Translations under genes and position numbers: made by a program
In this document: piece after piece, positions 1 through 64,000 of the stretch
Position numbering within the stretch: position 1 is the stretch's first letter
Layout: each line of letters begins with the position of its first letter
Notes under the pieces: generated by a model
Seen by the model: the letters and a program-made list of their open reading frames with translations, nothing else
Told to the model about the DNA's origin: nothing
Database searches by the model: none
IMG/VR virus record: IMGVR_UViG_2706796186_000001
Coordinates: 96,001-160,000 of that record
Source: a virus
Taxonomy: Duplodnaviria; Caudoviricetes
Reading direction: 5' to 3' (one strand)
Length of the DNA stretch: 64,000 bases

Positions 1-2
1 GG

Positions 3-386
3 CAAATCGCCCCGTACTACACCGCGCAAATCGTCGGCCCTATCCGTACGGTGTTCTACACTTGTAAGTCGTGCCACGAAGCGTTACAGAACGAAATCGC
101 GCAGAACTTTATCCTCTGCAACGATTGCCGTAAACCGATGGCCCCGGAAGAAGTGATTTGCTGGTCGCCGTATGACACAAATCCTGCACAGCCGACCATC
201 TATCTGTGCAAAGACTGTGAATGTGGTACGAAACACTTTGACCGTGTGGAGTACGACCGTGCGAACTTCGTGCAAAGCTACCCGGTGAAACAACGTAACC
301 TCCGCCTGCTGGCGACAAGCGATGCCGGAATGAACATGCGTTATATTCCGGAGCCGATTCGTCGTCCGTATGACACACACATCTAA
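3..386 (+). CDS. Cys-rich putative zinc-binding protein (5'-partial)
   Basis: Frame is open from the window start (QIAPYYTAQ...); CKSC, CNDC and CKDC motifs; followed by a terminator. Confidence 0.7.
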   Translation, partial: QIAPYYTAQIVGPIRTVFYTCKSCHEALQNEIAQNFILCNDCRKPMAPEEVICWSPYDTNPAQPTIYLCKDCECGTKHFDRVEYDRANFVQSYPVKQRNLRLLATSDAGMNMRYIPEPIRRPYDTHI

Positions 387-396
387 AAGTAAAGTA

Positions 397-425
397 AAGG
401 GGGTCTTTCCCCCTTCTTATTTTTT
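397..425 (+). terminator. Rho-independent terminator
   Basis: AAGGGGG-TCTTT-CCCCCTT hairpin followed by a T-tract. Confidence 0.75.
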
Positions 426-428
426 GCC

Positions 429-454
429 TTTTTACGCAACTTCCCTTTCCTGTG
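429..454 (+). promoter_or_regulatory. Putative phage middle-type promoter
   Basis: TTTTTAC-N15-TGTG; same spacing as other copies in the window. Confidence 0.55.
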
Positions 455-484
455 AATAACAAGAATTTGTTGCGGGGGAAATCG

Positions 485-1492
485 ATGCAATCGATAGCGC
501 AATCAACCATCATTAAACCGTCGGTCGAACCGACAGAACAGCAAATCAATATCACCATTGAGCGACTCACTTGGGGTAGCGAAAAAGCACGCGAGTATTA
601 TCATGCCTTTGGGTCACGTACCATTCCGATTAAACGGTTGAACGTTATCCTCAAAAATCCGCAGTACCAAGTCTTCGGTTTGCGTAACGACAGACATAAG
701 CCGCTTGGGTATATCTCGGTCATTACCACCATGGGCGATGAAACACTCATCATTCACCATGCAGAAGAGATTATCTCTAAGTCTCTTAACAAAGTGGCGA
801 TGATGATGTTGTTGGATCACGTCGGGTGCCGCTATGCGATGACGGTTGACGGGTCGTCTGATAACTTCGACTTCCGCAATCGCATGGGCTTTAAGCTGAT
901 TGAAAACAACTGGATGGTGAACTGTAAACCGTACGAGAAACTTCCCATCGATAAACGGATTGTGGATGTCTCTGGTTTAGAGTCACTCAGCGAACATCAG
1001 CTTGAGCAACTTACCGGTTTAGTCCGCTACACCATCTACCGCGAAGGGCAGACTGATCCGTTTGGTCGGGAAATCTTCCGTGAAGTGTTACCAGAGTCGG
1101 TCATTGAACGTGGGCGCACCAGTCAGTATAAAACGCTGGTCTGGATGGATGCGGGGGATATTCTCGGCGTCGCACAACTGCAATACGCACAATGGGGTGA
1201 GGTTATCCTGAGTGGGGTTGGGGTTGATGGTTCCCATACGGGCAAGCGTATCGGGCGCAATCTGGTTGCCGCGGCAATTCAGAAAGCGGGCATGTCTCAC
1301 GAACACCTGATGGCCACCACCTTTGCAGACAATGGGCCAATGAACCACCTGTTTGGAAACCTCTTAGGTTGGGATATGTTGCCGGGGTCAATTGGCGTGG
1401 AGTTGGTTGAGAACGCGGTGAGCTGGAAGAAGTCGAAGAAGTATCTGGGTGTGACAGCCGGTCACGGTGCCCCAATGTACAAAGGGGATTGA
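485..1492 (+). CDS. Tandem GNAT-family acetyltransferase
   Basis: C-terminal GNAT motif A (GVGVDGSHTGKRIGRNLV) plus ADNGPMNHLF; degenerate N-terminal GNAT-like half; ATG at 485 follows a G-rich RBS. Confidence 0.7.
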   Translation: MQSIAQSTIIKPSVEPTEQQINITIERLTWGSEKAREYYHAFGSRTIPIKRLNVILKNPQYQVFGLRNDRHKPLGYISVITTMGDETLIIHHAEEIISKSLNKVAMMMLLDHVGCRYAMTVDGSSDNFDFRNRMGFKLIENNWMVNCKPYEKLPIDKRIVDVSGLESLSEHQLEQLTGLVRYTIYREGQTDPFGREIFREVLPESVIERGRTSQYKTLVWMDAGDILGVAQLQYAQWGEVILSGVGVDGSHTGKRIGRNLVAAAIQKAGMSHEHLMATTFADNGPMNHLFGNLLGWDMLPGSIGVELVENAVSWKKSKKYLGVTAGHGAPMYKGD

Positions 1493-1493
1493 G

Positions 1494-2315
1494 ATGCGTT
1501 CTATTTTAAAATGGGTCGGTGGAAAGAAGCGAATCATCCAACCCCTGCGTAAGGTGTTCGGTGACACCGATTGTTTCGTCGAGCCGTTCGTGGGCGCAGG
1601 TTCGGTATTCATGAACACCAACTTCCCGAAGTACATTCTCTCTGACTACAATCCCGATTTGGTTGCGGTGCTCCGTTCTGCGATGGAAGCCCCGGACGAT
1701 TTGGTGGAAGCTTGTGAGCAACTCTGGACTAACGGGTGTGACCCTGAGGTTTATGATGCCCGCCGGGCGATACTCAACGACCGTGAGAACGTCACCGTCG
1801 AAGACACCATTGACCGGGCAGCTATCTTCATTTACCTGAACCGTCACGGGTACAATGGGTTGTGTCGCTACAACAAGTCGGGCGGGTACAACGTCCCTTA
1901 TGGCGACCACCCAACCAAACCGTATTTACCCAAAGAAGAAATTCATGCTTTCTGGAAACGCTGCACCGAATCCGAAGTAGACTTGCGCTGCTGTGGCTTT
2001 GAGGAGACGATTATCAATGCACCGAAAGGTTCACTGATTTACGCTGACCCTCCGTACATACCCAGCTCGAAGACTTCCTCGTTTGCGCAGTATCATAAAG
2101 CGTCCTTTAACCAACAACACCAACGCCAATTGGCTAAACTCCTGAAAGAAGCACATCTTCGTGGTTGTCGTGTAGTCCTGTCGAATTCTGATACGCTGCT
2201 CACCAAAGACATCTACTATGGCTTCCAATGGGAGACCGTAGAGGTGGGGCGGTATTTAGGGTCGAAGGCTGAAACCCGTGGACGTGTGAACGAGTTGATT
2301 GGTGTTCTGGAGTAA
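1494..2315 (+). CDS. dam: DNA adenine N6-methyltransferase (Dam/D12 class)
   Basis: LKWVGGK, FVEPFVGAGSVF, YNGLCRYNKSGGYNVPYG, catalytic DPPY, VVLSNSD. Confidence 0.95.
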   Translation: MRSILKWVGGKKRIIQPLRKVFGDTDCFVEPFVGAGSVFMNTNFPKYILSDYNPDLVAVLRSAMEAPDDLVEACEQLWTNGCDPEVYDARRAILNDRENVTVEDTIDRAAIFIYLNRHGYNGLCRYNKSGGYNVPYGDHPTKPYLPKEEIHAFWKRCTESEVDLRCCGFEETIINAPKGSLIYADPPYIPSSKTSSFAQYHKASFNQQHQRQLAKLLKEAHLRGCRVVLSNSDTLLTKDIYYGFQWETVEVGRYLGSKAETRGRVNELIGVLE

Positions 2316-2317
2316 CC

Positions 2318-3112
2318 ATGCACCTGTTATCGTATCCACCTGTGTACGAGCGACCTGTCCTCCTTAACGGTCGAGAGGTTGAAGTTGAACGTATCTGGCA
2401 AGGCATTAAACAAACCCATCCGTTAGCGATGGACGAGGAGCATTATCTGGTGGTGTCTAACACTCGCCAGACGCTCCTTGTATTAAGTGGCGAACGTCAC
2501 GGCGATGTGTTCCATATTCTCAATATGGTGCCGATGACCGACAAGCCCTTTTACCAGTGGAAAAACCTCATGCGTCAACTCGAAGTGGTTCACTTCGATG
2601 TGGTATTAGACCCAAGTGCTCATGTCGAGCACGGGATATGTCAGGCCATGGGACTTGAGTTCGTGACAAAGCGTGTGAAGTTTACCCCGTTTGATGTTTC
2701 GCGTTTCAACACGCGTGCGCCGATGATTCATCGTCAGGAGAACTGCTCTCTTGATGAGATGGAGCGTGTGTGTCAGATAACGAAGAAATCACTGCCGGGG
2801 TACAAGCACATCTTAAAGGAAGTGGCGTTCGGTTTTATGGAAACGTTGGTACGCAAACAAAACGACAAGATTACGTCGGTGTTGTTTGTTAGCCAGACAC
2901 CTAATACCGTCACCGTCGCTAACTACGTTTCTGTGTTTCATCAACAGGACAGGCAGTATGCGCAGGACTTCTCGGAGTTCTTCCGATACTTACTGAAACT
3001 GTGCGGGACACAGAAAAAGTCGTTGTATATCTCGCTGGACGCTAAGGCAGAGATACCGACTTACGATGGTATCACTCATGAGGTGGTGACACATCATTAC
3101 ACGATTGCTTAG
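2318..3112 (+). CDS. Hypothetical protein, possibly degenerate GNAT fold
   Basis: 264-aa ORF with GGAG RBS, tightly coupled to dam; GNAT-like strand/helix pattern by eye only. Confidence 0.6.
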   Translation: MHLLSYPPVYERPVLLNGREVEVERIWQGIKQTHPLAMDEEHYLVVSNTRQTLLVLSGERHGDVFHILNMVPMTDKPFYQWKNLMRQLEVVHFDVVLDPSAHVEHGICQAMGLEFVTKRVKFTPFDVSRFNTRAPMIHRQENCSLDEMERVCQITKKSLPGYKHILKEVAFGFMETLVRKQNDKITSVLFVSQTPNTVTVANYVSVFHQQDRQYAQDFSEFFRYLLKLCGTQKKSLYISLDAKAEIPTYDGITHEVVTHHYTIA

Positions 3113-3119
3113 GAGGGTT

Positions 3120-3881
3120 ATGAGAGAGATAACGAAAGAGGTGCTAGATGGTACGTATGACCAACCGCTCGGGCGTGGTGTATTAGACTGGCGTATCTTA
3201 GATCTGGCCCCCATGGAAACAAAACACATTGTTGAAGTGGGGCGTTGGCGTGTGTACCTAAAACGTCATCGTATCGAGGAAACAGCGCTACTGATTTCCG
3301 TTGACCGTTTTGGGGATGTGGAAGAACCACTGAATCTGCTCCCTGATGTGCTGGACGTCAAGGCAGTCTTTGCTTACTCGACGACGACTGCGGATGAAGC
3401 CCTTAAACGAATAGGGTTTGATCTGCATGCAGTGAAATATATCATTCCACCGCGCGAGGGTATCAGACCACCGCCGAAGATGATTGAAAACTGCCTGTTG
3501 ACGGACCAAGAAGCGGCGTCTTTTAAACTGGCCGCCATCGAAGAAGAAAGCATCCGTAAAGCGGCGGAAGCGTACGGTATGGGCACAGCTGCGTTTCACC
3601 GTGTCGACTTTGGGCACGGACGTACGGCAGTTGCGCTTATCAATATCGTCGATGAACATGCCACACTGCTGACGCACTGGGCAAGTGACTTCCAATCGCA
3701 AATGACGGTTGCTGACATCTTTAACTACATTGCCTCCTGTCAGAAGAACGGCGGGGAGTACGTGGTTAACCGTCAAACGTTCGATGACCCAACCCCTCTG
3801 GTGGAAACGCTGGAAACCCTCCACACCACGACACGCGGTGTTTATATTATCACAAAAGGAGTATCTACCCATGCAAACTAG
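3120..3881 (+). CDS. Hypothetical protein, possibly degenerate GNAT fold
   Basis: ORF 3105..3881 with AGGAGG RBS before the ATG at 3120. Confidence 0.6.
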   Translation: MREITKEVLDGTYDQPLGRGVLDWRILDLAPMETKHIVEVGRWRVYLKRHRIEETALLISVDRFGDVEEPLNLLPDVLDVKAVFAYSTTTADEALKRIGFDLHAVKYIIPPREGIRPPPKMIENCLLTDQEAASFKLAAIEEESIRKAAEAYGMGTAAFHRVDFGHGRTAVALINIVDEHATLLTHWASDFQSQMTVADIFNYIASCQKNGGEYVVNRQTFDDPTPLVETLETLHTTTRGVYIITKGVSTHAN

Positions 3882-4167
3882 CATCAATCGTTCTGTCGCG
3901 CGTTCTAAAGAAGTGGTTTACGATGTGGTCTCTGGTGAAAAGACCCTGTTCCGTGCGGTGATTGTCGAGAACAACGAACTGCTCGTGGTCTATCCGGGTG
4001 GCGAGTTCTCTAAAGCGGAAAAGGTGGCACTGGATAAACTCATCACCAAAGCGAAACACCGCGACGGGATTTCTATCCACCGTGTGGTTAATGGTCGTGA
4101 GTTAGTGGAGAATGGCAAAGACTTAGAAGTGCGTCCCGTGAGCACGCAAGTCAACGCCTTTGTATGA
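3871..4167 (+). CDS. Hypothetical protein
   Basis: AAGGAG RBS before the ATG at 3871 (MQTSINRS...). Confidence 0.7.
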   Translation: MQTSINRSVARSKEVVYDVVSGEKTLFRAVIVENNELLVVYPGGEFSKAEKVALDKLITKAKHRDGISIHRVVNGRELVENGKDLEVRPVSTQVNAFV

Positions 4168-4194
4168 CACCACTAACGTTATAGAGGAATCGCA

Positions 4195-4695
4195 ATGGAT
4201 GTTATCGATTTCGAACAGCTTCCACAGCACGACTTCGACCTCGGCGTCCGTGACATGGATTGCGGCTTCGAAGAAAAGGCGCGTGCGCTGTTCCAGAAAT
4301 ACGGCGAACTGATTATGGGTACCGACCATCCAGACATCACACTGGATGAGTTCGAGAAACTGATCGTTGGTCTCATCACGACCCGTGCACAGGACAGAGC
4401 GTTGCTGAACGAGTTGAACTTTACCACCGTGTCCCCCGCGGATGCTGCCGGTATCCTGTCGCAGTCCATCGTGCCGAACGATGAGATTCTCGACAAGGTT
4501 GCTGAGCTACGTGGCCCGTTCGACACAGCGGTAGAAGACTACGCGCAGCAGTTAGCGGAATCGGAATACGCGATGGTCGCCCCTGAGGGTGAGCAGCTGC
4601 CGTCTGATGAGCAAACTGAAACTGCCCGTCTGCGTCTTGCGCGATATGTCATTACCAGCGTGCTGGTTGATGACCGTGAAGATTGTCAGCTCTAA
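4195..4695 (+). CDS. Acidic hypothetical protein
   Basis: GAGGA RBS, 166 aa, followed by a terminator. Confidence 0.75.
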   Translation: MDVIDFEQLPQHDFDLGVRDMDCGFEEKARALFQKYGELIMGTDHPDITLDEFEKLIVGLITTRAQDRALLNELNFTTVSPADAAGILSQSIVPNDEILDKVAELRGPFDTAVEDYAQQLAESEYAMVAPEGEQLPSDEQTETARLRLARYVITSVLVDDREDCQL

Positions 4696-4702
4696 TGAAA
4701 TG

Positions 4703-4734
4703 ACCTCACCTTCGGGTGGGGTTTATTTTTTTTT
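4703..4734 (+). terminator. Rho-independent terminator (UUCG loop)
   Basis: ACCTCACC-TTCG-GGTGGGGT plus T-tract. Confidence 0.85.
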
Positions 4735-4737
4735 GCC

Positions 4738-4763
4738 TTTTTACAGAATAGCACCTATCTATG
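4738..4763 (+). promoter_or_regulatory. Putative phage middle-type promoter
   Basis: TTTTTAC-N15-TATG. Confidence 0.65.
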
Positions 4764-4794
4764 TCAAACCAAATAACCCTGAGGATTAAAAGCA

Positions 4795-5130
4795 ATGTGG
4801 CTTAGCGCAATTCACCGTGATTTACCAAAAATCGTTGACTTCGGTACCAGCGTGACTGGCGACCCGAATGTCGAACCGGTACAAATCGATGTGGGTCTGG
4901 CGAAGTTCGACCGCATGGAAGAAGGTCAGTTCGTGGTTCTCGATGCTGAAGAGAACGAATACATGCTGTTCCACCCGGAAGTGGATGTCGCGGGCATCGT
5001 TGACGGTGTGTGGTTAGCATCGTGGCACGATAAGTCCACGGACAAGTGGATGTGGGCGCTGGCAAAACAAGTCGGTGATAATTCATTCGTTCTGGATACC
5101 AAGCACCATGTTGAGCCCGTCCCTCATTGA
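4795..5130 (+). CDS. Hypothetical protein
   Basis: GAGGA RBS, 111 aa. Confidence 0.7.
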   Translation: MWLSAIHRDLPKIVDFGTSVTGDPNVEPVQIDVGLAKFDRMEEGQFVVLDAEENEYMLFHPEVDVAGIVDGVWLASWHDKSTDKWMWALAKQVGDNSFVLDTKHHVEPVPH

Positions 5131-5434
5131 TGTCCGCGATGAGCTGTCGACGAATGATTACCTCATTCGGATGCAGTCCGCGTTTCAAAAGCCGTTAGGT
5201 GGCCCACCGGAAGCACGTCAGGTGTACGCACAGGTCATCGGGGTGGATAACAAAGAGGTTCACTTCACGAACCTTGAAACCAAACTCGACTTCACCATGC
5301 CCCTGAACGTGTTTCTGTTTGTGCCTGCTCTCGGTTTGCCAGTTGAGATTAGTCGCGTGCATCACCGCATCTTCTGTTGGCCTGATGTCCACAAAGAGAA
5401 CAGCGATCCTATCCAGCTGCAAATTCGCCTGTAA
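5108..5434 (+). CDS. Hypothetical protein
   Basis: Fills the operon gap; start uncertain (5075 or 5108). Confidence 0.55.
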   Translation: MLSPSLIDVRDELSTNDYLIRMQSAFQKPLGGPPEARQVYAQVIGVDNKEVHFTNLETKLDFTMPLNVFLFVPALGLPVEISRVHHRIFCWPDVHKENSDPIQLQIRL

Positions 5435-5445
5435 CGTATTACTTT

Positions 5446-5469
5446 TCAGATAGATATTATCTAGGGGAG
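5446..5469 (+). promoter_or_regulatory. Putative phage early promoter
   Basis: TCAGATAGATATTATCTAGGGGAG; one of four intergenic copies; core resembles the phiKZ early TATATTAC motif. Confidence 0.7.
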
Positions 5470-5513
5470 AAGATTGTTTTCTCCCTCACATTTTAATCTA
5501 TAAGGAGTATCTC

Positions 5514-6098
5514 ATGTACAATTACGTTGTGTTGGGCCGCAAAGGTAGCATCGTCAGATTCGTCTTTAAATCTGACCCACCTGCCAAGCCGCGCGCGTTG
5601 GATTTAGCGGGCTTCGATTATAAAGGCATCCGCAAAGGTGTACAGCTGGACTTCAACGGTGACGTGAAGCCGGAGAACCTTTTGTATTCTGGCGATGTGA
5701 AGCCAAGAAAGCTTGTCGCCATCGGTGGAAAGAAACCCGCGAAGGCTGCAAAAGAAAGCAAAAAGGCACCGAAGGCTGAACCGACTTTCATCGTTGTTAA
5801 ACGTGTGAAGCAGGTCATCGAATATAAGATCTGCGGGGACGAGTCTGCGGAACCGTTAAACGAGACTCTGAAGATTAGTCTCGCCGGTTACGACTACAGA
5901 AAGCTGCGTAAGGACATGACCTTCCAGTTTGAAGGCGGTAAGATTGCTGCGGAGAATATTCGCTACTGGCCGTTCCGCGGTACTTCAAATAAGCTGCCGT
6001 TGCCGAAGCTTGAAGAAGTTGCACCTAAAGCGAAATCCGCAGCGGTGTCCAAGCGCGGTGCCACACCAAACGTGTCTATCCTGCGTAAGCACTTCTAA
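5514..6098 (+). CDS. Basic hypothetical protein with internal duplication
   Basis: TAAGGAG RBS; LAGFDYKGIRK..ENLLY and LAGYDYRKLRK..ENIRY repeats; Lys/Ala-rich linker. Confidence 0.8.
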   Translation: MYNYVVLGRKGSIVRFVFKSDPPAKPRALDLAGFDYKGIRKGVQLDFNGDVKPENLLYSGDVKPRKLVAIGGKKPAKAAKESKKAPKAEPTFIVVKRVKQVIEYKICGDESAEPLNETLKISLAGYDYRKLRKDMTFQFEGGKIAAENIRYWPFRGTSNKLPLPKLEEVAPKAKSAAVSKRGATPNVSILRKHF

Positions 6099-6105
6099 TC
6101 AGTAC

Positions 6106-6142
6106 GTCCTACTCCTTCGGGAGTAGGACTGTTTTATTTTTT
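6106..6142 (+). terminator. Rho-independent terminator (UUCG loop)
   Basis: GTCCTACTCC-TTCG-GGAGTAGGAC plus T-tract. Confidence 0.9.
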
Positions 6143-6153
6143 AAGGACTGTCG

Positions 6154-6681
6154 ATGACTACTTTTATTGCGGGCAAGAACTACCTCGCCGCAGACCGTGC
6201 GGTAATGAAAAACCGAATGGTATTTGAAGATGCGAAGATTCGCACTATCAAAGGACGCATCGCGTACTTCTTTGGTTCAGAGCATCCCACACCAGACGAA
6301 CGCAAGTTGCTGGAAAAGAACATCTACGATTACATCTTCGGTAAGCAGAAAGCCCACGAGGCAGCAGAGTTGTGGTTGCTGCACTTCATGGAAAGCAATA
6401 CGCTGGTTGTGATGACCCGCAAGAAGACGCTGACCTTCAGTGCTATCTCACGGCTTGCTGCGTGGTCGCCGGAGCTGGGTGCCCCAACACGCCACACAGG
6501 ACTTACCGTAACCGAAGACCTGCTTGAAACACCCGTCGTTTATGGCTCGGGTGCAGAGTTGGCACGGGCAGGATGGGCATGCGGATTACAGCCTGAGAAC
6601 ATCATTCTCATGGTACAGAAAATAGACCCGATGTCAGGGCATGGCTGCGATGTGGTTTACAGAGAGGGCTTGCGAAAATGA
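6154..6681 (+). CDS. HslV/proteasome-beta-like Ntn (threonine) protease
   Basis: N-terminal M-TT, AADR (cf. HslV AGDG), conserved Lys in DAKIR, YGSG; 175 aa like HslV. Confidence 0.7.
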   Translation: MTTFIAGKNYLAADRAVMKNRMVFEDAKIRTIKGRIAYFFGSEHPTPDERKLLEKNIYDYIFGKQKAHEAAELWLLHFMESNTLVVMTRKKTLTFSAISRLAAWSPELGAPTRHTGLTVTEDLLETPVVYGSGAELARAGWACGLQPENIILMVQKIDPMSGHGCDVVYREGLRK

Positions 6682-7226
6682 GTACCGTTTCTATTGCTGG
6701 TTTCGTTGTGAATGGTGTGGTCTACGTCAACACCGCTGTTCAATCCATGCACCTGATGGCACCGTACAACCCTGAGGCGGGTTTCGATAAACTCGGATGG
6801 TGGTTCCCGAACGATGGGCAGGATAAAATTAGTGACATCTTGGTTAATGGGGATGACTGCGAACGCCATGAGGACATTACCTACTCCGGTAGTGTGCTGC
6901 GTCACGATGGGCGATTCTACGACGTTAAATTAGCTGGGCCAAACTACCGATTAATTTTCCTCCATCAACCGACCCCCGTGATGGTCTTTCCAGCCGACAC
7001 GGAATCATCGTTTGTGGCGACCTTTATCGAGCACTTGTCCTTGCACCCCGACTTGGACACCGAAGGGCCTGGGTGGAGCGCAGAGCGTATCATGAAGATA
7101 CTGTCGTGCTTCGCAGGCTGTCACAACTTCAAACCTTTCATGACTCTGGATGAACTCAAAGCCAAAGTCCAAGCTATGCCGGAATGTAAATTAGCGCCAT
7201 TCCCCCGCCAAAGAAAACCGGAGTAG
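6678..7226 (+). CDS. Hypothetical protein
   Basis: ATGA overlap with the upstream gene, 182 aa. Confidence 0.7.
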   Translation: MSTVSIAGFVVNGVVYVNTAVQSMHLMAPYNPEAGFDKLGWWFPNDGQDKISDILVNGDDCERHEDITYSGSVLRHDGRFYDVKLAGPNYRLIFLHQPTPVMVFPADTESSFVATFIEHLSLHPDLDTEGPGWSAERIMKILSCFAGCHNFKPFMTLDELKAKVQAMPECKLAPFPRQRKPE

Positions 7227-7287
7227 GAACGCGCGGATTTATAACAGCAGCATCCCTTTTAATGACAAACACAAGAGGATTATCAAC

Positions 7288-7899
7288 ATGCAATCTGTAG
7301 CCCATGCTTTATCTCCAGTCGCTTTTCCACAGTTCACCGGTCTTCAGGTTTACATGCTTCAGGCCACAGCGGGAACCCTCGCGGACGTAGCACCAGAAGG
7401 TTATCGCGACCTCGTTAGTGAGATGCTGAAAGATGGTAACATTCCTGCGGACACACAGGTCTGGCTGACGGTTGATGAATCGAACGTCAAAGCCGGTAAG
7501 AAGCAACGTCGTGGTGGTGCACACATCGATGGCAACTACGACCTCTTCGCAAGTGACTGGTGCACCGGTAGTTCTGGCTGGTTAAACGGGGTGCCGGGAC
7601 GTGAACTGACGCTTGAAGAACACCATCGTAGTTATCAGGAGTTCGGTGGTGGGATGCTGATTGCCTCCAACCATGCAGCCTGTCAGGTGTGGGAAGGGGA
7701 AGTGAACGGTATTCCGGGCCAAGGTGGCGACTGTGAGCATCTTCGTGACCAACTGGAAATGCTCCCGACCTATCTGATGGAAAGCAACCGAGCGTACCTG
7801 ACGAACTCGCAGTGTGTGCACGAGTCGTTACCATTAAAAGTTGACTTTCCACGTCAGCTTGTGCGCATCACTCTGTCCGAGCAGTACAAATTTAATTAA
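7288..7899 (+). CDS. 2OG-Fe(II) oxygenase-like protein
   Basis: RRGGAHIDG (HxD), distal His in CVHESLP, then RQLVR; GAGGA RBS. Confidence 0.6.
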   Translation: MQSVAHALSPVAFPQFTGLQVYMLQATAGTLADVAPEGYRDLVSEMLKDGNIPADTQVWLTVDESNVKAGKKQRRGGAHIDGNYDLFASDWCTGSSGWLNGVPGRELTLEEHHRSYQEFGGGMLIASNHAACQVWEGEVNGIPGQGGDCEHLRDQLEMLPTYLMESNRAYLTNSQCVHESLPLKVDFPRQLVRITLSEQYKFN

Positions 7900-7925
7900 T
7901 CTAAAACCACAAAGAGAATCAGAAT

Positions 7926-8588
7926 ATGGCGAAGCAAAAGAAAACCCGTAACAAAAAATATAACCCACAGCAAGCCCATGCAGAAACAGCCCGTATGGTG
8001 GTGCAAAACTCATTAGCCCGCATTTCCTTTATCGGTGCATCTAACCGCCGCATTCAACCCTACGGTGGTCGCGGCTTCCAATTCACCGTCAATCGCCCGG
8101 TACGGGTAACGGTCAGTGCAGCATTGGCTGAAACACTGTTCGAAGACCCACGGACATGGTCGGTGTGGATGGCGCATTATGCCGTTAATGCGGAAGGTGT
8201 CGTGGATGTGGAGTCTGGCGTTCTTCGCTTAGACGAATATACGTTGACTGACTTCACGGAAAATGTGGACAAGTTAGTGGAGCACATGAAACCTGAGCGC
8301 ATGATGGATAACCCGGAATACGTGGGCTACGCATTCTTTGCTTCACCAAACGAGCGTTACGATTTCACGCATGACACCACGGACGAACGTCTGATTGAAA
8401 ACTTCATGGCGTCGGGTGTGCTGGAGAAGGAGAATCATCTTTCACAACACGTTCTGAATGTTACCAAGGAAGAACTTATCATCATGCTCATGGCGGACCA
8501 TGCCAAGTTTGATACCAACATCAGTATTCACCATCGCGGCGAGGGGGATGATTACCACGTCGCAAATAAGCAAGTTATCGGAGAGTAA
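7926..8588 (+). CDS. Hypothetical protein
   Basis: 220-aa ORF with basic N-terminus. Confidence 0.75.
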   Translation: MAKQKKTRNKKYNPQQAHAETARMVVQNSLARISFIGASNRRIQPYGGRGFQFTVNRPVRVTVSAALAETLFEDPRTWSVWMAHYAVNAEGVVDVESGVLRLDEYTLTDFTENVDKLVEHMKPERMMDNPEYVGYAFFASPNERYDFTHDTTDERLIENFMASGVLEKENHLSQHVLNVTKEELIIMLMADHAKFDTNISIHHRGEGDDYHVANKQVIGE

Positions 8589-8591
8589 GAA

Positions 8592-9158
8592 ATGAAGTTC
8601 TGGGAGCGTTTTTGTCGCTTGTTTAAAGATGTCCCTGAGGCCCAGTCTGACGGTGACCGTTATACCCAAATCGTGCGTGACTACTTCAATGCAGGTAATC
8701 ACAACGTCGTGGAACTCTGTGATGCTATTGGCATGACACCACGCTCACTGTACTTTGCGGTTAACGACGACAACGTACGGGCGAACATTCTGCCCCGCCT
8801 CCCTGAAAAGATGCGGATGGAATTGCGTGATGAACTGACCGCGCGTGCGTTCAGTCGTCAGGCCGTCTCGTTAATTCGTCCGAGCACCGCGAAGTACGAT
8901 TTCGAAAACCTCAATGAGTTAATGGCACACGTACACCAGTTGTTCGAAACCTACCGCCTCGAACGTGGCGAGAAAGTGGACACCTCTATTAAGGCGTACA
9001 TCCACTCCCTTACACCACGTACCGTGCGTATCGCCTTCGTAGGCGGCGGTCACGAATTCAATGTGGGTATCATTGAAGGTATTAACGTTGTGCAGCAAAA
9101 CCTGCTTATGGTGAATTATGGAAAACTTAACGCCCGTGGAAATCGTCAATGTTTTTAA
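8592..9158 (+). CDS. Hypothetical protein
   Basis: GGAG RBS, 188 aa. Confidence 0.7.
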   Translation: MKFWERFCRLFKDVPEAQSDGDRYTQIVRDYFNAGNHNVVELCDAIGMTPRSLYFAVNDDNVRANILPRLPEKMRMELRDELTARAFSRQAVSLIRPSTAKYDFENLNELMAHVHQLFETYRLERGEKVDTSIKAYIHSLTPRTVRIAFVGGGHEFNVGIIEGINVVQQNLLMVNYGKLNARGNRQCF

Positions 9159-10863
9159 CCGTTATGTCCACGGTCAAGAACTGGCAAAAAAGATGTTGGC
9201 GATTGCTCTGCGTAACCGCGTACGGGTAGCACTGCTACCCCTCGGTGAACGTGACAGTGTTCGCAAACAGAATCTGTTGTTACTGGGGCCAACTGGCTGC
9301 GGTAAAACTGCGTTGATGCGTGTATTGAAGACGCAGTTTGGTTTACCCGTGTTAGAGCTGGACATGACAGGCTTTTCTGAGACGGGCTACGTGGGGCGTA
9401 ATCTCAATACCGTGGGGACGGACTTACAAACCCTCACGCGTTCAATCGCTTTGCCGGACTGGTACGTAGAAATGCGCACCGGGATGCAGCTCGAAAAAGA
9501 CGAGCAGCGCTATACCCGTGAAGAACTCAAAGCGTTAGAAGAAAAAGAGTACGAAGTGGAAAGCGCTGCACGACAGGCGGAATGGGATGCAGGCCGTGAT
9601 GCTAAAAAGCAACACGAACAAACGCTGAAAGATTTAGGCGTGTTCCCGGACGACGATACCTACAATCATTATCGCATGGTCTATTACATGCGTGCGTTTT
9701 TAGTGGGGTATCATGCGTTAAAGAACCTGCCGTACGACGTCATTGATTTCGCGGACATTGAAATGATTCATGGGCAGAAGCTCATTGATGTCGCGAAGAC
9801 TGTGGTTGGTCTTGTCGAGAAGATGGCTGGCAGACCGATCAACAGTATCGATGATCTCAATGAAGATCTCAGCGAGCGCACCGATGAGATGATGGAGAAC
9901 AATCCTGCCTTGTTGGGTGAGTTCATGGGACTGATGGCCTACAACGAAGTGTTGGAAGCCATTATGGAACTTGGCACCGATCGCCTCAGCAGTAACCCGG
10001 CGGCGGCCTGTGTCTCCTCCAGCGATTGGTACGACGTCGCGCACTCTTTCGATGAAGCGGATGAACAGGATATCCCGCCAGGCATTGCTTGGCGTCCGAT
10101 GGACTTCACGGAGTTTGCGCTCTACATCTGTGTGATGTTGGTGCGTGACCCGGAAGGTCTGGAGGAAGTCTTCGAAGACTGTGATGACTTCACCCGCTTC
10201 GCCGACAAGAAACTTTGGAGCTACACCATCCCTAAACCGGAAGTGGTGCAGCCTAAAGGGAAGCGTAATGTGTTGTCGAAGAAAGACCTCGACAAGGTGG
10301 CGAACTGTAATGGTCGCGACTTCGTGGAGAACTTCGGGGTGGTGTTCTTAGATGAGATTGACAAACTCATTGAAACGGATACCACGGGAAGGACACACGT
10401 CTCCCGCAGCGGTGTACAGCGCAGTCTGCTCAAGATGGTAGAAGGCGGCTTGTACGCCGGGATTGACACCACGAACATTCTGTTTGTCGGTGCCGGTTCT
10501 TTCGCAGAAGCGCCTGTTACCAAACTGATGCCAGAACTGCAAGGGCGCTTTACCTTGCGTGCCGAGCTGGAACCGTTGGATAAAGAAGCACTGATTGCGA
10601 TTTGTCGAATGGATAGCAGTGAGTTCCATGCAATGGTTCGACTCTTGCGAATCGAGGGTGTGAAAGTCAACTACGACCTTGACACCTTTGAGTACATTGC
10701 AGAGAAGACCGTTGAAGCGAACTCGGTAGATAACCTCGGCGCACGGCGCTTAGCCGCGATTGTCGAAGCGTTGTTCCAAGACGCGTTGTACGAACCCAAC
10801 AAGTACACGGAAAAAGGTTACGACCTGACAGGTAAAACCCTGCGTGCTAAGGAGAAACCGTGA
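9118..10863 (+). CDS. hslU: HslU-like AAA+ ATPase (ATP-dependent protease subunit)
   Basis: LTPVEIV..YVHGQELAKK..AIALRNR, Walker A GPTGCGKT, pore loop GYVG, Walker B FLDEIDK, GVQRSLL, PELQGRF, NLGARRL. Confidence 0.9.
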   Translation: MENLTPVEIVNVFNRYVHGQELAKKMLAIALRNRVRVALLPLGERDSVRKQNLLLLGPTGCGKTALMRVLKTQFGLPVLELDMTGFSETGYVGRNLNTVGTDLQTLTRSIALPDWYVEMRTGMQLEKDEQRYTREELKALEEKEYEVESAARQAEWDAGRDAKKQHEQTLKDLGVFPDDDTYNHYRMVYYMRAFLVGYHALKNLPYDVIDFADIEMIHGQKLIDVAKTVVGLVEKMAGRPINSIDDLNEDLSERTDEMMENNPALLGEFMGLMAYNEVLEAIMELGTDRLSSNPAAACVSSSDWYDVAHSFDEADEQDIPPGIAWRPMDFTEFALYICVMLVRDPEGLEEVFEDCDDFTRFADKKLWSYTIPKPEVVQPKGKRNVLSKKDLDKVANCNGRDFVENFGVVFLDEIDKLIETDTTGRTHVSRSGVQRSLLKMVEGGLYAGIDTTNILFVGAGSFAEAPVTKLMPELQGRFTLRAELEPLDKEALIAICRMDSSEFHAMVRLLRIEGVKVNYDLDTFEYIAEKTVEANSVDNLGARRLAAIVEALFQDALYEPNKYTEKGYDLTGKTLRAKEKP

Positions 10864-11054
10864 CGTATTTGACGCTCGCAGTTGTTTGGTTGCTGGCTCT
10901 GGTGGGTGTAGGCCACTTAGCCAGTCAACTAACGATTAAGTTTAAGTGGGACATGGGCATCTCTGTTTTACTCGCGGCGGTAGGGGGTTGGGCTATAACC
11001 TTCCCCTATATCTACTTCGTTGTTGTACCACTTTATCAAAATATCGGAAATTGA
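10860..11054 (+). CDS. Small two-TM membrane protein
   Basis: GTGA overlap with hslU, AAGGAG RBS, two hydrophobic segments. Confidence 0.7.
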   Translation: MTYLTLAVVWLLALVGVGHLASQLTIKFKWDMGISVLLAAVGGWAITFPYIYFVVVPLYQNIGN

Positions 11055-11058
11055 GAAC

Positions 11059-11532
11059 ATGGAAAAGAAAACTGAACGTAACTTGATTGAAATCACAGGC
11101 AAGGGCGAAGACAACAACGGCAAGTTCTATTCCGTCGTGTTGTTAGACCAGTCCAAGATGAACGCTAATGGTCGTCAGTATAACGGCGATCTTGCGCATC
11201 TGGTGCGCGGTATCAAACGCATGCCGCGACTGTTCTGTGAAGTTGACCCGTATCACGATTACCGCTTCCAGTTCCCGGTAACCGATGACCGTTCTGTTTC
11301 TGGACCATGTACGGTCGACATGAAAAACGTTTGTGCATCTATCGAGAACATCCGTCACGATAAGATGAACCAGCGTGTGTCGGCTGAGCTGCGTCCGTGG
11401 GGCCCGCAGGCTTCGATGGTGCGTGATCTGTTGGACGGGGTCAACCAGAACGTGACCTTCGGGATGCGTGCGTTGGCAACCCCTGATGGCAAGATTGATA
11501 AAGTCATCACATGGGATTTGTTACCAGAATGA
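11059..11532 (+). CDS. Prohead protease (T4 gp21/phiKZ gp175-type)-like protein, probably inactive
   Basis: NANGRQY, LFCEVDP, VCASI, RPWGP, NVTFGMRA in the order seen in these proteases, but without the catalytic His/Ser at the expected positions. Confidence 0.55.
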   Translation: MEKKTERNLIEITGKGEDNNGKFYSVVLLDQSKMNANGRQYNGDLAHLVRGIKRMPRLFCEVDPYHDYRFQFPVTDDRSVSGPCTVDMKNVCASIENIRHDKMNQRVSAELRPWGPQASMVRDLLDGVNQNVTFGMRALATPDGKIDKVITWDLLPE

Positions 11533-11563
11533 ATATCGCCGAACTGTTCTAATGAAAAAAAGC

Positions 11564-11587
11564 TCAGATAGATATTATCTTGATGAG
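11564..11587 (+). promoter_or_regulatory. Putative phage early promoter
   Basis: TCAGATAGATATTATCTTGATGAG. Confidence 0.7.
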
Positions 11588-11657
11588 CTTTCCATTATTA
11601 GTTCCAAGGAAGGTGCGTTTTACAATTACAATAAATTAAAATAATAAGGAGTCCGTC

Positions 11658-11834
11658 ATGGATAAAATTTATATCGTTACAGCAATCCTCTTTACCATCG
11701 CCTGCTTACTCAGCTGGCGTGTATCATCTAACATGAAACGTCGTAAGTGCCCACCGGGTGCTATCGCGTTTGGTGTTCAAGCCTGTGTTTATGGTTTTGT
11801 GGCCATCTACACCGGTGTGAAGTATTTCATCTAG
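11658..11834 (+). CDS. 58-aa two-TM membrane protein (absent from ORF track)
   Basis: TAAGGAG RBS; MDKIYIVTAILFTIACLLSWRVSSNMKRRKCPPGAIAFGVQACVYGFVAIYTGVKYFI; flanked by a promoter motif and a terminator. Confidence 0.8.
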   Translation: MDKIYIVTAILFTIACLLSWRVSSNMKRRKCPPGAIAFGVQACVYGFVAIYTGVKYFI

Positions 11835-11840
11835 CAGTAA

Positions 11841-11873
11841 AAAAGGGGCACGGAAGTGTCCTTTTTCTTTTTT
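11841..11873 (+). terminator. Rho-independent terminator
   Basis: AAAAGGGGCAC-GGAA-GTGTCCTTTT plus T-tract. Confidence 0.8.
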
Positions 11874-11893
11874 CGTAAAATAAGGAGTATCAA

Positions 11894-12958
11894 ATGCCAC
11901 GTCTCTTAGCGTTTACCGGTGGAATTGATTCCACATGGGTGTTGCAGAAGTTAATTCAACAACCGTCATCCGATGGCGGTGAAGTGATTCATCCGGTGTA
12001 CATGGATTTCTATCAAGGTTCTCCGGCAGCCATTGTCGAGTTCCTGCTCGGCAGCGAAATCGCCCTGCGGCTGTTAAAGCACAACAAAGACAATTATAAA
12101 GAGCCGCTGGAATGGCGCTCACCCCCGTTGCAAATTTTCACCAGCTGTATTATCGGTCGCTCAAACGGAAACGAAAGTCGCCTGATTCAACAGGGTAACA
12201 CCGTGTTGGGTTTGGCACACCTGATGAATGCGGTACAAGCTCGCCATCCGGGGTCTACCGCCTTAACCGGCTGGAACAAAGCCGATTTCATTGAAAACAG
12301 TGCGCTGCAAGGCGAGTGGTCTGAAGAGGATTACCTGCGCCTGAAAAAACTCTACAGTGAAATGATGTTCTTCCAAGACCATCACTATCGCTGTTCTCCA
12401 CTTCTCACCCCGGCGTGGGATATGGAGAAGAAAGACATGTGGGATGCACTCCCGACTGATGTGCAAGAACTGATCACTGTGTGTTCAACCTACATGTTTA
12501 AGATTTACCATGTTAAGTCCGAGAACGCGCTGTACATCTCCTGTAACCCACAACACTTCGGTAAGTCTGTGCGGTATCTGGCCCGTGGGATTAACCTCAC
12601 GGCTGCCTGGCGTATAGCGATTGACGACGAGTTCCATCGCCGTCTTAACACAGACAACGTCCCGAGTAACCACTTCGCTGGAAGCTTCCCAAGTGAGTTG
12701 CTATCGTCGACCGAAACGAAGCACCGGCCATCACTGCGCATGCGTTCCGATGACCGCAACCTGCAAATCGAAGCCTACAGTATCGATGAGTGGAAAACGA
12801 AGTTTGACCATGTAGAAGATATGCTAAAGGTGGAACGTGAACGAGAACAAGCCGAGTACCGTGCCCAGCGAGAAAAAGAGAAAGCTGAAAGTCCGGACAG
12901 TGCAAATCGCGAAGTGGCGGAAGGCGAAGTCGCTGTTTCCAGCGGTGCCGCTGATTGA
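11894..12958 (+). CDS. PP-loop ATPase, QueC-like
   Basis: N-terminal LLAFTGGIDST (SGGxDS-type PP-loop), IHPVYMD, LLTPAWDMEKKD..ELITVC; full QueC Zn-binding Cys cluster not evident. Confidence 0.6.
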   Translation: MPRLLAFTGGIDSTWVLQKLIQQPSSDGGEVIHPVYMDFYQGSPAAIVEFLLGSEIALRLLKHNKDNYKEPLEWRSPPLQIFTSCIIGRSNGNESRLIQQGNTVLGLAHLMNAVQARHPGSTALTGWNKADFIENSALQGEWSEEDYLRLKKLYSEMMFFQDHHYRCSPLLTPAWDMEKKDMWDALPTDVQELITVCSTYMFKIYHVKSENALYISCNPQHFGKSVRYLARGINLTAAWRIAIDDEFHRRLNTDNVPSNHFAGSFPSELLSSTETKHRPSLRMRSDDRNLQIEAYSIDEWKTKFDHVEDMLKVEREREQAEYRAQREKEKAESPDSANREVAEGEVAVSSGAAD

Positions 12959-13262
12959 TGTCACGGTTAAATCCGGTATCAAAGCCTTAGCCCCAACGTG
13001 GGACTTTCTGATGGTGTACAAGAACTCCGACAAAGGTCCCGAGGCTGAAGACGCCTACACGAAAAAATATAAAAGCAGAATCCAACAGCTCAAACAGGAT
13101 GACCCTGATGTGATGTTGGAACTGCTGTATCAGGATGAGATTATCCTGATGTGTTATTGCCCGTCCGGTAAGTTTTGTCACCGGCTTTTATTAGTTGATG
13201 AGTTCAAAGCCTTAGGCGATGAACACAATGTCGAAGTAACCTACGAAGGAGAAATCACATGA
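12837..13262 (+). CDS. DUF488/YeaO-like protein
   Basis: ALAPTWD and LMCYC..FCHRLLL motifs; start uncertain, overlaps the upstream gene. Confidence 0.6.
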   Translation: MNENKPSTVPSEKKRKLKVRTVQIAKWRKAKSLFPAVPLIDVTVKSGIKALAPTWDFLMVYKNSDKGPEAEDAYTKKYKSRIQQLKQDDPDVMLELLYQDEIILMCYCPSGKFCHRLLLVDEFKALGDEHNVEVTYEGEIT

Positions 13263-13651
13263 GTTTTGATATCAAGAACGACACCCTGCGCATCATTGTT
13301 CCGGTCGGCACTATTCCCGGTCGTGAAATCCCACTTTTTGAAAACGCCACGGCGTTAGCCAAAGAAGCTTTCGAAGCTGCGGGTTTCGAGAAAGTGGAAC
13401 TGGTTGAGAAACCGGCAGCGTTTTTCACCCGTGCTTACAGCGACAGCGGGCAGGCTTGGGCTGCACTGTATAACTACGGTTTGGTATTACGCTCGTCGTT
13501 TACGCCGTACGTCACCATTGAAGAACTGCAAAAGCACGCAGCCATCATCAATGTGTGGCATGACATCTTCAGCCACAAAATCCCAACGGATACACTGATC
13601 AGATTCTCGCCGACCCTGACCATGATTGCCGTTAACGATTTGGCCAAATAA
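13259..13651 (+). CDS. Hypothetical protein
   Basis: AAGGAG RBS, ATGA overlap. Confidence 0.75.
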   Translation: MSFDIKNDTLRIIVPVGTIPGREIPLFENATALAKEAFEAAGFEKVELVEKPAAFFTRAYSDSGQAWAALYNYGLVLRSSFTPYVTIEELQKHAAIINVWHDIFSHKIPTDTLIRFSPTLTMIAVNDLAK

Positions 13652-13676
13652 ATTAGCACCCACAAGGAGTATCAAC

Positions 13677-14579
13677 ATGCAGGCTCAATTTATCCGCGTA
13701 CCGTTGTTTTCGAAAAATACCATCTCCGACAACATTGTTCTTCAGAATCTAATCGATACCACCCACAAACTTTATACGCTGGCGAAAGACAAGTTTCCGC
13801 ACATCGAGGGCTATAGCGTCCCCGAAGAAACACGCACTTACGTACTGATGGAGAAGTACGCCCGTCCGGCTTACCGCGCATTATCGACGCTGGCACCCGA
13901 TTCGGAAGAAGCAGCGAAAATCATTGCGTTATTGCACGAAGTCTATTGTGGTATCGCGGCGGACGATTGTGTAAACGTCGAACCGACGCCAGCGATGCTG
14001 TTGGCTATCAACAATCAGCACCTCCAGTCTGACATGTACATGCGTGCTGTGTTAGAAAGTAAACCTGGGTTCATGCGCAGGAGTATTGCTAACAACGGGC
14101 CGCGCGTTAAAAACCCTATCAATAAGGATATCACGCTTATCGGTGTCGCGGATATGCCTGCCGATATGCAAAAGGCTATTCTCGAAACGATGGCGCGGTT
14201 TAACGCAGGCAGAAACACGTTGTTGACTGGCCGCGACCGTAACATTATTACCGGTCCGGTGAGTTTCAATTTGAATTACCTCGGCGACGGTAAGTGGGAA
14301 GCCGATATCCACATTGTGGCTCAATCAGTTTCCGGACAGATCTGGCAGTTCATCATTGAACGTCTGAAGGCAGACACTGATTCAACCGAAGATAAATATA
14401 TCATCAACGGTGATAAAATGGTTATCGAGATGGCCCAAATGTTGCCGGAACGTCAGATGAGTGATGTTGTTATCAAACTGGTCACCAATGGTCTCAAAAA
14501 CACCATTATCCATGCCCTGTTGGATATCAGCAAAAACCGTTATCAAAATGAAATTATTCTTCGTTCCCTGAAGAAATAA
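13677..14579 (+). CDS. Hypothetical protein
   Basis: AAGGAG RBS before the ATG at 13677. Confidence 0.8.
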   Translation: MQAQFIRVPLFSKNTISDNIVLQNLIDTTHKLYTLAKDKFPHIEGYSVPEETRTYVLMEKYARPAYRALSTLAPDSEEAAKIIALLHEVYCGIAADDCVNVEPTPAMLLAINNQHLQSDMYMRAVLESKPGFMRRSIANNGPRVKNPINKDITLIGVADMPADMQKAILETMARFNAGRNTLLTGRDRNIITGPVSFNLNYLGDGKWEADIHIVAQSVSGQIWQFIIERLKADTDSTEDKYIINGDKMVIEMAQMLPERQMSDVVIKLVTNGLKNTIIHALLDISKNRYQNEIILRSLKK

Positions 14580-14603
14580 GCAGTCCCCACAAGGAGTATA
14601 AAA

Positions 14604-15122
14604 ATGGAAATGAACTTTTACACTAAGCGAGAGTTAACGCACCTCGCAATGTTAAAACAACCGGGTATGGCCATTGACCCGGAAATCAAGATTGACCCGC
14701 TCAAAGAAGAAATCGCGTTGAGCTACCCGGAAGCCGAGTGGAACGACTGGTACTGCAAGGTGAAGATGGTGTCTTACGCGCTTCTGGAGCTGGCACGCTA
14801 CAACACCTGCAAACGTTTGCAAGGTTGGGTCTGGTATGTGCCCCGTACGCCGTCTCAGTTAGCCTTTGAGACAAATCCCGAAGAGAAGGTGGCTATCCGC
14901 CCAGTCATCCACCCTGAGCGCTTAGAGGTCCATCTGGAAGCGATTTGGAACCGTCCGCGTACGGAGCTGGCGGAAATCGTTCGCATTATCCAGCGGGTTG
15001 AGATGCCGGGACTGACGTGGGTAACCTGGGACTCGGTTGATGTCAACAAAAACTTCTGGGTATTAAGCTGGGTCGGTGGACCGTTCCATAACCACAACCA
15101 TATCTACCTGAACCGGAGATAG
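14604..15122 (+). CDS. Hypothetical protein
   Basis: AAGGAG RBS, 172 aa. Confidence 0.75.
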   Translation: MEMNFYTKRELTHLAMLKQPGMAIDPEIKIDPLKEEIALSYPEAEWNDWYCKVKMVSYALLELARYNTCKRLQGWVWYVPRTPSQLAFETNPEEKVAIRPVIHPERLEVHLEAIWNRPRTELAEIVRIIQRVEMPGLTWVTWDSVDVNKNFWVLSWVGGPFHNHNHIYLNRR

Positions 15123-15126
15123 CCCG

Positions 15127-15402
15127 ATGCTTGACCGTCTGCTCTCCTTGATTAACAAACGTCAGCGTGACCTCTTTCAGCGTAACCTGCGTCTGGAAGA
15201 ACAAAAGCTGGAAGCGGAACAGCGTGTCCGTGCGCTCGAAAAGGTGGTGTTGGAAATGACCGACGTCGCGATATCGCATTGCGTGGTGATAAAAGCCGGT
15301 GTCGAGCGCAGTGACGGGCCATCCATTCGCCTGTCGACCGATACGCTCCATCAGCGCATGGTGGGCTACCGTACCAAAGTCAAAGAACTGGATTATTTCT
15401 GA
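15127..15402 (+). CDS. Hypothetical coiled-coil protein
   Basis: GGAG RBS; heptad-like LEEQKLEAEQRVRALE. Confidence 0.7.
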   Translation: MLDRLLSLINKRQRDLFQRNLRLEEQKLEAEQRVRALEKVVLEMTDVAISHCVVIKAGVERSDGPSIRLSTDTLHQRMVGYRTKVKELDYF

Positions 15403-15728
15403 TGAAAGATGTAACGCCTTTTGATGCCAAGTCACTCGGTGGGATGTCGCCAGAGCAATCGCTTTCCTACCTCGCAAGGGGTGGGAAGATTCTGGATGAC
15501 ACCGACACAGCTGACCGGTTGTTAACCATGATGGTGCCCCTGCGTGATAACTACTACGAGATTGTGCCGCTCGCAACCGAGTATGTGGTACGCACGCCGG
15601 GGCGTGAATACGAAGCATTGAGAGCGCCTCGCAGCGTAGGCGGGGTGATTCTATTGATGCGTAACTTTAACGACGCTGTAGAGCGCTGTGGGCTGTATAT
15701 CGCCACAGGTGGAACGGGACACTACTAA
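15402..15728 (+). CDS. Hypothetical protein
   Basis: TGATG translational coupling. Confidence 0.7.
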   Translation: MKDVTPFDAKSLGGMSPEQSLSYLARGGKILDDTDTADRLLTMMVPLRDNYYEIVPLATEYVVRTPGREYEALRAPRSVGGVILLMRNFNDAVERCGLYIATGGTGHY

Positions 15729-16147
15729 TGTTTGGATGGCTTACACGACTGTCGAAATTGAAGCAGGAAAACGCCGAGCTAAAAGAGTTGGTGGTAACGC
15801 TGCGGGAACTCAATGAAACTGATGAACGTATGCTTGCATCCACCATGGCTTCCTTAAATGATGACATGATGCGCGGGCGCGTATGGGTCGAGTCATACCG
15901 GTGGCACATTTGCCGGATGAACGAATCCACGCAGAAGTACATCAAGGAATACGAGGAGTCGTATCAAAATACCGCCAAAGAACGAAACATCCACATTAAT
16001 CACGAACCGATACCGACGTTCGATTTCCCGACCTCACCACCGGACGAAATTGTTGTACGTCCCCGTGATAAGTACCGTACGCCGATTCGTGGCACAATAG
16101 AGATTAAAGATCTCAGCACGTATATTCAACCAAAAAAGGAACAGTGA
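15728..16147 (+). CDS. Hypothetical protein
   Basis: TAATG translational coupling. Confidence 0.7.
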   Translation: MFGWLTRLSKLKQENAELKELVVTLRELNETDERMLASTMASLNDDMMRGRVWVESYRWHICRMNESTQKYIKEYEESYQNTAKERNIHINHEPIPTFDFPTSPPDEIVVRPRDKYRTPIRGTIEIKDLSTYIQPKKEQ

Positions 16148-16566
16148 TGTACCAACTGACATTGTCAAACGGTTTAACAGTTAGCTTAGTTCAACCCACG
16201 GTTGAAGATGTGCGCAAGTTCACCCACAACCAGCGCGATGCCCGCACGTCGCAGACTATGTGGATTCTCAGCGAAAACGGTGAGTTTATCTTACCGAAGT
16301 TTGTGAAATCGGAGCGCGGTGAACATCTCGCGATTAACCGTTTTCTTGACCGGATGCAAAAGGTCGGTACGGAATATGGCTTAGCCGTGTGTACTGCGGA
16401 ACTGCCGGACGACCTCGTGCTGATGTCAGATGAGCTGATGCACCTGTCCGTTGAGTATTTGGCGATTATCGATAACTATTGTAAGTACCCGAATGCCCGT
16501 ACGTTCATCATGATGTCGAACATGGCGTCGCATCTTTGGAACGTGCACCACCGCAAGAAACACTAA
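16147..16566 (+). CDS. Hypothetical protein
   Basis: TGATG coupling, AAGGA RBS. Confidence 0.7.
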   Translation: MYQLTLSNGLTVSLVQPTVEDVRKFTHNQRDARTSQTMWILSENGEFILPKFVKSERGEHLAINRFLDRMQKVGTEYGLAVCTAELPDDLVLMSDELMHLSVEYLAIIDNYCKYPNARTFIMMSNMASHLWNVHHRKKH

Positions 16567-16590
16567 GAGTAACCTAAAAGGAGTATTAAA

Positions 16591-17931
16591 ATGTTGAAAC
16601 CTCGTAAAGCAAAAACCGGTCTGGTAATCGTTACTCGCTATTCTGCGGGACTCCGTGGATTCCCAGAAGGGTTTGCGGTGTACTTGGGCAAGAAACTTGT
16701 TCGCTACATCGATGGCGTAGAAGTCGGTGAGATTGTGGGGCCATTAGGTGCACCTACCTTACCGGTCTTTAACCTGCCGAAAACCACCCGTGTGATATAT
16801 CGCCAATTACAGAATATGTTTTGTCGTGCGACCATCGGCATGGGTACCAAATACTACGGCCTGCGTAAGTTAAAGCCGGTCGCTAAAAAGAAAGACACCT
16901 ACATGGAAGAGTTGCAGGAGTCACTGTTCGGTAAACCGGATTACAGTCACATCGGTATTAACGCCAACCGTGACGCGGGTATGCAAACGTCGATGGACAC
17001 GCTGTTTAAGGGCGGGATTCACAACGGTAATGACAAACTGGCCCGTAAGATTGCCAATAACCCCGGTGTGTCCGGTGCGTTTGATAATCGTGTTGCCGGA
17101 CTGCTTCAGCAAGGTACGGGACATTCTTTACTGACAAGTGACTGTCGCTCCATCCGGTCTATTGCGTTGCAGATGGCGCAGCACAATGTCGATACGGCTA
17201 TGCGTAAGTTGAACTTCTCTAACGTTACGGTGCTGTACAGCACCGACGTGTTGAAGGATGTCGAGAACGAACTCCGTACCTGTCACGATGATCGTAACCA
17301 CATCAACCGAATGCTTGAGCTTCGTAAAACGCTGCCGTTAGCGGGTACCTACACACTCGTTGATGATCTGGTTAAGCTACCGCTGATGTCTCAATTGACT
17401 GAGTCTATCTGCGCAGCCGGTAAACGGGCAATGGCAGAACTGCCAACGGAAGACGCCGCTGAGTTGGATGACCCGACTCCAGAGACGTTAGTGGACTGGC
17501 TGATTCTGTTCGGTTCACTAAACCAACCGAAGACGGTGGACTATCTTTCCACGTTGAACGTCGGTGGCAGTGGGATCTCTTCTGAGGAAACGGCGGCGTT
17601 GTATAAGCGCATTCGTGAGCGTGCTGGAATTAACGATGGGGATGAAGCAGTTGCCAGAACGGTGGCGATGGCACGGGCAATTAGTCCGCACCTTCACGAC
17701 CCTTATGCTTACTCACGCGCGTTGCGTAACGGCGAACCTGTGCTGTACATGGATCTCGAAATGCCGACGGATACCAGTAAGCTCAAAGACCTGTTGGTCA
17801 AGGAAGAAGATTTGCCTAAGTTGATGGCCAACTACATCAAGGTTCGCCAAGGGGGCAAAGGCGAGATGTTCACCCTCGACTCTATCCCTCGTGAAAACAG
17901 CTTATTGAAGGACGAAGACGACAATGCTTAA
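16591..17931 (+). CDS. Hypothetical protein
   Basis: AAGGAG RBS, 446 aa. Confidence 0.8.
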   Translation: MLKPRKAKTGLVIVTRYSAGLRGFPEGFAVYLGKKLVRYIDGVEVGEIVGPLGAPTLPVFNLPKTTRVIYRQLQNMFCRATIGMGTKYYGLRKLKPVAKKKDTYMEELQESLFGKPDYSHIGINANRDAGMQTSMDTLFKGGIHNGNDKLARKIANNPGVSGAFDNRVAGLLQQGTGHSLLTSDCRSIRSIALQMAQHNVDTAMRKLNFSNVTVLYSTDVLKDVENELRTCHDDRNHINRMLELRKTLPLAGTYTLVDDLVKLPLMSQLTESICAAGKRAMAELPTEDAAELDDPTPETLVDWLILFGSLNQPKTVDYLSTLNVGGSGISSEETAALYKRIRERAGINDGDEAVARTVAMARAISPHLHDPYAYSRALRNGEPVLYMDLEMPTDTSKLKDLLVKEEDLPKLMANYIKVRQGGKGEMFTLDSIPRENSLLKDEDDNA

Positions 17932-18496
17932 ACCGAAGAAACGCAAGGACCGTGTATACTTGATGCGGGCAACGAACGGCGGTTATGTGGTGCGCAGCGA
18001 AACCAAACGACGCGCGCTCACCCAAGACGCTATCGATGGCATCCTGTTGGTCTACAGTCCAGAGTACAGTTATCCGTGCGCAAACCGTGTAGTGCGATTA
18101 GTTCTGGATATGGTTTACCGGAACAATCGTAAGAAGGTTATGTTGAAAGAGTTCTCGTGGGAAACCTTCACGCCAAGTCCGGAGAAGTTCCGAGTCCCGA
18201 CTGATGGTGTGATGGGTCGTGAGTTGGATTGGAGTCGACTTTTGACGAAGCCGGTTATCTCTGAGAACGCGAAAGCGGCGATTGGGGGTTTGGAAATCAA
18301 AGGTGTGCAGCTGAAGCAATCGAAGCTTAAAACTGACGACATCCAAGAACTGGTTAAAGAGTTCGGGGTTGTCGCGGAGCAGCAACTGATTGACCGCTTC
18401 ATGCGAAACGAACAACCTACCCAAGAAGAGTATGAGCAGGCGCAGGCTATCGGCCGTTTGATGCTCCACCGCTGGTTAGAAAAGCAGAACTGTTAA
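17924..18496 (+). CDS. Hypothetical protein
   Basis: 190 aa, overlaps the upstream stop, followed by a terminator. Confidence 0.75.
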   Translation: MLKPKKRKDRVYLMRATNGGYVVRSETKRRALTQDAIDGILLVYSPEYSYPCANRVVRLVLDMVYRNNRKKVMLKEFSWETFTPSPEKFRVPTDGVMGRELDWSRLLTKPVISENAKAAIGGLEIKGVQLKQSKLKTDDIQELVKEFGVVAEQQLIDRFMRNEQPTQEEYEQAQAIGRLMLHRWLEKQNC

Positions 18497-18504
18497 AAGG
18501 CAGT

Positions 18505-18541
18505 GCCCTACTCCTTCGGGAGTAGGGTTTCTTCTTTTTTT
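18505..18541 (+). terminator. Rho-independent terminator (UUCG loop)
   Basis: GCCCTACTCC-TTCG-GGAGTAGGGT plus T-tract. Confidence 0.9.
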
Positions 18542-18564
18542 GTTTACTCGCAATAAAAAATATT

Positions 18565-18588
18565 TCAGATATATATTACCTAGGTGAG
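18565..18588 (+). promoter_or_regulatory. Putative phage early promoter
   Basis: TCAGATATATATTACCTAGGTGAG; contains an exact TATATTAC. Confidence 0.8.
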
Positions 18589-18645
18589 AGTTGAGTAATA
18601 ATCTTCTCTTAACCATCCTATTAATAGACTATCGAGGAATACATC

Positions 18646-19071
18646 ATGAACACAGTTATCACTCTGAACGACACCATCCGTGAAGTAGCTCGCCGTAACC
18701 CAGCAGCTCTGTTATCCGTAGTTGGCATGTATGCGGGTACCGGTCGTGTCAATGATATCCCGGTGGAAACACTGGAAGCTGCAATCGAGAAAGCGCACGA
18801 AGCAGGACGCAACACACCTGTTCCTAATCGTGAAAATTTCGACAGTGACATGGCCTACAACGACCAAGTCAATCAGCTGACCATCATCAAAGCACTGGCA
18901 ACTAATCTCTGCTATGGCTTTACTGCGGATAACATCCCAGACATGATTGATGAAATGTACGACCGTATGGAAAGTCATGAAGAAGTGTGGGATGCCTACA
19001 CGGCCATCACTGTATCCACGCGTCGGATGGAAGAAGCTTTCATGGAGAAAGCGAAAACCGAACTGTTCTAA
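18646..19071 (+). CDS. Hypothetical early protein
   Basis: GAGGA RBS, directly downstream of the early motif. Confidence 0.8.
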   Translation: MNTVITLNDTIREVARRNPAALLSVVGMYAGTGRVNDIPVETLEAAIEKAHEAGRNTPVPNRENFDSDMAYNDQVNQLTIIKALATNLCYGFTADNIPDMIDEMYDRMESHEEVWDAYTAITVSTRRMEEAFMEKAKTELF

Positions 19072-19078
19072 TATACCT

Positions 19079-19102
19079 ACCCCTACCCAATTGGGTAGGG
19101 GT
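19079..19102. repeat. Perfect 24-bp palindrome/hairpin
   Basis: ACCCCTACCC-AATT-GGGTAGGGGT; no clear T-tract. Confidence 0.8.
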
Positions 19103-19143
19103 TAACTTAACTTATCTTAAAATATAAATACTGGAGAATCACC

Positions 19144-19365
19144 ATGCGCAACTTATTCACTACTAACAAAGCTATCGTTGAAACTGTTAAACCTGCTGGC
19201 AAGAAAGAAGACATGCTGGACCTGCTGCTGAAACTGAACAGCAATGAGCTGACCGCAGTTATGGCTGAGATGAAAAAGGGTGACCCTATGGTCAGCAAAG
19301 TCGAAGCCATCTACGACCGCAAGTCTGATGGCAAGATGAAAAGCACCATGCTGTTCATGTGCTAA
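19144..19365 (+). CDS. Hypothetical small protein
   Basis: GGAG RBS, 73 aa. Confidence 0.75.
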   Translation: MRNLFTTNKAIVETVKPAGKKEDMLDLLLKLNSNELTAVMAEMKKGDPMVSKVEAIYDRKSDGKMKSTMLFMC

Positions 19366-19390
19366 GGGTAAATGATGCGACAACCAATAC

Positions 19391-19447
19391 GCTGACTCTC
19401 GGTTACCCGAGAGTCAGCTGAGGCGTGTGTGTCATTTATTTTTTTTT
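19391..19447 (+). terminator. Hairpin plus T-tract (terminator or structured 3' element)
   Basis: GCTGACTCTCGG-TTAC-CCGAGAGTCAGC; T-tract about 20 nt downstream. Confidence 0.55.
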
Positions 19448-19545
19448 GATTTTTCCCGTGGTTGACACACTCTTCTTTTTTCTTGTTGGATAAGCGGCAA
19501 GATGCTATGGACGTCACCCCATCACTTACATGAGGAACATGCACC

Positions 19546-21348
19546 ATGGTTATCACTGCTACTGCTTCTGACCGTTGTGCATCAATTGGCGCATTGCGCG
19601 CGAGTGAGCCGGTATTCCCCGGACAACGTATTGATTTGAAAGAATATCGTCAAGGCTCCGGCTTTGGTGGTGGTTTCTTTATTCACGACGACACCGACAC
19701 GTCAACTCCTGATGATGGCGGCTATTGTGTTGTCACCCCTAAAGGTGCTCGCTGGAAACGTGCACTGAACTCCCTGCATGAGCTGAACATTTGTCACTTT
19801 GGCGCAGAAGGGAACGGAGTCGATACCGCAGACGCGTTTGCGCGAATGATGGCCTTCTCCCAAAAGAACATTCCGGGTATGGGCGTGCAGTATCCGACCG
19901 GTACCTTTAAACTGTCGAAATTCACCAACACAAAAGAACTGGGACGCTTCCGCGTCGCCGGTGCTCCGATTGACGCTGACTACGGTTACTTCACGGGCAC
20001 CACGCTTTACGGCAACAACGACCAAGAAGGGTTCATCTTGGATATTGTTGCACGACGTACTGCTATTTCGAATATCAACTTCGAAGGGGCAGTCGATATC
20101 AACGCGGAGAGCAACAAGAAGGTTGCCGGTAAGATGGGCTTCCTGCGCAACACCTGTCCGGGCGGTCAGTACATCCGCGTCGGTAACTGGACCAGCTCGT
20201 TTGTGGGTGGTGTGACCTTTAGCATCCTTGATGCGTTGGACACCAAGTTCGACCAGTTCTACGTGTCTAAACACACCAACAGCTTTATTCGTGGTCGTTG
20301 GTCTGGCCAGACGTGGGGTGTGTGGGATCACGAAACCGCCATTGAGCTGTGCAACTTCAACATCCAGAGTTGTACTGGCCCACATGCGCTTGACCTGCCG
20401 CGTGCGACACAGTCACAAATTACCAACGGTTGGATTGAGCACACCGAGAATCCGGGCGACCTGTCTGATGGCCATTGGCTGATTGACAACTTCTCGATTG
20501 AAGACTCGGGCAAAATGCTAATTCAAAACGCCCGCCTAACGCGCCATCACATCAACCTGCAAGGGACGAGTGGTTTCGACAAGGGCACTGGCGTATCGAA
20601 TTGGCCGGGGCTGTCTGGGTACGAGAAAGGTGACCTACAGCTCGAATGGCACGGCATTGAAGCCGCGGGTTCTATTGCTGCAAAATACTTTGCCCCCATC
20701 GGTCGCATGGATAACAACAAAGCTACTTCGCAGTGGTTCTATCTGGGCAGCATCCGTACCACTGGTGTGGGTGAGAACGTCAAGATTACCCTGCAAGGCA
20801 CCCGTGGTTATAACGGTGTGAATGCCAGTGAAACCCGTTTGGGTGGCGGTGGTAGTGCACACGGCGCGGGTATCATCAGTATCAAAACTGTCTCGTCTAA
20901 CTACGCCGATGTGCAATGGGATGGAAAAGGTTCCTGCCCGGTGAAGAACGTGAAGTTCACGAAGCCGTTCAAGAACACCTGCCACCTCTTCGTTGAGTTG
21001 TTTGACTGGACGCGTTACATCTCACCGAAAGTTGAGGTGACTTCGAAGTCACGTTTTGAAGCCGGTATTCCATTCGACTTCAGTTTCGTAGGCACACCGA
21101 TTTCGCTTGAAGAAATGCAAGCGTTGGCTGATGCGCAGACTGCGGCAGCGGGTAACACCGTGACATTGAACGATGCCATTACCGGCATGTATCTGGGTGC
21201 CAAGAACGGTATCGGTTGGAACGGAAACGGTGAACTGCTGTTACGCTTTGCATTAACTAACGGGTATTTACCTGTGCGGATTACCGATCCGGTAACCGAA
21301 CGTGTAACCCAAGGGTACATCAAAGTCGAAACATCGTTGCCGGTGTAA
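19546..21348 (+). CDS. AmsF/WceF-like tailspike-fold (beta-helix) EPS-active protein
   Basis: N-terminal LRASEP..PGQRI..Y..GSGFGGGFF..DDGG..GARWKR module, then HFGAEGNGVD (pectate-lyase-3-type start) and beta-rich repeats. Confidence 0.7.
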   Translation: MVITATASDRCASIGALRASEPVFPGQRIDLKEYRQGSGFGGGFFIHDDTDTSTPDDGGYCVVTPKGARWKRALNSLHELNICHFGAEGNGVDTADAFARMMAFSQKNIPGMGVQYPTGTFKLSKFTNTKELGRFRVAGAPIDADYGYFTGTTLYGNNDQEGFILDIVARRTAISNINFEGAVDINAESNKKVAGKMGFLRNTCPGGQYIRVGNWTSSFVGGVTFSILDALDTKFDQFYVSKHTNSFIRGRWSGQTWGVWDHETAIELCNFNIQSCTGPHALDLPRATQSQITNGWIEHTENPGDLSDGHWLIDNFSIEDSGKMLIQNARLTRHHINLQGTSGFDKGTGVSNWPGLSGYEKGDLQLEWHGIEAAGSIAAKYFAPIGRMDNNKATSQWFYLGSIRTTGVGENVKITLQGTRGYNGVNASETRLGGGGSAHGAGIISIKTVSSNYADVQWDGKGSCPVKNVKFTKPFKNTCHLFVELFDWTRYISPKVEVTSKSRFEAGIPFDFSFVGTPISLEEMQALADAQTAAAGNTVTLNDAITGMYLGAKNGIGWNGNGELLLRFALTNGYLPVRITDPVTERVTQGYIKVETSLPV

Positions 21349-21354
21349 TATTGT

Positions 21355-21390
21355 GTGGGGCACCTCGGTGTCCCACTTTATTCTTTTTTT
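21355..21390 (+). terminator. Rho-independent terminator
   Basis: GTGGGGCACC-TC-GGTGTCCCAC plus T-tract. Confidence 0.75.
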
Positions 21391-21486
21391 GTGCCAAACA
21401 AGATGGGCCTTTAATATGCTGGCAGGGGGTTAACATTACCGCGGTAGTGTTTGGCCTTATTACACCTTAATAACCGAGTTAACGCG

Positions 21487-22281
21487 ATGTCTTTTAAATC
21501 CAAACAGAATCTGCTTAAACTCATCAACAAAGAGAACAAAATCTCCCCGGAGCTGACGTTCGATGATGTTGATATCTCTCTGCCGGAGGTGGTTTCAGTC
21601 GACGGTCGTGATTCAAAGGTTACGTTAACCTCGAAAATCAGGGGCGACGAAGGATCACAGGTTGAGGTGACATACCACCGTCGCGATCTACCTGACTATA
21701 TTCTCGGCGATCTGAGGTTCGATACAATCGGTGTGGTCACGACCCACGATTATATTCCCGCGCTAAACGATCGTTTCGATTTGAACCTGCTTCCGGAAGA
21801 CCTGGAAGACGCCCCGGTCGCGGGTGATTCGCATACGGTAGTTGCCGTGCCGACATCACACGAATGGCGTGGGAGCGTTACATTACAACTTGTTACCGCA
21901 GTACCGTTAGCATCTGTTGTCCCTCTTACTGAATTAGATGGACTGTTGTATCCTGATCATCAAACGACGACGCTGGGGCAAGCCTCCGTGTACTCGTACT
22001 ATTTGGATGCAAGTAAACTGGCTAGCTGGGTTCCTTCACTGCGCGCCGGTACAGCGGACATGACTGCCTTTGCGAAGGCGTTAAATACGATTGTACCTGA
22101 GCTGTGGGTAAATGAACTCAATGCGGTACCTTACAACCTTTCACAAGCAGTAGTCCAGTTTTACGGCAGCCCGTCGATGATTGCTGGTACGAACCCGGCG
22201 TTTGACAGTGTCCTCGGCTTAGAGTTGGGTCCACTGTGTACGAACTTCCAGGGCACCTTACTGCTGCACTTTAACAACTAG
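21487..22281 (+). CDS. Putative virion structural protein, paralog family A
   Basis: LLKLINKEN..RDSKV..VTYHRRDL..LNDRFDL motifs; C-terminal GTLLLHFN. Confidence 0.75.
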   Translation: MSFKSKQNLLKLINKENKISPELTFDDVDISLPEVVSVDGRDSKVTLTSKIRGDEGSQVEVTYHRRDLPDYILGDLRFDTIGVVTTHDYIPALNDRFDLNLLPEDLEDAPVAGDSHTVVAVPTSHEWRGSVTLQLVTAVPLASVVPLTELDGLLYPDHQTTTLGQASVYSYYLDASKLASWVPSLRAGTADMTAFAKALNTIVPELWVNELNAVPYNLSQAVVQFYGSPSMIAGTNPAFDSVLGLELGPLCTNFQGTLLLHFNN

Positions 22282-22290
22282 GAGGGCTGA

Positions 22291-23133
22291 GTGTCTATCT
22301 ACAAGAAACCCTCACGCGAGATGTTGTTAGATGCCATCAACCGCCAGAACAACCTGACGGCAAAACCCCTGACATGGAACCAAATCGCTTCGGGTTATCC
22401 TGAAGAGGTGTTGACTCCTGGGGCTGATCGCAATACCCGTGTGCTGTTATACGGTCTGAACGGTCAGGGCTATAAAGGGAACGTCACGATTGAGTACGAC
22501 CGTATTCTCATGTCGATTTTGTTCCGCAATGTGATCCCAGTGGTGATTACCAATCCGGTCGATAAAGTTTCCCAACTGTTGCCTGCCATAAACGAGAAGT
22601 ACGGCCTGTCACTGGTTGCTAGCGACATTGAAGACTTCTCCGTGAAAGACATGGGTGAGAATTGGATTGCAGACGTCAACATTAAACCGGCCTGTCTGGC
22701 TTGGAAGGGTACGTTCAAACTGCGTTACGCGAAGTTCTTCCCGAACCTTGCCGATGCGGTCATGGACCAAGCCCTGTTGGCGATTATCCCACCGTTTACT
22801 GTCGCTGCGAAACCGCAAGCGGAATACGTGGCGTACGGATACGACTGGACGAACATGCTGCAACAGTTCGGAACCGATTGGGCGTACAACCGTGCGCTAA
22901 CTGCTGATGATGTGGATTTGCTCAACGAGGTCGTGCCATTGAAATTTGGCTACGTCACCGGAGCCACTGCACAAACCGGGCAGATTGCGTTACAGGGTGC
23001 GCGCTTTATGGGAACGGCTGCCGTTACACCGGGTGACCAGTATGACGACTCGTTCCAGCGTGTGGCGGTTATCAAGCTAGCGGCAGACAGCAACTACGCG
23101 GGTAATCTCATCCTTCACTATCTGCCGATATAA
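22291..23133 (+). CDS. Putative virion structural protein, paralog family A
   Basis: GTG start with GGAGG RBS; RNTRV..YDRI..INEKYGL; GNLILHY. Confidence 0.75.
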   Translation: MSIYKKPSREMLLDAINRQNNLTAKPLTWNQIASGYPEEVLTPGADRNTRVLLYGLNGQGYKGNVTIEYDRILMSILFRNVIPVVITNPVDKVSQLLPAINEKYGLSLVASDIEDFSVKDMGENWIADVNIKPACLAWKGTFKLRYAKFFPNLADAVMDQALLAIIPPFTVAAKPQAEYVAYGYDWTNMLQQFGTDWAYNRALTADDVDLLNEVVPLKFGYVTGATAQTGQIALQGARFMGTAAVTPGDQYDDSFQRVAVIKLAADSNYAGNLILHYLPI

Positions 23134-23141
23134 GGATTCCC

Positions 23142-23987
23142 ATGCCACTTTTAGCTACCGCAGAAGAAGTTATTCTGAAAGCGTTGAATACCGAAAACAG
23201 TCTCGACCTTAAAGTCGCAGAGGTGGTCTTCGGTACACCGGCCATTCCTACAGAACCGGACGATGTCACCAAAGCCCAGGGCTTAAACAGCATGGTGCGT
23301 ATCCAAGCATTGGCGACTGCTAATGCCATTGGAGCCACCACCGTGTACTACGACCGGGTCGACTTTGCCGACATGTTTACCGGCGTGGACGGTATCCAGC
23401 CGATGCGCATTCCCGCGCGTTTAGATGCTGTCTTTACCGCACACCAAATCGTGGGGTTGATTAACCAATACTACGGTTTGAGTCTACGGGCGAATGATAT
23501 TGTTGATACGGACATCGACCGCAAAACCTGGATGATGGATTTGATTGCAACACCAACCTCCTTAGGGTGGATTGGACAGCAGCAGATTCAGCTGTTACCA
23601 GGTGATGCCCTCCTGCCGATCAACTTTGAACCGGTGACGGTGATGCCGTACGAGTACCCGTACTTCAATACGAAGGTCGGGCAATCCGCAGTGTATTCGT
23701 ATCCATGGCGTTTTGACAATTATGCAGCAGAGTTCCAGAACGCTGGGTTGTATATCACCCCTGAGCGTCTGGCGCAGATTCTGAAGACAGTCACCGGCGA
23801 CGGGTGGATGGTGTACCGTAACCCGGTTAACTACAACCTGAAAGAAGCCATCGTGGTGTATAACGGCCCGAACAAAGCATCGTTCCCGACCAACCCCTCG
23901 ATTGACAATGTTCTGGTAGTCGAGCTGTCACTGTACAGTCTTAACCTTGGTGGACGTTTGTACCTCCACTACAACGATCCTGATTAA
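23142..23987 (+). CDS. Putative virion structural protein, paralog family A
   Basis: YYDRVD..INQYYGL..GRLYLHYND. Confidence 0.75.
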   Translation: MPLLATAEEVILKALNTENSLDLKVAEVVFGTPAIPTEPDDVTKAQGLNSMVRIQALATANAIGATTVYYDRVDFADMFTGVDGIQPMRIPARLDAVFTAHQIVGLINQYYGLSLRANDIVDTDIDRKTWMMDLIATPTSLGWIGQQQIQLLPGDALLPINFEPVTVMPYEYPYFNTKVGQSAVYSYPWRFDNYAAEFQNAGLYITPERLAQILKTVTGDGWMVYRNPVNYNLKEAIVVYNGPNKASFPTNPSIDNVLVVELSLYSLNLGGRLYLHYNDPD

Positions 23988-24007
23988 TCCTGAGTAAGGG
24001 AAGTTAA

Positions 24008-24919
24008 ATGAAACCTTTAAACAAAACGTCTGACCTGCTGGTTCTGGACTTCATCAACGAAAAGAACCCAGGTGCCGACCTCGAGTTGGGCAAAGTCAAA
24101 CTGGGTACGCCGGTTCCGATTACCGAAGAAGACGCCGACCGTAACACCTCGCTGGAACTGACCGCACGTAAGAACTCCGGTTACATCGGCAAACAAGGCG
24201 TTACCTACGACCGTTTGGAAGGTGTGTCGCTGTTCCGTAACGTCACTGCGTATCTGGACGTTAAGCTGCCGAAAACCACCACCGATCTGCTGCCGACCCT
24301 GAACGCGCAGTATGGCCTGAAAATCACCGAAGACGATATCGTCCCGGCGGCGATTGCAGACAACACCAACCCACCGTTGACTGACCCGGAAGCGCCAGAC
24401 CCAGCTCCGGTTGATCATGACATCGTCTTCAAAGACGACTGCTATGCGTACCTTGGTAAAATTGCGGTGAAAATTGGGCCACGTCCACAGGTGGGTGAGC
24501 GTTTGAGCTTGGTCGTTACCCAGACCAAACTTGATGGCTTGGTGTACCCGGATGGCCCGTCTGATGATAAAGGTCAGGCGTACATCTACTCCTACGGCGT
24601 CGACGCCTCGGCAATTGCACCGTTCTTGGATGTGCAGGCAACTGGCGTTATGGCCAACGATACCGCGTTTGCGGTTGAGCTGAACAAAGTGGTGCCTGAG
24701 CTGTGGGTTGCGGACGATGCTGTCCACGACTACAACCTGAAAGGCGCGAACGTGCTGTACGTGGGTCTGACTGCGGATGACGGTACTGCAACCGGTACCG
24801 ATCCGAAGAAACCGGTAGAAGGTGCGAACCTGTCCTACAACAAAGTGATGTTGCTGGAGCTGGACGACACCAAGTGCTCTAACTTCACCGGTATCATGTT
24901 CCTGCACTTCAATGCCTAA
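24008..24919 (+). CDS. Putative virion structural protein, paralog family A
   Basis: RNTSL..TYDRL..LNAQYGL..GIMFLHFN; Pro-rich insertion. Confidence 0.75.
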   Translation: MKPLNKTSDLLVLDFINEKNPGADLELGKVKLGTPVPITEEDADRNTSLELTARKNSGYIGKQGVTYDRLEGVSLFRNVTAYLDVKLPKTTTDLLPTLNAQYGLKITEDDIVPAAIADNTNPPLTDPEAPDPAPVDHDIVFKDDCYAYLGKIAVKIGPRPQVGERLSLVVTQTKLDGLVYPDGPSDDKGQAYIYSYGVDASAIAPFLDVQATGVMANDTAFAVELNKVVPELWVADDAVHDYNLKGANVLYVGLTADDGTATGTDPKKPVEGANLSYNKVMLLELDDTKCSNFTGIMFLHFNA

Positions 24920-24990
24920 GTAGGTCTCGCTGGGAGGGGGAAATCCTCCTCCTGGCGTTCTCCTTTCTTTTTTAGGCCGAGGAGGCTAGC

Positions 24991-25830
24991 ATGGCTTTAT
25001 ACAGTCTGTCTCAGCGACAGTTCCTGTACGATGCGATTAACGCGGAGAACCCAGGGGCCATTGAGCCGATGGGGCTGAACAACGCCGACATTGGCGTACC
25101 GAAAGCCATTCCCGCGACCCCCAGTGGAGCCAACACCGAGATTACCGTTCGTGGGCGTCAAGGGCGTGGTTACGTGGGCGTACAGACCTTCCGTTACAAA
25201 CGTCTGTCCCTGAATGATTTGTTCAAGAACATGACGCCACAGGTGACTTCTCCGAATGCGTACGGGTGGCTCAACGTATTGTCGAAGAAGACCGCGTTTG
25301 TGCAAAACATCAACGGCCGTTATGGCATGAATTTGGTGCCGGACGATATCCCGGATGTGTACGTTTACCTGAACGTGAATAACACAGTGTCAGTGAAAGC
25401 GAGCTGTATTCAATATATCGGCTCCATTACCTTCCTGTCTATCCGGGGCAAGAACAACTTGGAAGAACTGGTGGTGAACGATATTCTGAACGAACTGTCA
25501 CACCCAGTCCCGCCGAAAGACGGGAAGAAATCCATGGCGCTGTTGACTTACGGTCAGGACTTTACTGACGAAGTCCAAGTCATGAACTCGTTTAAGAACG
25601 GGCGTCTGGATGTGGGCAGTAACTTTGATAGCGGCTACACCACCAACTTGATGGCAACCTTGGTTGCGCGCGGACTACCAAGCTTTGACCCGACCGGGGT
25701 AAATGTGACCCGTTCGAAGACCACAGCCGTGACGGGTGCGAACACAGCGTACGATAACGTGCTGGTATTGAGTGATATTACCCTCGATGCCAACGTCGCT
25801 GGCAGCTGCATGCTTCACTACAACGATTAG
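24991..25830 (+). CDS. Putative virion structural protein, paralog family A
   Basis: ANTEI..RYKRL..INGRYGM..GSCMLHYND. Confidence 0.75.
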   Translation: MALYSLSQRQFLYDAINAENPGAIEPMGLNNADIGVPKAIPATPSGANTEITVRGRQGRGYVGVQTFRYKRLSLNDLFKNMTPQVTSPNAYGWLNVLSKKTAFVQNINGRYGMNLVPDDIPDVYVYLNVNNTVSVKASCIQYIGSITFLSIRGKNNLEELVVNDILNELSHPVPPKDGKKSMALLTYGQDFTDEVQVMNSFKNGRLDVGSNFDSGYTTNLMATLVARGLPSFDPTGVNVTRSKTTAVTGANTAYDNVLVLSDITLDANVAGSCMLHYND

Positions 25831-25840
25831 GAAATAACTA

Positions 25841-26728
25841 ATGGCTATTTATCAACCTTCGAAAGACGTCCTGTTGGCGGCAGTGAACAGCCAGAACTCG
25901 CTGAGCGTTAAGATGACCGACATCGTGTGGTCTGCACCGAAGGACATCCGTGGGACCGACAAGGAAACCACCACCCAGCGTAACACGATGGTGAAAATCA
26001 CCGCTGACGGTGTGGTAGGCTCTACTTGGTCGGGAAAGAAAAACCTGTACTACAACCGCATGAAAGTGCAAGACCTCGCCATCATCCTGGGTGATACCCT
26101 AGCGATTGGTCCGTCTAACTCGACACTGCATGCTGCTTTGGTGGGTCTGAATCAGCGCTACGGTTTTGCGCTGGAAAACACCGACTGGTTAGAAGCCGAC
26201 ATCGAATGGAACGGCGATAAAACCGCCGGTACCGTGAAAGTGACCGCTGACCCAGACTCCCTAGGCTGGATTGGCACCTACACCTTCAAAGTAGTGAAAG
26301 GTGACGAGTCCTTGGTGTCCTCTGTAACCACCAACGTCCTGACCGGTCTCAAATACCCGAACGGGCAGATGGGTTCCGAAACCGTCAGTGCGATTATCGC
26401 TCCGGTGTACTCGTACCCGTACAACTTCACCAAGTACCGCGACACCCTGTTGGCGTACACGCCTGGTGTCCTGTCTGGTCAACCACTGACCGACATGGTC
26501 AATCTGCTGAAAGACATCACCGGGACGGCGTGGGTAGCAACCACTGCGGCTTCTTACGGTCTGGCGGGTGCAGAAGTGCTGAGCGTGGGTCTCAACGATC
26601 CAGTTGCAATGCCAACCAACGCGAAGTACAAGTACGCCTTGGCCCTCAAACTGCCTGCGACCTGTACCACCATCGTCGGTACCCTGTACCTCCAGTTCAA
26701 CGACCTGGACGACCCAAGCGAGGTATAA
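25841..26728 (+). CDS. Putative virion structural protein, paralog family A
   Basis: RNTMV..YYNRM..LNQRYGF..GTLYLQFND. Confidence 0.75.
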   Translation: MAIYQPSKDVLLAAVNSQNSLSVKMTDIVWSAPKDIRGTDKETTTQRNTMVKITADGVVGSTWSGKKNLYYNRMKVQDLAIILGDTLAIGPSNSTLHAALVGLNQRYGFALENTDWLEADIEWNGDKTAGTVKVTADPDSLGWIGTYTFKVVKGDESLVSSVTTNVLTGLKYPNGQMGSETVSAIIAPVYSYPYNFTKYRDTLLAYTPGVLSGQPLTDMVNLLKDITGTAWVATTAASYGLAGAEVLSVGLNDPVAMPTNAKYKYALALKLPATCTTIVGTLYLQFNDLDDPSEV

Positions 26729-26731
26729 TGA

Positions 26732-27559
26732 ATGCTCAACTATGCTAAGCCGTCGAACGAACTGGTCTTTGACCTGATTAACCGCGACAACCCGAACCTG
26801 CCGTTCAAAGCCGATGCATCCAACTGTATCGTTGAGAAGGTGACACGGGTCTCGGTTAACGCCGCGTCCAACAACCGTAATACTTCTGCACGTCTGCGTG
26901 GCGTGCAGGGCACCGGCTTCCGTGATGCCATTACGGTGTATTACGACCGTGTTGATTTGGCACGTCTGTTGCCGTGGGGTACCACGGTGCAGGCTCAGTT
27001 CGTGACCTTTGATGCGCCTAACCTGCATTCGGCGTTTGCGGTGCTGCTCGATACCTACGGGGTAAACTTCTCGGCTATCGACATCACCAACTATGGCCTG
27101 AACGGGGTGAAGCAAGCGAACTACACCTCGACCACCACCATTAACGCCCTGACAAACTCCCCGGCCTACGTCGGGTCAGCTAACGTGCGTTACAGTCGTG
27201 GTCTGCCGGTACTCGACACCTCGATTACCAAAGAGGTGTTAGTGGCACTTCAGGAACCGGTTGACCCGGCGCTGAGTCAGAAGTGTATTGACATGCTGAC
27301 TTATGGTATCGATTTCACCGCGTACCGAAACCTGCTGACGGTCGACGCTTCTGGTCTGCCACAATGGGCGGGGCTGCGGAAGATTCTGGATGACCTCGGC
27401 GTGCCGAGTTATTCCGGTCCGTTGAACAGCAACACCGTGCAGGACGTGGCAACGTCAACGGCCCAATTCGCCAACAAAATCTATGACCGTGTGGTTATCC
27501 AAACGGGTATCGATGAAGCGGGTGTGAAGGGTGTGGCGTACTATCACTACAACAGCTAA
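26732..27559 (+). CDS. Putative virion structural protein, paralog family A
   Basis: LINRDNP..RNTSA..YYDRVDL..GVAYYHYN. Confidence 0.75.
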   Translation: MLNYAKPSNELVFDLINRDNPNLPFKADASNCIVEKVTRVSVNAASNNRNTSARLRGVQGTGFRDAITVYYDRVDLARLLPWGTTVQAQFVTFDAPNLHSAFAVLLDTYGVNFSAIDITNYGLNGVKQANYTSTTTINALTNSPAYVGSANVRYSRGLPVLDTSITKEVLVALQEPVDPALSQKCIDMLTYGIDFTAYRNLLTVDASGLPQWAGLRKILDDLGVPSYSGPLNSNTVQDVATSTAQFANKIYDRVVIQTGIDEAGVKGVAYYHYNS

Positions 27560-27564
27560 GTGTG

Positions 27565-27589
27565 GGGGTCCTTCGGGACCCCTTCTTCT
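27565..27589 (+). terminator. Hairpin/weak terminator (UUCG loop)
   Basis: GGGGTCC-TTCG-GGACCCC then TTCTTCT. Confidence 0.6.
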
Positions 27590-27606
27590 GGCGATGCGGA
27601 GTCCCT

Positions 27607-28980
27607 ATGCTTTTTTATTCTAAGGAGGCAGCGCTGCTCGTGTATGACCAAGTCAATCGGGATAATCCTGACTTGGTAGTAGAGTTGACGCCAGCTATCG
27701 CCGCCTTAACCAGTGGCCCGACAGTAGTATCGTCAAACGGCCGCAACACGAAAGCTGTCTTTACCGGATTTCCGGGTTCGGGGTTGCAAGGTAACGTAAC
27801 CCTTTTTTACGACCGCATTAACCTGTCGACTTTATTTAACTTTGTACCGAAAGTCTACATGCCGGATACCGTGCGCAATTATCGTGACGCGTTACCGGTT
27901 ATCAATGAAGCTTTAGGGTTGTCGTTGACCGCGAACGACATTACCACACCCGATGCGCTACTGACACAATCGTCAGCCGCACCCCAGTCAGGCAAAATCA
28001 CAATCGTCGGTAACTGTCCGGCCTTTACCGGTGCCATCAGCTTTACGTATATGCTGGAAGGGGCAGGCTTTTATCCTGACTCAGGCCCTGGACCGAAAAC
28101 CTTATTACAAGGTGACAGCCTGCGTGGTTATTTCGGTGTGGTGGATTCCGCTGAACTCTTTACCCACAAGGCGATTATCGACGCCGTGTTCTTAAAAGGA
28201 ACGAAGCCGGTGTTGAGTCCCGGTACCGAAGGGTGGCACAAGTTCTTCTATCAAGGACGGGTGCTGTACTTCCCGGTGAGCGCTATCGGCTACACTATTG
28301 CTTGGCAGACGTTGTACGGCGAAGGATTGGTCTATGGCGTAGATGGCCCTGGCCCCTATCCGTCGGGCACGCCGGTTGACCAAGGTCGCATTATTGCTGC
28401 CGACTCCGTCAGCGAAGGCCGCTTCTATTACCGCTGTCGTTTACCGTCGCTGGGCAAAGACCCGGTGTCGGCGACCAACCTGCTACCGGCAACGGAATAC
28501 GCGGGCAGTGAACTAGAGATGTTCAATTATCTCTATAACGGAAAGTGGGCAGCATTGCGGGGCGCTGCATGGACGGTGTACATCATGACGCAGGCCAGTG
28601 TCGTGGGGACGTTAACCAACCACAAGGTTATTACCGGTTCTCTTGCCGCTTCAACCAACATACCGAAAACCATGGCGAGCACGAGTTACACCTGGTTCCC
28701 GGTGCTGGAGTTGGTTGACAAAAACGGCACGACCTTAGGACTGGAAGAGATCAAGGGTAACGTTGATCATACGCTCTACCCGATTCTTTTCGATACCACT
28801 AACACGATGGAACTCCATCCGGTGGTGTTAGGTAATCCACGTACCGTTGAATTTGCCCCGGTGCTGTTCTCTGCGGATAACAGTATGGCGTTGCATCCGG
28901 TGACGTTAGGCTTACCGAAGACCGTAGACTTCACCCCCATCACCTTTACGGCTGAGCTATATACCCCGCCGGAAAGTTAA
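27607..28980 (+). CDS. Putative virion protein, A/B chimera (cassette 1, gene 1)
   Basis: Family-A N-terminus (VNRDNP, RNTK, FYDRINL) fused to a GPGPKTLLQGD..GYFG..WHKF domain; ~26-aa C-terminal repeats. Confidence 0.75.
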   Translation: MLFYSKEAALLVYDQVNRDNPDLVVELTPAIAALTSGPTVVSSNGRNTKAVFTGFPGSGLQGNVTLFYDRINLSTLFNFVPKVYMPDTVRNYRDALPVINEALGLSLTANDITTPDALLTQSSAAPQSGKITIVGNCPAFTGAISFTYMLEGAGFYPDSGPGPKTLLQGDSLRGYFGVVDSAELFTHKAIIDAVFLKGTKPVLSPGTEGWHKFFYQGRVLYFPVSAIGYTIAWQTLYGEGLVYGVDGPGPYPSGTPVDQGRIIAADSVSEGRFYYRCRLPSLGKDPVSATNLLPATEYAGSELEMFNYLYNGKWAALRGAAWTVYIMTQASVVGTLTNHKVITGSLAASTNIPKTMASTSYTWFPVLELVDKNGTTLGLEEIKGNVDHTLYPILFDTTNTMELHPVVLGNPRTVEFAPVLFSADNSMALHPVTLGLPKTVDFTPITFTAELYTPPES

Positions 28981-28992
28981 GAGGTAGTTATC

Positions 28993-29988
28993 ATGTCATT
29001 TACATTGCGTTGGAAGAACCCAAACGTAATTGCCACGGTGGTGAACATCTATCGTGACGTCAAAGATATTTCTGTTAGTGCACTACCTGCTCCGATTGCG
29101 ACGTTGTCGAACGGAGAAACCGAATGGCGTGATACCACCGCCGTGGGTGGGTCGACCTACTACTATTTGCTGACTGTGACCGCGAACGGTAAGACCGTGG
29201 CGACAGCGAGCCAGAAATACGTGGTGGAGGTCAAGCGCGGGATTGGTCCGATGACCATTATCCAGGGCGATGACCGTCTCGGTTTTATGGGCAATGTACC
29301 GTACGATGAGCAGTGGCAGCCTACTCAGATGCCTGCGAGCTTTCAGGCAATGTACCCGACGCTACTGACTGATCGTGTCAGCCTGAGTAAGTTTACCCGC
29401 AACGGTAAAATCCTGTACCTGCTCAATAGCAGCGCACAGTTCCTCGGACAGCAGTCGTGGGCGACGTTGTATCAGGCAGGGTTGGTGTACGGGACGGATG
29501 ACTTTGGGCCAGTTGGTGGCCACGGGACGTTACCCGATACCTTGCAGGATGCAAAGATTTATCACAATGGTGATGTGTATCGGATGCGTCTTGCGCGTGG
29601 ACTTACCGAAGAAGGCCAGTCACCAGCGTTTGCGTTTGACAGCAGCCTACATTTGAAAGACCACGATGCGGTCTCTGCGCTTACCGGATTTAACGAATAC
29701 AACGACCTGCTGTACAGCATGGTGGTGGATGTCCCGGTCAAACAGCGCTGGGCGAACTGGAACCAGCTTGGGTCGAATCTGTTAGGTGCGGGCAGTGTTG
29801 CCAGTAACTCGGTACTGATTAACGGTGGGGTACTTTGCCAAGAACACGACACGGCGACAGACAAGATTCTGCAACGTGGGTTGTTCTTGGCCACGACCCT
29901 GACGGCCACGTCGGCTATTCAACGTATTAACTACACCACCCCTGCTCAGCTAGGGCGTTACTTCCCTATCTTTGAGCTGGTTGAGTAA
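28993..29988 (+). CDS. Putative virion protein, FN3/Ig-like N-terminus, family B (cassette 1, gene 2)
   Basis: LRWKNPN..IYR..WRDT..YYY; GIGP..GD..GFMG; ends PIFELVE. Confidence 0.75.
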   Translation: MSFTLRWKNPNVIATVVNIYRDVKDISVSALPAPIATLSNGETEWRDTTAVGGSTYYYLLTVTANGKTVATASQKYVVEVKRGIGPMTIIQGDDRLGFMGNVPYDEQWQPTQMPASFQAMYPTLLTDRVSLSKFTRNGKILYLLNSSAQFLGQQSWATLYQAGLVYGTDDFGPVGGHGTLPDTLQDAKIYHNGDVYRMRLARGLTEEGQSPAFAFDSSLHLKDHDAVSALTGFNEYNDLLYSMVVDVPVKQRWANWNQLGSNLLGAGSVASNSVLINGGVLCQEHDTATDKILQRGLFLATTLTATSAIQRINYTTPAQLGRYFPIFELVE

Positions 29989-29997
29989 GGAACGGTC

Positions 29998-30927
29998 ATG
30001 ACTATTCGTTTAAACTGGCCGTCACAAGCGGCCAAAGGTCTCACCGCCATTGAGATTTACCGCAAGGTCGGTTGGAATGCCACGCTGGATGTTAACAATC
30101 CGGGGACTCCACACGCCACGCTTGCAGGGGACGCTACCCAGTTTGTCGATGACGTGGCAACCCTGACCAACAACACGACCTACCGTTATTGGGTGGCGGC
30201 AGTGAAAGGTACCGAACGCCTGATTGGTAATCCGATTACACAAGGCTTCTTCCTCGACACCGGACCGGGCCCACAGACGTTGAAGAGAGGCGATTGGGGT
30301 TGCGGGTATTTCGGCACCCTCACCAAAGAAGAGTTCTTCAACACCCCCGAGCTGAAAGTTCTGTTACCTGCTGGTCAAGCGGCACTGTTTGTTTACGACC
30401 CGCCGCTGTGGCACAAGTTTATTTTCCGGGGCCGTATTCTGTTCTTCCCGAACTACACCCACAGTAGCACCGCCTCGTTCGCCACCGCGTATTTGCGTGG
30501 GATGGCGTACGGCACGGATGATAACGGTCTGTATGTCCCCACTGGGCAAACTGCCACTAAACAGGACTGTAAAGTCACCAAGGACGGCCGTACTTACCGT
30601 ATCCGTTTACCGTGGGCGTTGCCTTACGATACCACCAACGGCGCGTCAGGGGATTACAATAACGGTGAATGGCGCAGTACCATGGCGCGGCTGTTTACGC
30701 GTGGCGCTAATGACCAGTCTCTTTTCGGACTTGGCATGTGGGATTCCCTGGCCAACTGGGGTACCAGTAACAGCATGTCCGACCCAGGTGCTACCGCAAT
30801 GGCACCGATGTACGGTAACGGTTATAACCTGTACTGTTACGGCTATAGCCCTGTCAATATCACTATTAACAGTAACCTCAGCTCACCGACCAGCATGCTT
30901 TTTGTGTTCGAGCTGATTTTACCGTAA
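29998..30927 (+). CDS. Putative virion protein, family B (cassette 1, gene 3)
   Basis: IRLNW..AIEIYR..NPGTP..GPGP..RGDW. Confidence 0.75.
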   Translation: MTIRLNWPSQAAKGLTAIEIYRKVGWNATLDVNNPGTPHATLAGDATQFVDDVATLTNNTTYRYWVAAVKGTERLIGNPITQGFFLDTGPGPQTLKRGDWGCGYFGTLTKEEFFNTPELKVLLPAGQAALFVYDPPLWHKFIFRGRILFFPNYTHSSTASFATAYLRGMAYGTDDNGLYVPTGQTATKQDCKVTKDGRTYRIRLPWALPYDTTNGASGDYNNGEWRSTMARLFTRGANDQSLFGLGMWDSLANWGTSNSMSDPGATAMAPMYGNGYNLYCYGYSPVNITINSNLSSPTSMLFVFELILP

Positions 30928-30940
30928 CGGAGTATCCATC

Positions 30941-32335
30941 ATGGGTCTGTATAGCAAACCCGCACTCGATTTATTGGGGGCGCTCATTAACCGGGACAAT
31001 CCGGGAGTAAAGACTCAGCTGTCGTCGTCCAACATCCTTGTGCTGGGTGGACCATTCACGACCAGTCTGGGCAACAGTGGCCGCAATACCCGTATCCAAC
31101 TGAACGGGGTTGTGGGTTCTGGCGTCAACGGAAAGATGGAATTTTTCTACGATCGTCTGAACTTAGGGGATTTGTTCAAGAACATCACCATTGTCTTTAA
31201 CGGTGATAACAAGTCGACGAAACTCAAAGATCTGCTACCGGCGTTGAATGCCCAGTATGGGTTAAACTTGACGGCAGCAGATTTGGCTACGCCCGACACC
31301 GCTTTGGATTACGGGTACACCGCAACGCCCGTCACCTTTACCATGGCCGCAACGAGTCTGGCATACCGTGGCAGTTTGACGGCAACGTGGTCACGCAAAC
31401 CGGCCGGGGTCTATCCGAAGTCTGGGCCGGGTACAAAAACACTACTGATGGGGAGTCTGCAAGAAGGCTACTTTGGCGTGGTGTCGAAGGAAGAGATGAT
31501 GACATCCGGGGAGTTCTACGCGAACTTCTTTGATGGCAAAACGGTGAACGGGACAGGGGTGTTGGTTAACAACACGCTGTTCTGGTTGAAGTTTGCGCTG
31601 GACGGAAAGTTTGTCTTTGTCCCGAGCCACAACATGATTTCGAATATCAGCTGGGATACCTTGAACGCGTTTGGTGCGGCGAATGCCGATGCCAAATACC
31701 CGATGTTCGTGCAAAAAGACGACGACCAGTTCTTTTTCCAACTGCGATTACCACGATTCTCCACCACGTTTGAGCTTCCGCCGGATCGTACTGACCCTAC
31801 TTCGGATGCGAATCGTCTGTTCAACAAGGTGCATAAGCAGTCGTACGGTAACGGGGAGTGGGCCGCGTTGACCACCGTGGATATGGCAAACGCCTTTGTC
31901 TGGTGGAACAAGCGAAATGATACCACGGCACCGTTCCCCGTTTACGTCTCGGCGTTTAACCAAGTCTCGGTAAACAATGCCCCATCCGCCAGCCAACAAA
32001 ACTGGCGGCCAGTGTTGGAACTGGTCGATGCAGCTGACTATTTGATGCCGATGCGTAACCTCCAGGCAAAATTGGAAGTACCGGTACGGAACTTTGGGTT
32101 TATTCTCACGAGTATCATCGACTCGAGTACGTTGCAGGCGATGAAAAACATCTCGGCAACACTGGCACGCGGTGTACCGGCACCGGTGTTGTACCGCCCA
32201 ACGGCGAACATCTTCAAAGCAGCGCAAGACTTCCGAGCGACGAATCCGGTACGGTCGTTTGCATTCCGGTTCACAGCGACGTATGACAGGCGGACTGATT
32301 TAGCCACCACCAATGGCGAACTGAACGGCTTTTAA
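30941..32335 (+). CDS. Putative virion protein, A/B chimera (cassette 2, gene 1)
   Basis: INRDNP, FFYDRLNL, SGPGTKTLLMG..GYFG; ends TDLATTNGELNGF. Confidence 0.75.
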   Translation: MGLYSKPALDLLGALINRDNPGVKTQLSSSNILVLGGPFTTSLGNSGRNTRIQLNGVVGSGVNGKMEFFYDRLNLGDLFKNITIVFNGDNKSTKLKDLLPALNAQYGLNLTAADLATPDTALDYGYTATPVTFTMAATSLAYRGSLTATWSRKPAGVYPKSGPGTKTLLMGSLQEGYFGVVSKEEMMTSGEFYANFFDGKTVNGTGVLVNNTLFWLKFALDGKFVFVPSHNMISNISWDTLNAFGAANADAKYPMFVQKDDDQFFFQLRLPRFSTTFELPPDRTDPTSDANRLFNKVHKQSYGNGEWAALTTVDMANAFVWWNKRNDTTAPFPVYVSAFNQVSVNNAPSASQQNWRPVLELVDAADYLMPMRNLQAKLEVPVRNFGFILTSIIDSSTLQAMKNISATLARGVPAPVLYRPTANIFKAAQDFRATNPVRSFAFRFTATYDRRTDLATTNGELNGF

Positions 32336-32346
32336 AGGATACGATT

Positions 32347-33363
32347 ATGTCATTAAAACTTTCGTGGGCGAACCCGAACACGGCAGCCACCGCGATCCGT
32401 ATCTATCGTAAAGATACGAACTTTGACTCCAGTTCCCTTCCCACGCCGCTGGCGGAGATTGGGCCATTGGAAACCAGTTACATCGACACCACGGCGGTCG
32501 AAGGCAACAGTTACTACTACGCCATCGGTACCGTGAGTGCGGTGGACGAGGTCTTTACCGCGACGCAGAAAATCGTTGCCACAGATAACCGTGGCGCGGG
32601 CCCGAACATCTTACTCGGTGGCGACACCATGCTTGGCTACTACGGTCAGATGTTAGTTGAAGACTTTGTCAACAACTCCACCATTCTGGCTGCGGCGGCA
32701 ACGCTTGCGGGATTGCCAACGGCGTTGGTATCGCCGAACTGGCACAAGTTTATCCGTAACGGAAAAATCTTGTACTTACCGGACACCAACTTCGGTAATA
32801 CTGATTACCGCTATCTGTACCAAGCGGGTTTTGTCCACGGTATTGATGCGAACGGACCGGCAGGCTTCGCGACGACGGGCCTGACACCAACGAAACAGTT
32901 GCGCACTTTTGTGCTGAAAGGTCAGACGTATAAAATCCGACTGATGCGTGGTTGGAGCGATGGTCCAGAAACGGATATCTCGGCGTACAACGGCGCGGCG
33001 GCTAACCACGATAACGTGGCGAATACCAAAGACAACGAATTCAACGACTTGGTTTACGCGTTGAATAAGTTCACGCCGTTGAAACAACGTACCCCTAACT
33101 TCATCAATCTGGAGTGGGATAAATTTGTCGGTGCGCCTACTACCAACTGGAGCAGCTCCGAGGCCCTGAGTGCCATGATTGCACAGTTCCGCATTGTGAC
33201 TCAGGAGCGCTGGCCGGGCGGCAGTGTATTATCCCGTGGCCAACGTGAAGTGACTTGGGGTCAGTATGCCTCACCACATTCGCGTGCGCATGTGTCGAAC
33301 ATCAGTTCCTCCGGGGTCACGCAAACGCTGATCTGGTTGCCAGTTATCGAACTCGTGGATTAA
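32347..33363 (+). CDS. Putative virion protein, family B (cassette 2, gene 2)
   Basis: LKLSWANPN..IYR..GAGPN..WHKFIRNGK; ends PVIELVD. Confidence 0.75.
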   Translation: MSLKLSWANPNTAATAIRIYRKDTNFDSSSLPTPLAEIGPLETSYIDTTAVEGNSYYYAIGTVSAVDEVFTATQKIVATDNRGAGPNILLGGDTMLGYYGQMLVEDFVNNSTILAAAATLAGLPTALVSPNWHKFIRNGKILYLPDTNFGNTDYRYLYQAGFVHGIDANGPAGFATTGLTPTKQLRTFVLKGQTYKIRLMRGWSDGPETDISAYNGAAANHDNVANTKDNEFNDLVYALNKFTPLKQRTPNFINLEWDKFVGAPTTNWSSSEALSAMIAQFRIVTQERWPGGSVLSRGQREVTWGQYASPHSRAHVSNISSSGVTQTLIWLPVIELVD

Positions 33364-33372
33364 GAGGTTACA

Positions 33373-34257
33373 ATGGGTATTAAATTAGATTGGGTGGATC
33401 AGTCTGCTCAACAACTCACCGCGATTGAGATTTATCGTAGCGCCACACCAATCTCTACGACTAACCCCGGTACACCGATTGTGACGTTGCCGGGTAACGC
33501 AACGAGTTATGAAGACAACACCGTCAAAAACAAATCGCGTTATTACTACCGTATTGCCGCAGTGAAGGGTAGTGATAAAAGCTTCTCGCCGAATCAACTC
33601 ACCGGCTACTTCGCGGAAACCGGACCCGGCCGTGCTACCCCGATGCGCGGGGACTGGAACGCGGGCTTTATGGATGTACTGCCGATGAACGATTTCGTCA
33701 GTATGTCATCGTTGTTTACTAAGCTCCCCGGTTTGGCGAAATACGGCGCGGTCGCAAACACTATCCCTAGCTGGTACAAGATGTGTTATCAAGGCAAAGT
33801 ATTATTTGTGCCCAGCGCGGCGATCACCAATATGTCTTGGAACGAACTGTACGCGGAGAAAGCCATCTTTGGGGAAGAAAGTACCGCGACGTTACCTAAC
33901 GGCACCTTAGCCAGCGGGAAGCTGACGGTGGAAATCGGCGGGTTGAACTATATCGTTCGCTGCCCGAAACTCTCGCCGGTGGCGTACAGCAACTACGTTA
34001 CCCTGCAAGAGCAAACGGTGGATAGCGAGTGGCGTGATACCGTCAGTCGTCTTGCGCAGCTGTCGCTTGAGCCACAGGCCGGGGCCAAAACCCGCTTGAT
34101 GGACTTGACAGGCGCTCCGTTTATCGCGGTAGGTGGACATCTTCAAAACGCCACCCAACACACTGCGATGCTGACCGCGGCCCCAGGGGCCTTGTCGTAC
34201 GGGGGTGTTAACAACCGTTATGCTATTGGGTTGATTCTTGAACTCGTCATGCCGTAA
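33373..34257 (+). CDS. Putative virion protein, family B (cassette 2, gene 3)
   Basis: IKLDW..AIEIYRS..NPGTP..GPG..RGDW..SEWR. Confidence 0.75.
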   Translation: MGIKLDWVDQSAQQLTAIEIYRSATPISTTNPGTPIVTLPGNATSYEDNTVKNKSRYYYRIAAVKGSDKSFSPNQLTGYFAETGPGRATPMRGDWNAGFMDVLPMNDFVSMSSLFTKLPGLAKYGAVANTIPSWYKMCYQGKVLFVPSAAITNMSWNELYAEKAIFGEESTATLPNGTLASGKLTVEIGGLNYIVRCPKLSPVAYSNYVTLQEQTVDSEWRDTVSRLAQLSLEPQAGAKTRLMDLTGAPFIAVGGHLQNATQHTAMLTAAPGALSYGGVNNRYAIGLILELVMP

Positions 34258-34266
34258 GGAGGGCAC

Positions 34267-35799
34267 ATGGGCTTATACGATCGTGATTCGCTGAGTTTAC
34301 TGTGTCGGCTCATCATGCGCGATAATCCCCAGCTTGCTGTAGCACTTGATCCGACCAAGGTGATGGTGCTCAGCGGACCCTTTACATCCGGTTTAGGTAC
34401 CAGCGGGCGTAATGCCCGCATTACCCTGAACGGACGGACTGGTTCAGGGATTGTTGGGAAAAAAGAATTCTTCTACGACCGCATCAACCTCGGTGCCTTA
34501 TTCAACGGCATTACCGTGGTGTTTATGGCGGCAGGCAGTGCCAAAACGTACGCCGATTTGTTACCGGCTCTCAATGAGCAGTATGGCATCACGTTGCAGG
34601 CTTCAGACCTCGCCAACGGTACCACCAAGCTGCCGCAAGCCTACACCCCTACACAGGTGACACTCACCATTGCCAGCACCTCACCGGCCTTTACAGGTAG
34701 CCTGACGGTCACCTGGACCCGAACGCCGGTAGGCACCTTCCCGGACTCGGGACCGGGCAGCAAGGTGATGTTGATTGGGGATATGAATGAAGGGTACTTC
34801 GGTTTAGTGTCCGAAGAGGAGCTGTTCAATGCCCCTGCATTGCATGCGAAGATAAACGAAGGCAATGCCAGCCCTGTCGGTACGGTTAATGCCATCCCAG
34901 CCACCCGCCACTGGTATAAGTTTGCCCGCGACGGCAAGATTGTTTATCTGGCCAGTTACAACCACATTAACATTCTCTGGCGGGATTTGTATACGCGTGG
35001 GGCAGTGTACGAAACCACCGTACCGCTCAACGATCATAAAGCCCCTGCCAGTTTGACACGCACGGTGCAGAAGTTAGCAATGCGGAAAGTGGAGAGCGGA
35101 CGGGAATGGTATTTGTCGCCATGTATGCCACGTCTGTCCGACCAGACCTCTTGGGACTATAGCGCCATTAACCAAACGCCCGACCCAACGGGTGACGTTG
35201 CCCGGCTGTTTATGAAAGTGGCAAATGCGGGAGGCTACGCTACCGGGGAATGGGACGTTCAGTCCATCGACGCCAACGGTTACTGGCAGTCCACGGCTTC
35301 TAAGTCTGACCCAGCAAAAGCCTTCGGCAGCAGCATGGTCGGTTGGAACCAGGGGATGTACGACATGCTCACCTTCACCGGGGGCTGGCGGCCGATGCTG
35401 GAGCTGATTGATCCGGCCGTTGTGGGTTTACCGTTAGAAAACTTCGTCGGTACCCCAGAGGGGGTTCTGCGTAAACCGTTGGTCACCATTAGTCCAGACA
35501 CCGGTGATATCCTGCTGCTGCTGTCGGACGTCGCGTGGGAAATCCAGGGGGCGTTGAAAAAGCCACAGGTCTCAATGTTACCCTCTCCACTGCTGAATGT
35601 CAGAGAGATAACGGCACGCGTAGCAGCAGAAACCGATCCGCTTGTGCTGGACTTTGTTACGGCACCTCTCCTGAGTGTACGGCAGACCAGCTGGCAAAAC
35701 GTATTGCGAGCACCGCAAGCACAACTTGTTGCGGAATACAAAGCATCGACAGTTGTTAATCTCGCGACTGCGAACGGTGAACTCGACGGCTTTAAATAA
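34267..35799 (+). CDS. Putative virion protein, A/B chimera (cassette 3, gene 1)
   Basis: IMRDNP, FFYDRINL, SGPGSK..GYFG; ends NLATANGELDGFK. Confidence 0.75.
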   Translation: MGLYDRDSLSLLCRLIMRDNPQLAVALDPTKVMVLSGPFTSGLGTSGRNARITLNGRTGSGIVGKKEFFYDRINLGALFNGITVVFMAAGSAKTYADLLPALNEQYGITLQASDLANGTTKLPQAYTPTQVTLTIASTSPAFTGSLTVTWTRTPVGTFPDSGPGSKVMLIGDMNEGYFGLVSEEELFNAPALHAKINEGNASPVGTVNAIPATRHWYKFARDGKIVYLASYNHINILWRDLYTRGAVYETTVPLNDHKAPASLTRTVQKLAMRKVESGREWYLSPCMPRLSDQTSWDYSAINQTPDPTGDVARLFMKVANAGGYATGEWDVQSIDANGYWQSTASKSDPAKAFGSSMVGWNQGMYDMLTFTGGWRPMLELIDPAVVGLPLENFVGTPEGVLRKPLVTISPDTGDILLLLSDVAWEIQGALKKPQVSMLPSPLLNVREITARVAAETDPLVLDFVTAPLLSVRQTSWQNVLRAPQAQLVAEYKASTVVNLATANGELDGFK

Positions 35800-35811
35800 G
35801 AGGATTTGTAA

Positions 35812-36807
35812 ATGGCCTTAAAACTAAAATGGAAGAACCCGAATGTCGGGGCGACCACCATTGACATTTATCGTGGCGATACGATTAACGTCAGTCTCAC
35901 CACACCACTGGTGACATTAACGAACGGCGAGCTGTCGTGGGTAGATACGACGGCATTGTTTGGAAAAACGTATTACTACGTCTGGGCCGTGAATACCGCA
36001 AACGACCGCGTAGTCAGTCGCCCACAGAAAATTGAGGTTAACGACCGTAAAGGCCCTGGACCCAACTTGCTGTTGCATGGTAACGAAGGCTACGGTTTCT
36101 TTGGGGTGGTTCCAGCCGCAGATTTTGTTAACAGCGGCGCTATCTTGGCCGTAGCGAAAAATCTCAGTGGTGTCCCACAAGCCACCGTGTATCCGACTTG
36201 GTATAAGTTCATTCGCAAAGGCAAGGTTCTGTTTGTACCAAACCAAAGCTTTGGCGATACCACTTGGCAAGCACTGTATAACGCGGGCTTTGTTTACGGG
36301 GTTAACAATACGGGACCGGGCGGTGCGGGAACCGTTAACCAATTAACAACGTTTGAACTGAACGGCGACCTGTTCTTAGTCCGGGCAACAAAAGCGTTTC
36401 CTGAGGAAGTGCCGTGGACGGACGGACTGGGTTCGTACGATCTTGATACCATGCCTGTGATGGCAAATGTGTACGCCGAATACGAAGACCTGCTGTATCC
36501 GATGGCCGCACACTCCCCGCTGCGTAAACGGATGGTAACGGTTGGAGATGAAAATCTCAACAGCGTCCTACCGCCCCTGTATAACACCGTCTCTCGTACT
36601 GTGATTGGGGTCTGCTGCCAGGACTACAACAACAACTTAGTGCTCCAGCGCGGGGTTGGCTATAACTCATACGGCCAATCCTCACACAACCGCAACACGC
36701 TGCGTGCCTGCAACCGTCGTACCAAGACCGATACCTGCGTCTGGTGGCCGGTGGTGGAATACATTGGGCGTGTAGGTGAAGTAGACTTGACAAAATTAGG
36801 AGTGTAA
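35812..36807 (+). CDS. Putative virion protein, family B (cassette 3, gene 2)
   Basis: LKLKWKNPN..IYR..GPGPN..WYKFIRKGK. Confidence 0.75.
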   Translation: MALKLKWKNPNVGATTIDIYRGDTINVSLTTPLVTLTNGELSWVDTTALFGKTYYYVWAVNTANDRVVSRPQKIEVNDRKGPGPNLLLHGNEGYGFFGVVPAADFVNSGAILAVAKNLSGVPQATVYPTWYKFIRKGKVLFVPNQSFGDTTWQALYNAGFVYGVNNTGPGGAGTVNQLTTFELNGDLFLVRATKAFPEEVPWTDGLGSYDLDTMPVMANVYAEYEDLLYPMAAHSPLRKRMVTVGDENLNSVLPPLYNTVSRTVIGVCCQDYNNNLVLQRGVGYNSYGQSSHNRNTLRACNRRTKTDTCVWWPVVEYIGRVGEVDLTKLGV

Positions 36808-36810
36808 GGG

Positions 36811-37713
36811 ATGGGAATCACGATTAACTGGGATGACCAGACCGACCAAGCGTTAGATGCCATCGAGGTGTATCGTTCAACATCACCGATTGACATTAAC
36901 AATCCTGGTACCCCGATTGCGACACTGGCAGGAACCGCCCGCTCGTACGAAGATACTGCGGTGAAAGTGGGGAACACGTATTACTACTGTGTGGCGGTAA
37001 AGAAGGGAGAGAACCGTTCTTTCGGTGCGGTGCAGACCCAAGGCTATTATGCTAACTTAGGTCCTGGACCACAGCGGTTGTTACGCGGAGATTGGGTACG
37101 CGGCTACTTCGGTGAAATGTCTCCAGCTGACTGGGTGACCCCGGCGGATGTGGCTAACAAAATCAAGGATGCGCTCAAGTCCACCACGGGGATCACTTTC
37201 ACAACCAGCACCGGCTCTATCTGGTTCAAGTTTATCTATAAAGGGAAGATTCTCTTTATTCCGAACCTGAACCTGTTGAACAGCAGCAACTGGACAACCG
37301 GCTACAATGCTGGGTTTATTTTCGGCACTGACGATTTTGGAAACTCACCAACGGGTGTCCCCGGTGCCGTTAACCAACGTTGTGTGATTGAAATCGCTGG
37401 ACTTCAGTACATCGCTCGTGCGATTCGTCTGTCAGAAAAACCGACTACCCAATACCTGACCGACCAGCTGGACTTTAATGACAGCGAATGGAAGTCTACC
37501 TATGCACGACTGCGGGCCGACGGGTTAGCCATTACCGACCCAACAGTACAACCGCGAGTGAATGACTTGAGCAGTCTTAACAGCACAGGCAGCGCGCATA
37601 TGGCCGACGCTAACAACAGCGCCGCGGTTATTAGCAGCGCTCCTGAAACCTTGGGCAAAACCCCGAAAACTTCGGGTATTGGCTGGATGGTTGTACTCGA
37701 ACTGTTGCAATAA
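36811..37713 (+). CDS. Putative virion protein, family B (cassette 3, gene 3)
   Basis: ITINW..AIEVYRS..NPGTP..GPGP..RGDW..SEWK. Confidence 0.75.
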   Translation: MGITINWDDQTDQALDAIEVYRSTSPIDINNPGTPIATLAGTARSYEDTAVKVGNTYYYCVAVKKGENRSFGAVQTQGYYANLGPGPQRLLRGDWVRGYFGEMSPADWVTPADVANKIKDALKSTTGITFTTSTGSIWFKFIYKGKILFIPNLNLLNSSNWTTGYNAGFIFGTDDFGNSPTGVPGAVNQRCVIEIAGLQYIARAIRLSEKPTTQYLTDQLDFNDSEWKSTYARLRADGLAITDPTVQPRVNDLSSLNSTGSAHMADANNSAAVISSAPETLGKTPKTSGIGWMVVLELLQ

Positions 37714-37755
37714 AAAAAGATAACCTCTATACCCCGAAGGGTATAGAGGTCTTTT
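37711..37755. terminator. Bidirectional terminator
   Basis: ACCTCTATACCC-CGAA-GGGTATAGAGGT flanked by A- and T-tracts between convergent genes. Confidence 0.85.
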
Positions 37756-38210
37756 CATTTCTCGTCAGGACTCGTGGCACACTGCAAGAACGTCATACCC
37801 TCGCCGTTACCGGTAGTCGGGTCAACCGTAGAGTACGAGTAGGTTGCGTTCTTACCTTGGCTGCCGTGTAAGCGGTAATAGCGGGTGCCGGTAAACAGAT
37901 CAACGCTACCGTCAATTTTACCGAGCAAGTCTTTATACAGTTGCGGCGTTTGAACATCACCGCCCGGATAACTGGCGTGCCATGTGGCCCCGTTGTCGAC
38001 CACGGTAACAGAGAAGGGCATCAATTCAAGCTTACCGAGTTGCGGTTGATACTTGACAAAAGTCTCTTTTGCAGCGCTACACTGATAGACCGTGAACTCG
38101 GTCGCTGCAACTGGAATGGTGCCAAATTGGTCCGTTGTGTTCGGTGCCATTGCACAGCCCGCGGCCAACATAATCAGCGCGACGAATAACATTTGAAGTT
38201 TACGCATCAT
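37755..38210 (-). CDS. Putative lipoprotein
   Basis: Signal peptide MMRKLQMLFVALIMLAAGC with a lipobox; AGGTAGG RBS. Confidence 0.75.
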   Translation of the reverse strand: MMRKLQMLFVALIMLAAGCAMAPNTTDQFGTIPVAATEFTVYQCSAAKETFVKYQPQLGKLELMPFSVTVVDNGATWHASYPGGDVQTPQLYKDLLGKIDGSVDLFTGTRYYRLHGSQGKNATYSYSTVDPTTGNGEGMTFLQCATSPDEK

Positions 38211-38252
38211 TTCCCTACCTTTCACAGTTTCGATTTTATTAGTGACAAACGT

Positions 38253-38278
38253 CATATAACAAGCCATGTCTGTAAGAA
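38253..38278 (-). promoter_or_regulatory. Putative phage middle-type promoter
   Basis: TTCTTAC-N15-TATG on the minus strand. Confidence 0.6.
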
Positions 38279-38335
38279 AGCGCGACCCTGCGCTATTTTC
38301 TATGTACCACCTGTTAACACTAAGAGGAATACCCG

Positions 38336-38872
38336 ATGGCCATCATCACTCCACAGGCGCAACTGGTTGCCCTGTTCAATGCGAAAAACGCAAGTCTGCC
38401 ACAAGCGCTGGTTGTTGCTGACGTCACCTTCGGTGCCGTTGATGTCTACACACCGGGCGACGGTGGCGATACCCGCAACACCAAACTGACCATCACCGCA
38501 GTGGCCGACAACGCCCACTTCACCGGTGAGAAAGAACTGCACTACACCCGTCTGAGTTCAGGCATCGTCGGCCCGAAAGCGGTTACCGCGGATCTGGCAG
38601 ACTGGGATACCGACGCGGAAGTGCTGGCCATCCTGAATGCGGACGTTATTGCTGCGGGTAAAACCGAAGATGCGTTTGCACTGGCTGACCTGACCATTAC
38701 GCGCGAAGGTACCGGTACCAACGAAGACCCGATGGTAATTGACGTGTCCATTAATGCGGGCCACATCAAGTACCTGCCGGGGCAGGTTGCCACGTATACC
38801 GTGACTGAAGAAATTCAGAAAACGGATCTGAGCACCACCGATGGTGAGCTGGATGGTTTTACCGTCGCGTAA
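38336..38872 (+). CDS. Putative virion protein, short family-A paralog
   Basis: LFNAKN..RNTKL..HYTRL; ends TDLSTTDGELDGF. Confidence 0.75.
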   Translation: MAIITPQAQLVALFNAKNASLPQALVVADVTFGAVDVYTPGDGGDTRNTKLTITAVADNAHFTGEKELHYTRLSSGIVGPKAVTADLADWDTDAEVLAILNADVIAAGKTEDAFALADLTITREGTGTNEDPMVIDVSINAGHIKYLPGQVATYTVTEEIQKTDLSTTDGELDGFTVA

Positions 38873-38897
38873 CGCCCTGACTATGGTTAGGTAATAT

Positions 38898-38928
38898 AGG
38901 GAGCTTCGGCTCCCTCTTTTATTTTTTT
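38898..38928 (+). terminator. Rho-independent terminator (UUCG loop)
   Basis: AGGGAGC-TTCG-GCTCCCT plus T-tract. Confidence 0.85.
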
Positions 38929-38943
38929 CTTCAAGGAGTGCAC

Positions 38944-39444
38944 ATGGCGAAGACATTGCAAGAAGAGTTCATTGATTTAGTGAACACCAAAAACGCAGGA
39001 TTAGGTTTAACGTTAGCGGACGTGGATTTCAGCGACCCGAGCGATTATGTCCCCGGCGCGGAAGGTGGTACGCGTAACAGCGTACTGACGTTAACAGCAA
39101 AAGCAAGCAGCGCGACCTTTAAAGGAAGCAAAGATTATCACTTTAACCGCTTTAACTTTACCCATCCAAATGGGGAAGATGCGGTGTCTGTGATGATAAG
39201 CGACCTAGACTTGTACTGGCAAGAGGACGATTATGCACTGGCGCAGTTTAACAAAGCCTTGCCTAACCATCCCGTTACCCTGTCAGAGGTCACCATCACC
39301 CGTAGTACGGTGGAAGGACACCTGCGTGTGAAGTTGAAAATCGTTCCAACCCATTTGAAATGGCAAGGTGCGTACGTATTCGAAATCTACGACGGTAAAA
39401 CGTTACTGGATAGCCGAGACGGCGAGTTAGACGGTTTCAATTAA
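38944..39444 (+). CDS. Putative virion protein, short family-A paralog
   Basis: LVNTKN..RNSVL..HFNRF; ends DGELDGFN; AAGGAG RBS. Confidence 0.75.
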   Translation: MAKTLQEEFIDLVNTKNAGLGLTLADVDFSDPSDYVPGAEGGTRNSVLTLTAKASSATFKGSKDYHFNRFNFTHPNGEDAVSVMISDLDLYWQEDDYALAQFNKALPNHPVTLSEVTITRSTVEGHLRVKLKIVPTHLKWQGAYVFEIYDGKTLLDSRDGELDGFN

Positions 39445-39490
39445 TAAAAAGGTGTACCGCTACCCTTCGGGGTAGCGGTATCCTTATTTT
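39445..39490. terminator. Bidirectional terminator (UUCG loop)
   Basis: TACCGCTACCC-TTCG-GGGTAGCGGTA between convergent genes. Confidence 0.85.
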
Positions 39491-39510
39491 AAACGGCCTG
39501 TACGGCCTTC

Positions 39511-40221
39511 TCAGGCGTTTAACAGTGGAATCTGCGTAATCGGTTGACTTAACGGCTGCGGTTCCCAAGTGACCGTTACAGCGTTAAATGCACGCTTGAT
39601 GTTCTGGTAGCGCGCATTCACACAATGGGCGTGTTTCACATCCCAACGTTCATGCTCAGGAATCGCGTTTTCAATCTGTTCACGGAAGAACAGATAGTTG
39701 CGATTGTAGTTCAGCGTGACATCCGAAATTGACGGGTAGCTGTACTGATGCGGGTTATCGTTCTTATCGGCATACGACGGCCAGCCGAAGTTCTTCACCG
39801 CTTCGTAAAACGAGTTGGCGAGGAATGATTCGACCTTCATCATTTCCATAATCCGCAAGAACATCAAATCCGCAAACGGCTTGTCCGTTGCCCGTGACAG
39901 ATTGCCCGCCGGAGTATCCGGGTAGGGTACTGGGGACGGGGCTTTCTGATACAGCAGGTCGTGGATACAGGCAGCTGCCGCCCAAGGGCCATCAGGGTGC
40001 AGAATCGGCTGTAAGGCAGCTGGGATACTCGCCAAGTCCGTGACGAAGCCCGCGGGGGCGGTGACATACATCAGCGTGTCAGGATGAATACCAGAACGGT
40101 ACACCATGTCATCCAAGCCCGGATGGTCACGGTACAATGCCCTCAGCGTAAACGGTACCCGGAAGTCGTCTGTCAGAATGAACCACTGCTTATCTAACAC
40201 TTTATACTTCAACTCGTTCAT
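39511..40221 (-). CDS. DUF1353 domain protein
   Basis: PAGFVTDLASIP..AAACIHDLLY..ADLMFL signature. Confidence 0.8.
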   Translation of the reverse strand: MNELKYKVLDKQWFILTDDFRVPFTLRALYRDHPGLDDMVYRSGIHPDTLMYVTAPAGFVTDLASIPAALQPILHPDGPWAAAACIHDLLYQKAPSPVPYPDTPAGNLSRATDKPFADLMFLRIMEMMKVESFLANSFYEAVKNFGWPSYADKNDNPHQYSYPSISDVTLNYNRNYLFFREQIENAIPEHERWDVKHAHCVNARYQNIKRAFNAVTVTWEPQPLSQPITQIPLLNA

Positions 40222-40334
40222 GAAAGTGCCACCTTAACCATACTGAGCACCACCATGCCTATAATCGACCCCCACAACACATACGCAGGTGGATCATCCT
40301 CGGTAAAGAATTTTGTCGGTACAGAATTGTTCAT
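40218..40334 (-). CDS. 38-aa single-TM protein (absent from ORF track)
   Basis: MNNSVPTKFFTEDDPPAYVLWGSIIGMVVLSMVKVALS; TAAGGG RBS; ATGA overlap with the DUF1353 gene. Confidence 0.6.
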   Translation of the reverse strand: MNNSVPTKFFTEDDPPAYVLWGSIIGMVVLSMVKVALS

Positions 40335-40353
40335 GGTGATGCCCTTATGGTTA

Positions 40354-40953
40354 TTATTTAGAACATACCCCTACCTTGATAGCGTAGTCGCCCATTTCAC
40401 GGTAGACGCGGTCATACCAACCGTAAGTGAACTCTTCGTTCTGTACACGCTTCTCGGAAATCTCGGTGTAGTAAGACACCTGATGGGAAGTGAGCGCGAA
40501 CATCAAACGGTTGAAGCCATCCAGACCACGGGCTTTCAGGAAACCTTCCAGCGCAGTCATAGTTGCAGGGCCGATACCACCGTCAGCAGAGATGTCGGCA
40601 TACAGTTTACCCTGACGGTTCAACACGTTCAGAATACGCTGAAGCGATTTGATGCAGTTTGCACGACCGGCGTTAATGCCGAAGTCGAACATACGGTCAG
40701 CCAAGAGCGGATTCCATGCGAGAATACGGTCAAGGCGCATACGGTCCCACCACCCTTTCTTGTAGATGTCGAGTGCCATCTGACGCGTCAGGTTACGCAT
40801 GTCGCCGGTGTAGCCGTTTTCACGCGCGGTAGCTTGTGTGATGCCGAAGTTGGTTGGGCCACCCAAGTCGTTCGGGTTGTTAACATAACCGGCTTCAATG
40901 TTAACTTTGGCCGCAATGATACCTTCCATACTCCAACGGTCTACAGTTGTCAT
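40354..40953 (-). CDS. Glycoside hydrolase family 108 lysozyme with C-terminal peptidoglycan-binding domain
   Basis: EAGYVNNPNDLGGPTNFGIT, FDFGINAG, LQRILN, DGGIGPAT, FTYGWYDRV. Confidence 0.9.
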   Translation of the reverse strand: MTTVDRWSMEGIIAAKVNIEAGYVNNPNDLGGPTNFGITQATARENGYTGDMRNLTRQMALDIYKKGWWDRMRLDRILAWNPLLADRMFDFGINAGRANCIKSLQRILNVLNRQGKLYADISADGGIGPATMTALEGFLKARGLDGFNRLMFALTSHQVSYYTEISEKRVQNEEFTYGWYDRVYREMGDYAIKVGVCSK

Positions 40954-40993
40954 AACATTTCCTCTAATAAAGAACAACAGTCATAACAACCGT

Positions 40994-41034
40994 AAGAAAA
41001 AAAAGAAAAGCGACCCACCCCCGAAGGAGTGGGT
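40994..41034 (-). terminator. Rho-independent terminator closing the radical SAM operon
   Basis: Minus strand ACCCACTCC-TTCG-GGGGTGGGT plus T-tract. Confidence 0.8.
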
Positions 41035-41039
41035 ACGAC

Positions 41040-41696
41040 TTAGGCTACACCGTTATCCGCAGCAAGCTGCTTAACTGCGGTGAAGTCTTTTTGTTCCGTG
41101 AGGATACGGATGCGTTGTTTCAACACAGACATGACCATGTGCAGGTCATTGTCACGCGTGATGATTTCCGCATAGAGGGCTTTAACGTCCTCCACCGTCC
41201 ACGGCTCGATAGGCTCGTTGTTCAGCGTCATCCAGTACATCGGGTCAACCCCGGACTGCATGTAGCTTTGCATCGATTCGCGCGACTTCTCGTCAGCTTG
41301 GAACGTCTTGTCACGGAAGGTAATGGGTGCAAACCGTTCCGCGTTATACTTGTCGTTCAGTTTCGGATAAATCGCATTGACTTCCTGATAGAGGTAGTTC
41401 TCCGTCGAGGTCAGCGCGGTACGTACGTGGTCTAAATCAATCTCCAGCACGTCAGCAATAAACTCTTTGGTTTTCTTCATCAGGAATTCAATTTCAACCG
41501 GTGACAGGTCAAAGCCTTTGAGTTTCTCGCGGGCTTTCTTGTCACTCATACCGTTAATCAGATGGTAGTGCAGTAGCAGGCAGAACCCGATACGGTTTTC
41601 CATCTGGTCTTGGTATTCTTCCACGTAGTTACCGTAGCGGTCGATACGCGTGCCCCGTTCGAAATAACGGGCTTTTATTTCGTCGTTACTAAGCAT
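41040..41696 (-). CDS. DUF4376-like (tail-fibre-assembly-associated) protein
   Basis: C-terminal FQADEKSRE..WMTLNN..WTVEDVKAL..H..LKQRI pattern. Confidence 0.6.
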   Translation of the reverse strand: MLSNDEIKARYFERGTRIDRYGNYVEEYQDQMENRIGFCLLLHYHLINGMSDKKAREKLKGFDLSPVEIEFLMKKTKEFIADVLEIDLDHVRTALTSTENYLYQEVNAIYPKLNDKYNAERFAPITFRDKTFQADEKSRESMQSYMQSGVDPMYWMTLNNEPIEPWTVEDVKALYAEIITRDNDLHMVMSVLKQRIRILTEQKDFTAVKQLAADNGVA

Positions 41697-42232
41697 CCGG
41701 ATTCTCCTGCAATCCCAAGGTCAACCAGCAGACCGAAGTCAATGAACTGGAAATCATTTTCCAACTCTTCGCCCCAGAGCAGTTTGGCCTCTTCTGCTTC
41801 ATCACCCATCTCTTCCAGCGTCTTACGTGCCACTTCGAATTCGTGGTAGAACGCATCGGTCAGGTGTGTACCGCGTAATGCACGCACAGTCACACCAGGG
41901 AAGTTCAGGGCCAGTCCCACAACGTTGGTTGGGTCTGCATCACCGGTAGAACGGCGCAGTACCTGCAACTTGTGTTTTGGGAACGCCACCACACGTTTTT
42001 CGAAACCGGGATTACGTTTCTCGATTTCGACAACGGACTGGTGATCGTCTTCCACGCCCTGTAAAGGCAGGATGACATTCAGGCCATAACGGTTCAACAG
42101 ACGAATGGTGTCATCGTTGAAATCTTCACCCGGCACGATCGCATGGATGTTGTACAGCTTGTGTTTGCGAATGAACGCATCGACAAGGTGAACGTTACGC
42201 CGAGTAAAATTGTGAATCAGCAATGACTTCAT
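41675..42232 (-). CDS. Hypothetical protein in radical SAM operon
   Basis: 185 aa, overlaps both neighbours. Confidence 0.7.
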   Translation of the reverse strand: MKSLLIHNFTRRNVHLVDAFIRKHKLYNIHAIVPGEDFNDDTIRLLNRYGLNVILPLQGVEDDHQSVVEIEKRNPGFEKRVVAFPKHKLQVLRRSTGDADPTNVVGLALNFPGVTVRALRGTHLTDAFYHEFEVARKTLEEMGDEAEEAKLLWGEELENDFQFIDFGLLVDLGIAGESGCLVTTK

Positions 42233-43541
42233 TCGAGGCTCCGAGTTCTAATTTAAGTTTATCTGCTTTCATGCGGTCACGCACGCAGCTCGCACAGTAG
42301 CACATGGATTTATCGTGCAGGTCGGCGACATTCGTGGTACCGGTTTTCTGATACCAGTATTCGGACACCAACAATTTCGCGGTCGTCCAACCACACTGGC
42401 GTCGCTCAGCATGGTACTCTTTACGCGCTTCCAGCTCGCCGTCACCGTTCTCGTAAGAAGCAGCCGCACAGCTACCGCACGAGTGTTTCATCGGGCAGCC
42501 TAAGCAGGTAGACGGGTAGTTGGTGTACTGCGTCTGAATTTCGTTCAGTAGTTTGTGACCGTCAATGTTCACAATCTCACGCCCACGCAGTTCTGCTACC
42601 GCTGAACGGGTGGTTACGGTTGACATGAAGCGGTTACAGCCGTAAATCTTACGGTCGAAGCCAAGACAGGTCATGTGGGTCAGCGTACCGCAGTAAGGAC
42701 GTACACGGTCTGGGTGCAGACGGGTTGCTTCATCGTCCAGCAACTTCTGACGCCAGTCCGGGTCCCATGTCGCCATGAAGTCCAGCCCATCAGGAATGAT
42801 GTGGGTCAGGATGTTACGTGGTGACTTGTGGTAGCCGTTGTCGACCCAGTAATCGATAACGTCAATCATCTGGTTTGCGATACCCAGAGCCATATCACGC
42901 GACAGAATGTCTTCGTACGTGACGTTACCGGAGATGGTACCACCGCCCGTTTCTTTAATCAGGTGAATCATGCTCTCGCCGTAACGAGGCAGGGTCTCAC
43001 CGGTAAAGGTGGCTTTGATACCGAGTTCTGCAATACCGACAGATTTCAGGTATTGGTAGCCGCGCATCGCCTGCTCGTACGAGCCTTCACGCGAAGTGGT
43101 GAAGATACGATAGCGGTCGTGTACTTCTGGCAGACCATCGATGGACACACCAATCGACAGACGGTCTTTCCAGCGTTCAATGATTTCTTTGCTGATAGGA
43201 CGGTCGAACAAGGTGCCGTTGGTAGAAATAGAGAATACGTACTGGCGGTTGTCGCGCGCCGCTAACTCTTCGGCTGTCTCAAAGACGGCTTTCAGAATCT
43301 TCGGCTGCATAAACGGCTCACCCCCGATGATGTCGATAATGATTTCGGCATCTTCGATGTGACGGTCGCGGTCAAAACACGCATGAATAAAATCGACAGC
43401 GTCATCCACTTTGTTGTTGCGCGGATACTTACGTTCGTAGCAATACGAACAGTCGAGATTACAAGACAGGTTAGTTACGACCTGATACGTGAGTGTGGGG
43501 CGCTGTTTACGCGTCTGCGATGAAGATCGTTCTTCACTCAT
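42195..43541 (-). CDS. Radical SAM/SPASM peptide maturase (CXXX-repeat-target type)
   Basis: CNLDCSYC, IIGGEP, STNGTL, GVSIDG..HDRYR; C-terminal YCG..IYGCNRF..CLGCPMKHSCGSC..QCGW SPASM-like cysteines. Confidence 0.9.
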   Translation of the reverse strand: MSEERSSSQTRKQRPTLTYQVVTNLSCNLDCSYCYERKYPRNNKVDDAVDFIHACFDRDRHIEDAEIIIDIIGGEPFMQPKILKAVFETAEELAARDNRQYVFSISTNGTLFDRPISKEIIERWKDRLSIGVSIDGLPEVHDRYRIFTTSREGSYEQAMRGYQYLKSVGIAELGIKATFTGETLPRYGESMIHLIKETGGGTISGNVTYEDILSRDMALGIANQMIDVIDYWVDNGYHKSPRNILTHIIPDGLDFMATWDPDWRQKLLDDEATRLHPDRVRPYCGTLTHMTCLGFDRKIYGCNRFMSTVTTRSAVAELRGREIVNIDGHKLLNEIQTQYTNYPSTCLGCPMKHSCGSCAAASYENGDGELEARKEYHAERRQCGWTTAKLLVSEYWYQKTGTTNVADLHDKSMCYCASCVRDRMKADKLKLELGASNEVIADSQFYSA

Positions 43542-44431
43542 TTGATTACCTCATTGCGATGTTTGCGAGCGTGGATCGTGCGATTGATGTAACGGTAGGC
43601 TTCTTGCCCAATGACTTTCGCCAGCATGTTACAACCGCTATCGATTTCCATCTCGACATCCATCGTGTAGCCGATAGACGCATCGGAGTCCAGACGAACC
43701 AGACCGCTGCACGCGTTGCACGACTGCTCAAAGAACTTGCTGATGGAGAACCCAGTTGAGCCATTGTTCATGACATTCAGGCGTTCAATCTGGTCTTCCA
43801 TTTTGTTGTAGCCGAACATGAAGTTCATCACCAAATCTTGGTTCAGAGGTTTCTTCATGCGGTTGTCCAACAGCAGCGTCATGTCTTTGAAGCCGTAGTG
43901 GTGGAGTGCGCGGTGTAAGTCCAGCAGGTCAGTGTGCCAATATTTATCAGCCAACTGCTCACGAGTCACCACGGCCCACGTATGGACGTTGTTCAGCGCA
44001 GCCATCACTTCGAAGGCTTCGAATGCACCATCTTCAACGACACGCCAGAGCGGACGTTCGCTCTTTTTGTATCCATCGAACGACACACAGATACGGTTAA
44101 ACTGTTGCAGCATCGGGAGATGTTCCAGACGCATTTTCAGACCGTTCGTGTACAGCTCGTGAGTGAGATGTGGATAACGGGCTTTGACTTCGGCCAGCAA
44201 TGGCTCAATCTTCCGGGTCGCCATTAATGGCTCACCACCCGTCCAGTTCATCCCTTGTAAAGTCGGGTACTTCTCCAGTTGTTCAAACAGCGCTTCACGC
44301 TGAATTTCCCGACCAACATCTTTTGTGTCCATGTAATACGCTCCGCCGCAGAAACTACAATCCAAATTACACTTGGACGTCGTCACTATCGACAGCTCGG
44401 TAGGGGGACGTATTTGTGGTGCATCGGTCAT
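43538..44431 (-). CDS. Second, shorter radical SAM protein
   Basis: CNLDCSFC, WTGGEPL, YTNG, VSFDG; short C-terminal CNAC..GCN; ATGA-coupled to the next gene. Confidence 0.85.
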   Translation of the reverse strand: MTDAPQIRPPTELSIVTTSKCNLDCSFCGGAYYMDTKDVGREIQREALFEQLEKYPTLQGMNWTGGEPLMATRKIEPLLAEVKARYPHLTHELYTNGLKMRLEHLPMLQQFNRICVSFDGYKKSERPLWRVVEDGAFEAFEVMAALNNVHTWAVVTREQLADKYWHTDLLDLHRALHHYGFKDMTLLLDNRMKKPLNQDLVMNFMFGYNKMEDQIERLNVMNNGSTGFSISKFFEQSCNACSGLVRLDSDASIGYTMDVEMEIDSGCNMLAKVIGQEAYRYINRTIHARKHRNEVIK

Positions 44432-44449
44432 TGCAGATTGCTCCAGTTT

Positions 44450-45328
44450 TTAATAGATCGCGAAAAGGGGGTCGTCCTCAAACTTCGCGCCCACATCCAG
44501 AAGGAAATCGGAGTGGTAGGCATCGAGTATTTGATTCAGAACAGCCTGACGGTCGTTAATCCGTTTAAGATCATCGAGTGTCACGCTTCGCGACTTGATG
44601 TTTGAAACTGCCTTTTCTTCGTCAGCTGTTAAGGAAACCTTCGACAGAAGGAAACTTACCAGCTTGCTCAGGTCAGCCTCGGTACCCGGTGCTTCACCGT
44701 AACGCAATTGAACCAAGAACTGCATCCACGGTTTGCGGATACGGCGACTGATTTCATGTGGATCGGTAATCGCTTCGAACTGCCCATCTACCGCATTCCA
44801 GCGAAACTTGTAGCTATACGCCAGTAAGTCAGCCAGACAATGGATACCGAGCGTTTCATAACCTAAGATGTGATGGTATTTTTCCACACCTTTATATTCT
44901 TCCGTGCCGGTCGGTACTACGGTGTACCAGAACGGATTAGAAGACGGGTAGTCCCAGCTCCACTCGCGACGAACCATGGGAATGACGTCCAAATCCGCAA
45001 ACGGCGTGAAGATCATTTCCAAATCCATCGAGTGGTTCAGGACTGCATCAGTAAAGAAATACTTACCGTCAATCAGTCGGCCACTGGCGTTCAGCTCGCC
45101 TTCATTAAACTTCACATGCTGAACAGTGTGCTTACCGATGGAGTAGGTATTCTCTTCGGTGTACTGCTTACGTGTAATATCCCGCCCACGTACCTTAGGC
45201 CATTCGCCTGGCAGCATCGAGATAAGGCGTACTTCGTCAGCGATGTGTGCTTTCACACTGTCGTACGACGAAATGTGTAACGGGAAATTTTGCGTCGTGC
45301 GGTACGCCAAATGGAGGTCGTTCTTCAT
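44450..45328 (-). CDS. Hypothetical protein in radical SAM operon
   Basis: 292 aa with AAGGA RBS, between the precursors and the rSAM genes. Confidence 0.75.
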   Translation of the reverse strand: MKNDLHLAYRTTQNFPLHISSYDSVKAHIADEVRLISMLPGEWPKVRGRDITRKQYTEENTYSIGKHTVQHVKFNEGELNASGRLIDGKYFFTDAVLNHSMDLEMIFTPFADLDVIPMVRREWSWDYPSSNPFWYTVVPTGTEEYKGVEKYHHILGYETLGIHCLADLLAYSYKFRWNAVDGQFEAITDPHEISRRIRKPWMQFLVQLRYGEAPGTEADLSKLVSFLLSKVSLTADEEKAVSNIKSRSVTLDDLKRINDRQAVLNQILDAYHSDFLLDVGAKFEDDPLFAIY

Positions 45329-45346
45329 GGTTTCTTTATCCTTACT

Positions 45347-45556
45347 TTATCGGTTACCCGCGCCGTAACTGCACCCACCACTGCACGACCAGCTACAGCT
45401 ACCGTTGCAGTTATAATGCGAGAGTGGAAGCCCAGCAAGGTTGTTGGTCGAACTGACCGTGCCGCGTGTGGCGATATAGTTATTGGCCTGTGCGGTCGTG
45501 ATGTAGCCTTCGACGTTCTGCACCCGATCGCGAATGTTTTTCAATGAGATTGCCAT
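45347..45556 (-). CDS. Cys-rich CXXX-repeat precursor peptide 3 (short)
   Basis: Leader MAISLKNIRDRVQNVE; core CNGSCSWSCSGGCSYG (4 Cys); GAGGA RBS. Confidence 0.85.
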   Translation of the reverse strand: MAISLKNIRDRVQNVEGYITTAQANNYIATRGTVSSTNNLAGLPLSHYNCNGSCSWSCSGGCSYGAGNR

Positions 45557-45577
45557 AGGTCCTCACTCGATAGAGTT

Positions 45578-45970
45578 CTATCGACTGCCTGAACAGCCAG
45601 AGCATCCCGTACAACTTGAACTACAGGAACCGGAACAGTTACCGGAGCATGTACCCGAACAACCGGAGCACCCACCCGAACACGAACCAGAACATCCTGA
45701 GCACCCACTGGTACACCCAGCAGTACAGCTCGACGAACATGAGGAACCGCAGCCCCCTGATGCCGAACCGGAACAGCCACCTGAACAGCTAGAGCAACCC
45801 CAGCTACAGGTTCCGCCGCAATCGTAATGAATACGTCCTTGGCCGCCGAATAAGTCGACGTTATTGGTTGCCTTATTACGGATGTAGGTTTGTACCCCAC
45901 CTTCCGTTTTTAAGGAGTTCGCTTCGATCACTGCAATGCGATCCGCGATGTTTCGTAAGTTGATAGCCAT
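45578..45970 (-). CDS. Cys-rich CXXX-repeat precursor peptide 2
   Basis: Leader MAINLRNIADRIAVIE; 20 Cys in CXXX/CXX Ser/Gly repeats; GGGAG RBS. Confidence 0.9.
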   Translation of the reverse strand: MAINLRNIADRIAVIEANSLKTEGGVQTYIRNKATNNVDLFGGQGRIHYDCGGTCSWGCSSCSGGCSGSASGGCGSSCSSSCTAGCTSGCSGCSGSCSGGCSGCSGTCSGNCSGSCSSSCTGCSGCSGSR

Positions 45971-45979
45971 TGTTTCTCC

Positions 45980-46369
45980 CTACTGTGGACCAGAGCAACC
46001 AGAGCAACCGGTGCAGCTGGAAGAACACGACCCGGCGCAACCACCGCCACACTTACCACTGCACGAAGACGCACAGGTACCTGAGCAACCTGAACAACCC
46101 GAACACCCACCGCCGCAGTTAGAAGAACAGCTACCCACGCACGTAGAAGTACAGGTTCCTGCACAGCTAGTACAGCTTGCAGAACACCCGTTAGAACACG
46201 ACCAGCTACAACTGCCGCCACAATCCAGACGGGAGGGAGACCACCCACTGAACGAGTCCGCAGCGTTGTAAGCTTTCGATGCAACCTGCCCGTCTACACG
46301 AGCCCCGGTAGCATAGTTTGCTTCCACATTGTTAACGCGGTCGCGTATGTTTTTCATTGAAATCGCCAT
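45980..46369 (-). CDS. Cys-rich CXXX-repeat precursor peptide 1
   Basis: Leader MAISMKNIRDRVNNVE; 21 Cys in CXXX/CXX repeats; AAGGA RBS. Confidence 0.9.
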   Translation of the reverse strand: MAISMKNIRDRVNNVEANYATGARVDGQVASKAYNAADSFSGWSPSRLDCGGSCSWSCSNGCSASCTSCAGTCTSTCVGSCSSNCGGGCSGCSGCSGTCASSCSGKCGGGCAGSCSSSCTGCSGCSGPQ

Positions 46370-46405
46370 ACGTTTCCTTTGTCAATAAAAAAATGAGGAC
46401 GCTGC

Positions 46406-46431
46406 CATAATGACAGCACCTCATGTAATAA
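46406..46431 (-). promoter_or_regulatory. Putative middle-type promoter of the precursor/rSAM operon
   Basis: TTATTAC-N15-TATG on the minus strand, overlapping an imperfect hairpin plus T-tract. Confidence 0.6.
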
Positions 46432-46434
46432 GTG

Positions 46435-47634
46435 TTATCGTGAACCCGCTTCGGCTTGTACGTCGTCGCGAGAAGTCAGGCTGCTGTTGACGTGTACTGC
46501 CGCCTGAACCACACCGCCGTACTGCTTGTGGAGATAGTTCGGGTGTGGGTTATCTGCGTTAACGTGGTTCTGGAGATTCTGCGACAGGGTGTTAATGGAG
46601 TTCTGCAATCCAGCAACTTGCTGTTTCAGTGCATTCAGCTGACCAGAGAGATCCTGAATCTGCTGCTGCGTATCGGAACCGGCGGATTCCAAATCACTGA
46701 TGCGCTGCTTGAGCCCATTGATGACTTGGTTCTGGTCATTGATCATCTTCTGGAGTTGTAACACCAGAGAGTTCAGGTCGGCCTGTTGTAACGCCGCCTT
46801 TTGGTAGTTCAATGCCACCGAATTCAGTTGGTCATTCCACGAACCGAGTGCACTGACCACCGCATCGATACGCGCACCGAGTGCTGTGTCCGCTGCTTTC
46901 AAATTACCGATGTCAGCGAGGACAGCGTTAATGGCAGTCTGAACCGTTTGAATCAGCGCGCGAATTTCGGTTTCAGTGAGACCGTTCGCCTGATGAATAT
47001 CCAGTGCGTGAACATTACCTTTGGCATCGATGTGCGATTGTAGCGCCGCCATCATCTGGGTTTGCATGTCAGACATGGCTGCCAGAATCTGCTGGAGCTG
47101 AACTTCGTTACCGGAGTTAATCGCATCGGTCATCAACGCGAGTTGCGTAATGATGTATTCGAAACCAAACAGGTCGCCGAGGTCTTTAAAGGCCGGAGCC
47201 GCTGCAAAGGTATCCGGGACATTACGCAGGTCAGCGAAGTCAACTTTGCGGTCTTCAAGGTTGGCATCAGCCAACGCCTGTTTAATCGCAGAGATAACCG
47301 CCGACTGTGGGCCACCGACAACCTGTGCAAGACAGACGATATCGGTTGGGATAGCCGGGTTAGTGACGACCACACCCATACAGATTTCGCGGTTCTTAGC
47401 AAGCTTCATGTACGCCGGATGGATGTAAATCAGCTCGTAGTCGGTACCGCGTTTATAAATGGTGTTGGGTTGATTGGCAGGCCGCATACGGAACGTATCC
47501 GCAAAGAACGGCCCTGCTGGGAAAGCGAACGCACGGTTGACCTTCCCCCCACCTAACACAACCGGGACATTGACCGCGTTACTGGACGCAGCCCCTGTCA
47601 GGTCAAGTGGGTATTGAAATAGAATATCTGGCAT
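46435..47634 (-). CDS. Putative baseplate/tail-fibre-associated coiled-coil protein
   Basis: YPLDLTG..GPFF..GTDY N-terminus shared with upstream fibre genes; long Gln/Leu heptads; HVNADNPHPNY motif; GGGAG RBS favours ATG 47634. Confidence 0.7.
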   Translation of the reverse strand: MPDILFQYPLDLTGAASSNAVNVPVVLGGGKVNRAFAFPAGPFFADTFRMRPANQPNTIYKRGTDYELIYIHPAYMKLAKNREICMGVVVTNPAIPTDIVCLAQVVGGPQSAVISAIKQALADANLEDRKVDFADLRNVPDTFAAAPAFKDLGDLFGFEYIITQLALMTDAINSGNEVQLQQILAAMSDMQTQMMAALQSHIDAKGNVHALDIHQANGLTETEIRALIQTVQTAINAVLADIGNLKAADTALGARIDAVVSALGSWNDQLNSVALNYQKAALQQADLNSLVLQLQKMINDQNQVINGLKQRISDLESAGSDTQQQIQDLSGQLNALKQQVAGLQNSINTLSQNLQNHVNADNPHPNYLHKQYGGVVQAAVHVNSSLTSRDDVQAEAGSR

Positions 47635-47681
47635 GGCCAAACTCCCTTAGTGAGACGTCCTTGTCTCGACGTGTTAGATGG

Positions 47682-50600
47682 TTACGGCAACTTAGGCATA
47701 AGATTGACCGTCAGTTTTGACGGGGTGACCGTTCCGCCGTAATAGTTGACCCCGTTGCCGATGTACAACGCGTTGTCGGCAATAAGCATGGGTATCGGTT
47801 GGCGGAAGATGACATCTCCATGAACAATCGGGAAATAATCATCGATGGAAACACCTGCTGGCATGGCGACTTTATAAACATCAAGCACACCACCAGTGAT
47901 ACGCCCCGCCGCACCCTGTACGTTCGTTATGGCACGAATGGCCACAGTAGCAGCATCGGAGATATAGAACACCGTCGCTGTGCCGTTATCCACGTTGGAG
48001 ACACTGAACGCAGCGAACGCGGTGGTCTGACCCCCGTTGATACCATTAAACACGAATGTGTTTTTGACCCCCACCTCGGCAGCAAGTGTGACCTCAGCCA
48101 GTGCAGAAGAAAACGTTGCAGAAACATCGAGGTTGGCGTTGGTACATCCAATGGTGCCGGAGCCCAAAGAGTAACCACTCTTCAATTTGATTTTCACCGT
48201 CGGGGTCGACGGGGTAATCTCCACAATCATTTTCCACGCAATCGAGATGACAGCCGACATCCCCGGAATACCCACCAAATACGCATTGTCTACATCAGAA
48301 GCCTGACCAAAGTTGGCACCCTTCATCGTGAACTTCTTGTAGTCTTTAGGCAAGGTAGCGACCGGCGCATCCCGCAGCAACTCGATAGGAACCTTGTGGC
48401 TTTGAGACGCGAAGACCGGGCCAATCTGCGACATATCCAGATACCCATCACCGGTAGCCGCCGGAGCAGAAAGGGGTTGCTTACGCAATAGCCCCAGTCG
48501 CGAAAGCCGCGCTTCACTGTCCACATTCACATCGTGGCTGTAGACCGTGGCGGTATGCTCCGCCAACTGTTTCAACTCGCCCAAGCGTTTCACTTTTGTG
48601 AACTCAGACGACAAGATACGCTGACTGTCGGTGACTACCGTCCCGATAAACAACCGGGTATCCGTATCGGGCATTTTCTGCGTCAAAAGCTGGTATTCCG
48701 GTTTGCCGTTCACCACCGCCGCGTGCATGTAGAACGTACGGTTTTGGTACGCACCGGGGAACAACGTCTTGAGGTTCTGGTTATACGCATCCAACGTGTA
48801 ATAGTCGGAACCAAACCGTAAGCTCTCAGACTCGGTGATGTACAGCTCCCACCCTTCTGCGGTTTTTACCCCAGCAACGATTGCAACATTCCCCGCAGGG
48901 GTGTAGTTTGTCACCCCTGCCGCAACAAAGTCGTTCGGTGGTGCGCTTGGGCCTGCGAAATAAGACGGTGAAATCACCTGCCCGTTTGACCGCAGCATTC
49001 GCTCCCCAACAAACGAAAGGATGGTAGCATAGTTGTAAAACGTGCTGCCGAGCACCCCCGCCTTCGTCGCCGTCAGCTTACCTCCGTTCAAACTGAAAAT
49101 CAGCTCAAGGTGGTACGCCGCGGATGACCCCACGACCTGCCGAATCATGAAGTTCGGCAAGTGCATGATGCCCGTACCGTCACCTTTCTCGTAGAAGATT
49201 GGTTGGCCCATTCTGCTGCTGTGCCCAGAATAGTTGGTATTCTGAATGAGTTGCAGGTTGCTGTACGTCGCGATGTTGGTGTATACAACGTCAGCTGTGG
49301 TCGTGACCAGCTGAACAACCCCGTTCACGACGCTCGGGTAGATTTGGAACGTAACATTCCCTAACCGCTTATTGCCGTTATAGAGTGCGTAGTACGACAT
49401 TTGTGCAATCCAAATCGGATTGGCATCAAGGGGTCGAATCGCCCACACGGAAAAGAGGAGGTTAATCGGGTTGGCAATGCTGTCCGCCACCTCACCTGCC
49501 GGTGCTGCCGCTTTTAAGGCCGCCGTTATCTTGTTCCATGTGTCGGAGGACAACGTAAGGGTATCGGCTTTTGGTACCGCACCCACGGCCTGGTACCGCT
49601 TCACACCGGGACCGTTCCAATACGCGCCGTTTAACTTACCCGACTGGAGCGTGGATGTCGCACACCACGTCATGTCTGCCAAAGCGTAGTAATCGTCAAC
49701 CGAGAAATTGCGGCGCACGTTACTCGGCCCTGCGCCCAAGTACGCGGGACCGTATGTTGTGTTTGGGTCTACCTCGACATACACCGCGCTGTTGGCGTTG
49801 GCGGGACTAAACAGATACGCATTATTGCCCAGATACACCGGATGGGATTGACCGACAGAATACACCGAGCCAATACCGCCCGTGAACTGCCAGTTCGCCA
49901 GAGAGGTGTAACCGCTTTTGTGGTCTCCTGCGATAAAGTCGTAGAAGTCCGCGTCCATTGTCGAGTGTGCTAACCCGTTGGGGAGGGTGTCCTGAGACTG
50001 ATCGTAAATAGACCATGCACGTTGGCCAACCCCTTGGAACACCCGCATGCGGTTATCAGCATTGCCGTACGGGAACCGAACTTTCCAGCCTGCCTCTTTG
50101 AGCTTTGTCCCAGTGGCAAGATACACATCGTCCGCATCGATTTTGAATGGGAAGATATCTGCATTATCCAGCGAGACCGTCAACGTATCCATGTCAATCT
50201 GGAACGAAGTCGCCCAAGTGAAACGGCCATACGAGTCATCAGGGCTCAACAATAACAGGGTGCTCAAAATACCTACCCTGGTCATGTTCTCGCGCTGCGC
50301 TACCGCATACGTCGCGATGTTGTGTGCGATGTTGCGCAGGTTACCCCAGCGTACTTTACCGGCCTCGGTCACATAGGTGGTGCCCTGTGTCGCAGGGTCG
50401 GTCGCATCGGTGTCTGTGTTAGCGCGCAGCAACACTGAGATACCGTTGACGCTGTTCCCCCCTTTGAGAGCAGCAGGGGTGTAAACCATCTTGTCCCCAC
50501 TGACTGACCCTACTAACGCATAGACACTGTACTGGGTATTGGTCAATTCCAGATGAAGAATGTAGACCTTCCCTTTATACACGATGGTTTGTTCGCGTGT

Positions 50601-52673
50601 CTGATCGCCGAGGTAGCCACTGACCGTGCCGTTCGCGTCGAACGAGGCAGGGAATTCACTCCGATACACCTGTTTGTGTTTGGTGTAGTTCAGTGTTCCT
50701 TCTAGCATGACTGTGTAGAAATATCCGTCGCTGCCTAAACAGACAAGTGCCGCATCGCCTGACGCAACCAGTGTGAGTAGCCGGACACCGGGATACTTAC
50801 TCATTCCCGCTGGGTGGTATGGGAACGACGTCTGCTGCTCCCCTGCAATTGACCCATCGTTGTTTACACGGGCATAGCCGTAGTAAATGCGATCGGTGTT
50901 CGGCAATCCGTCGTTTGCATTGCGTAACAGGTAAACGATGTCTCCTTCCTGCTTGACTGCCCCCAACCCTTTCCAGCTCAGCTGTTTCGCAAAACCGGCA
51001 AAATTCCCCACCGTTGGAATAGGCAGGAACCCACTGTTACCGTACGAGGCACCCCCAGTCGTCCACGACGGCAACAGACCGTCCAACACGTCTTTGTACG
51101 TATTAAGGCGCTGTTGTACGTTATAGCCCTGCTTTGACGTCACCACTTTGTTCGTGGTGGTATCAATCGCATCCCACAGTTGCAACAGACCTGCGTCCGT
51201 ATCAGACGCCGTTGGTACGCCCGTCAGGTCGGCAAACGTGTGCGTGTGGTTTGCCAGAGCCTTATTTGCCAACACCGCACGAATGGCGTTGGTCAACGGT
51301 TTCTCAGCAGGCGCGGTGTTGTTGATGTTACCCACACCTAAATCGGCGGTCGTTAAGGTAAGGGACTGTTTCGTACCGTCATCAATGAACTTCTTCCCGT
51401 TAATGGTGTACGTGTTGTCCACGTAATCATCCAGCGTCTTTTTCAGGACGTTAACAGCATACTGCGAAATCGCGGTACCCGAAGAAATATTTGCAGACAG
51501 GTTGGTGATAGCAAACAGCCCCGGCACTTTGTCAGTTGCCGTGGGCAGTTGCGCGTTCATGGTCAGTGGAGAAGACTGCTTCGCTGTACCGAATACCTTG
51601 ATGGTGTCGGTTGGAGAAAAGTAAGCGTTCCCCGGTAAGAGTTTTACTTCGGACAGGTACAACGAGACCATGTCCGGTGTGACCAGATATGCACCGTTAA
51701 AGATGGGTGCCACTGCGCCGTTGAGCACATAAGCCGTGTTCAGCCCCGAGCCCAACTCAACCCCCACACCCCGTTCGTTACTGTCTGCATCAGCAGTGAT
51801 GTTGATAGCACGGGTGGTGGTAATAAGGAACTTATCGCCTTGCAGGGTGATAACATGGCTCGAGTCGGCGGTACGGAATGTCAACGCACCGTTATTCAGC
51901 ACCTTGAGGCGACCACGCAGTTCACCAAGCACCACAGGCATCAGGGTATCGATGTGAGCTTGCTGAATGCCGTTTGCTTTCATGATAGCGACTAACTCAT
52001 CCAGCGTTTTACCGAATGCCTTCGTCGAGTCTACCGCTTTGGTCAGTACCTTTAACGCCCCAATCTCATCCGCAGTGTATTGGTGTGCGTTTTTGATACG
52101 ATGGTGGCTGTACATGTTGTCGTCGAAAATCTTTTTACCGTTGGCAAAAATCAAATCGGTGACCTCGGCGTACGCCACATCCATATCGCCTGCCCGCTTA
52201 ATCAAACCTTGACGGATATCATCCAGCGCTTTCACGACTTCATCGCGGAGCAGGGCTTCATCTAAGTTGGCAGGTGGGTCAATTGCAGGAACCACTGGTG
52301 CATAACGCATCAGTTCAGACCAGTCGGTGTTACGCGGGTCTTTGATGTCCTCTTTCACCAAGAACTTGCCAATCTCGGTCTGTGGTACGCGGTATTCGCG
52401 ACCAATCGAATAGATCGTGTAGTCAACAGAGGTGTCTCCGTTAATCAACATAATCCCGCCGTAGATTTGGTCTTTCATTGCGACAGCGGCTTCTTTATAA
52501 TAGTAGCCGAGGTAGTAATCCAGACCCTCAATGAGCTTCACGCCTGCGCTGTTTTTCAGCTCAAGCCCGGTACGGAAGAACGGCCCCTCAGGAGGGATGA
52601 CCACATTGTATTTGTTCGGATATGTGGTCGTCAGTAGCGTACCGGTAAATTTGGCTACGTTCGTGCTCGCCAT
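47682..52673 (-). CDS. Large tail-fibre-like virion protein
   Basis: 1663 aa; GPFF..GLDY N-terminus, NAH, LGVGNINNT, HTHTFADL fibre motifs; beta-rich C-terminus. Confidence 0.7.
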   Translation of the reverse strand: MASTNVAKFTGTLLTTTYPNKYNVVIPPEGPFFRTGLELKNSAGVKLIEGLDYYLGYYYKEAAVAMKDQIYGGIMLINGDTSVDYTIYSIGREYRVPQTEIGKFLVKEDIKDPRNTDWSELMRYAPVVPAIDPPANLDEALLRDEVVKALDDIRQGLIKRAGDMDVAYAEVTDLIFANGKKIFDDNMYSHHRIKNAHQYTADEIGALKVLTKAVDSTKAFGKTLDELVAIMKANGIQQAHIDTLMPVVLGELRGRLKVLNNGALTFRTADSSHVITLQGDKFLITTTRAINITADADSNERGVGVELGSGLNTAYVLNGAVAPIFNGAYLVTPDMVSLYLSEVKLLPGNAYFSPTDTIKVFGTAKQSSPLTMNAQLPTATDKVPGLFAITNLSANISSGTAISQYAVNVLKKTLDDYVDNTYTINGKKFIDDGTKQSLTLTTADLGVGNINNTAPAEKPLTNAIRAVLANKALANHTHTFADLTGVPTASDTDAGLLQLWDAIDTTTNKVVTSKQGYNVQQRLNTYKDVLDGLLPSWTTGGASYGNSGFLPIPTVGNFAGFAKQLSWKGLGAVKQEGDIVYLLRNANDGLPNTDRIYYGYARVNNDGSIAGEQQTSFPYHPAGMSKYPGVRLLTLVASGDAALVCLGSDGYFYTVMLEGTLNYTKHKQVYRSEFPASFDANGTVSGYLGDQTREQTIVYKGKVYILHLELTNTQYSVYALVGSVSGDKMVYTPAALKGGNSVNGISVLLRANTDTDATDPATQGTTYVTEAGKVRWGNLRNIAHNIATYAVAQRENMTRVGILSTLLLLSPDDSYGRFTWATSFQIDMDTLTVSLDNADIFPFKIDADDVYLATGTKLKEAGWKVRFPYGNADNRMRVFQGVGQRAWSIYDQSQDTLPNGLAHSTMDADFYDFIAGDHKSGYTSLANWQFTGGIGSVYSVGQSHPVYLGNNAYLFSPANANSAVYVEVDPNTTYGPAYLGAGPSNVRRNFSVDDYYALADMTWCATSTLQSGKLNGAYWNGPGVKRYQAVGAVPKADTLTLSSDTWNKITAALKAAAPAGEVADSIANPINLLFSVWAIRPLDANPIWIAQMSYYALYNGNKRLGNVTFQIYPSVVNGVVQLVTTTADVVYTNIATYSNLQLIQNTNYSGHSSRMGQPIFYEKGDGTGIMHLPNFMIRQVVGSSAAYHLELIFSLNGGKLTATKAGVLGSTFYNYATILSFVGERMLRSNGQVISPSYFAGPSAPPNDFVAAGVTNYTPAGNVAIVAGVKTAEGWELYITESESLRFGSDYYTLDAYNQNLKTLFPGAYQNRTFYMHAAVVNGKPEYQLLTQKMPDTDTRLFIGTVVTDSQRILSSEFTKVKRLGELKQLAEHTATVYSHDVNVDSEARLSRLGLLRKQPLSAPAATGDGYLDMSQIGPVFASQSHKVPIELLRDAPVATLPKDYKKFTMKGANFGQASDVDNAYLVGIPGMSAVISIAWKMIVEITPSTPTVKIKLKSGYSLGSGTIGCTNANLDVSATFSSALAEVTLAAEVGVKNTFVFNGINGGQTTAFAAFSVSNVDNGTATVFYISDAATVAIRAITNVQGAAGRITGGVLDVYKVAMPAGVSIDDYFPIVHGDVIFRQPIPMLIADNALYIGNGVNYYGGTVTPSKLTVNLMPKLP

Positions 52674-52759
52674 GAAAAAACACTCCTACGTATTGATAAA
52701 AGGTTACCGCCCTCTCGGGCGGTAGCTTGCGGGTATCACGCCCGCAAGCGTGTACCCCT

Positions 52760-55700
52760 TTATACCCACTGACCGAAGTCAGTTCCATCTGTGGTGCGCT
52801 CAGCGTCCATCTTAGCCTGCAACACATTCCACAGCCTCGTGGTCATGTGTAGCGGGTTTATCCTTTTCGCTGTATAGCGGTCAGCGACAAACCACATCGC
52901 ATCCGCTACGGTATTTTCCGTTATCGTGGTGAGTAGTGTACCGCCCGCATCGTAGAGTTCGTACGTGAACTCCAGTTTCAACGGATCGGATGTGTACCCC
53001 GGAAGGTACGCCAGCTGAAGTTTCAAATCCCCACGACGGGCCGGTACCGGAACGCCGAGTTCACCGCCAAGGGATGAAGCGTAAGCCACATTTATCACCT
53101 GTCCACCAATGGCAAGCTGACGCACCGCATTGGCTTGTGTGCCTTTGACGATTTTCAGTTTGGCCACTTTGGAGGACTGCGGGAGATTGTACTCAACCAG
53201 CATGCCTGAGATAAGGAAGTTCGTGCCGTCAGAGCTGCCGGGTTTTCCGAACCAGTTGCCGTTCGTGTCGACAGAGTGAACCGACTGGAGCAGCGCATCC
53301 CGGTTAAACGCCAGTGGCAGGTAACCTGCGTGTGACGCATGGAAGGAACGACACCCCATCGGGACTAACTGGTATTCGGTATACCGCACGTCAGGTACGA
53401 ACACTCCCGCAGGTAACACCACGGTCGCATTCTTCACCGACGTGTTCGGCAGCACACCCGAATCGGCATACGACTCGAACAGCGAACGAAGGTACTGGTA
53501 GGCATCTTCAACAAACCCAATCCCGTCCAGCGGAGCCACAGACCCCAGAAGGCTACAGACACTCGTACCACCACCCAACGGTGGCAGTTCAAGTCCAACG
53601 AAGCCACCCATCAGTCCCCGGACATCAACATCGAACTGAATCTCCAGCTCATTAATGAGCAAAGAGCCATCGACGTCGTTTGGATTGCCCGCGAAGTACA
53701 CGCTGAACACCGACAGTTTCCGAAGCGTGACGTTGTACGAGTAACGCACCGCCAATCTCGGAGAGCCTGCTTTCAGTGTGGTCAAATCCATCACCCCCAA
53801 GACCGCTGACGCTTCATTCTTCCGAAGTGACGTCGTCTTGGAATACAGGATGTTGGATTCAAACGTTGGCAATGTCGTATTGACACCCGCATGGGTAGCG
53901 ATAGCGTTAACGTAGCCGTAATCCGGTTCAGTCACACCATCGAGTGGCACGCGCAGATAGCGGTTTCGGTAATCCGCAGGCACACTCCCAAGGGTTGGGC
54001 TGGCAAACAACAAGGCCGGTAACGGTTGTGCGAACAGTCCGTTGGTCTGGTATTCTTCGTACACTAACCCACCTTGGAACGTCGGTGCCCCATTCGCCTT
54101 CGGGTTGGATGGGGTGAACCACCATTGCGGTGTTTGCTCCGTCGTCTCCAGCAGCATGTACGCTTTTTTCGTGGTGCTGTTGCGTGACATCTGCGCCAGT
54201 CCGTACACCGTCTCGGCTCCGGCAGTGACTTCACCGTAGAGGGCCGATGGTGAATTGAACCGCAGTTTACCAATCGGCAACATCGCCAGATTATCCGTCA
54301 GTGTCCAATCACGGGCCGCTGGGATATGTTGTTGCAAACTGGCTATATGGTCGGACGCCTCGTTGGAAATCCCGTAATCGCGCATCATCGGGAAACTGAC
54401 GGTCGGGGTAGTGATGCCGCCCGCAGGGACATCAACCACACCAATCAAGGCGGTTTCCGGTGAAACCTCATTTGTCGGTTGCGGTTCAGCACGACTGTAC
54501 ATGGATTGAGTTACCATGTTCAGATACAGGAAGTGACGATTACCGAACGTTGGGGTCATGAACTCCCCAAGCTGGGTGATCGGCGTCCCGACGTCACTGC
54601 GGTAAATCGGCAGAGATTCGTCATAAACCTCAAAGGCCATCGCCGCAGCTTTCGTCGCGTCATTGCAGTCCGCACGAATCCCCAAGCAGGCAGATTGTTT
54701 TGCGGAGTCCACATCGACTTCCAAGAAGAACGGCGAGTTGCCCGTCCCCACTTCCTGACCATCCAGATAGACCGTCACCTTACCACCCGCCACGATATAC
54801 AGCCTCAGCGTTCCTGTGTACGATTTTAAGCGTAGTTTGGACAGCAGAGAGATAACGGACAGGTTACCCATCCCATTGGCACTCAAGCCGATAGGCGTCG
54901 CTTTTAAGGCGAAGTTGGGTTTGGAGGAAATGGCGGAGAAGTCAAAGTTCGCTGCGGTGTTCTTCACCGCAGGCGTCCAGTTACGCTCCATCGTGTTGTT
55001 CGGACTGAACCAGTTGAACATCGGGGTGGTTTCGAGGTTAATCGACCCACTTACCTTCCCCTCAGCCCGGTCATTCCCCCGCAGATAGAAATACTGGAGG
55101 TCTTTGACTTGAAGGATACGGCCAGATGCAACCGACCACGTTGAAGCATCGATGATGGAGAAATCTGTTGACACTCCGGTTTTCACCGACTTCAACGCAT
55201 CACTAATCGCATCCAAACGATCGCTCAAGCGCTTCATGACGTTCGGTGTCACACCTTTACTGCCGGACAGACCATCGTCCAAATCGGTGTACCGTCCCAG
55301 ACCCTCAGTGGCGTTCGTTGCCAGTGGCAAGTTTAAGGATGCAAATGTGTGCTTGTGTCCTTTATCACTCAACCCATCCATTGCGGTAGATTGGTCAGCA
55401 GAGACCGGTTTGTTGACGTCAGCAGTGTTATCTGCTTGGCTCAGACCAATATCTGACTTGGTCATCACACGCGCCCCGTCGTCCATTGGTTTGGAGTTGA
55501 GCATGGTGGTTTTCGCCACATAGCCCGACGCCTTACCTTCATACGGCTGCAACGAGTCTGGGGTCGAAGCAACACCACTGACTTCGTCGCCCACACCCGA
55601 CTTTAACACCGCGGTACCTTTTACGGTGGTGGTGGCAGACGGTAGCGTCAGTGAGGCTTTAACCGGGTCGGCTTTTGAACCTTTACCAGTGACTGAAATA

Positions 55701-56839
55701 CCACCACGCCCCTGAACGTAAATCTTCTGGTCGTCCGGGTCGCTGGTTTGTCCGCTCTCAGTCGGTTGGTATTTCATCAGTAACGTGGTCGTGAGCAACA
55801 CTTTCCCGTTCAGGGTCAGCTTGTCCATCCCGAGCGCATTACCTGATGACTCGATACGCAGGGTGTTCGTTCCCGACGTCCACTCCATGAAACGGGTAGT
55901 GGTATCGTTGGCGTCGTAACCTGCGGCCAGAATAACCGCCCCGTTGCTTTTAATCGTAAAGGCTGTATCGGTGAAGGTGATTTCCGATGTTCCGCTTTTC
56001 GACTTGAACAACGACCGGTTGGCAGCAAGTTGCTGAATAAAGACACCGGAGACATCTTTGCACGCCCACTTCTCGATATACTTATCGATATCGCTTTGCT
56101 GGAGCCCCAAGGCGCGGATTTCAGCCGTCAGGGTACGCAAGGTCTTCCCGTAAGCTAAGAACGTGTCTGGGGTCTTCAGGTTCGCAGGATGTGCGTTCGC
56201 TTGTGCGGACGTCGTCCCGTGGGGGTTGTGTGCCGCAATGTGTGCAGGGTAGTTAAAGGTGGTGATTTCCTTTGCTAATCCGGCAACGGTGACTTTCAGT
56301 GCCGCAAGCTTTGCCTTAACGGCATTGTTCGCGGCCTCAGAATCCAGCTCAACGTCATGCACGGCTGACGCCACGTATTTTTTATTCAGCAGGTCATGCC
56401 ATGAAGTGGCAGCCGGTTTAGGGGGGAAGAACGTCGGGCGATTATCAACCTTAAACCAATCTGCATCCACAGGGTTATTCAGGTATTTAATCAGTTCATC
56501 GAGGATGTCAATGAACGGCGAATAGAACGTATCCCCCAACGCTTGACCTACAAAGGTCAAAGACCCACCGATTTTCGGATTGATGAGTTGGATACCGCAC
56601 GCAACAGGTGTGGCCACCGACTCATTCAGTTCTGGCATCTGGTAGGTTATTTCATAATCGACCCCACGGGTAAGCGGGGTCGTACTGCCGGACGCAGTCA
56701 CCACTAAGCTGACTTCGAAGAACGGGCGGTTTTTCAGAATCACCACCCGGTCATCGGTCTTCTCGTTTGTGATGATGCGTTCTTCCTTGAACGCATTTGC
56801 GGGGCTAGTACCCTTCCAGTCGTAAGGATACGAAACCAT
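52760..56839 (-). CDS. Large tail-fibre-like virion protein
   Basis: 1359 aa; YPYDWKG..RPFF..GVDY, HNPHGT, IGLSQADNTAD..KPVS, HKHTF. Confidence 0.7.
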   Translation of the reverse strand: MVSYPYDWKGTSPANAFKEERIITNEKTDDRVVILKNRPFFEVSLVVTASGSTTPLTRGVDYEITYQMPELNESVATPVACGIQLINPKIGGSLTFVGQALGDTFYSPFIDILDELIKYLNNPVDADWFKVDNRPTFFPPKPAATSWHDLLNKKYVASAVHDVELDSEAANNAVKAKLAALKVTVAGLAKEITTFNYPAHIAAHNPHGTTSAQANAHPANLKTPDTFLAYGKTLRTLTAEIRALGLQQSDIDKYIEKWACKDVSGVFIQQLAANRSLFKSKSGTSEITFTDTAFTIKSNGAVILAAGYDANDTTTRFMEWTSGTNTLRIESSGNALGMDKLTLNGKVLLTTTLLMKYQPTESGQTSDPDDQKIYVQGRGGISVTGKGSKADPVKASLTLPSATTTVKGTAVLKSGVGDEVSGVASTPDSLQPYEGKASGYVAKTTMLNSKPMDDGARVMTKSDIGLSQADNTADVNKPVSADQSTAMDGLSDKGHKHTFASLNLPLATNATEGLGRYTDLDDGLSGSKGVTPNVMKRLSDRLDAISDALKSVKTGVSTDFSIIDASTWSVASGRILQVKDLQYFYLRGNDRAEGKVSGSINLETTPMFNWFSPNNTMERNWTPAVKNTAANFDFSAISSKPNFALKATPIGLSANGMGNLSVISLLSKLRLKSYTGTLRLYIVAGGKVTVYLDGQEVGTGNSPFFLEVDVDSAKQSACLGIRADCNDATKAAAMAFEVYDESLPIYRSDVGTPITQLGEFMTPTFGNRHFLYLNMVTQSMYSRAEPQPTNEVSPETALIGVVDVPAGGITTPTVSFPMMRDYGISNEASDHIASLQQHIPAARDWTLTDNLAMLPIGKLRFNSPSALYGEVTAGAETVYGLAQMSRNSTTKKAYMLLETTEQTPQWWFTPSNPKANGAPTFQGGLVYEEYQTNGLFAQPLPALLFASPTLGSVPADYRNRYLRVPLDGVTEPDYGYVNAIATHAGVNTTLPTFESNILYSKTTSLRKNEASAVLGVMDLTTLKAGSPRLAVRYSYNVTLRKLSVFSVYFAGNPNDVDGSLLINELEIQFDVDVRGLMGGFVGLELPPLGGGTSVCSLLGSVAPLDGIGFVEDAYQYLRSLFESYADSGVLPNTSVKNATVVLPAGVFVPDVRYTEYQLVPMGCRSFHASHAGYLPLAFNRDALLQSVHSVDTNGNWFGKPGSSDGTNFLISGMLVEYNLPQSSKVAKLKIVKGTQANAVRQLAIGGQVINVAYASSLGGELGVPVPARRGDLKLQLAYLPGYTSDPLKLEFTYELYDAGGTLLTTITENTVADAMWFVADRYTAKRINPLHMTTRLWNVLQAKMDAERTTDGTDFGQWV

Positions 56840-56849
56840 TTGCTTCTCC

Positions 56850-59800
56850 TTAATCTCTAAATACGATGGCCTTGTAGTTATTGCCTACGAGTTGCAAGTC
56901 CATCCCCACGTAGTTAATCGCGCTCGGTAGACCGTCACCCCATTTCGCGGCAGCGATGTTGTTGGCGATAACGGATTTCTTGAGGTCAATCGCTTGCGAG
57001 TTTCCGGCCAGCCCTTCGTAAACCCGTACCCGGCCCAACTCACTGTAGTTGTTCAGGTAATCGAGTGCCGTGACATACCGATGCTGTGCGTTGAACTGCC
57101 CGGCAGTATAACTCACCATGATTTTTACCGTCTTGTTCAGCGCAGCCCCAACACCGAAATAAATCGGCTTTTCAGGGGTACTGAGAAGCATGGCGACGTC
57201 GATGTCAGCGGCCGCTAAACGGCTTGTGATATCAGTCGTGCTTTTCTCCCCAGTCTCTACCCGTTCAATCACCATCGTTGACGCCACCGTGGAGAGCGTG
57301 ATCGTGTACTTGATGGTATAGTTGAGCAGCTTCACCGTACCGGTAATGACGATGCTAGGCCCGCGATTCAGGCCATACGTCAATCGTGGGTTGAGCCTGT
57401 CAAACGATGATGCTATCGCGTAACGCGACTCGTCGATACCTAACGTGAACGACGGGGTTGCGCCCGCTGCGCCCCAGTTGCCACACAATGCCAGATTGAC
57501 ACGGTTACCCGCAGGACTGTTGACACCTGAAGTGGTAACAGCCAAGGACAAGGTGCGGAAGGCGGCACCTTTCTTGTACGCCAAGAGGTGTAAGAGTCCA
57601 TCACCCGAAACGGTTGTCTCGTCCGGTGTGAAGTTAACACCCACACCATCAGCGTTTGAGATTGGTGTCAGGTTCACCCATCCAGCACGATAGGTCGTGG
57701 TGACTTGGAAACCACCATCAATGGGGTAGCCTGCCGCTAATGCGGTGAGACCATCGATAGCGAACTCTCGCCAATCACTCCCTACGGTGTTTACCGAGCC
57801 TGACCCACCGGCCCACGAAACACCTTCTTTTCCATAAGTGTACCCAAACGCTGCCTGTGTGATAGCGCGTGGCGTATGGGCACTGACGTTCTCCGCATGG
57901 TCAGACAACTCGCGGTAATCGCCCAAACGCGTTACGTTACGGACACTGGCAGAAATGACACTGTCTTCGTCAGTCACGATGTCGCCAATTCGTGTCATCG
58001 TTTCCGATTCGGCGAGATTGGTACTGTCCTTAATGACATAAACCGCAGCATTATCAACGATGTCTACAAAGATACCAAAGGTGGCATCTACATGGCTTGC
58101 CGGGAACAGTTCTGCGACGTTAAACGTGGTTAGGGGCACCGTGTAATCACGACCAACGAAATAGTTGTTCGCTTTGATGGACACCATCCAGCCCGTGATG
58201 GTTACAGCCGCTTGAATCGCACCGTTACCACTCTCACCATAACGCAAGATATCAATCACCGCATTCGGGTCACTGTTATCCTGCACCGCTTCGAGCTTCG
58301 CCACATCTTTCAGTTGTTGAAGCACGTAGGAACCGTCGAGCGCGAGTGTGGCGTCATTCACCAACCCACCGTAGCGAATAAGACCCGCTTTAGCTGTGGT
58401 AGCCGAACCAATACCAAACGCCGCAGCGTCGTGGGTATGGCCGACTTGGGCATACTTCGCAAACTCGGTAGCCTGTGCGGTCGAGACCGGCAGCGCATCA
58501 TCGCTGATGTTCTCCACACTACCCAGATTCAATGTGTACTTGTCGATGGTCACAGACGAAGCCAACGATACCCCGTTGATATACGCACGGGCCTTCTCCA
58601 GTTTCCCGGTAAAGGTTTGCGCCAGCTTCTTAATCAAAGCCGGGGTCGCAGCCAATGTTTGTGAGTCACCAAACTCACTGGTGAGCAGGCGCATGGCCAG
58701 CGTATTCACATCGGTATCAGACGGCGGGAGGAAAGTCAGGATAAACGGTTGGGTTTCAATCCCGTTACCAGTAATACTAACCGTTGGGGTATTGGCACCG
58801 TAATAGATACCGTCACCCCCACCGCTGTTCCCCGGTAGGTACTGACCGACTGTCGTTGGATCGAGTAAGATTTTGTTGTTCCACCGCAGACCACGCGAGT
58901 CGGGGTAGAGTACAAACGTATTCGCCCCGGCAGTAAACGTAATCGGTTGGTTACCGGCAGACACACGGATGTTGTCACGCGCTAACGCCCGAACCGCTTT
59001 ATCGTCAACCTGCAAATTCGTACCTACACCATTTGACTCAGCGTCTTTTGATGAGGTTACAGATGACAGACCCGGTAACATGGTAAAGGTACCGGTAATC
59101 GTCCGGTCAGCACCGGTACGCAACATCTTGTCTGTGAAGTCTGAGGCTTTCGCACTGAGGCCATTCACATACGTGGCTAATTGCGCCTGTGTACGCCCGT
59201 AGACGAGAGTTGCATCGTCAGCAATACCGTTCTTCTCAATCGCACGCATACGCCCGTAGGAATCGTCACCGTGCGGATTGTTCTTATCAGTGACGTGTGC
59301 AATCGCCGGAGAGGTGCGATACAGCTTATCGACCAACTCGTGATACTTTTTGAGGATGGTTAAGACATCGCTGCCGTCGGAATCGGTGGGGACTTGGGCA
59401 AGCTTTTTACCGATGGCCGCGATGGCGTTCATCAGTTCACGTTCGCCTTTCCAATTTTCCCAATCGAACTGGATATCCACTGGCGGGAAATACACATCCC
59501 CAATGACCATCTCCCACTGACACTCGGACGGGAACACATCTTTATTCCGGTCACGCTCGGCATTAACCTGCGCAGTGCTTCCGACACCGATACCTACCGC
59601 GTGGTAATCCAATGTGAAGTTCTGCGTGTAATTTGGGTTGATTATCCAAACCATGCCGTGGGTGGAACGCCCTGTCCGCTGCATAGAGGTCATATACGGA
59701 TGAGTGATGACGTAGTCCGAGGCCAGCTTTAAAACTTTACCAGCACTTTTGACGACCAACGAACCGGTGTAAAAAGGGCCATTCTTCGGGACCAGCATGC

Positions 59801-59885
59801 GGTACTTCGTACCAATGACGGTTCCCGGCTCACCGGTAATTTTATTACCCGGTAATTTTTGATGCGGGTCAAAGACGACAGCCAT
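56850..59885 (-). CDS. Large tail-fibre-like virion protein
   Basis: 1011 aa; GPFY..SDY, NNPHG, LNLGSVENISD..PVS, HTHD. Confidence 0.7.
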   Translation of the reverse strand: MAVVFDPHQKLPGNKITGEPGTVIGTKYRMLVPKNGPFYTGSLVVKSAGKVLKLASDYVITHPYMTSMQRTGRSTHGMVWIINPNYTQNFTLDYHAVGIGVGSTAQVNAERDRNKDVFPSECQWEMVIGDVYFPPVDIQFDWENWKGERELMNAIAAIGKKLAQVPTDSDGSDVLTILKKYHELVDKLYRTSPAIAHVTDKNNPHGDDSYGRMRAIEKNGIADDATLVYGRTQAQLATYVNGLSAKASDFTDKMLRTGADRTITGTFTMLPGLSSVTSSKDAESNGVGTNLQVDDKAVRALARDNIRVSAGNQPITFTAGANTFVLYPDSRGLRWNNKILLDPTTVGQYLPGNSGGGDGIYYGANTPTVSITGNGIETQPFILTFLPPSDTDVNTLAMRLLTSEFGDSQTLAATPALIKKLAQTFTGKLEKARAYINGVSLASSVTIDKYTLNLGSVENISDDALPVSTAQATEFAKYAQVGHTHDAAAFGIGSATTAKAGLIRYGGLVNDATLALDGSYVLQQLKDVAKLEAVQDNSDPNAVIDILRYGESGNGAIQAAVTITGWMVSIKANNYFVGRDYTVPLTTFNVAELFPASHVDATFGIFVDIVDNAAVYVIKDSTNLAESETMTRIGDIVTDEDSVISASVRNVTRLGDYRELSDHAENVSAHTPRAITQAAFGYTYGKEGVSWAGGSGSVNTVGSDWREFAIDGLTALAAGYPIDGGFQVTTTYRAGWVNLTPISNADGVGVNFTPDETTVSGDGLLHLLAYKKGAAFRTLSLAVTTSGVNSPAGNRVNLALCGNWGAAGATPSFTLGIDESRYAIASSFDRLNPRLTYGLNRGPSIVITGTVKLLNYTIKYTITLSTVASTMVIERVETGEKSTTDITSRLAAADIDVAMLLSTPEKPIYFGVGAALNKTVKIMVSYTAGQFNAQHRYVTALDYLNNYSELGRVRVYEGLAGNSQAIDLKKSVIANNIAAAKWGDGLPSAINYVGMDLQLVGNNYKAIVFRD

Positions 59886-59914
59886 TTTCTACTCCTTAAT
59901 ATCCAAGTCGTCGA

Positions 59915-59929
59915 GTTCATACTATGACC
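59915..59929. promoter_or_regulatory. Possible back-to-back late promoters (CATA-C-TATG)
   Basis: TCATA-C-TATGA palindrome in a 66-bp gap between divergent genes; TATG is the phiKZ late start motif. Confidence 0.45.
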
Positions 59930-59951
59930 TGAACCCTTAGAGGAATCGCTT

Positions 59952-61211
59952 GTGGATGCTATTTATCAAGTGCGGGGCGACTGTGCATTTGGCTTCTCCA
60001 GAGACACCCGGACTTGGGTTGCCATCGACGTTTCCCAGCCATTAAAAACACTCTGTGGGAATTACCACACCTTTGAAGTGGGGTTAGAATCCCTCGGACA
60101 CGAGTTTACCTTATTCAGTCTGTATTACTTAGGCGAACTCCAGCAGCGTTCTGATACGTTGCAAGACTGGTTAAACACCAAAGCAGGGGTAAGCTTAGCC
60201 TTGCTGAAAGATGGGCTGCCTAAGCTCGAATTCGTAGAAGGCCATTACCAGTGCCTGAATGCGCCTGTGGGGCCGGAAGCCTACTTGTGCCCACCGAACT
60301 ACCACTACAGTCAAGACTTTGCGTTAGACGACGCCAGCGACATGGTCGTGCTGGCAACCGGGGACGATCGTCAGACACTGGCTACCAATGCGTTGTTCAA
60401 CATAAACGGCCAATGGGTACCACACAAACAAGACAGTGTCGGTGTTCGCTTACCGGGCGCGGGTAATATTGTTCGTCGTAGTGGGCAGTCTGATATCGGC
60501 TGTTGGTTCTTTGATGATATTGGGTCTGTTGAAACCTACCCGATGAAAGACCTGACCCTTACTAAGTTGGATACGACACGCGACTACCACTCCACTCTGA
60601 TGGTGTCTCTCCCAACGAGCATTACTGGGAAAACCGTCGGGTATGTGATTGGTGGTATCCTGTACTGGTTGAAGCCAGAGTTCTATTTCAGTGACAAAGC
60701 CATTATGTTGAGTCTGCCGAACATGAGCCTGATTAAAACCATCATGGAAACCCGTGAGTATTACGACTGGGAGAAAATCGGCATCGGTGATTTGTCCACC
60801 CCGACCTCCGTGAATGCGCTCAAGAACCCAGAGAACTTCAAAGCGTTACTCCAGCACGAATCCAGTTTCATCGTGTTGGTCGATAACCCGTATTTGGAGT
60901 TTGAAGAACTTGGTCTCAATCACGGTGCGTCGTATGGTCGTTTCCACTTGCGTGACCCGAATGACATTGACAGCGAAAAGCCTCTTGGCCCGCTGTTCAA
61001 CCAATTCGGTAAATGCGTCGGTTACTGGCCAACGTGGGAAGACGGGGAGTGGACATTCCACACCGGGGAACTGACTCGACCTAATTGGCTGTTTAACCGC
61101 AGCAAGTGGCAGAACCAAAGTCTGGTAAATGATGCCATCCCGATTCACAGCTACCAGCCGTACCGCGTCATCAATGCGCACATGAAGCGCGTCAAGGCAC
61201 GAAAAAAATAA
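59952..61211 (+). CDS. Putative virion structural protein
   Basis: 419 aa, GTG start with GAGGA RBS; function inferred from context only. Confidence 0.6.
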   Translation: MDAIYQVRGDCAFGFSRDTRTWVAIDVSQPLKTLCGNYHTFEVGLESLGHEFTLFSLYYLGELQQRSDTLQDWLNTKAGVSLALLKDGLPKLEFVEGHYQCLNAPVGPEAYLCPPNYHYSQDFALDDASDMVVLATGDDRQTLATNALFNINGQWVPHKQDSVGVRLPGAGNIVRRSGQSDIGCWFFDDIGSVETYPMKDLTLTKLDTTRDYHSTLMVSLPTSITGKTVGYVIGGILYWLKPEFYFSDKAIMLSLPNMSLIKTIMETREYYDWEKIGIGDLSTPTSVNALKNPENFKALLQHESSFIVLVDNPYLEFEELGLNHGASYGRFHLRDPNDIDSEKPLGPLFNQFGKCVGYWPTWEDGEWTFHTGELTRPNWLFNRSKWQNQSLVNDAIPIHSYQPYRVINAHMKRVKARKK

Positions 61212-61216
61212 CCTGT

Positions 61217-61258
61217 CTACCTCTCCTTCACGGGAGAGGTAGTGGTTTTACTTTTTTT
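61217..61258. terminator. Bidirectional terminator
   Basis: CTACCTCTCC..GGAGAGGTAG hairpin between convergent genes. Confidence 0.8.
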
Positions 61259-61260
61259 GC

Positions 61261-61470
61261 TTATTCAGCTTTGTAGACGATGGCGCTACCGTGCTGGGTG
61301 TTGTTGCCGGAGATACCGACCACCTTGAAGGCATCGCCGCCTGCTTCTTCGGCTTTCTTAGCCAGCGCGGCAGTTACGTCATCAACAGTCGAACCGGTAG
61401 CGCTGACGTTACCGATTTTCTTGTAGTTGGACGGAATGGTTTCTGCGCTTGCGAACTCTTTAATGCTCAT
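61261..61470 (-). CDS. DUF1471 (YdgH/BhsA/McbA-like) protein without signal peptide
   Basis: KIGNVSATG..L.KKAEEAGG..FKVV..GNN..HGSAIVYK; GAGGA RBS. Confidence 0.85.
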   Translation of the reverse strand: MSIKEFASAETIPSNYKKIGNVSATGSTVDDVTAALAKKAEEAGGDAFKVVGISGNNTQHGSAIVYKAE

Positions 61471-61511
61471 TACAAAATCCTCTTTCTGATTAAAGGCACA
61501 ATGCCATGTAG

Positions 61512-61537
61512 CATAATAACAGGCCAGAACGTAAAAA
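61512..61537 (-). promoter_or_regulatory. Putative phage middle-type promoter
   Basis: TTTTTAC-N15-TATG on the minus strand. Confidence 0.65.
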
Positions 61538-61567
61538 GAAAAGAACCCTACTCCGAAGAGTAGGGGT
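61533..61567 (-). terminator. Rho-independent terminator (UUCG loop)
   Basis: Minus strand CCCTACTC-TTCG-GAGTAGGG plus T-tract. Confidence 0.85.
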
Positions 61568-61700
61568 TTCCCATGGCTTTAATTTAGACCGAGGTCTGCC
61601 ATGCCTATTGTGAACATCTTCAAATTAGCGCGGAAAAAAGTGGCTGCTTAACAAGACGGGGTTTAATGTCGTCGAGTATTCGACAGCTATGACGTTTGTC
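61533..61700 (-). ncRNA. Candidate structured small RNA
   Basis: Promoter motif TAATTAC-N15-TATG (61700-61725), hairpins, terminator, and no credible ORF. Confidence 0.35.
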
Positions 61701-61722
61701 ATAATAGACAGGTGTCTTGTAA

Positions 61723-62670
61723 TTAATGTGGTTTAGACACATCTTTACCGTCACCTTGTTCGGTGTGCGTGTGGACAGAGAACGTGATGTTGGCAATCTT
61801 CGCATCACTCACAGTGAACATACCTACACCTTCACCCGTGCCGCCATACAGGAAGTCTTTCCCGACTTCGACATTGCCGGTGAATTTGGACTTCGGTGAG
61901 TCAACCAACCAGTCTTGCGTTTTGAACGTGGCCGACTTACCAGCGGTCACATCCCAGACATCACACTTCCCTTTAATGAGTTTCGATTCCATGTTTATCG
62001 ATTTCTTCGAGAACATGAAGATGTCTTCTTTGTTCATGTTGATTTTCGATAGCATGGCATTCTCAAACCCAAGGTCATACTCCAGTGAGTTCATGTAATA
62101 CTGGTTCCCGAGGTGGTCACGGCATATCCACGTACCGTCGCGGGTGTTGAACTGATGGATGTAAGCGGCCTTCTCTCCGTTCATCATCGAGGTGCGCAAG
62201 GTGATGTGTCCGTCCATCGGTGAATAGTTCACGACGTAGGCGTTCGACAGGTCATCTGCCATCATGTTGTTCGGGTCGGCCGAGAAGGCGAAGATAGCAT
62301 CCTCTAATCTCTTCACGTTTGCCGTGTTCAGGTCAACCCAAAAGAAGATGTCCGTTTCACCCAAACGGTAAATGAGCACTTGGTCTTCTTTGCGGACGTT
62401 CGGGGAGTTGACCCGGTTGGAGTTGAACCTCCACCACCGGGCGGTAATGGTGTTCCCCTCTTTAACTTTTAAGTTGTCAGTTGCGGTGCCCGTGGAGTGG
62501 GATTTTTCTGTTTCCATCTCTTGGACAGCAACCTTGGTCGGTTCCATGAAGCTGACTTCAATGGGAATGATTCTCACGATATCGGTTTTCCGAGCTTTGT
62601 CTTCGGCAACGATACCCAGAGAATAGAAATGGACTTGAGACTTTTCCACGTTTACCTCCTCGGTTCTCAT
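61723..62670 (-). CDS. Baseplate central spike (gpV/gp138-like) protein
   Basis: OB-fold-like N-terminus, beta-repeat C-terminal half, terminal HTH (HxH) metal-binding motif (VHTHTEQGDG). Confidence 0.7.
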   Translation of the reverse strand: MRTEEVNVEKSQVHFYSLGIVAEDKARKTDIVRIIPIEVSFMEPTKVAVQEMETEKSHSTGTATDNLKVKEGNTITARWWRFNSNRVNSPNVRKEDQVLIYRLGETDIFFWVDLNTANVKRLEDAIFAFSADPNNMMADDLSNAYVVNYSPMDGHITLRTSMMNGEKAAYIHQFNTRDGTWICRDHLGNQYYMNSLEYDLGFENAMLSKINMNKEDIFMFSKKSINMESKLIKGKCDVWDVTAGKSATFKTQDWLVDSPKSKFTGNVEVGKDFLYGGTGEGVGMFTVSDAKIANITFSVHTHTEQGDGKDVSKPH

Positions 62671-62704
62671 ATTACCCCTTTTTTACGTCTGATCCGTTTG
62701 ATGT

Positions 62705-62802
62705 GTCGAAGGGAAACCGTCGGGGGAAAGGGGGGATCTGTGTGAGGATTGCATAGATCAACGGAGGTAGCGTCCCTGCTACCGACACCCTTTATTCTTT
62801 TT
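62705..62802 (+). ncRNA. Candidate structured small RNA
   Basis: Upstream TTTTTAC-N15-TGTG; nested stems ending in a T-tract; no credible ORF. Confidence 0.3.
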
Positions 62803-62823
62803 GTCTTGACCTTGCCCTATTCT

Positions 62824-62849
62824 TTTTTACACCAGTGGGCAGTCGTATG
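62824..62849 (+). promoter_or_regulatory. Putative phage middle-type promoter
   Basis: TTTTTAC-N15-TATG. Confidence 0.65.
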
Positions 62850-62932
62850 GCATTGAGCCATACGGATACCGTTTTCGTTTCCCGATTAGGGGTCGTCGGT
62901 TATCCTTTCTTCCTTTTTCAGAGGTATTAGAA

Positions 62933-63640
62933 ATGAGCAGAATCAATTACAACTTCGACTTTAAGCTGGGTGCTAAGTTATTAGAAGAGAACGTCCTTCG
63001 TGCCCCGAATTCCCACTGGCGGCTAAAGTTCGGTAAGCTCCTGTCCGAATCCGGGTTACGTGCGATTGCCTCACCGTACTACCAGATAGACGAACTTGTG
63101 TCGGTGGTGCCATGCGAAGACCGTGAGGGGGGTGCGCTAATTCTCGAACTCAACAACAACGAGTACCTCCGGCAGTTAGAGAACCACTACGCGAAAATGC
63201 TCATGACTGCGTACGATGTCACGGATAAGAAAGTCTCGGTTGGGAATATGCAATCCAAAGTCATTATCCGACAGCACGGCAACTCTAACACGGCTGTTGT
63301 GCTTGAGCTGTGGGTTAGCGGTAACATTAATGACGGGCACCCACAAGGCGTGAAGCCGTTTACGGAGTGCTTTGTGTTTGAAGCGTCTATGGAACGCGAT
63401 CCGTACCCGACCGGGACAACCGACTTTGGTACCGACGAAGAACGTATTCCTGATGTACAGGAGCGCAGCATCAACTCGCCGGTCTATCTGGTACAGGCCC
63501 AAAACGTGAAAACCATCTTTGGCGTGGGGGCAAAAGAAAACCCGGAACGCATTTACGTGATGGCCCGTTGGGCAGGTTGGAGTGAAGTGAAATTCTACGG
63601 CGGTCAGGTTCTCCTGATAGCGAAGCTGTCTATCGGTTAA
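62933..63640 (+). CDS. Hypothetical protein
   Basis: GAGGT RBS, 235 aa. Confidence 0.75.
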   Translation: MSRINYNFDFKLGAKLLEENVLRAPNSHWRLKFGKLLSESGLRAIASPYYQIDELVSVVPCEDREGGALILELNNNEYLRQLENHYAKMLMTAYDVTDKKVSVGNMQSKVIIRQHGNSNTAVVLELWVSGNINDGHPQGVKPFTECFVFEASMERDPYPTGTTDFGTDEERIPDVQERSINSPVYLVQAQNVKTIFGVGAKENPERIYVMARWAGWSEVKFYGGQVLLIAKLSIG

Positions 63641-63644
63641 CCTT

Positions 63645-63680
63645 GTGGGGCTTCGGCCCCACTCTGATTATATTTTTTCT
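63645..63680 (+). terminator. Terminator-like hairpin (UUCG loop)
   Basis: GTGGGGC-TTCG-GCCCCAC followed by T-rich sequence. Confidence 0.7.
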
Positions 63681-63703
63681 CAGATATATATTACTTAGGT
63701 GAG
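63680..63703 (+). promoter_or_regulatory. Putative phage early promoter
   Basis: TCAGATATATATTACTTAGGTGAG; exact TATATTAC. Confidence 0.8.
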
Positions 63704-63748
63704 ATTGCATTCGTAATCTTTAATCTATTGACTTTCGAGGAATTCATT

Positions 63749-64000
63749 ATGCCTAAAATTACCATGATGCACATCGCCCTTAATGCACTGCGCGGTACCC
63801 AGCGTATCGAGTCGTTAACTTATCCACTTTTGGACACCGCCGCTCGTATCTTCGGTACGGGAATGGTGTATCAACACGACTGGGTGGGTAACGACAAACG
63901 TGAAGAAGTGTACGACACCGACAGCGAACATTGCCGTCAACTTCGTGAACTACTTCGTACTGCCGCAGAAGAAACCGGACTGAATACGCTGCTGCCTAAC
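63749..64000 (+). CDS. Hypothetical early protein (3'-partial)
   Basis: GAGGA RBS; MPKITMMHIALNALRG... open to the window end. Confidence 0.75.
   Translation, partial: MPKITMMHIALNALRGTQRIESLTYPLLDTAARIFGTGMVYQHDWVGNDKREEVYDTDSEHCRQLRELLRTAAEETGLNTLLPN

Follow-up and report, generated by a model that had tools for sequence, protein, structure and literature searches.

Radical SAM-dependent cross-linking is known so far from peptide antibiotics, from cofactor maturation and from one antiphage effector. Among the systems that resemble the phage locus described here, the Cys-rich CXXX-repeat system (TIGR04115, TIGR04114 and PF27846) is defined bioinformatically, and we found no biochemical study of it in the literature. 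Both combine a SPASM-type radical SAM enzyme lacking an N-terminal recognition domain with adjacent proteins that carry a Cys at every fourth residue, and TIGR04115 is the top match of the phage enzyme; the phage cassette differs by a second, short radical SAM enzyme, a 292-aa protein family and a CxGxCSW junction motif, and it misses the HMM cut-offs. The thioether-forming maturases CteB (thermocellin, PDB 5wgg), PapB (ranthipeptides) and those of the SCIFF type share with the phage enzyme the CX3CX2C motif, a seven-Cys SPASM domain and Cys-rich substrates, whereas the phage enzyme has no RiPP-recognition domain, no leader protease or exporter accompanies it, and the presumptive substrates of its relatives are large structural proteins. 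The Cys-X3-Asp/Glu acceptor motifs associated with PapB are also missing from the phage cores. The nearest experimentally studied architecture is HXS, in which a SPASM radical SAM enzyme, a short radical SAM enzyme and a small partner mature a repeat-bearing protein and not a short peptide: HxsA, a signal-peptide-bearing protein with a peptidoglycan-binding domain, is matured with HxsB, HxsC and HxsD and serves in periplasmic defence (Li et al. 2026, PMC13128918). Its repeats are HxS as opposed to CXXX, and the phage proteins are encoded in a fibre operon. As for phage fibres themselves, the needle domains of T4 gp37 and gp12 are metal-stapled by His-coordinated ions, non-covalently and without dedicated enzymes; like the Cys module described below, they are repetitive distal segments of small residues stabilised without a hydrophobic core, but two radical SAM enzymes accompany only the Cys module. 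No paper describing a Cys-repeat/radical SAM fibre cassette was found in the literature.

The analysed window, a stretch of 64,000 nucleotides, derives from a giant Salmonella/Erwinia phage, an SPN3US-type jumbo phage with 96–97% identity to pSal-SNUABM-04 and pEa_SNUABM_43. The features of the locus are listed below in the direction of transcription, with rSAM1 denoting the 448-aa radical SAM/SPASM enzyme and rSAM2 the short 297-aa radical SAM enzyme.

47682..52673, minus strand: context, 1663-aa baseplate/fibre protein, SPN3US gp168 homologue (homology and literature)
46435..47640, minus strand: context, coiled-coil virion tail protein directly upstream of the cassette, SPN3US gp167 homologue (phrog_2163, E 1.5e-110)
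46398..46420, minus strand: hairpin between the gp167 homologue and Cys-repeat gene A (terminator scan; folding)
45980..46369, minus strand: Cys-repeat protein A, 129 aa (phrog_6085, E 1e-48; orthologues in all SPN3US-like loci; codon-position test; spacing counts)
45578..45970, minus strand: Cys-repeat protein B, 130 aa (phrog_6085, E 1e-50; junction motif common to fibre proteins)
45347..45556, minus strand: Cys-repeat protein C, 69 aa (phrog_6085, E 4e-29; alignment)
44450..45328, minus strand: 292-aa accessory protein, SPN3US gp165 family (phrog_8030; AlphaFold2; hhalign)
43538..44431, minus strand: rSAM2, short radical SAM enzyme, 297 aa (Pfam Radical_SAM, 44.8 bits; family alignment)
42195..43541, minus strand: rSAM1, radical SAM/SPASM enzyme, 448 aa (Pfam Radical_SAM; NCBIfam; alignment; CteB)
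41675..42232, minus strand: 185-aa protein, SPN3US gp162 family (AlphaFold2 and structural matches)
41040..41696, minus strand: DUF4376 protein, 218 aa, SPN3US gp161 family (Pfam DUF4376, 39.8 bits, cut-off 25)
41013..41034, minus strand: intrinsic-terminator-like hairpin with UUCG loop and T-run at the cassette end (terminator scan)
39511..40221, minus strand: context, DUF1353 protein, called 'tail assembly chaperone' in relatives (relatives' annotation)

The cassette comprises eight co-oriented ORFs on the minus strand (41040–46369) in the order Cys-repeat A, B and C, 292-aa protein, rSAM2, rSAM1, 185-aa protein and DUF4376 protein, with intergenic gaps of 9–21 nt and with the last four genes overlapping by 4, 38 and 22 nt. 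Both this layout and the UUCG terminator that closes it (41034–41013, a 9-bp stem followed by a T-run) agree with an earlier reading of the region made from the sequence only. The promoter that the same reading placed at 46406–46431 was not confirmed: a strong hairpin (46420–46398; −19 kcal/mol, z −5.9; terminator-like in the scan) overlaps the site, and the flanking 15-mer has no second copy within the window. The loop of this hairpin carries an invariant TATG, and a T-run and the ribosome-binding site AAGGAAA follow. Equivalent hairpins with other stem sequences occur in six more lineages (z −3.2 to −7.6), so that the structure is kept in seven; its possible roles are those of an attenuator/terminator and of a phage-type promoter element, singly or combined.

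The three Cys-repeat proteins contain 21, 20 and 4 Cys (A, B and C), the first of which is residue 50, 51 and 50, respectively. An N-terminal segment of about 45–49 residues is followed by a junction with the consensus A-x-N-x-x-x-L-x-G-Q...Y-x-C-x-G-x-C-S-W-x-C, and in A and B the junction opens into a ladder of Cys, Ser and Gly with CXXX/CXX spacing. In A, the segment has 49 aa and the junction reads CGGSCSWSC; in B the junction is ATNNVDLFGGQGRIHYDCGGTCSWGC; C is a minimal form that stops just past the junction motif and contains barely more than it. Across A–C, consecutive Cys are spaced by four residues in 31 of the 42 intervals and by three in 10. The cores are ~80% Cys/Ser/Gly and consist of Cys, Ser, Gly, Thr, Ala and Asn, with zero Asp or Glu in the composition count. 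Since changes at third codon positions are 2.5–4 times those at positions 1–2 in comparison with four other genera, the Cys frame is the coding frame. In the alignment of protein C orthologues, Y48, C50, G52, C54, S55 and W56 are invariant, and the orthologues of CR5, Phobos and Derbicus, as well as that of Kwan, have just the two Cys of CxGxCSW left. The N-terminal segment (~45 residues) is specific to the jumbo group: no relative of its first ~35 residues was detectable among fibres outside this group, whose resemblance to A–C is confined to the junction and the repeat. Proteins A–C do not reach the curated threshold of the Cys-rich CXXX target repeat (TIGR04114/PF27846) and have no Pfam or NCBIfam match at E ≤ 0.1 except TIGR04118 (E 0.09 for the 69-aa protein), while a related 568-aa fibre at locus L020 has a precomputed PF27846 match. 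Their lengths of 69–130 aa and their occurrence as three paralogues resemble RiPP precursors, an observation that runs against a fibre reading.

Both enzymes match Pfam Radical_SAM, and together with the Cys counts and spacing this bears out the earlier description of Cys-rich peptides encoded with two radical SAM proteins; among the HMM searches proposed at that time, those with TIGR04115 and the CXXX target families stayed below cut-off. rSAM1 has CX3CX2C at residues 27–34, seven conserved C-terminal Cys and, as a feature restricted to jumbo phages, a C-terminal extension, and ten positions are invariant in 26 homologues (C27, C31 and C34, followed by C284, C302, C346, C349, C355, C358 and C383). 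Its best NCBIfam matches are TIGR04115 (126.6 bits, cut-off 350) and PapB NF047865 (125 bits, cut-off 340). It falls below the cut-off of every named maturase family, and with scores so far under them its chemistry cannot be transferred by family membership. The TIGR04115 score rises to 144–188 bits in the tier-1 relatives and to 300.6 bits in the enzyme of gut-phage locus L016. The SAM cluster and SPASM Cys set of rSAM1 and the three CXXX-repeat genes upstream of it are features of the TIGR04115 type. Among solved structures, CteB is nearest in sequence (E 2.8e-36) and anSME second; the alignment with CteB begins at CteB residue 104, and rSAM1 has no N-terminal RiPP-recognition domain. rSAM2 has CX3CX2C at residues 21–28 and conserved C-terminal C238, C241 and C267, a twitch-like count. 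Of the two enzymes, one is SPASM-type and CXXX-repeat/PapB-like.

The combination of two radical SAM enzymes, a small partner and a repeat protein parallels HxsA/B/C/D, which is experimentally antiphage (PMC13128918), and one could picture the cassette as a conflict system whose matured repeat protein blocks superinfecting phages or counters host defence. Weak HMM matches to HxsB (TIGR03978, 82 bits) and HxsC (TIGR03977, 33 bits) point the same way, yet these scores lie far under the cut-offs of 370 and 268. Moreover, the Cys-repeat proteins have no signal peptide, hydrophobic N-terminus, peptidoglycan-binding domain or HxS repeats, PADLOC reports generic viperin cross-matches only, and the genomic setting is a tail-fibre module. 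We therefore regard a conflict role as very improbable.

The two proteins that had been left as unknowns belong to the system: the family of the 292-aa protein accompanies the enzymes outside jumbo phages, and the 185-aa protein is predicted to be radical-SAM-like. The 292-aa family has 22 representatives among 1.84 billion proteins. Its AlphaFold2 model is confident (pLDDT 91.7), and a fold search of PDB and BFVD returned nothing beyond its own orthologue (best Z 4.2). By hhalign, the family is related to 250-aa prophage proteins with 99.2% and 95.9% probability, and we propose that it is a substrate-presenting or chaperone subunit, conceivably with a novel RiPP-recognition domain. The 185-aa protein, confined to the jumbo-phage group, is modelled (pLDDT 89.7) as a partial TIM barrel of the radical SAM type without an Fe-S motif. 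Its strongest structural similarity is to a PFL-activase domain, at Z 9.6, followed by SuiB (Z 8.7; Foldseek prob 1.0, TMq 0.56) and by CteB at Z 8.3; a sequence comparison did not link it to the neighbouring enzyme. The DUF4376 protein, which has weak PHROG tail-fibre matches, is possibly a fibre-assembly helper. Finally, no peptidase, exporter or immunity family was found in the eight genes and their neighbours with Pfam, NCBIfam, PHROGs, PADLOC or the fold search, so the absence of such genes noted earlier is upheld in four HMM libraries.

Relatives of rSAM1 with 30–39% identity belong to the tail modules of phages and prophages unrelated to this one, together with the 292-aa family and usually rSAM2. 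There, recognisable tail fibres have as their C-terminus the Cys-repeat module, complete with the junction motif of A–C. For example, a Campylobacter P2-like prophage encodes baseplate W/J/I, a Phage_tail_fib fibre ending in CNGCSGSCSGSC..., a 250-aa protein, rSAM1-like and rSAM2-like enzymes, a DUF1353 protein and the sheath. A Deferribacter prophage encodes a gpJ-like protein and, at some distance downstream, a fibre of 302 aa with 29 Cys, a 250-aa protein and rSAM2-like and rSAM1-like enzymes, and a 213-kb phage contig carries a 568-aa fibre with 30 Cys. The homologous Cys-tailed substrates outside the jumbo group are 247–568 aa long, and several come after the central tail fibre J. Searches place these proteins in tail-fibre PHROGs (E 2e-40 and 3e-32), and their C-termini match phrog_6085, the family of A–C, although some of the PHROG score across the repeat may be due to composition. 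The junction motif of protein B recurs in the fibre proteins of L017, L020, L105, L107 and L110. All three components (292-aa family, rSAM2 and rSAM1) lie by a Cys-ladder fibre gene in 15 jumbo loci and in six distinct non-jumbo loci (L017, L018, L105, L107, L109 and L110), with rSAM2 lacking from L108 and the 292-aa family from L020; in L109, a single 686-aa protein unites the rSAM2 homologue and the SPASM enzyme. A same-strand CXXX-repeat ORF was found near the rSAM1 relative in 73 of 80 IMG/VR loci versus 11 of 80 genome-collection matches, and all of those 11 rank among the 26 best-scoring. In more distant viral loci many genes upstream of the Cys-repeat gene match tail-fibre PHROGs, and near-members of TIGR04115 in gut-phage contigs likewise lie among tail-fibre genes.

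Because the module and its enzymes are found at the ends of tail fibres in unrelated phages, maturation of a virion part is most likely, and not that of a free antibiotic-like peptide. The sequence-only reading had left open a virion part or an intracellular effector, of which this comparison favours the former; its view that the product is not a secreted bacteriocin also stands, in that secretion appears unlikely by comparison. The frame of a RiPP-like peptide was wrong: the homologous substrates are fibre proteins, and the process is therefore protein maturation. A true RiPP, with leaders of ~49 residues and cross-linked cores cut by a host or unrecognised protease, would act as a free peptide at lysis or intracellularly, e.g., against competing bacteria or phages or as a metal binder. 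The small size of the three paralogues, their conserved N-terminal part and repetitive core, and the resemblance of the enzyme to CXXX-repeat, PapB, SCIFF and CteB-type maturases are what such precursors would show. We nevertheless consider this unlikely, since no protease, exporter, immunity gene or known RiPP-recognition domain was found, the same enzyme set elsewhere accompanies a module that is the C-terminus of long fibres, the cassette is fixed beside fibre genes in all relatives, and conservation of the N-terminal parts across genera is good (protein C has 72–81% whole-protein identity across the closer genera).

Among SPN3US-like phages, the order gp168-gp167-A-B-C-292-rSAM2-rSAM1-185-DUF4376 is kept in 15 of 15 loci, always with the cassette after the baseplate/fibre genes, although identity falls to about 60% for rSAM1 and to 31–35% for accessory proteins; the nearby endolysin and DUF1353 genes change position. 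The synteny comparison suggested earlier thus finds the cassette collinear in every lineage examined, and related phages with the radical SAM genes and without the Cys-rich ORFs were sought and none was found, as every locus keeps all three. By these comparisons the cassette is no peculiarity of the analysed phage, being fixed among all SPN3US-like phages and kin to a large phage-borne family. SPN3US gp168 belongs to the phiKZ gp131-like paralog family of baseplate/fibre proteins (PMC5105663, PMC5694885). In published SPN3US virion proteomics, gp167–171 are tail components, gp167 being present in virions and missing from tailless particles, and gp161–165 are absent from purified virions, which fits enzymes and helpers that act ahead of assembly. 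The published tables cover annotated gene products only, and the SPN3US reference annotation omits two of the Cys-repeat genes and mis-frames the third, which is why these substrate genes went unnoticed. Since they lie outside the annotation and trypsin has hardly any sites in their cores, A–C were undetectable in these data.

The absence of gp161–165 from virions is also what would be expected if the Cys-repeat proteins, modified or metal-loaded, were transient trans scaffolds or chaperones for the giant fibres gp168–170 that are not kept in the particle. Their metallothionein-like composition and the DUF4376 and DUF1353 neighbours, annotated as assembly-type in relatives, agree with such a role. 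A chaperone role, however, leaves two radical SAM enzymes unexplained, and in relatives the module is covalently within the fibre; we give this alternative somewhat less credence than a RiPP.

We conclude that the cassette is probably a post-translational maturation system for the Cys-repeat module of tail fibres or fibre-like virion appendages. Proteins A–C would be stand-alone 'mini-fibre' versions of the module that other phages have at the ends of their tail fibres. Late in infection, and still within the reducing cytoplasm, the 292-aa protein may present the Cys module to the enzymes, and rSAM1, whose nearest solved relative is the thioether-forming CteB, would modify it together with the twitch-like rSAM2. 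The likeliest chemistry would be Cys-sulfur-to-carbon (thioether) cross-links along the ladder, giving a covalently stapled, redox-insensitive rod or knot in a role that disulfides cannot fill in the cytoplasm. The degenerate radical-SAM-like 185-aa protein and the DUF4376 protein would be helpers specific to the jumbo group, and the matured products may join the baseplate/fibre complex encoded just upstream. What the analysis shows directly is the gene content, its conservation, the homologies and the fibre setting in relatives; we infer that A–C are modified, that the links are thioethers, how the two enzymes share the work and that the products are located in the virion.

More tentatively, radical SAM enzymes dedicated to the task might, in many tailed phages (P2-like and lambda-like prophages as well as jumbo phages of 240 kb), staple the distal module of host-recognition fibres with a ladder of covalent Cys-derived cross-links that substitute for disulfides in the reducing cytoplasm. 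The outcome would be a stapled adhesin tip, with the SPN3US-type phages having split the module into three mini-fibres that dock on the baseplate/fibre complex. We found no study in the literature on the chemistry of the phage-borne enzymes, and SPN3US is an established genetic and proteomic model. If true, radical chemistry of the RiPP type would here be seen for the first time in the making of a viral structural protein, and enzymologists would gain a large phage-borne family of protein-modifying radical SAM enzymes. Radical SAM cross-linking would then be a viral route to building a host-recognition part, which would matter for the stability of fibres, for host range and for engineering phage receptor-binding proteins.

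The window belongs to a jumbo phage of the SPN3US type: a 5.4-kb stretch is 96–97% identical to Salmonella phage pSal-SNUABM-04 and to Erwinia phages pEa_SNUABM_42/43 (genus Machinavirus). The eight co-oriented genes claimed by the sequence-only reading are present in this stretch, and the cassette ends, as that reading had it, with a hairpin terminator containing UUCG.

Genes of the cassette (window 41040–46369)
minus strand; Cys/Ser/Gly-rich proteins A, B and C, 129, 130 and 69 aa, all matching phrog_6085
minus strand; 292-aa protein, phrog_8030
minus strand; 297-aa radical SAM (rSAM) protein, the short rSAM
minus strand; 448-aa radical SAM protein, SPASM-type, the SPASM rSAM
minus strand; 185-aa protein, phrog_7988
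minus strand; 218-aa DUF4376 protein

Overlaps between the last four genes suggest coupled translation. Proteins A, B and C contain 21, 20 and 4 cysteines, respectively, the first being residue 50 or 51, and nearly all of them are spaced four or three residues apart. The three genes are of low complexity and have open frames on both strands. Comparison with orthologs from other genera revealed that, read in the Cys frame, third codon positions change 2.5–4 times as often as first or second positions, and by this criterion the Cys frame is the coding frame. The cassette comes last, on the 3' side, in a long block of minus-strand genes that also encodes homologs of SPN3US gp170, gp169, gp168 and gp167, baseplate/fiber candidates that, according to published data, are found in SPN3US virions and are missing from tailless particles.

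A strong hairpin with TATG at its loop was found between the gp167 homolog and the first Cys-repeat gene (window 46398–46420). It is conserved in structure in seven lineages, the equivalent sites lying in the related loci L002, L009, L010, L011, L012 and L014; the stem sequences differ, whereas the loop TATG is invariant. Since the stems do not align in register, RNAalifold predicted no structure from the intergenic alignment, and the structures were taken from single-sequence folds instead. The candidate promoter motif proposed earlier for positions 46406–46431 has its TATG end at the conserved loop. The motif does not recur in the window, where no second copy of its 15-mer was found and TATG-loop hairpins are not enriched (5 found vs 5.45 expected). 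Late promoters of phiKZ-type phages center on TATG, and the hairpin may therefore be a promoter after all. An attenuator following gp167 is equally compatible with the data, and a processing site is a further possibility.

Searching deposited phage records with the 448-aa enzyme (tblastn) identified 62 matches, 57 of which are SPN3US-like and span Seoulvirus, Erskinevirus, Machinavirus, Wellingtonvirus and the CR5/Phobos/Derbicus group. The gene order gp168, gp167, A, B, C, 292-aa protein, short rSAM, SPASM rSAM, 185-aa protein, DUF4376 is identical in all 15 loci examined, and is kept even at identities as low as about 60% (SPASM enzyme) and 31–35% (185-aa and DUF4376 proteins). The endolysin and DUF1353 genes near the cassette shift position between these loci. 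The arrangement that the sequence-only reading had named as incompatible with a peptide maturation system, radical SAM genes in relatives without the Cys-rich genes, does not occur among the 15 loci. The window also contains a small minus-strand ORF (40218–40334), flanked by the GH108 endolysin and DUF1353 genes, whose 38-aa product is hydrophobic in its C-terminal half; pSal-SNUABM-04 has a hypothetical protein annotated at the same position, and small ORFs also lie beside the endolysin in Stratton and Kwan. The 38-aa product may be a lysis-associated membrane peptide.

The Cys-repeat genes are poorly represented in reference annotations. In SPN3US (NC_027402/JN641803; loci L003/L004, 3130–4159), where the three ORFs occupy 3130–3522, 3533–3937 and 3953–4159 of L003, two of the three lack an annotation, and "gp166" was called in the wrong frame over the second one. 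In pSal-SNUABM-04 (locus L001, 8544–9338 and 10655–11277), two opposite-strand ORFs are annotated inside the repeat genes, and the short rSAM is begun at an internal Met, so that its CX3CX2C motif is lost. Published virion mass spectrometry of SPN3US lists gp167–171 and does not list gp161–166; since the true A, B and C proteins were not in the search database, they were undetectable in that analysis. Trypsin would release ordinary peptides from their N-terminal segments. The orthologs of the 69-aa protein in the CR5-, Phobos-, Derbicus- and Kwan-type loci (L011, L012, L013 and L014) have lost the later cysteines and terminate with ...CNGSCSW(S/T)SSGGAKAVTWPS, their remaining cysteines being only the two of CxGxCSW. 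Judging from these orthologs, CxGxCSW is the minimal conserved unit, which hints that this junction preceding the Cys ladder is itself a site of modification or recognition.

Outside the jumbo group, homologs of the SPASM enzyme with 30–39% identity were found in the tail modules of unrelated phages, where proteins with Cys-rich C-termini are encoded nearby.

Representative loci outside the jumbo group
Campylobacter pinnipediorum P2-like prophage; baseplate W/J/I, 384-aa Phage_tail_fib fiber ending CNGCSGSCSGSC..., 250-aa protein, SPASM enzyme, short rSAM, DUF1353, sheath, tube
Deferribacter abyssi prophage; gpJ-like protein, two small genes, 302-aa protein with 29 Cys ending ...KATNADQLGGQAGSYYRCSDCSWTCSSSC..., 250-aa protein, short rSAM, SPASM enzyme
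213-kb phage contig; 568-aa fiber with 30 Cys ending ...NAVTLGGQPPDFYTCGGSCSWSC..., precomputed PF27846 match

The same pattern was observed in five more IMG/VR loci. The Cys-tailed proteins match tail-fiber PHROGs (E 2e-40 and 3e-32), and central tail fiber J precedes several. At the C-terminus they match phrog_6085, to which A, B and C belong, and their junction motif is visibly that of the window proteins. The 250-aa prophage proteins are homologous to the 292-aa protein of the window (hhalign probability 99.2% and 95.9%). On these comparisons, A, B and C are best explained as free-standing versions of the fiber Cys-repeat module, and the cassette as a maturation system for that module. A Cys-free HMM of the N-terminal ~45 residues found no fiber outside the jumbo group, and the proposal that the whole "leader" is a fiber segment is unsupported. 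What the window proteins and the outside fibers demonstrably have in common is the junction and the repeat alone, which limits the idea of a fiber stalk. The DUF1353 gene, located near the cassette in jumbo phages (window 39511–40221), lies directly after the two rSAM genes in the Campylobacter prophage (locus L018, 10068–10433), in the slot of the P2 fiber-assembly gene, and may be functionally part of the system.

More distant relatives of the SPASM enzyme, at about 25% identity, correspond to the classical TIGR04114/TIGR04115 family. A CXXX-repeat gene lies nearby on the same strand in 73 of 80 viral loci that encode an enzyme relative, and many genes upstream of the CXXX-repeat gene in the distant-tier viral loci match tail-fiber PHROGs. 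In a genome collection, which served as a rough control, a CXXX-repeat gene was found beside the best matches only and not beside generic rSAM matches. The 246-kb viral contig IMGVR_UViG_3300042922_000542 (L151) encodes three different Cys-repeat proteins around an rSAM gene (4950–5372, 9297–10952 and 10986–12251), one being an Asp-rich variant of the CDCDRCSCNCDRC type; to judge from these differing proteins, the repeat chemistry seems to diversify.

The 448-aa enzyme has CX3CX2C at residues 27–34 and seven C-terminal cysteines, a SPASM-type set, that are invariant among 26 homologs. Its best family matches, TIGR04115 (CXXX-repeat target family; 126.6 bits) and PapB (125 bits), are far below the respective cut-offs of 350 and 340 bits; by sequence score, it resembles both families and is a member of neither. 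Among solved structures, CteB, which forms thioethers, is its nearest relative (E 2.8e-36), but the alignment begins only at CteB residue 104, indicating that the phage enzyme is without the N-terminal peptide-recognition domain. The C-terminal ~50 residues of the jumbo-phage enzymes (window 42195–42350) form an extension with a CYCxSC motif, which is absent from the 375–400-aa relatives in other phages. That A, B and C yield a true free RiPP is possible; however, no protease, exporter or recognition domain of a known type accompanies them, and the fused fibers would be left unexplained.

The short rSAM combines CX3CX2C with three conserved C-terminal cysteines, a twitch-like count, and its PDB matches are restricted to the barrel. 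A 686-aa fusion of short-rSAM-like and SPASM rSAM domains with two CX3CX2C motifs, encoded on a 284-kb contig (IMGVR_UViG_3300028886_000034; L109, 7134–9194), lends support to the idea that both enzymes act together. The model of the 185-aa protein is confident (pLDDT 89.7), and structurally it comes closest to radical SAM barrels (Z 9.6 to a PFL-activase domain; Z 8.7 to SuiB, with Foldseek probability 1.0; Z 8.3 to CteB), with Z values only modestly above those of generic TIM barrels. No cluster motif was found in this protein, and profile comparison of its family with that of the SPASM rSAM gave no match (E 0.21). We take the model to represent a degenerate, rSAM-like subunit. The 292-aa model is also confident (pLDDT 91.7); searches of the PDB (Foldseek), 48,161 representative chains (VIA) and BFVD recovered only its own ortholog, with a best PDB Z of 4.2. 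Scattered "tail fiber assembly protein" rows (E 0.1–0.6) were given no weight, the Protein Atlas gave no usable match for the 292- or 185-aa protein, and profile comparison of the 292-aa family with the 224-aa and 202-aa neighbor proteins of related loci L020 and L016 gave no match.

The nearest architecture studied experimentally is HXS (PMC13128918), in which a repeat protein is matured by a pair of rSAMs together with one small partner, an arrangement shared with the cassette that brings an HXS-like conflict role into consideration. Against HXS membership stand the family cut-offs, the genomic context, the other repeat type and the missing signal peptide of the cassette, and PADLOC gave generic viperin cross-matches only. 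A role confined to assembly is possible. Neither rSAM modification of phage fibers nor this cassette was described in the literature searched, and a 2026 jumbo-phage review does not mention radical SAM or RiPP.

If the cassette matures the Cys-repeat module of fibers, the SPASM enzyme, working with the short rSAM, would cross-link the Cys ladder covalently in the cytoplasm, most likely through thioethers. The 292-aa protein would be the substrate-handling partner. The free-standing A, B and C would then presumably be located in the virion.

Follow-up and report, generated by a model that had tools for sequence, protein, structure and literature searches.

Cysteine-repeat proteins encoded beside radical SAM enzymes in a giant phage are probably minimal fibre-type structural proteins rather than classical RiPP precursors

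A giant Erwinia/Salmonella phage encodes, within the 64,000-nucleotide stretch of DNA analysed here (the window), three small paralogous proteins that we call A, B and C. In each, a front part of approximately 50 residues precedes a Cys-bearing core, and the genes lie approximately 1–2 kb upstream of those for two radical SAM enzymes. The question raised by this arrangement is whether the front part is a leader that is thrown away once the core has been modified, or a structural segment that stays on the protein. The original prediction leaned towards the latter position, and proposed in addition that the segment carries an R-h-x-x-h-E motif favouring trimers. The three genes are as follows:

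45980..46369 (-): protein A, 129 aa, putative mini-fibre with a 21-Cys CXXX-repeat domain (core 45983-46222; phrog_6085, E 1e-48)
45578..45970 (-): protein B, 130 aa, putative mini-fibre with a 20-Cys CXXX-repeat domain (core 45581-45820; phrog_6085, E 1e-50)
45347..45556 (-): protein C, 69 aa, with the same N-terminal region and a core of only CNGSCSWSCSGGCS (core 45350-45409; phrog_6085, E 4e-29)

The description of these open reading frames in the original prediction holds throughout: all three lie on the minus strand, both their paralogy and the fixed length of the leader are far beyond chance, and the N-termini had been quoted correctly. The first Cys falls at residue 50 in A, 51 in B, and 50 in C, the Cys counts are 21, 20, and 4, respectively, and the two long cores (those of A and B) share the ending CSSSCTGCSGCSG. 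Successive Cys residues in A and B are spaced by 4 or 3 positions nearly throughout, giving CXXX/CXX repeats, and the cores are built from S, G, C, T, and A, with 26% Cys in a low-complexity S/G/T/A background that is not hypervariable. Across relatives, pN ranges from 0.06 to 0.26 against a saturated pS of 0.68 to 0.86, in the leader and the core alike; because pN lies well under saturated pS in both parts, we take A, B, and C to be real genes, with the core under as much constraint as the leader. When the leaders alone were compared with Pfam, NCBIfam, and PHROGs, phrog_6085 was the sole match, and in these collections neither the proteins nor their leaders matched a tail-fibre family or a recognisable fibre- or baseplate-attachment domain. 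The cores matched nothing in Pfam at E values up to 10, a word-indexed protein search with the leader of A returned nothing, and a leader HMM run against all six-frame open reading frames of the phage's own genome recovered three copies only, namely A, B, and C.

The three genes open an operon that extends from 46369 to 41040 on the minus strand, with a terminator-like hairpin on either side:

46398..46420 (-): terminator-like hairpin and T-run between the upstream gene for a 401-aa protein and the gene for A
44450..45328 (-): helper protein, 292 aa, which follows the fibre gene in every cassette (phrog_8030, E 6e-160)
43538..44431 (-): short radical SAM enzyme, 297 aa, without a full SPASM domain (Pfam Radical_SAM, E 2e-11; phrog_1802)
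42195..43541 (-): radical SAM/SPASM-type enzyme, 448 aa, with no N-terminal RRE (matches to TIGR04115, PapB, and CteB)
41675..42232 (-): accessory protein, 185 aa, kept in divergent cassettes (phrog_7988)
41040..41696 (-): DUF4376 protein, encoded at the end of the operon and missing from some cassettes (Pfam DUF4376, E 7e-10)
41013..41034 (-): terminator-like hairpin downstream of the DUF4376 gene, where the operon ends

The 448-aa enzyme is closest to the CXXX-repeat and PapB/CteB maturases. Its top NCBIfam match is TIGR04115 (E 1.6e-36), at 126.6 bits against a cut-off of 350 bits; the match to the PapB family (E 3.6e-36) likewise falls below cut-off, and the enzyme also aligns with the CteB structure 5WGG (E 2e-12) and with TIGR03906 (E 3e-18). 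As the enzyme scores far below the NCBIfam cut-offs, the cross-linking of Cys that we discuss below is proposed by analogy. Because its CxxxCxxC motif sits at residues 27–34 and the alignment begins at CteB residue 104, the enzyme has no N-terminal RRE. The 292-aa helper, modelled with AF2 at a pLDDT of 87, gave no meaningful fold match in Foldseek searches of the PDB, VIA-align wide, BFVD, and the ESM Atlas, and its assignment as an RRE, a protease, or a known chaperone found no backing from any fold match; it may yet be a leader-binding protein of a new type. Pfam, NCBIfam, and PHROGs reveal no recognisable protease or exporter in the operon, two of whose proteins have no known family. Cleavage of the leader at an SPN3US prohead-protease A-x-E site or at a double-glycine site was also considered and set aside, as the alignment contains no consistent site of either kind.

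One system with which the locus invites comparison is the CXXX-repeat radical SAM system, which comprises the TIGR04115 maturase, the target families TIGR04114 and TIGR04118, and Pfam PF27846. The window resembles it in having targets with Cys at every fourth residue and an adjacent SPASM-type enzyme, and two relatives (L044 and L036) carry precomputed PF27846 matches. It differs in its two enzymes and two helpers of no known function, its three fixed paralogues, and its phage fibre context. The NCBIfam target models gave no match to A or B, and C matched TIGR04118 at E 0.09. To our knowledge, no biochemistry has been published on the CXXX-repeat system, and a literature search found none.

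PapB and CteB make Cys-S-to-carbon thioethers in repeated Cys motifs, and the radical SAM core of the window enzyme is closest to theirs both among solved structures and by family. However, the phage enzyme is without the approximately 100-residue N-terminal RRE of CteB, the window cores are without the Asp/Glu acceptor of the CX3D/E motif of PapB, and the window product is probably a protein domain rather than a released peptide. A precedent for a thioether-cross-linked structural polypeptide is provided by QhpC, the gamma subunit of quinohemoprotein amine dehydrogenase: the radical SAM/SPASM maturase QhpD puts thioether cross-links into this small Cys-rich protein, which is kept as a structural subunit. 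The TIGR03906 match noted above connects the window enzyme with this pair, although the homology is distant and QhpC, a subunit of a periplasmic enzyme, loses its leader and has only a few cross-links and no fibre context.

The front part of each window protein begins with a predicted helix that contains the proposed trimerisation motif:

46313..46363 (-): A residues 3–19, amphipathic helix with 3-4 hydrophobic spacing; RVNNVE at 46322-46339 (alignment; low-confidence AF2 helix 5–20)
45914..45964 (-): B residues 3–19, same amphipathic helix; RIAVIE at 45923-45940 (alignment)
45500..45550 (-): C residues 3–19, same amphipathic helix; RVQNVE at 45509-45526 (alignment)

R-h-x-x-h-E reportedly acts as a trimerisation motif of short coiled coils. 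As originally described, all three proteins carry it and RISDLE occurs in the upstream 401-aa protein; the positions are residues 11–16 and residue 313, respectively. The likeness to such coiled coils extends to the heptad register, which, as set by the hydrophobic spacing of the amphipathic helix, places the motif at g-a-b-c-d-e. Beyond this fit, the motif fares less well as a trimer signal: the window helix spans only about two heptads, the helices of the divergent L035 clade have lost the R...E pair, and the phage proteome of approximately 75,700 residues contains 18 R-h-x-x-h-E motifs versus 16.6 ± 3.2 in shuffles, which is the chance frequency. Because of that frequency, and because the strict form is kept in 17 of 38 relatives, the motif by itself is weak evidence. 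The 3-4 hydrophobic spacing (positions 5, 8, 12, 15, and 19) is conserved, with hydrophobic residues at 5, 8, 12, and 15 in 37–38 of the 38 sequences and a further aligned hydrophobic column (residue 18–20, depending on the paralogue type) in all 38; R11 is kept in 32 of the 38, and an acidic residue (E/D) at position 16 in 33. An AF2 model of monomeric A, built from the 38-row alignment, has a pLDDT of 44 and an unstructured core, with helices at residues 5–20 and 23–38 (pLDDT 50–61), a confidence too low for the model to inform on fold or oligomer state. The first 34 residues of the leader also resemble the repeat unit of a virion fibre protein (P0018) at an E of 1e-8 summed over about ten repeats, a value that adds up individually weak matches. 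The context of P0018 is that of phage head-tail and tail-fibre genes, and R-h-x-x-h-E-like units are repeated both in it and in a second virion fibre protein (P0027). A profile match to an RTX-like protein (P0017) was judged to be a repeat-summed chance resemblance.

Among the relatives, A, B, and C constitute three separately conserved orthologue groups, with leader identities of 58–63% between orthologues versus 34–37% between paralogues, and the order of the triplet is identical in every related cassette read, including the divergent L034, L035, and L038. The A-type proteins have exactly 21 Cys in the window, in the 14 SPN3US-like loci tallied, and in L030. The C-type relatives have 2–5 Cys or an added C-terminal domain; such extra domains, of 80–140 aa, are found in situ in two lineages, and for that of one extended C-type (P0005), neither a homologue nor a family could be detected. 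At least two radical SAM genes accompany the Cys-repeat proteins in every cassette examined, across unrelated phage types. The L035 cassette does not lie beside tail genes, which counts against a fibre reading.

Helix and repeats are connected by a junction with the consensus N-x-x-x-(L/F)-x-G...(Y/L)-x-C-x-G-x-C-S-W:

46202..46264 (-): junction of A, AADSFSGW...LDCGGSCSW, an element common to full-length fibre proteins (alignment/profile)
45800..45865 (-): junction of B, NNVDLFGGQ...HYDCGGTCSW (alignment/profile)
45389..45451 (-): junction of C, STNNLAGL...HYNCNGSCSW (alignment/profile)

The second half of the leader, together with the CxGxCSW start, is homologous to the segment that precedes the C-terminal CXXX-repeat domain of full-length tail fibres. 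Fibre proteins sharing this junction are found in P2-like, lambda-J-type, and other phages and prophages, and their genes are accompanied by the same helper and radical SAM pair. The profile of the window leader matches four fibre proteins exactly at the pre-repeat junction (E 3e-6 to 5e-4), and no other open reading frame in those fibre loci. In all 5 contexts sampled, the nearest relatives of the 448-aa enzyme outside the jumbo clade (31–39% identity) are encoded in tail or neck-fibre modules of phages or prophages, and in 4 of these a fibre-type protein ends C-terminally in the Cys-repeat domain. The four fibre-type proteins are a 384-aa fibre of a Campylobacter P2-like prophage (L040; Pfam Phage_tail_fib, PF12571, E 1.8e-40) with 11 Cys at its end; a 302-aa protein of a Deferribacter prophage (L039; phrog_6085, E 4e-12) with HxH/YYTE fibre repeats and 29 Cys, whose gene is followed by that of a phrog_8030-like helper (hhalign 97%); a 258-aa protein with HxH / Y-T-E fibre repeats (L046); and the 568-aa L044 protein with the PF27846 match, encoded next to a T4 gp13-like neck gene. 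The prophage fibres contain no recognisable self-cleaving (S74-type) module. In the fifth context (L042/L043), the Cys repeats form a separate 76-aa open reading frame coupled to the fibre gene, with only about 13 residues ahead of the repeats, which again counts against a fibre reading.

The order of fibre, helper, and further genes recalls that of the fibres and chaperones of P2 (gpH/gpG) and T4 (gp37/gp38), and a likeness to P2-type fibres is apparent in the N-terminal domain of the Campylobacter relative and in the fibre repeats of the Deferribacter and L046 relatives. Unlike phage tail fibres, the window proteins measure only 69–130 aa and show no recognisable attachment domain, with a low-complexity Cys ladder at the tip instead of a folded receptor-binding domain; the fold of the 292-aa helper, unlike that of the fibre chaperones, matches no known chaperone. 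Because the three orthologue groups are separately conserved in a constant triplet order, because the later half of the leader, at the junction, can be aligned to the pre-repeat segment of full-length tail fibres, and because C-types with added 80–140-aa C-terminal domains exist in situ, the leader behaves as a retained segment. In each protein, the first 50 or so residues probably represent a retained portion of a tail-fibre shaft and not a leader to be discarded. Retention, as originally proposed, is supported by these comparisons, and a trimer-driving role of the motif is not.

Upstream of the operon lie two genes whose counterparts in phage SPN3US have been placed in the virion:

46435..47640 (-): 401-aa coiled-coil virion protein, homologue of SPN3US gp167 and candidate docking partner (phrog_2163, E 1.5e-110)
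47682..52673 (-): 1663-aa baseplate/tail-fibre protein, homologue of SPN3US gp168 (homology)

The 86 virion proteins of SPN3US include gp167–173 and do not include gp161–165, which correspond to the enzymes and helpers (PMC5694885 Suppl. Table 1); gp167 is a non-head virion protein with an SC/M of 1.9 (PMC5694885). The SPN3US homologue of the 292-aa helper is gp165, and in being absent from virions the helper and enzymes resemble phage fibre chaperones. These proteomic data are blind to A, B, and C, since the annotation used lacked their open reading frames; in the SPN3US annotation, the place of B is taken by gp166, which is called in the wrong reading frame. The SPN3US counterparts of A, B, and C lie at 9001-9393, 9404-9808, and 9824-10030 of locus L003.

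We consider it reasonably probable that A, B, and C, rather than being classical RiPP precursors, represent fibre-type structural proteins in minimal form, which keep their N-terminal part and bear an enzyme-modified Cys tip. The operon would be expressed late in infection and would yield A, B, and C together with the phrog_8030 helper, the two radical SAM enzymes, the phrog_7988 accessory protein, and the DUF4376 protein. The N-terminal amphipathic helix of approximately 17 residues would bring the chains together, probably three in number, and one each of A, B, and C is favoured because the gene triplet is invariable. The junction, with its full-length tail-fibre homologues, would link the helix to the C-terminal part, whose CXXX-repeat domain would form the distal tip and, by analogy with known maturases, is probably cross-linked by the two adjacent radical SAM enzymes. 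As no RRE is built into the SPASM-type enzyme, it probably holds its substrate via the helper, the junction, or both. This enzyme would most likely turn Cys into intrachain thioether rings, as do its nearest characterised relatives CteB and PapB, and the short radical SAM enzyme may add a second chemistry or take a subset of the sites. The N-terminal part would remain on the modified protein, which would enter the particle, possibly on a gp167-type fibre, leaving the enzymes and helpers behind. The fully specified model, in which A, B, and C form a one-of-each heterotrimeric mini-fibre with N-terminal helices docked on a gp167-type fibre and a tip of approximately 45 thioether rings made by both enzymes, is offered tentatively, and we regard it as rather doubtful in all its particulars.

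The same locus could be read as a classical RiPP pathway, in which the 50-residue leader serves solely to guide the radical SAM enzymes. A protease, either the host's or one of the phage's that escaped recognition, would then remove it, and lysis would free polycyclic Cys-ladder peptides with an antimicrobial, signalling, or metal-chelating role. The layout is that of the textbook: genes for several precursors with a common N-terminal region come first, the gene for a SPASM-type maturase with kinship to the CXXX-repeat, PapB, and CteB enzymes comes after them, and the operon is a terminator-bounded unit of its own; the position of the L035 cassette away from tail genes, the very short N-terminal part of the L042 peptide, and the lack of any report of A, B, and C in virion proteomes (the SPN3US annotation having lacked them) all fit as well. 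We nevertheless find such a pathway unlikely, given that fibre proteins of 258–568 aa with the same enzyme set carry this junction and domain as their C-terminus, that the leaders are of three separately conserved types rather than one common tag, that the low-complexity cores have a fixed Cys count and are free of hypervariability, that some C-types carry C-terminal extensions of folded size, and that Pfam, NCBIfam, and the CteB alignment reveal no RRE, protease, or transporter.

It is also conceivable that the radical-SAM-cross-linked proteins serve in assembly only, as a transient nucleator or scaffold that folds gp167 or gp168 in the manner of a separate-chain intramolecular chaperone and is absent from the mature particle. 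Phage fibres commonly need C-terminal nucleation, the genes for A, B, and C sit where those of tail-fibre chaperones usually do, between the fibre genes and the DUF4376 gene, and none of the neighbouring cassette proteins other than fibres occurs in SPN3US virions. In the prophage fibres, however, the domain belongs covalently to the fibre itself, as its C-terminus, and no S74-type module can be recognised there; moreover, a fixed length of 21 Cys and three conserved types are hard to square with a transient scaffold; we hold this explanation to be quite improbable. Least credible of all is metallothionein-like binding of metal or iron-sulfur by unmodified, free Cys, with the radical SAM enzymes acting on some other substrate. 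A content of 26% Cys among S, G, and T and the CXXC/CXXXC spacing do resemble metal-binding proteins, but the constant company of two or more radical SAM genes in unrelated phage types, and the fact that the best family matches of the enzyme are Cys-targeting peptide maturases, make it very unlikely. The preferred reading thus remains that of fibre-type proteins with a modified tip.

We know of no experimental study as yet of an enzyme-modified virus fibre tip, and a literature search turned up nothing published on fibres modified by radical SAM enzymes or on the SPN3US genes concerned. Since many GenBank records, that of SPN3US among them, omit or mis-call A, B, and C, existing proteomic datasets could be re-searched at once. 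If the fibre reading is true, a class of "RiPP-like" phage radical SAM cassettes would be virion-fibre maturation systems and not natural-product pathways, and enzymatic carbon-sulfur cross-linking would join the known ways in which phages stabilise their particles. The uncharacterised CXXX-repeat radical SAM family would gain a tractable genetic model, since amber-mutant tools exist for SPN3US, and in SPN3US-like phages used against Salmonella and Erwinia, a kind of fibre tip not yet studied would bear on host recognition and particle robustness. Were the heterotrimer with a thioether tip also to hold, this would be the first virus found to use RiPP-type radical chemistry in building part of its own particle; the modified part would probably be the receptor-contacting or protease-resistant end of the fibre, and the same device would be common to many unrelated phages and prophages.

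The DNA belongs to an SPN3US-like jumbo phage of 240.8 kb; over positions 42195-47640, identity is 97% with Salmonella phage pSal-SNUABM-04 and 96% with Erwinia phage pEa_SNUABM_43 (genus Machinavirus). Re-reading of the ORFs confirmed the original prediction's observation of three paralogous proteins here (A, B and C), whose N-termini, first-Cys positions, Cys counts and common C-terminal ending had all been described correctly.

Genes and features of the A/B/C region
Upstream of A/B/C: SPN3US gp168 homologue, 1663 aa, baseplate/fibre
Upstream of A/B/C: SPN3US gp167 homologue, 401 aa, coiled coil
46420-46398, minus: terminator-like hairpin flanking the operon
45980-46369, minus: A, 129 aa, first Cys at residue 50, 21 Cys
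45578-45970, minus: B, 130 aa, first Cys at residue 51, 20 Cys
45347-45556, minus: C, 69 aa, first Cys at residue 50, 4 Cys
Downstream of C, minus: 292-aa protein, phrog_8030
After the 292-aa gene, minus: 297-aa radical-SAM protein
After the 297-aa gene, minus: 448-aa radical-SAM/SPASM-type protein
After the 448-aa gene, minus: 185-aa protein, phrog_7988
After the 185-aa gene, minus: DUF4376 protein, the final gene listed
41034-41013, minus: terminator-like hairpin flanking the operon

Gaps or overlaps are small throughout the same-strand run downstream of A/B/C. From the first Cys on, each core is a succession of CXXX and CXX units in which the residues are S, G, C, T and A, and phrog_6085, a family without assigned function, takes in all three proteins. 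Since pN is only 0.06-0.26 against saturated pS among relatives, in the N-terminal part and core alike, A, B and C are real genes. Annotators have frequently overlooked them or called an opposite or shifted frame instead: the SPN3US annotation contains none of the three (L003 9001-10030), its "gp166" (L003 9477-9812) is a wrong-frame ORF overlying B, and the three are likewise missing from the annotation of many relatives. Two uncultured SPN3US-like contigs (L012 and L013) carry a third radical-SAM gene between A and B (3392-4303; 303 aa; Pfam Radical_SAM E 2e-13). A DUF1353 protein (39511-40221, minus; E 2.3e-16) is encoded beside the GH108 lysozyme gene in the window; DUF1353 genes also directly follow the radical-SAM pair in a Campylobacter prophage (L040 8068-8433) and lie near the cassette in a divergent contig (L038) and locus L029, so that DUF1353 may recur as a companion of the radical-SAM/Cys-repeat module. 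Between the DUF1353 and lysozyme genes, a 38-aa ORF (40218-40334, minus) with one hydrophobic segment, whose relatives are annotated as hypothetical, may encode a lysis-related membrane peptide.

Beyond the jumbo clade, the nearest relatives of the 448-aa enzyme share 31-39% identity with it, and all five contexts sampled are tail or neck-fibre modules of phages or prophages. In four of them, a fibre-type protein ends in the Cys-repeat domain: a 384-aa Campylobacter pinnipediorum P2-like prophage fibre (L040; N-terminal Pfam Phage_tail_fib E 1.8e-40; 11 terminal Cys), a 302-aa Deferribacter prophage protein (L039; HxH/Y-T-E fibre repeats; 29 Cys; phrog_6085 E 4e-12), and metagenomic phage fibres of 258 aa (L046) and 568 aa (L044). 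These fibres and A, B and C have in common a junction directly before the repeats, N-x-x-x-L-x-G-Q-x(4)-Y-x-C-x(1-3)-C-S-W, which the window leader profile matches in the fibre proteins (E 3e-6 to 5e-4), with no match elsewhere in those loci. Behind the fibre gene, L039 has a phrog_8030-like helper (hhalign 97%), and so, judged by reading the sequence, unscored, do L046 and L042; a long/short radical-SAM pair comes after the helper. In the fifth context (L042/L043, ~4021-4248), the repeats form a separate, unannotated 76-aa CXXX-repeat ORF with 18 Cys and ~13 residues ahead of the repeats; an ATGA overlap couples its start codon to the stop codon of a 577-aa fibre gene of T7-tail type, and next come a phrog_8030-like gene and then two for radical-SAM enzymes. 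Of the comparisons made, this one is decisive in favour of a retained fibre segment.

The original prediction had read an R-h-x-x-h-E motif as a sign of trimeric coiled coils. It is present at residues 11-16 of all three proteins, in register with a strictly conserved 3-4 hydrophobic spacing (positions 5, 8, 12, 15 and 19); R11 is found in 32 of 38 aligned relatives, and position 16 is E or D in 33. As evidence of trimerisation the motif is weak, because such hexapeptides occur at chance level in the phage proteome (18 observed vs 16.6 +/- 3.2 shuffled), the strict form is present in only 17/38 relatives, one divergent clade (L035) keeps the amphipathic spacing without R or E, the helix spans only ~2 heptads, and AF2 of monomeric A gives an unstructured core and helices at 5-20 and 23-38 with pLDDT 50-61. 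Over its first 34 residues, the leader profile is similar to the unit repeated in virion fibre proteins; one of these, P0018, has ~10 units of x-R-h-x-x-h-E-x-A-G-Y-Q-T-x-x-Q-V (E 1e-8 when summed) and a head-tail-adaptor/tail-fibre gene setting. Single units are each weak, so we count this similarity as supporting evidence only. The "leader" splits in two: a helix specific to the family, and a junction common to full-length fibres. In L038, a cassette with four radical-SAM genes ends in a 149-aa protein (12966-13415) that opens with a leader-like helix, MADKFSEVLQRLTRLESYI, followed by a coiled coil and a C-terminal domain matching tail-fibre PHROGs (E 1e-5); the protein has no Cys repeat and may represent a fourth paralogue of the mini-fibres.

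In RiPP clusters with several precursors, leaders are usually almost identical and both the copy number and the cores vary, whereas the A/B/C family shows the reverse pattern of distinct leaders, fixed copies and constrained cores. All 27 SPN3US-like loci read (five genera plus uncultured contigs) have one copy each of A, B and C in constant order, and so do the divergent contigs L030, L034, L035 and L038. The three types form separate orthologue groups (leader identity 58-63% between orthologues vs 34-37% between paralogues, even inside one genome), and the Cys count of A-type proteins is 21 without exception in the window, in L030 and in the 14 SPN3US-like loci tallied. In two separate lineages, C-type proteins (P0016 and P0005) bear an added C-terminal extension of 80 aa or 140 aa while occupying the normal C position. 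The top family matches of the 448-aa enzyme are TIGR04115 (CXXX-repeat-target maturase; E 1.6e-36) and PapB (E 3.6e-36); in each case the score is far under the curated cut-off for membership. Among solved structures, CteB (5WGG; E 2e-12) is nearest to it. The two align from CteB residue 104 onward, and the N-terminal peptide-recognition domain of CteB is thus missing from the phage enzyme. A classical cleaved RiPP seems an unlikely alternative.

Against a retained fibre segment, no attachment domain was found in A, B or C in Pfam, NCBIfam or PHROGs, the L035 cassette lies away from tail genes, and the L042 Cys peptide is separate, with a short N-terminal part. An assembly-only scaffold seems an unlikely alternative, and unmodified metal-binding proteins a very unlikely one. 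The best reading from sequence is that the so-called leader would be a short piece of fibre shaft, made up of helix and junction, that stays on the protein; that part of the original prediction is supported by the junction homology, the conserved triplet and the C-type extensions. The prediction is thus borne out in part, while its trimer motif, heterotrimer and metal loading stay conjectural. In L035, an Acb2/Tad1-hairpin (anti-CBASS/Thoeris sponge) gene (7848-8069) lies just upstream of the cassette.

The SPN3US virion proteome contains gp167-173, and gp161-165 (the two enzymes and the 292-aa, 185-aa and DUF4376 proteins) are absent from its list (PMC5694885 Suppl. Table 1). The main text of PMC5694885 places gp161 in paralogue family B (head proteins), where Suppl. 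Table 1 has gp160 (18.5 kDa); the table is correct by mass, and gp161, the DUF4376 protein, therefore does not count among the reported virion proteins. Published proteomes could not have revealed A, B or C because their ORFs are unannotated and gp166 was called in the wrong frame over B. Gene context suggests a virion location for them and docking on gp167.

The enzyme-target pairing here is that of the catalogued CXXX-repeat radical-SAM system, which to our knowledge is biochemically unstudied; the window maturase scores under the curated cut-off. In the literature searched, we found no paper tying it to phage fibres and none describing these SPN3US genes. New here are the motif test, the division of the leader into helix and junction, the orthologue/paralogue and Cys-count constraints, and the C-type extensions. 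Since the triplet is invariably one of each, an A:B:C heterotrimer is the most economical guess, with homotrimers of A, of B and of C a possible alternative. The Cys ladder would form the tip of the fibre, as a domain that the two radical-SAM enzymes mature with the aid of two uncharacterised helpers, and, going by enzyme relatedness alone, thioethers may form within it.
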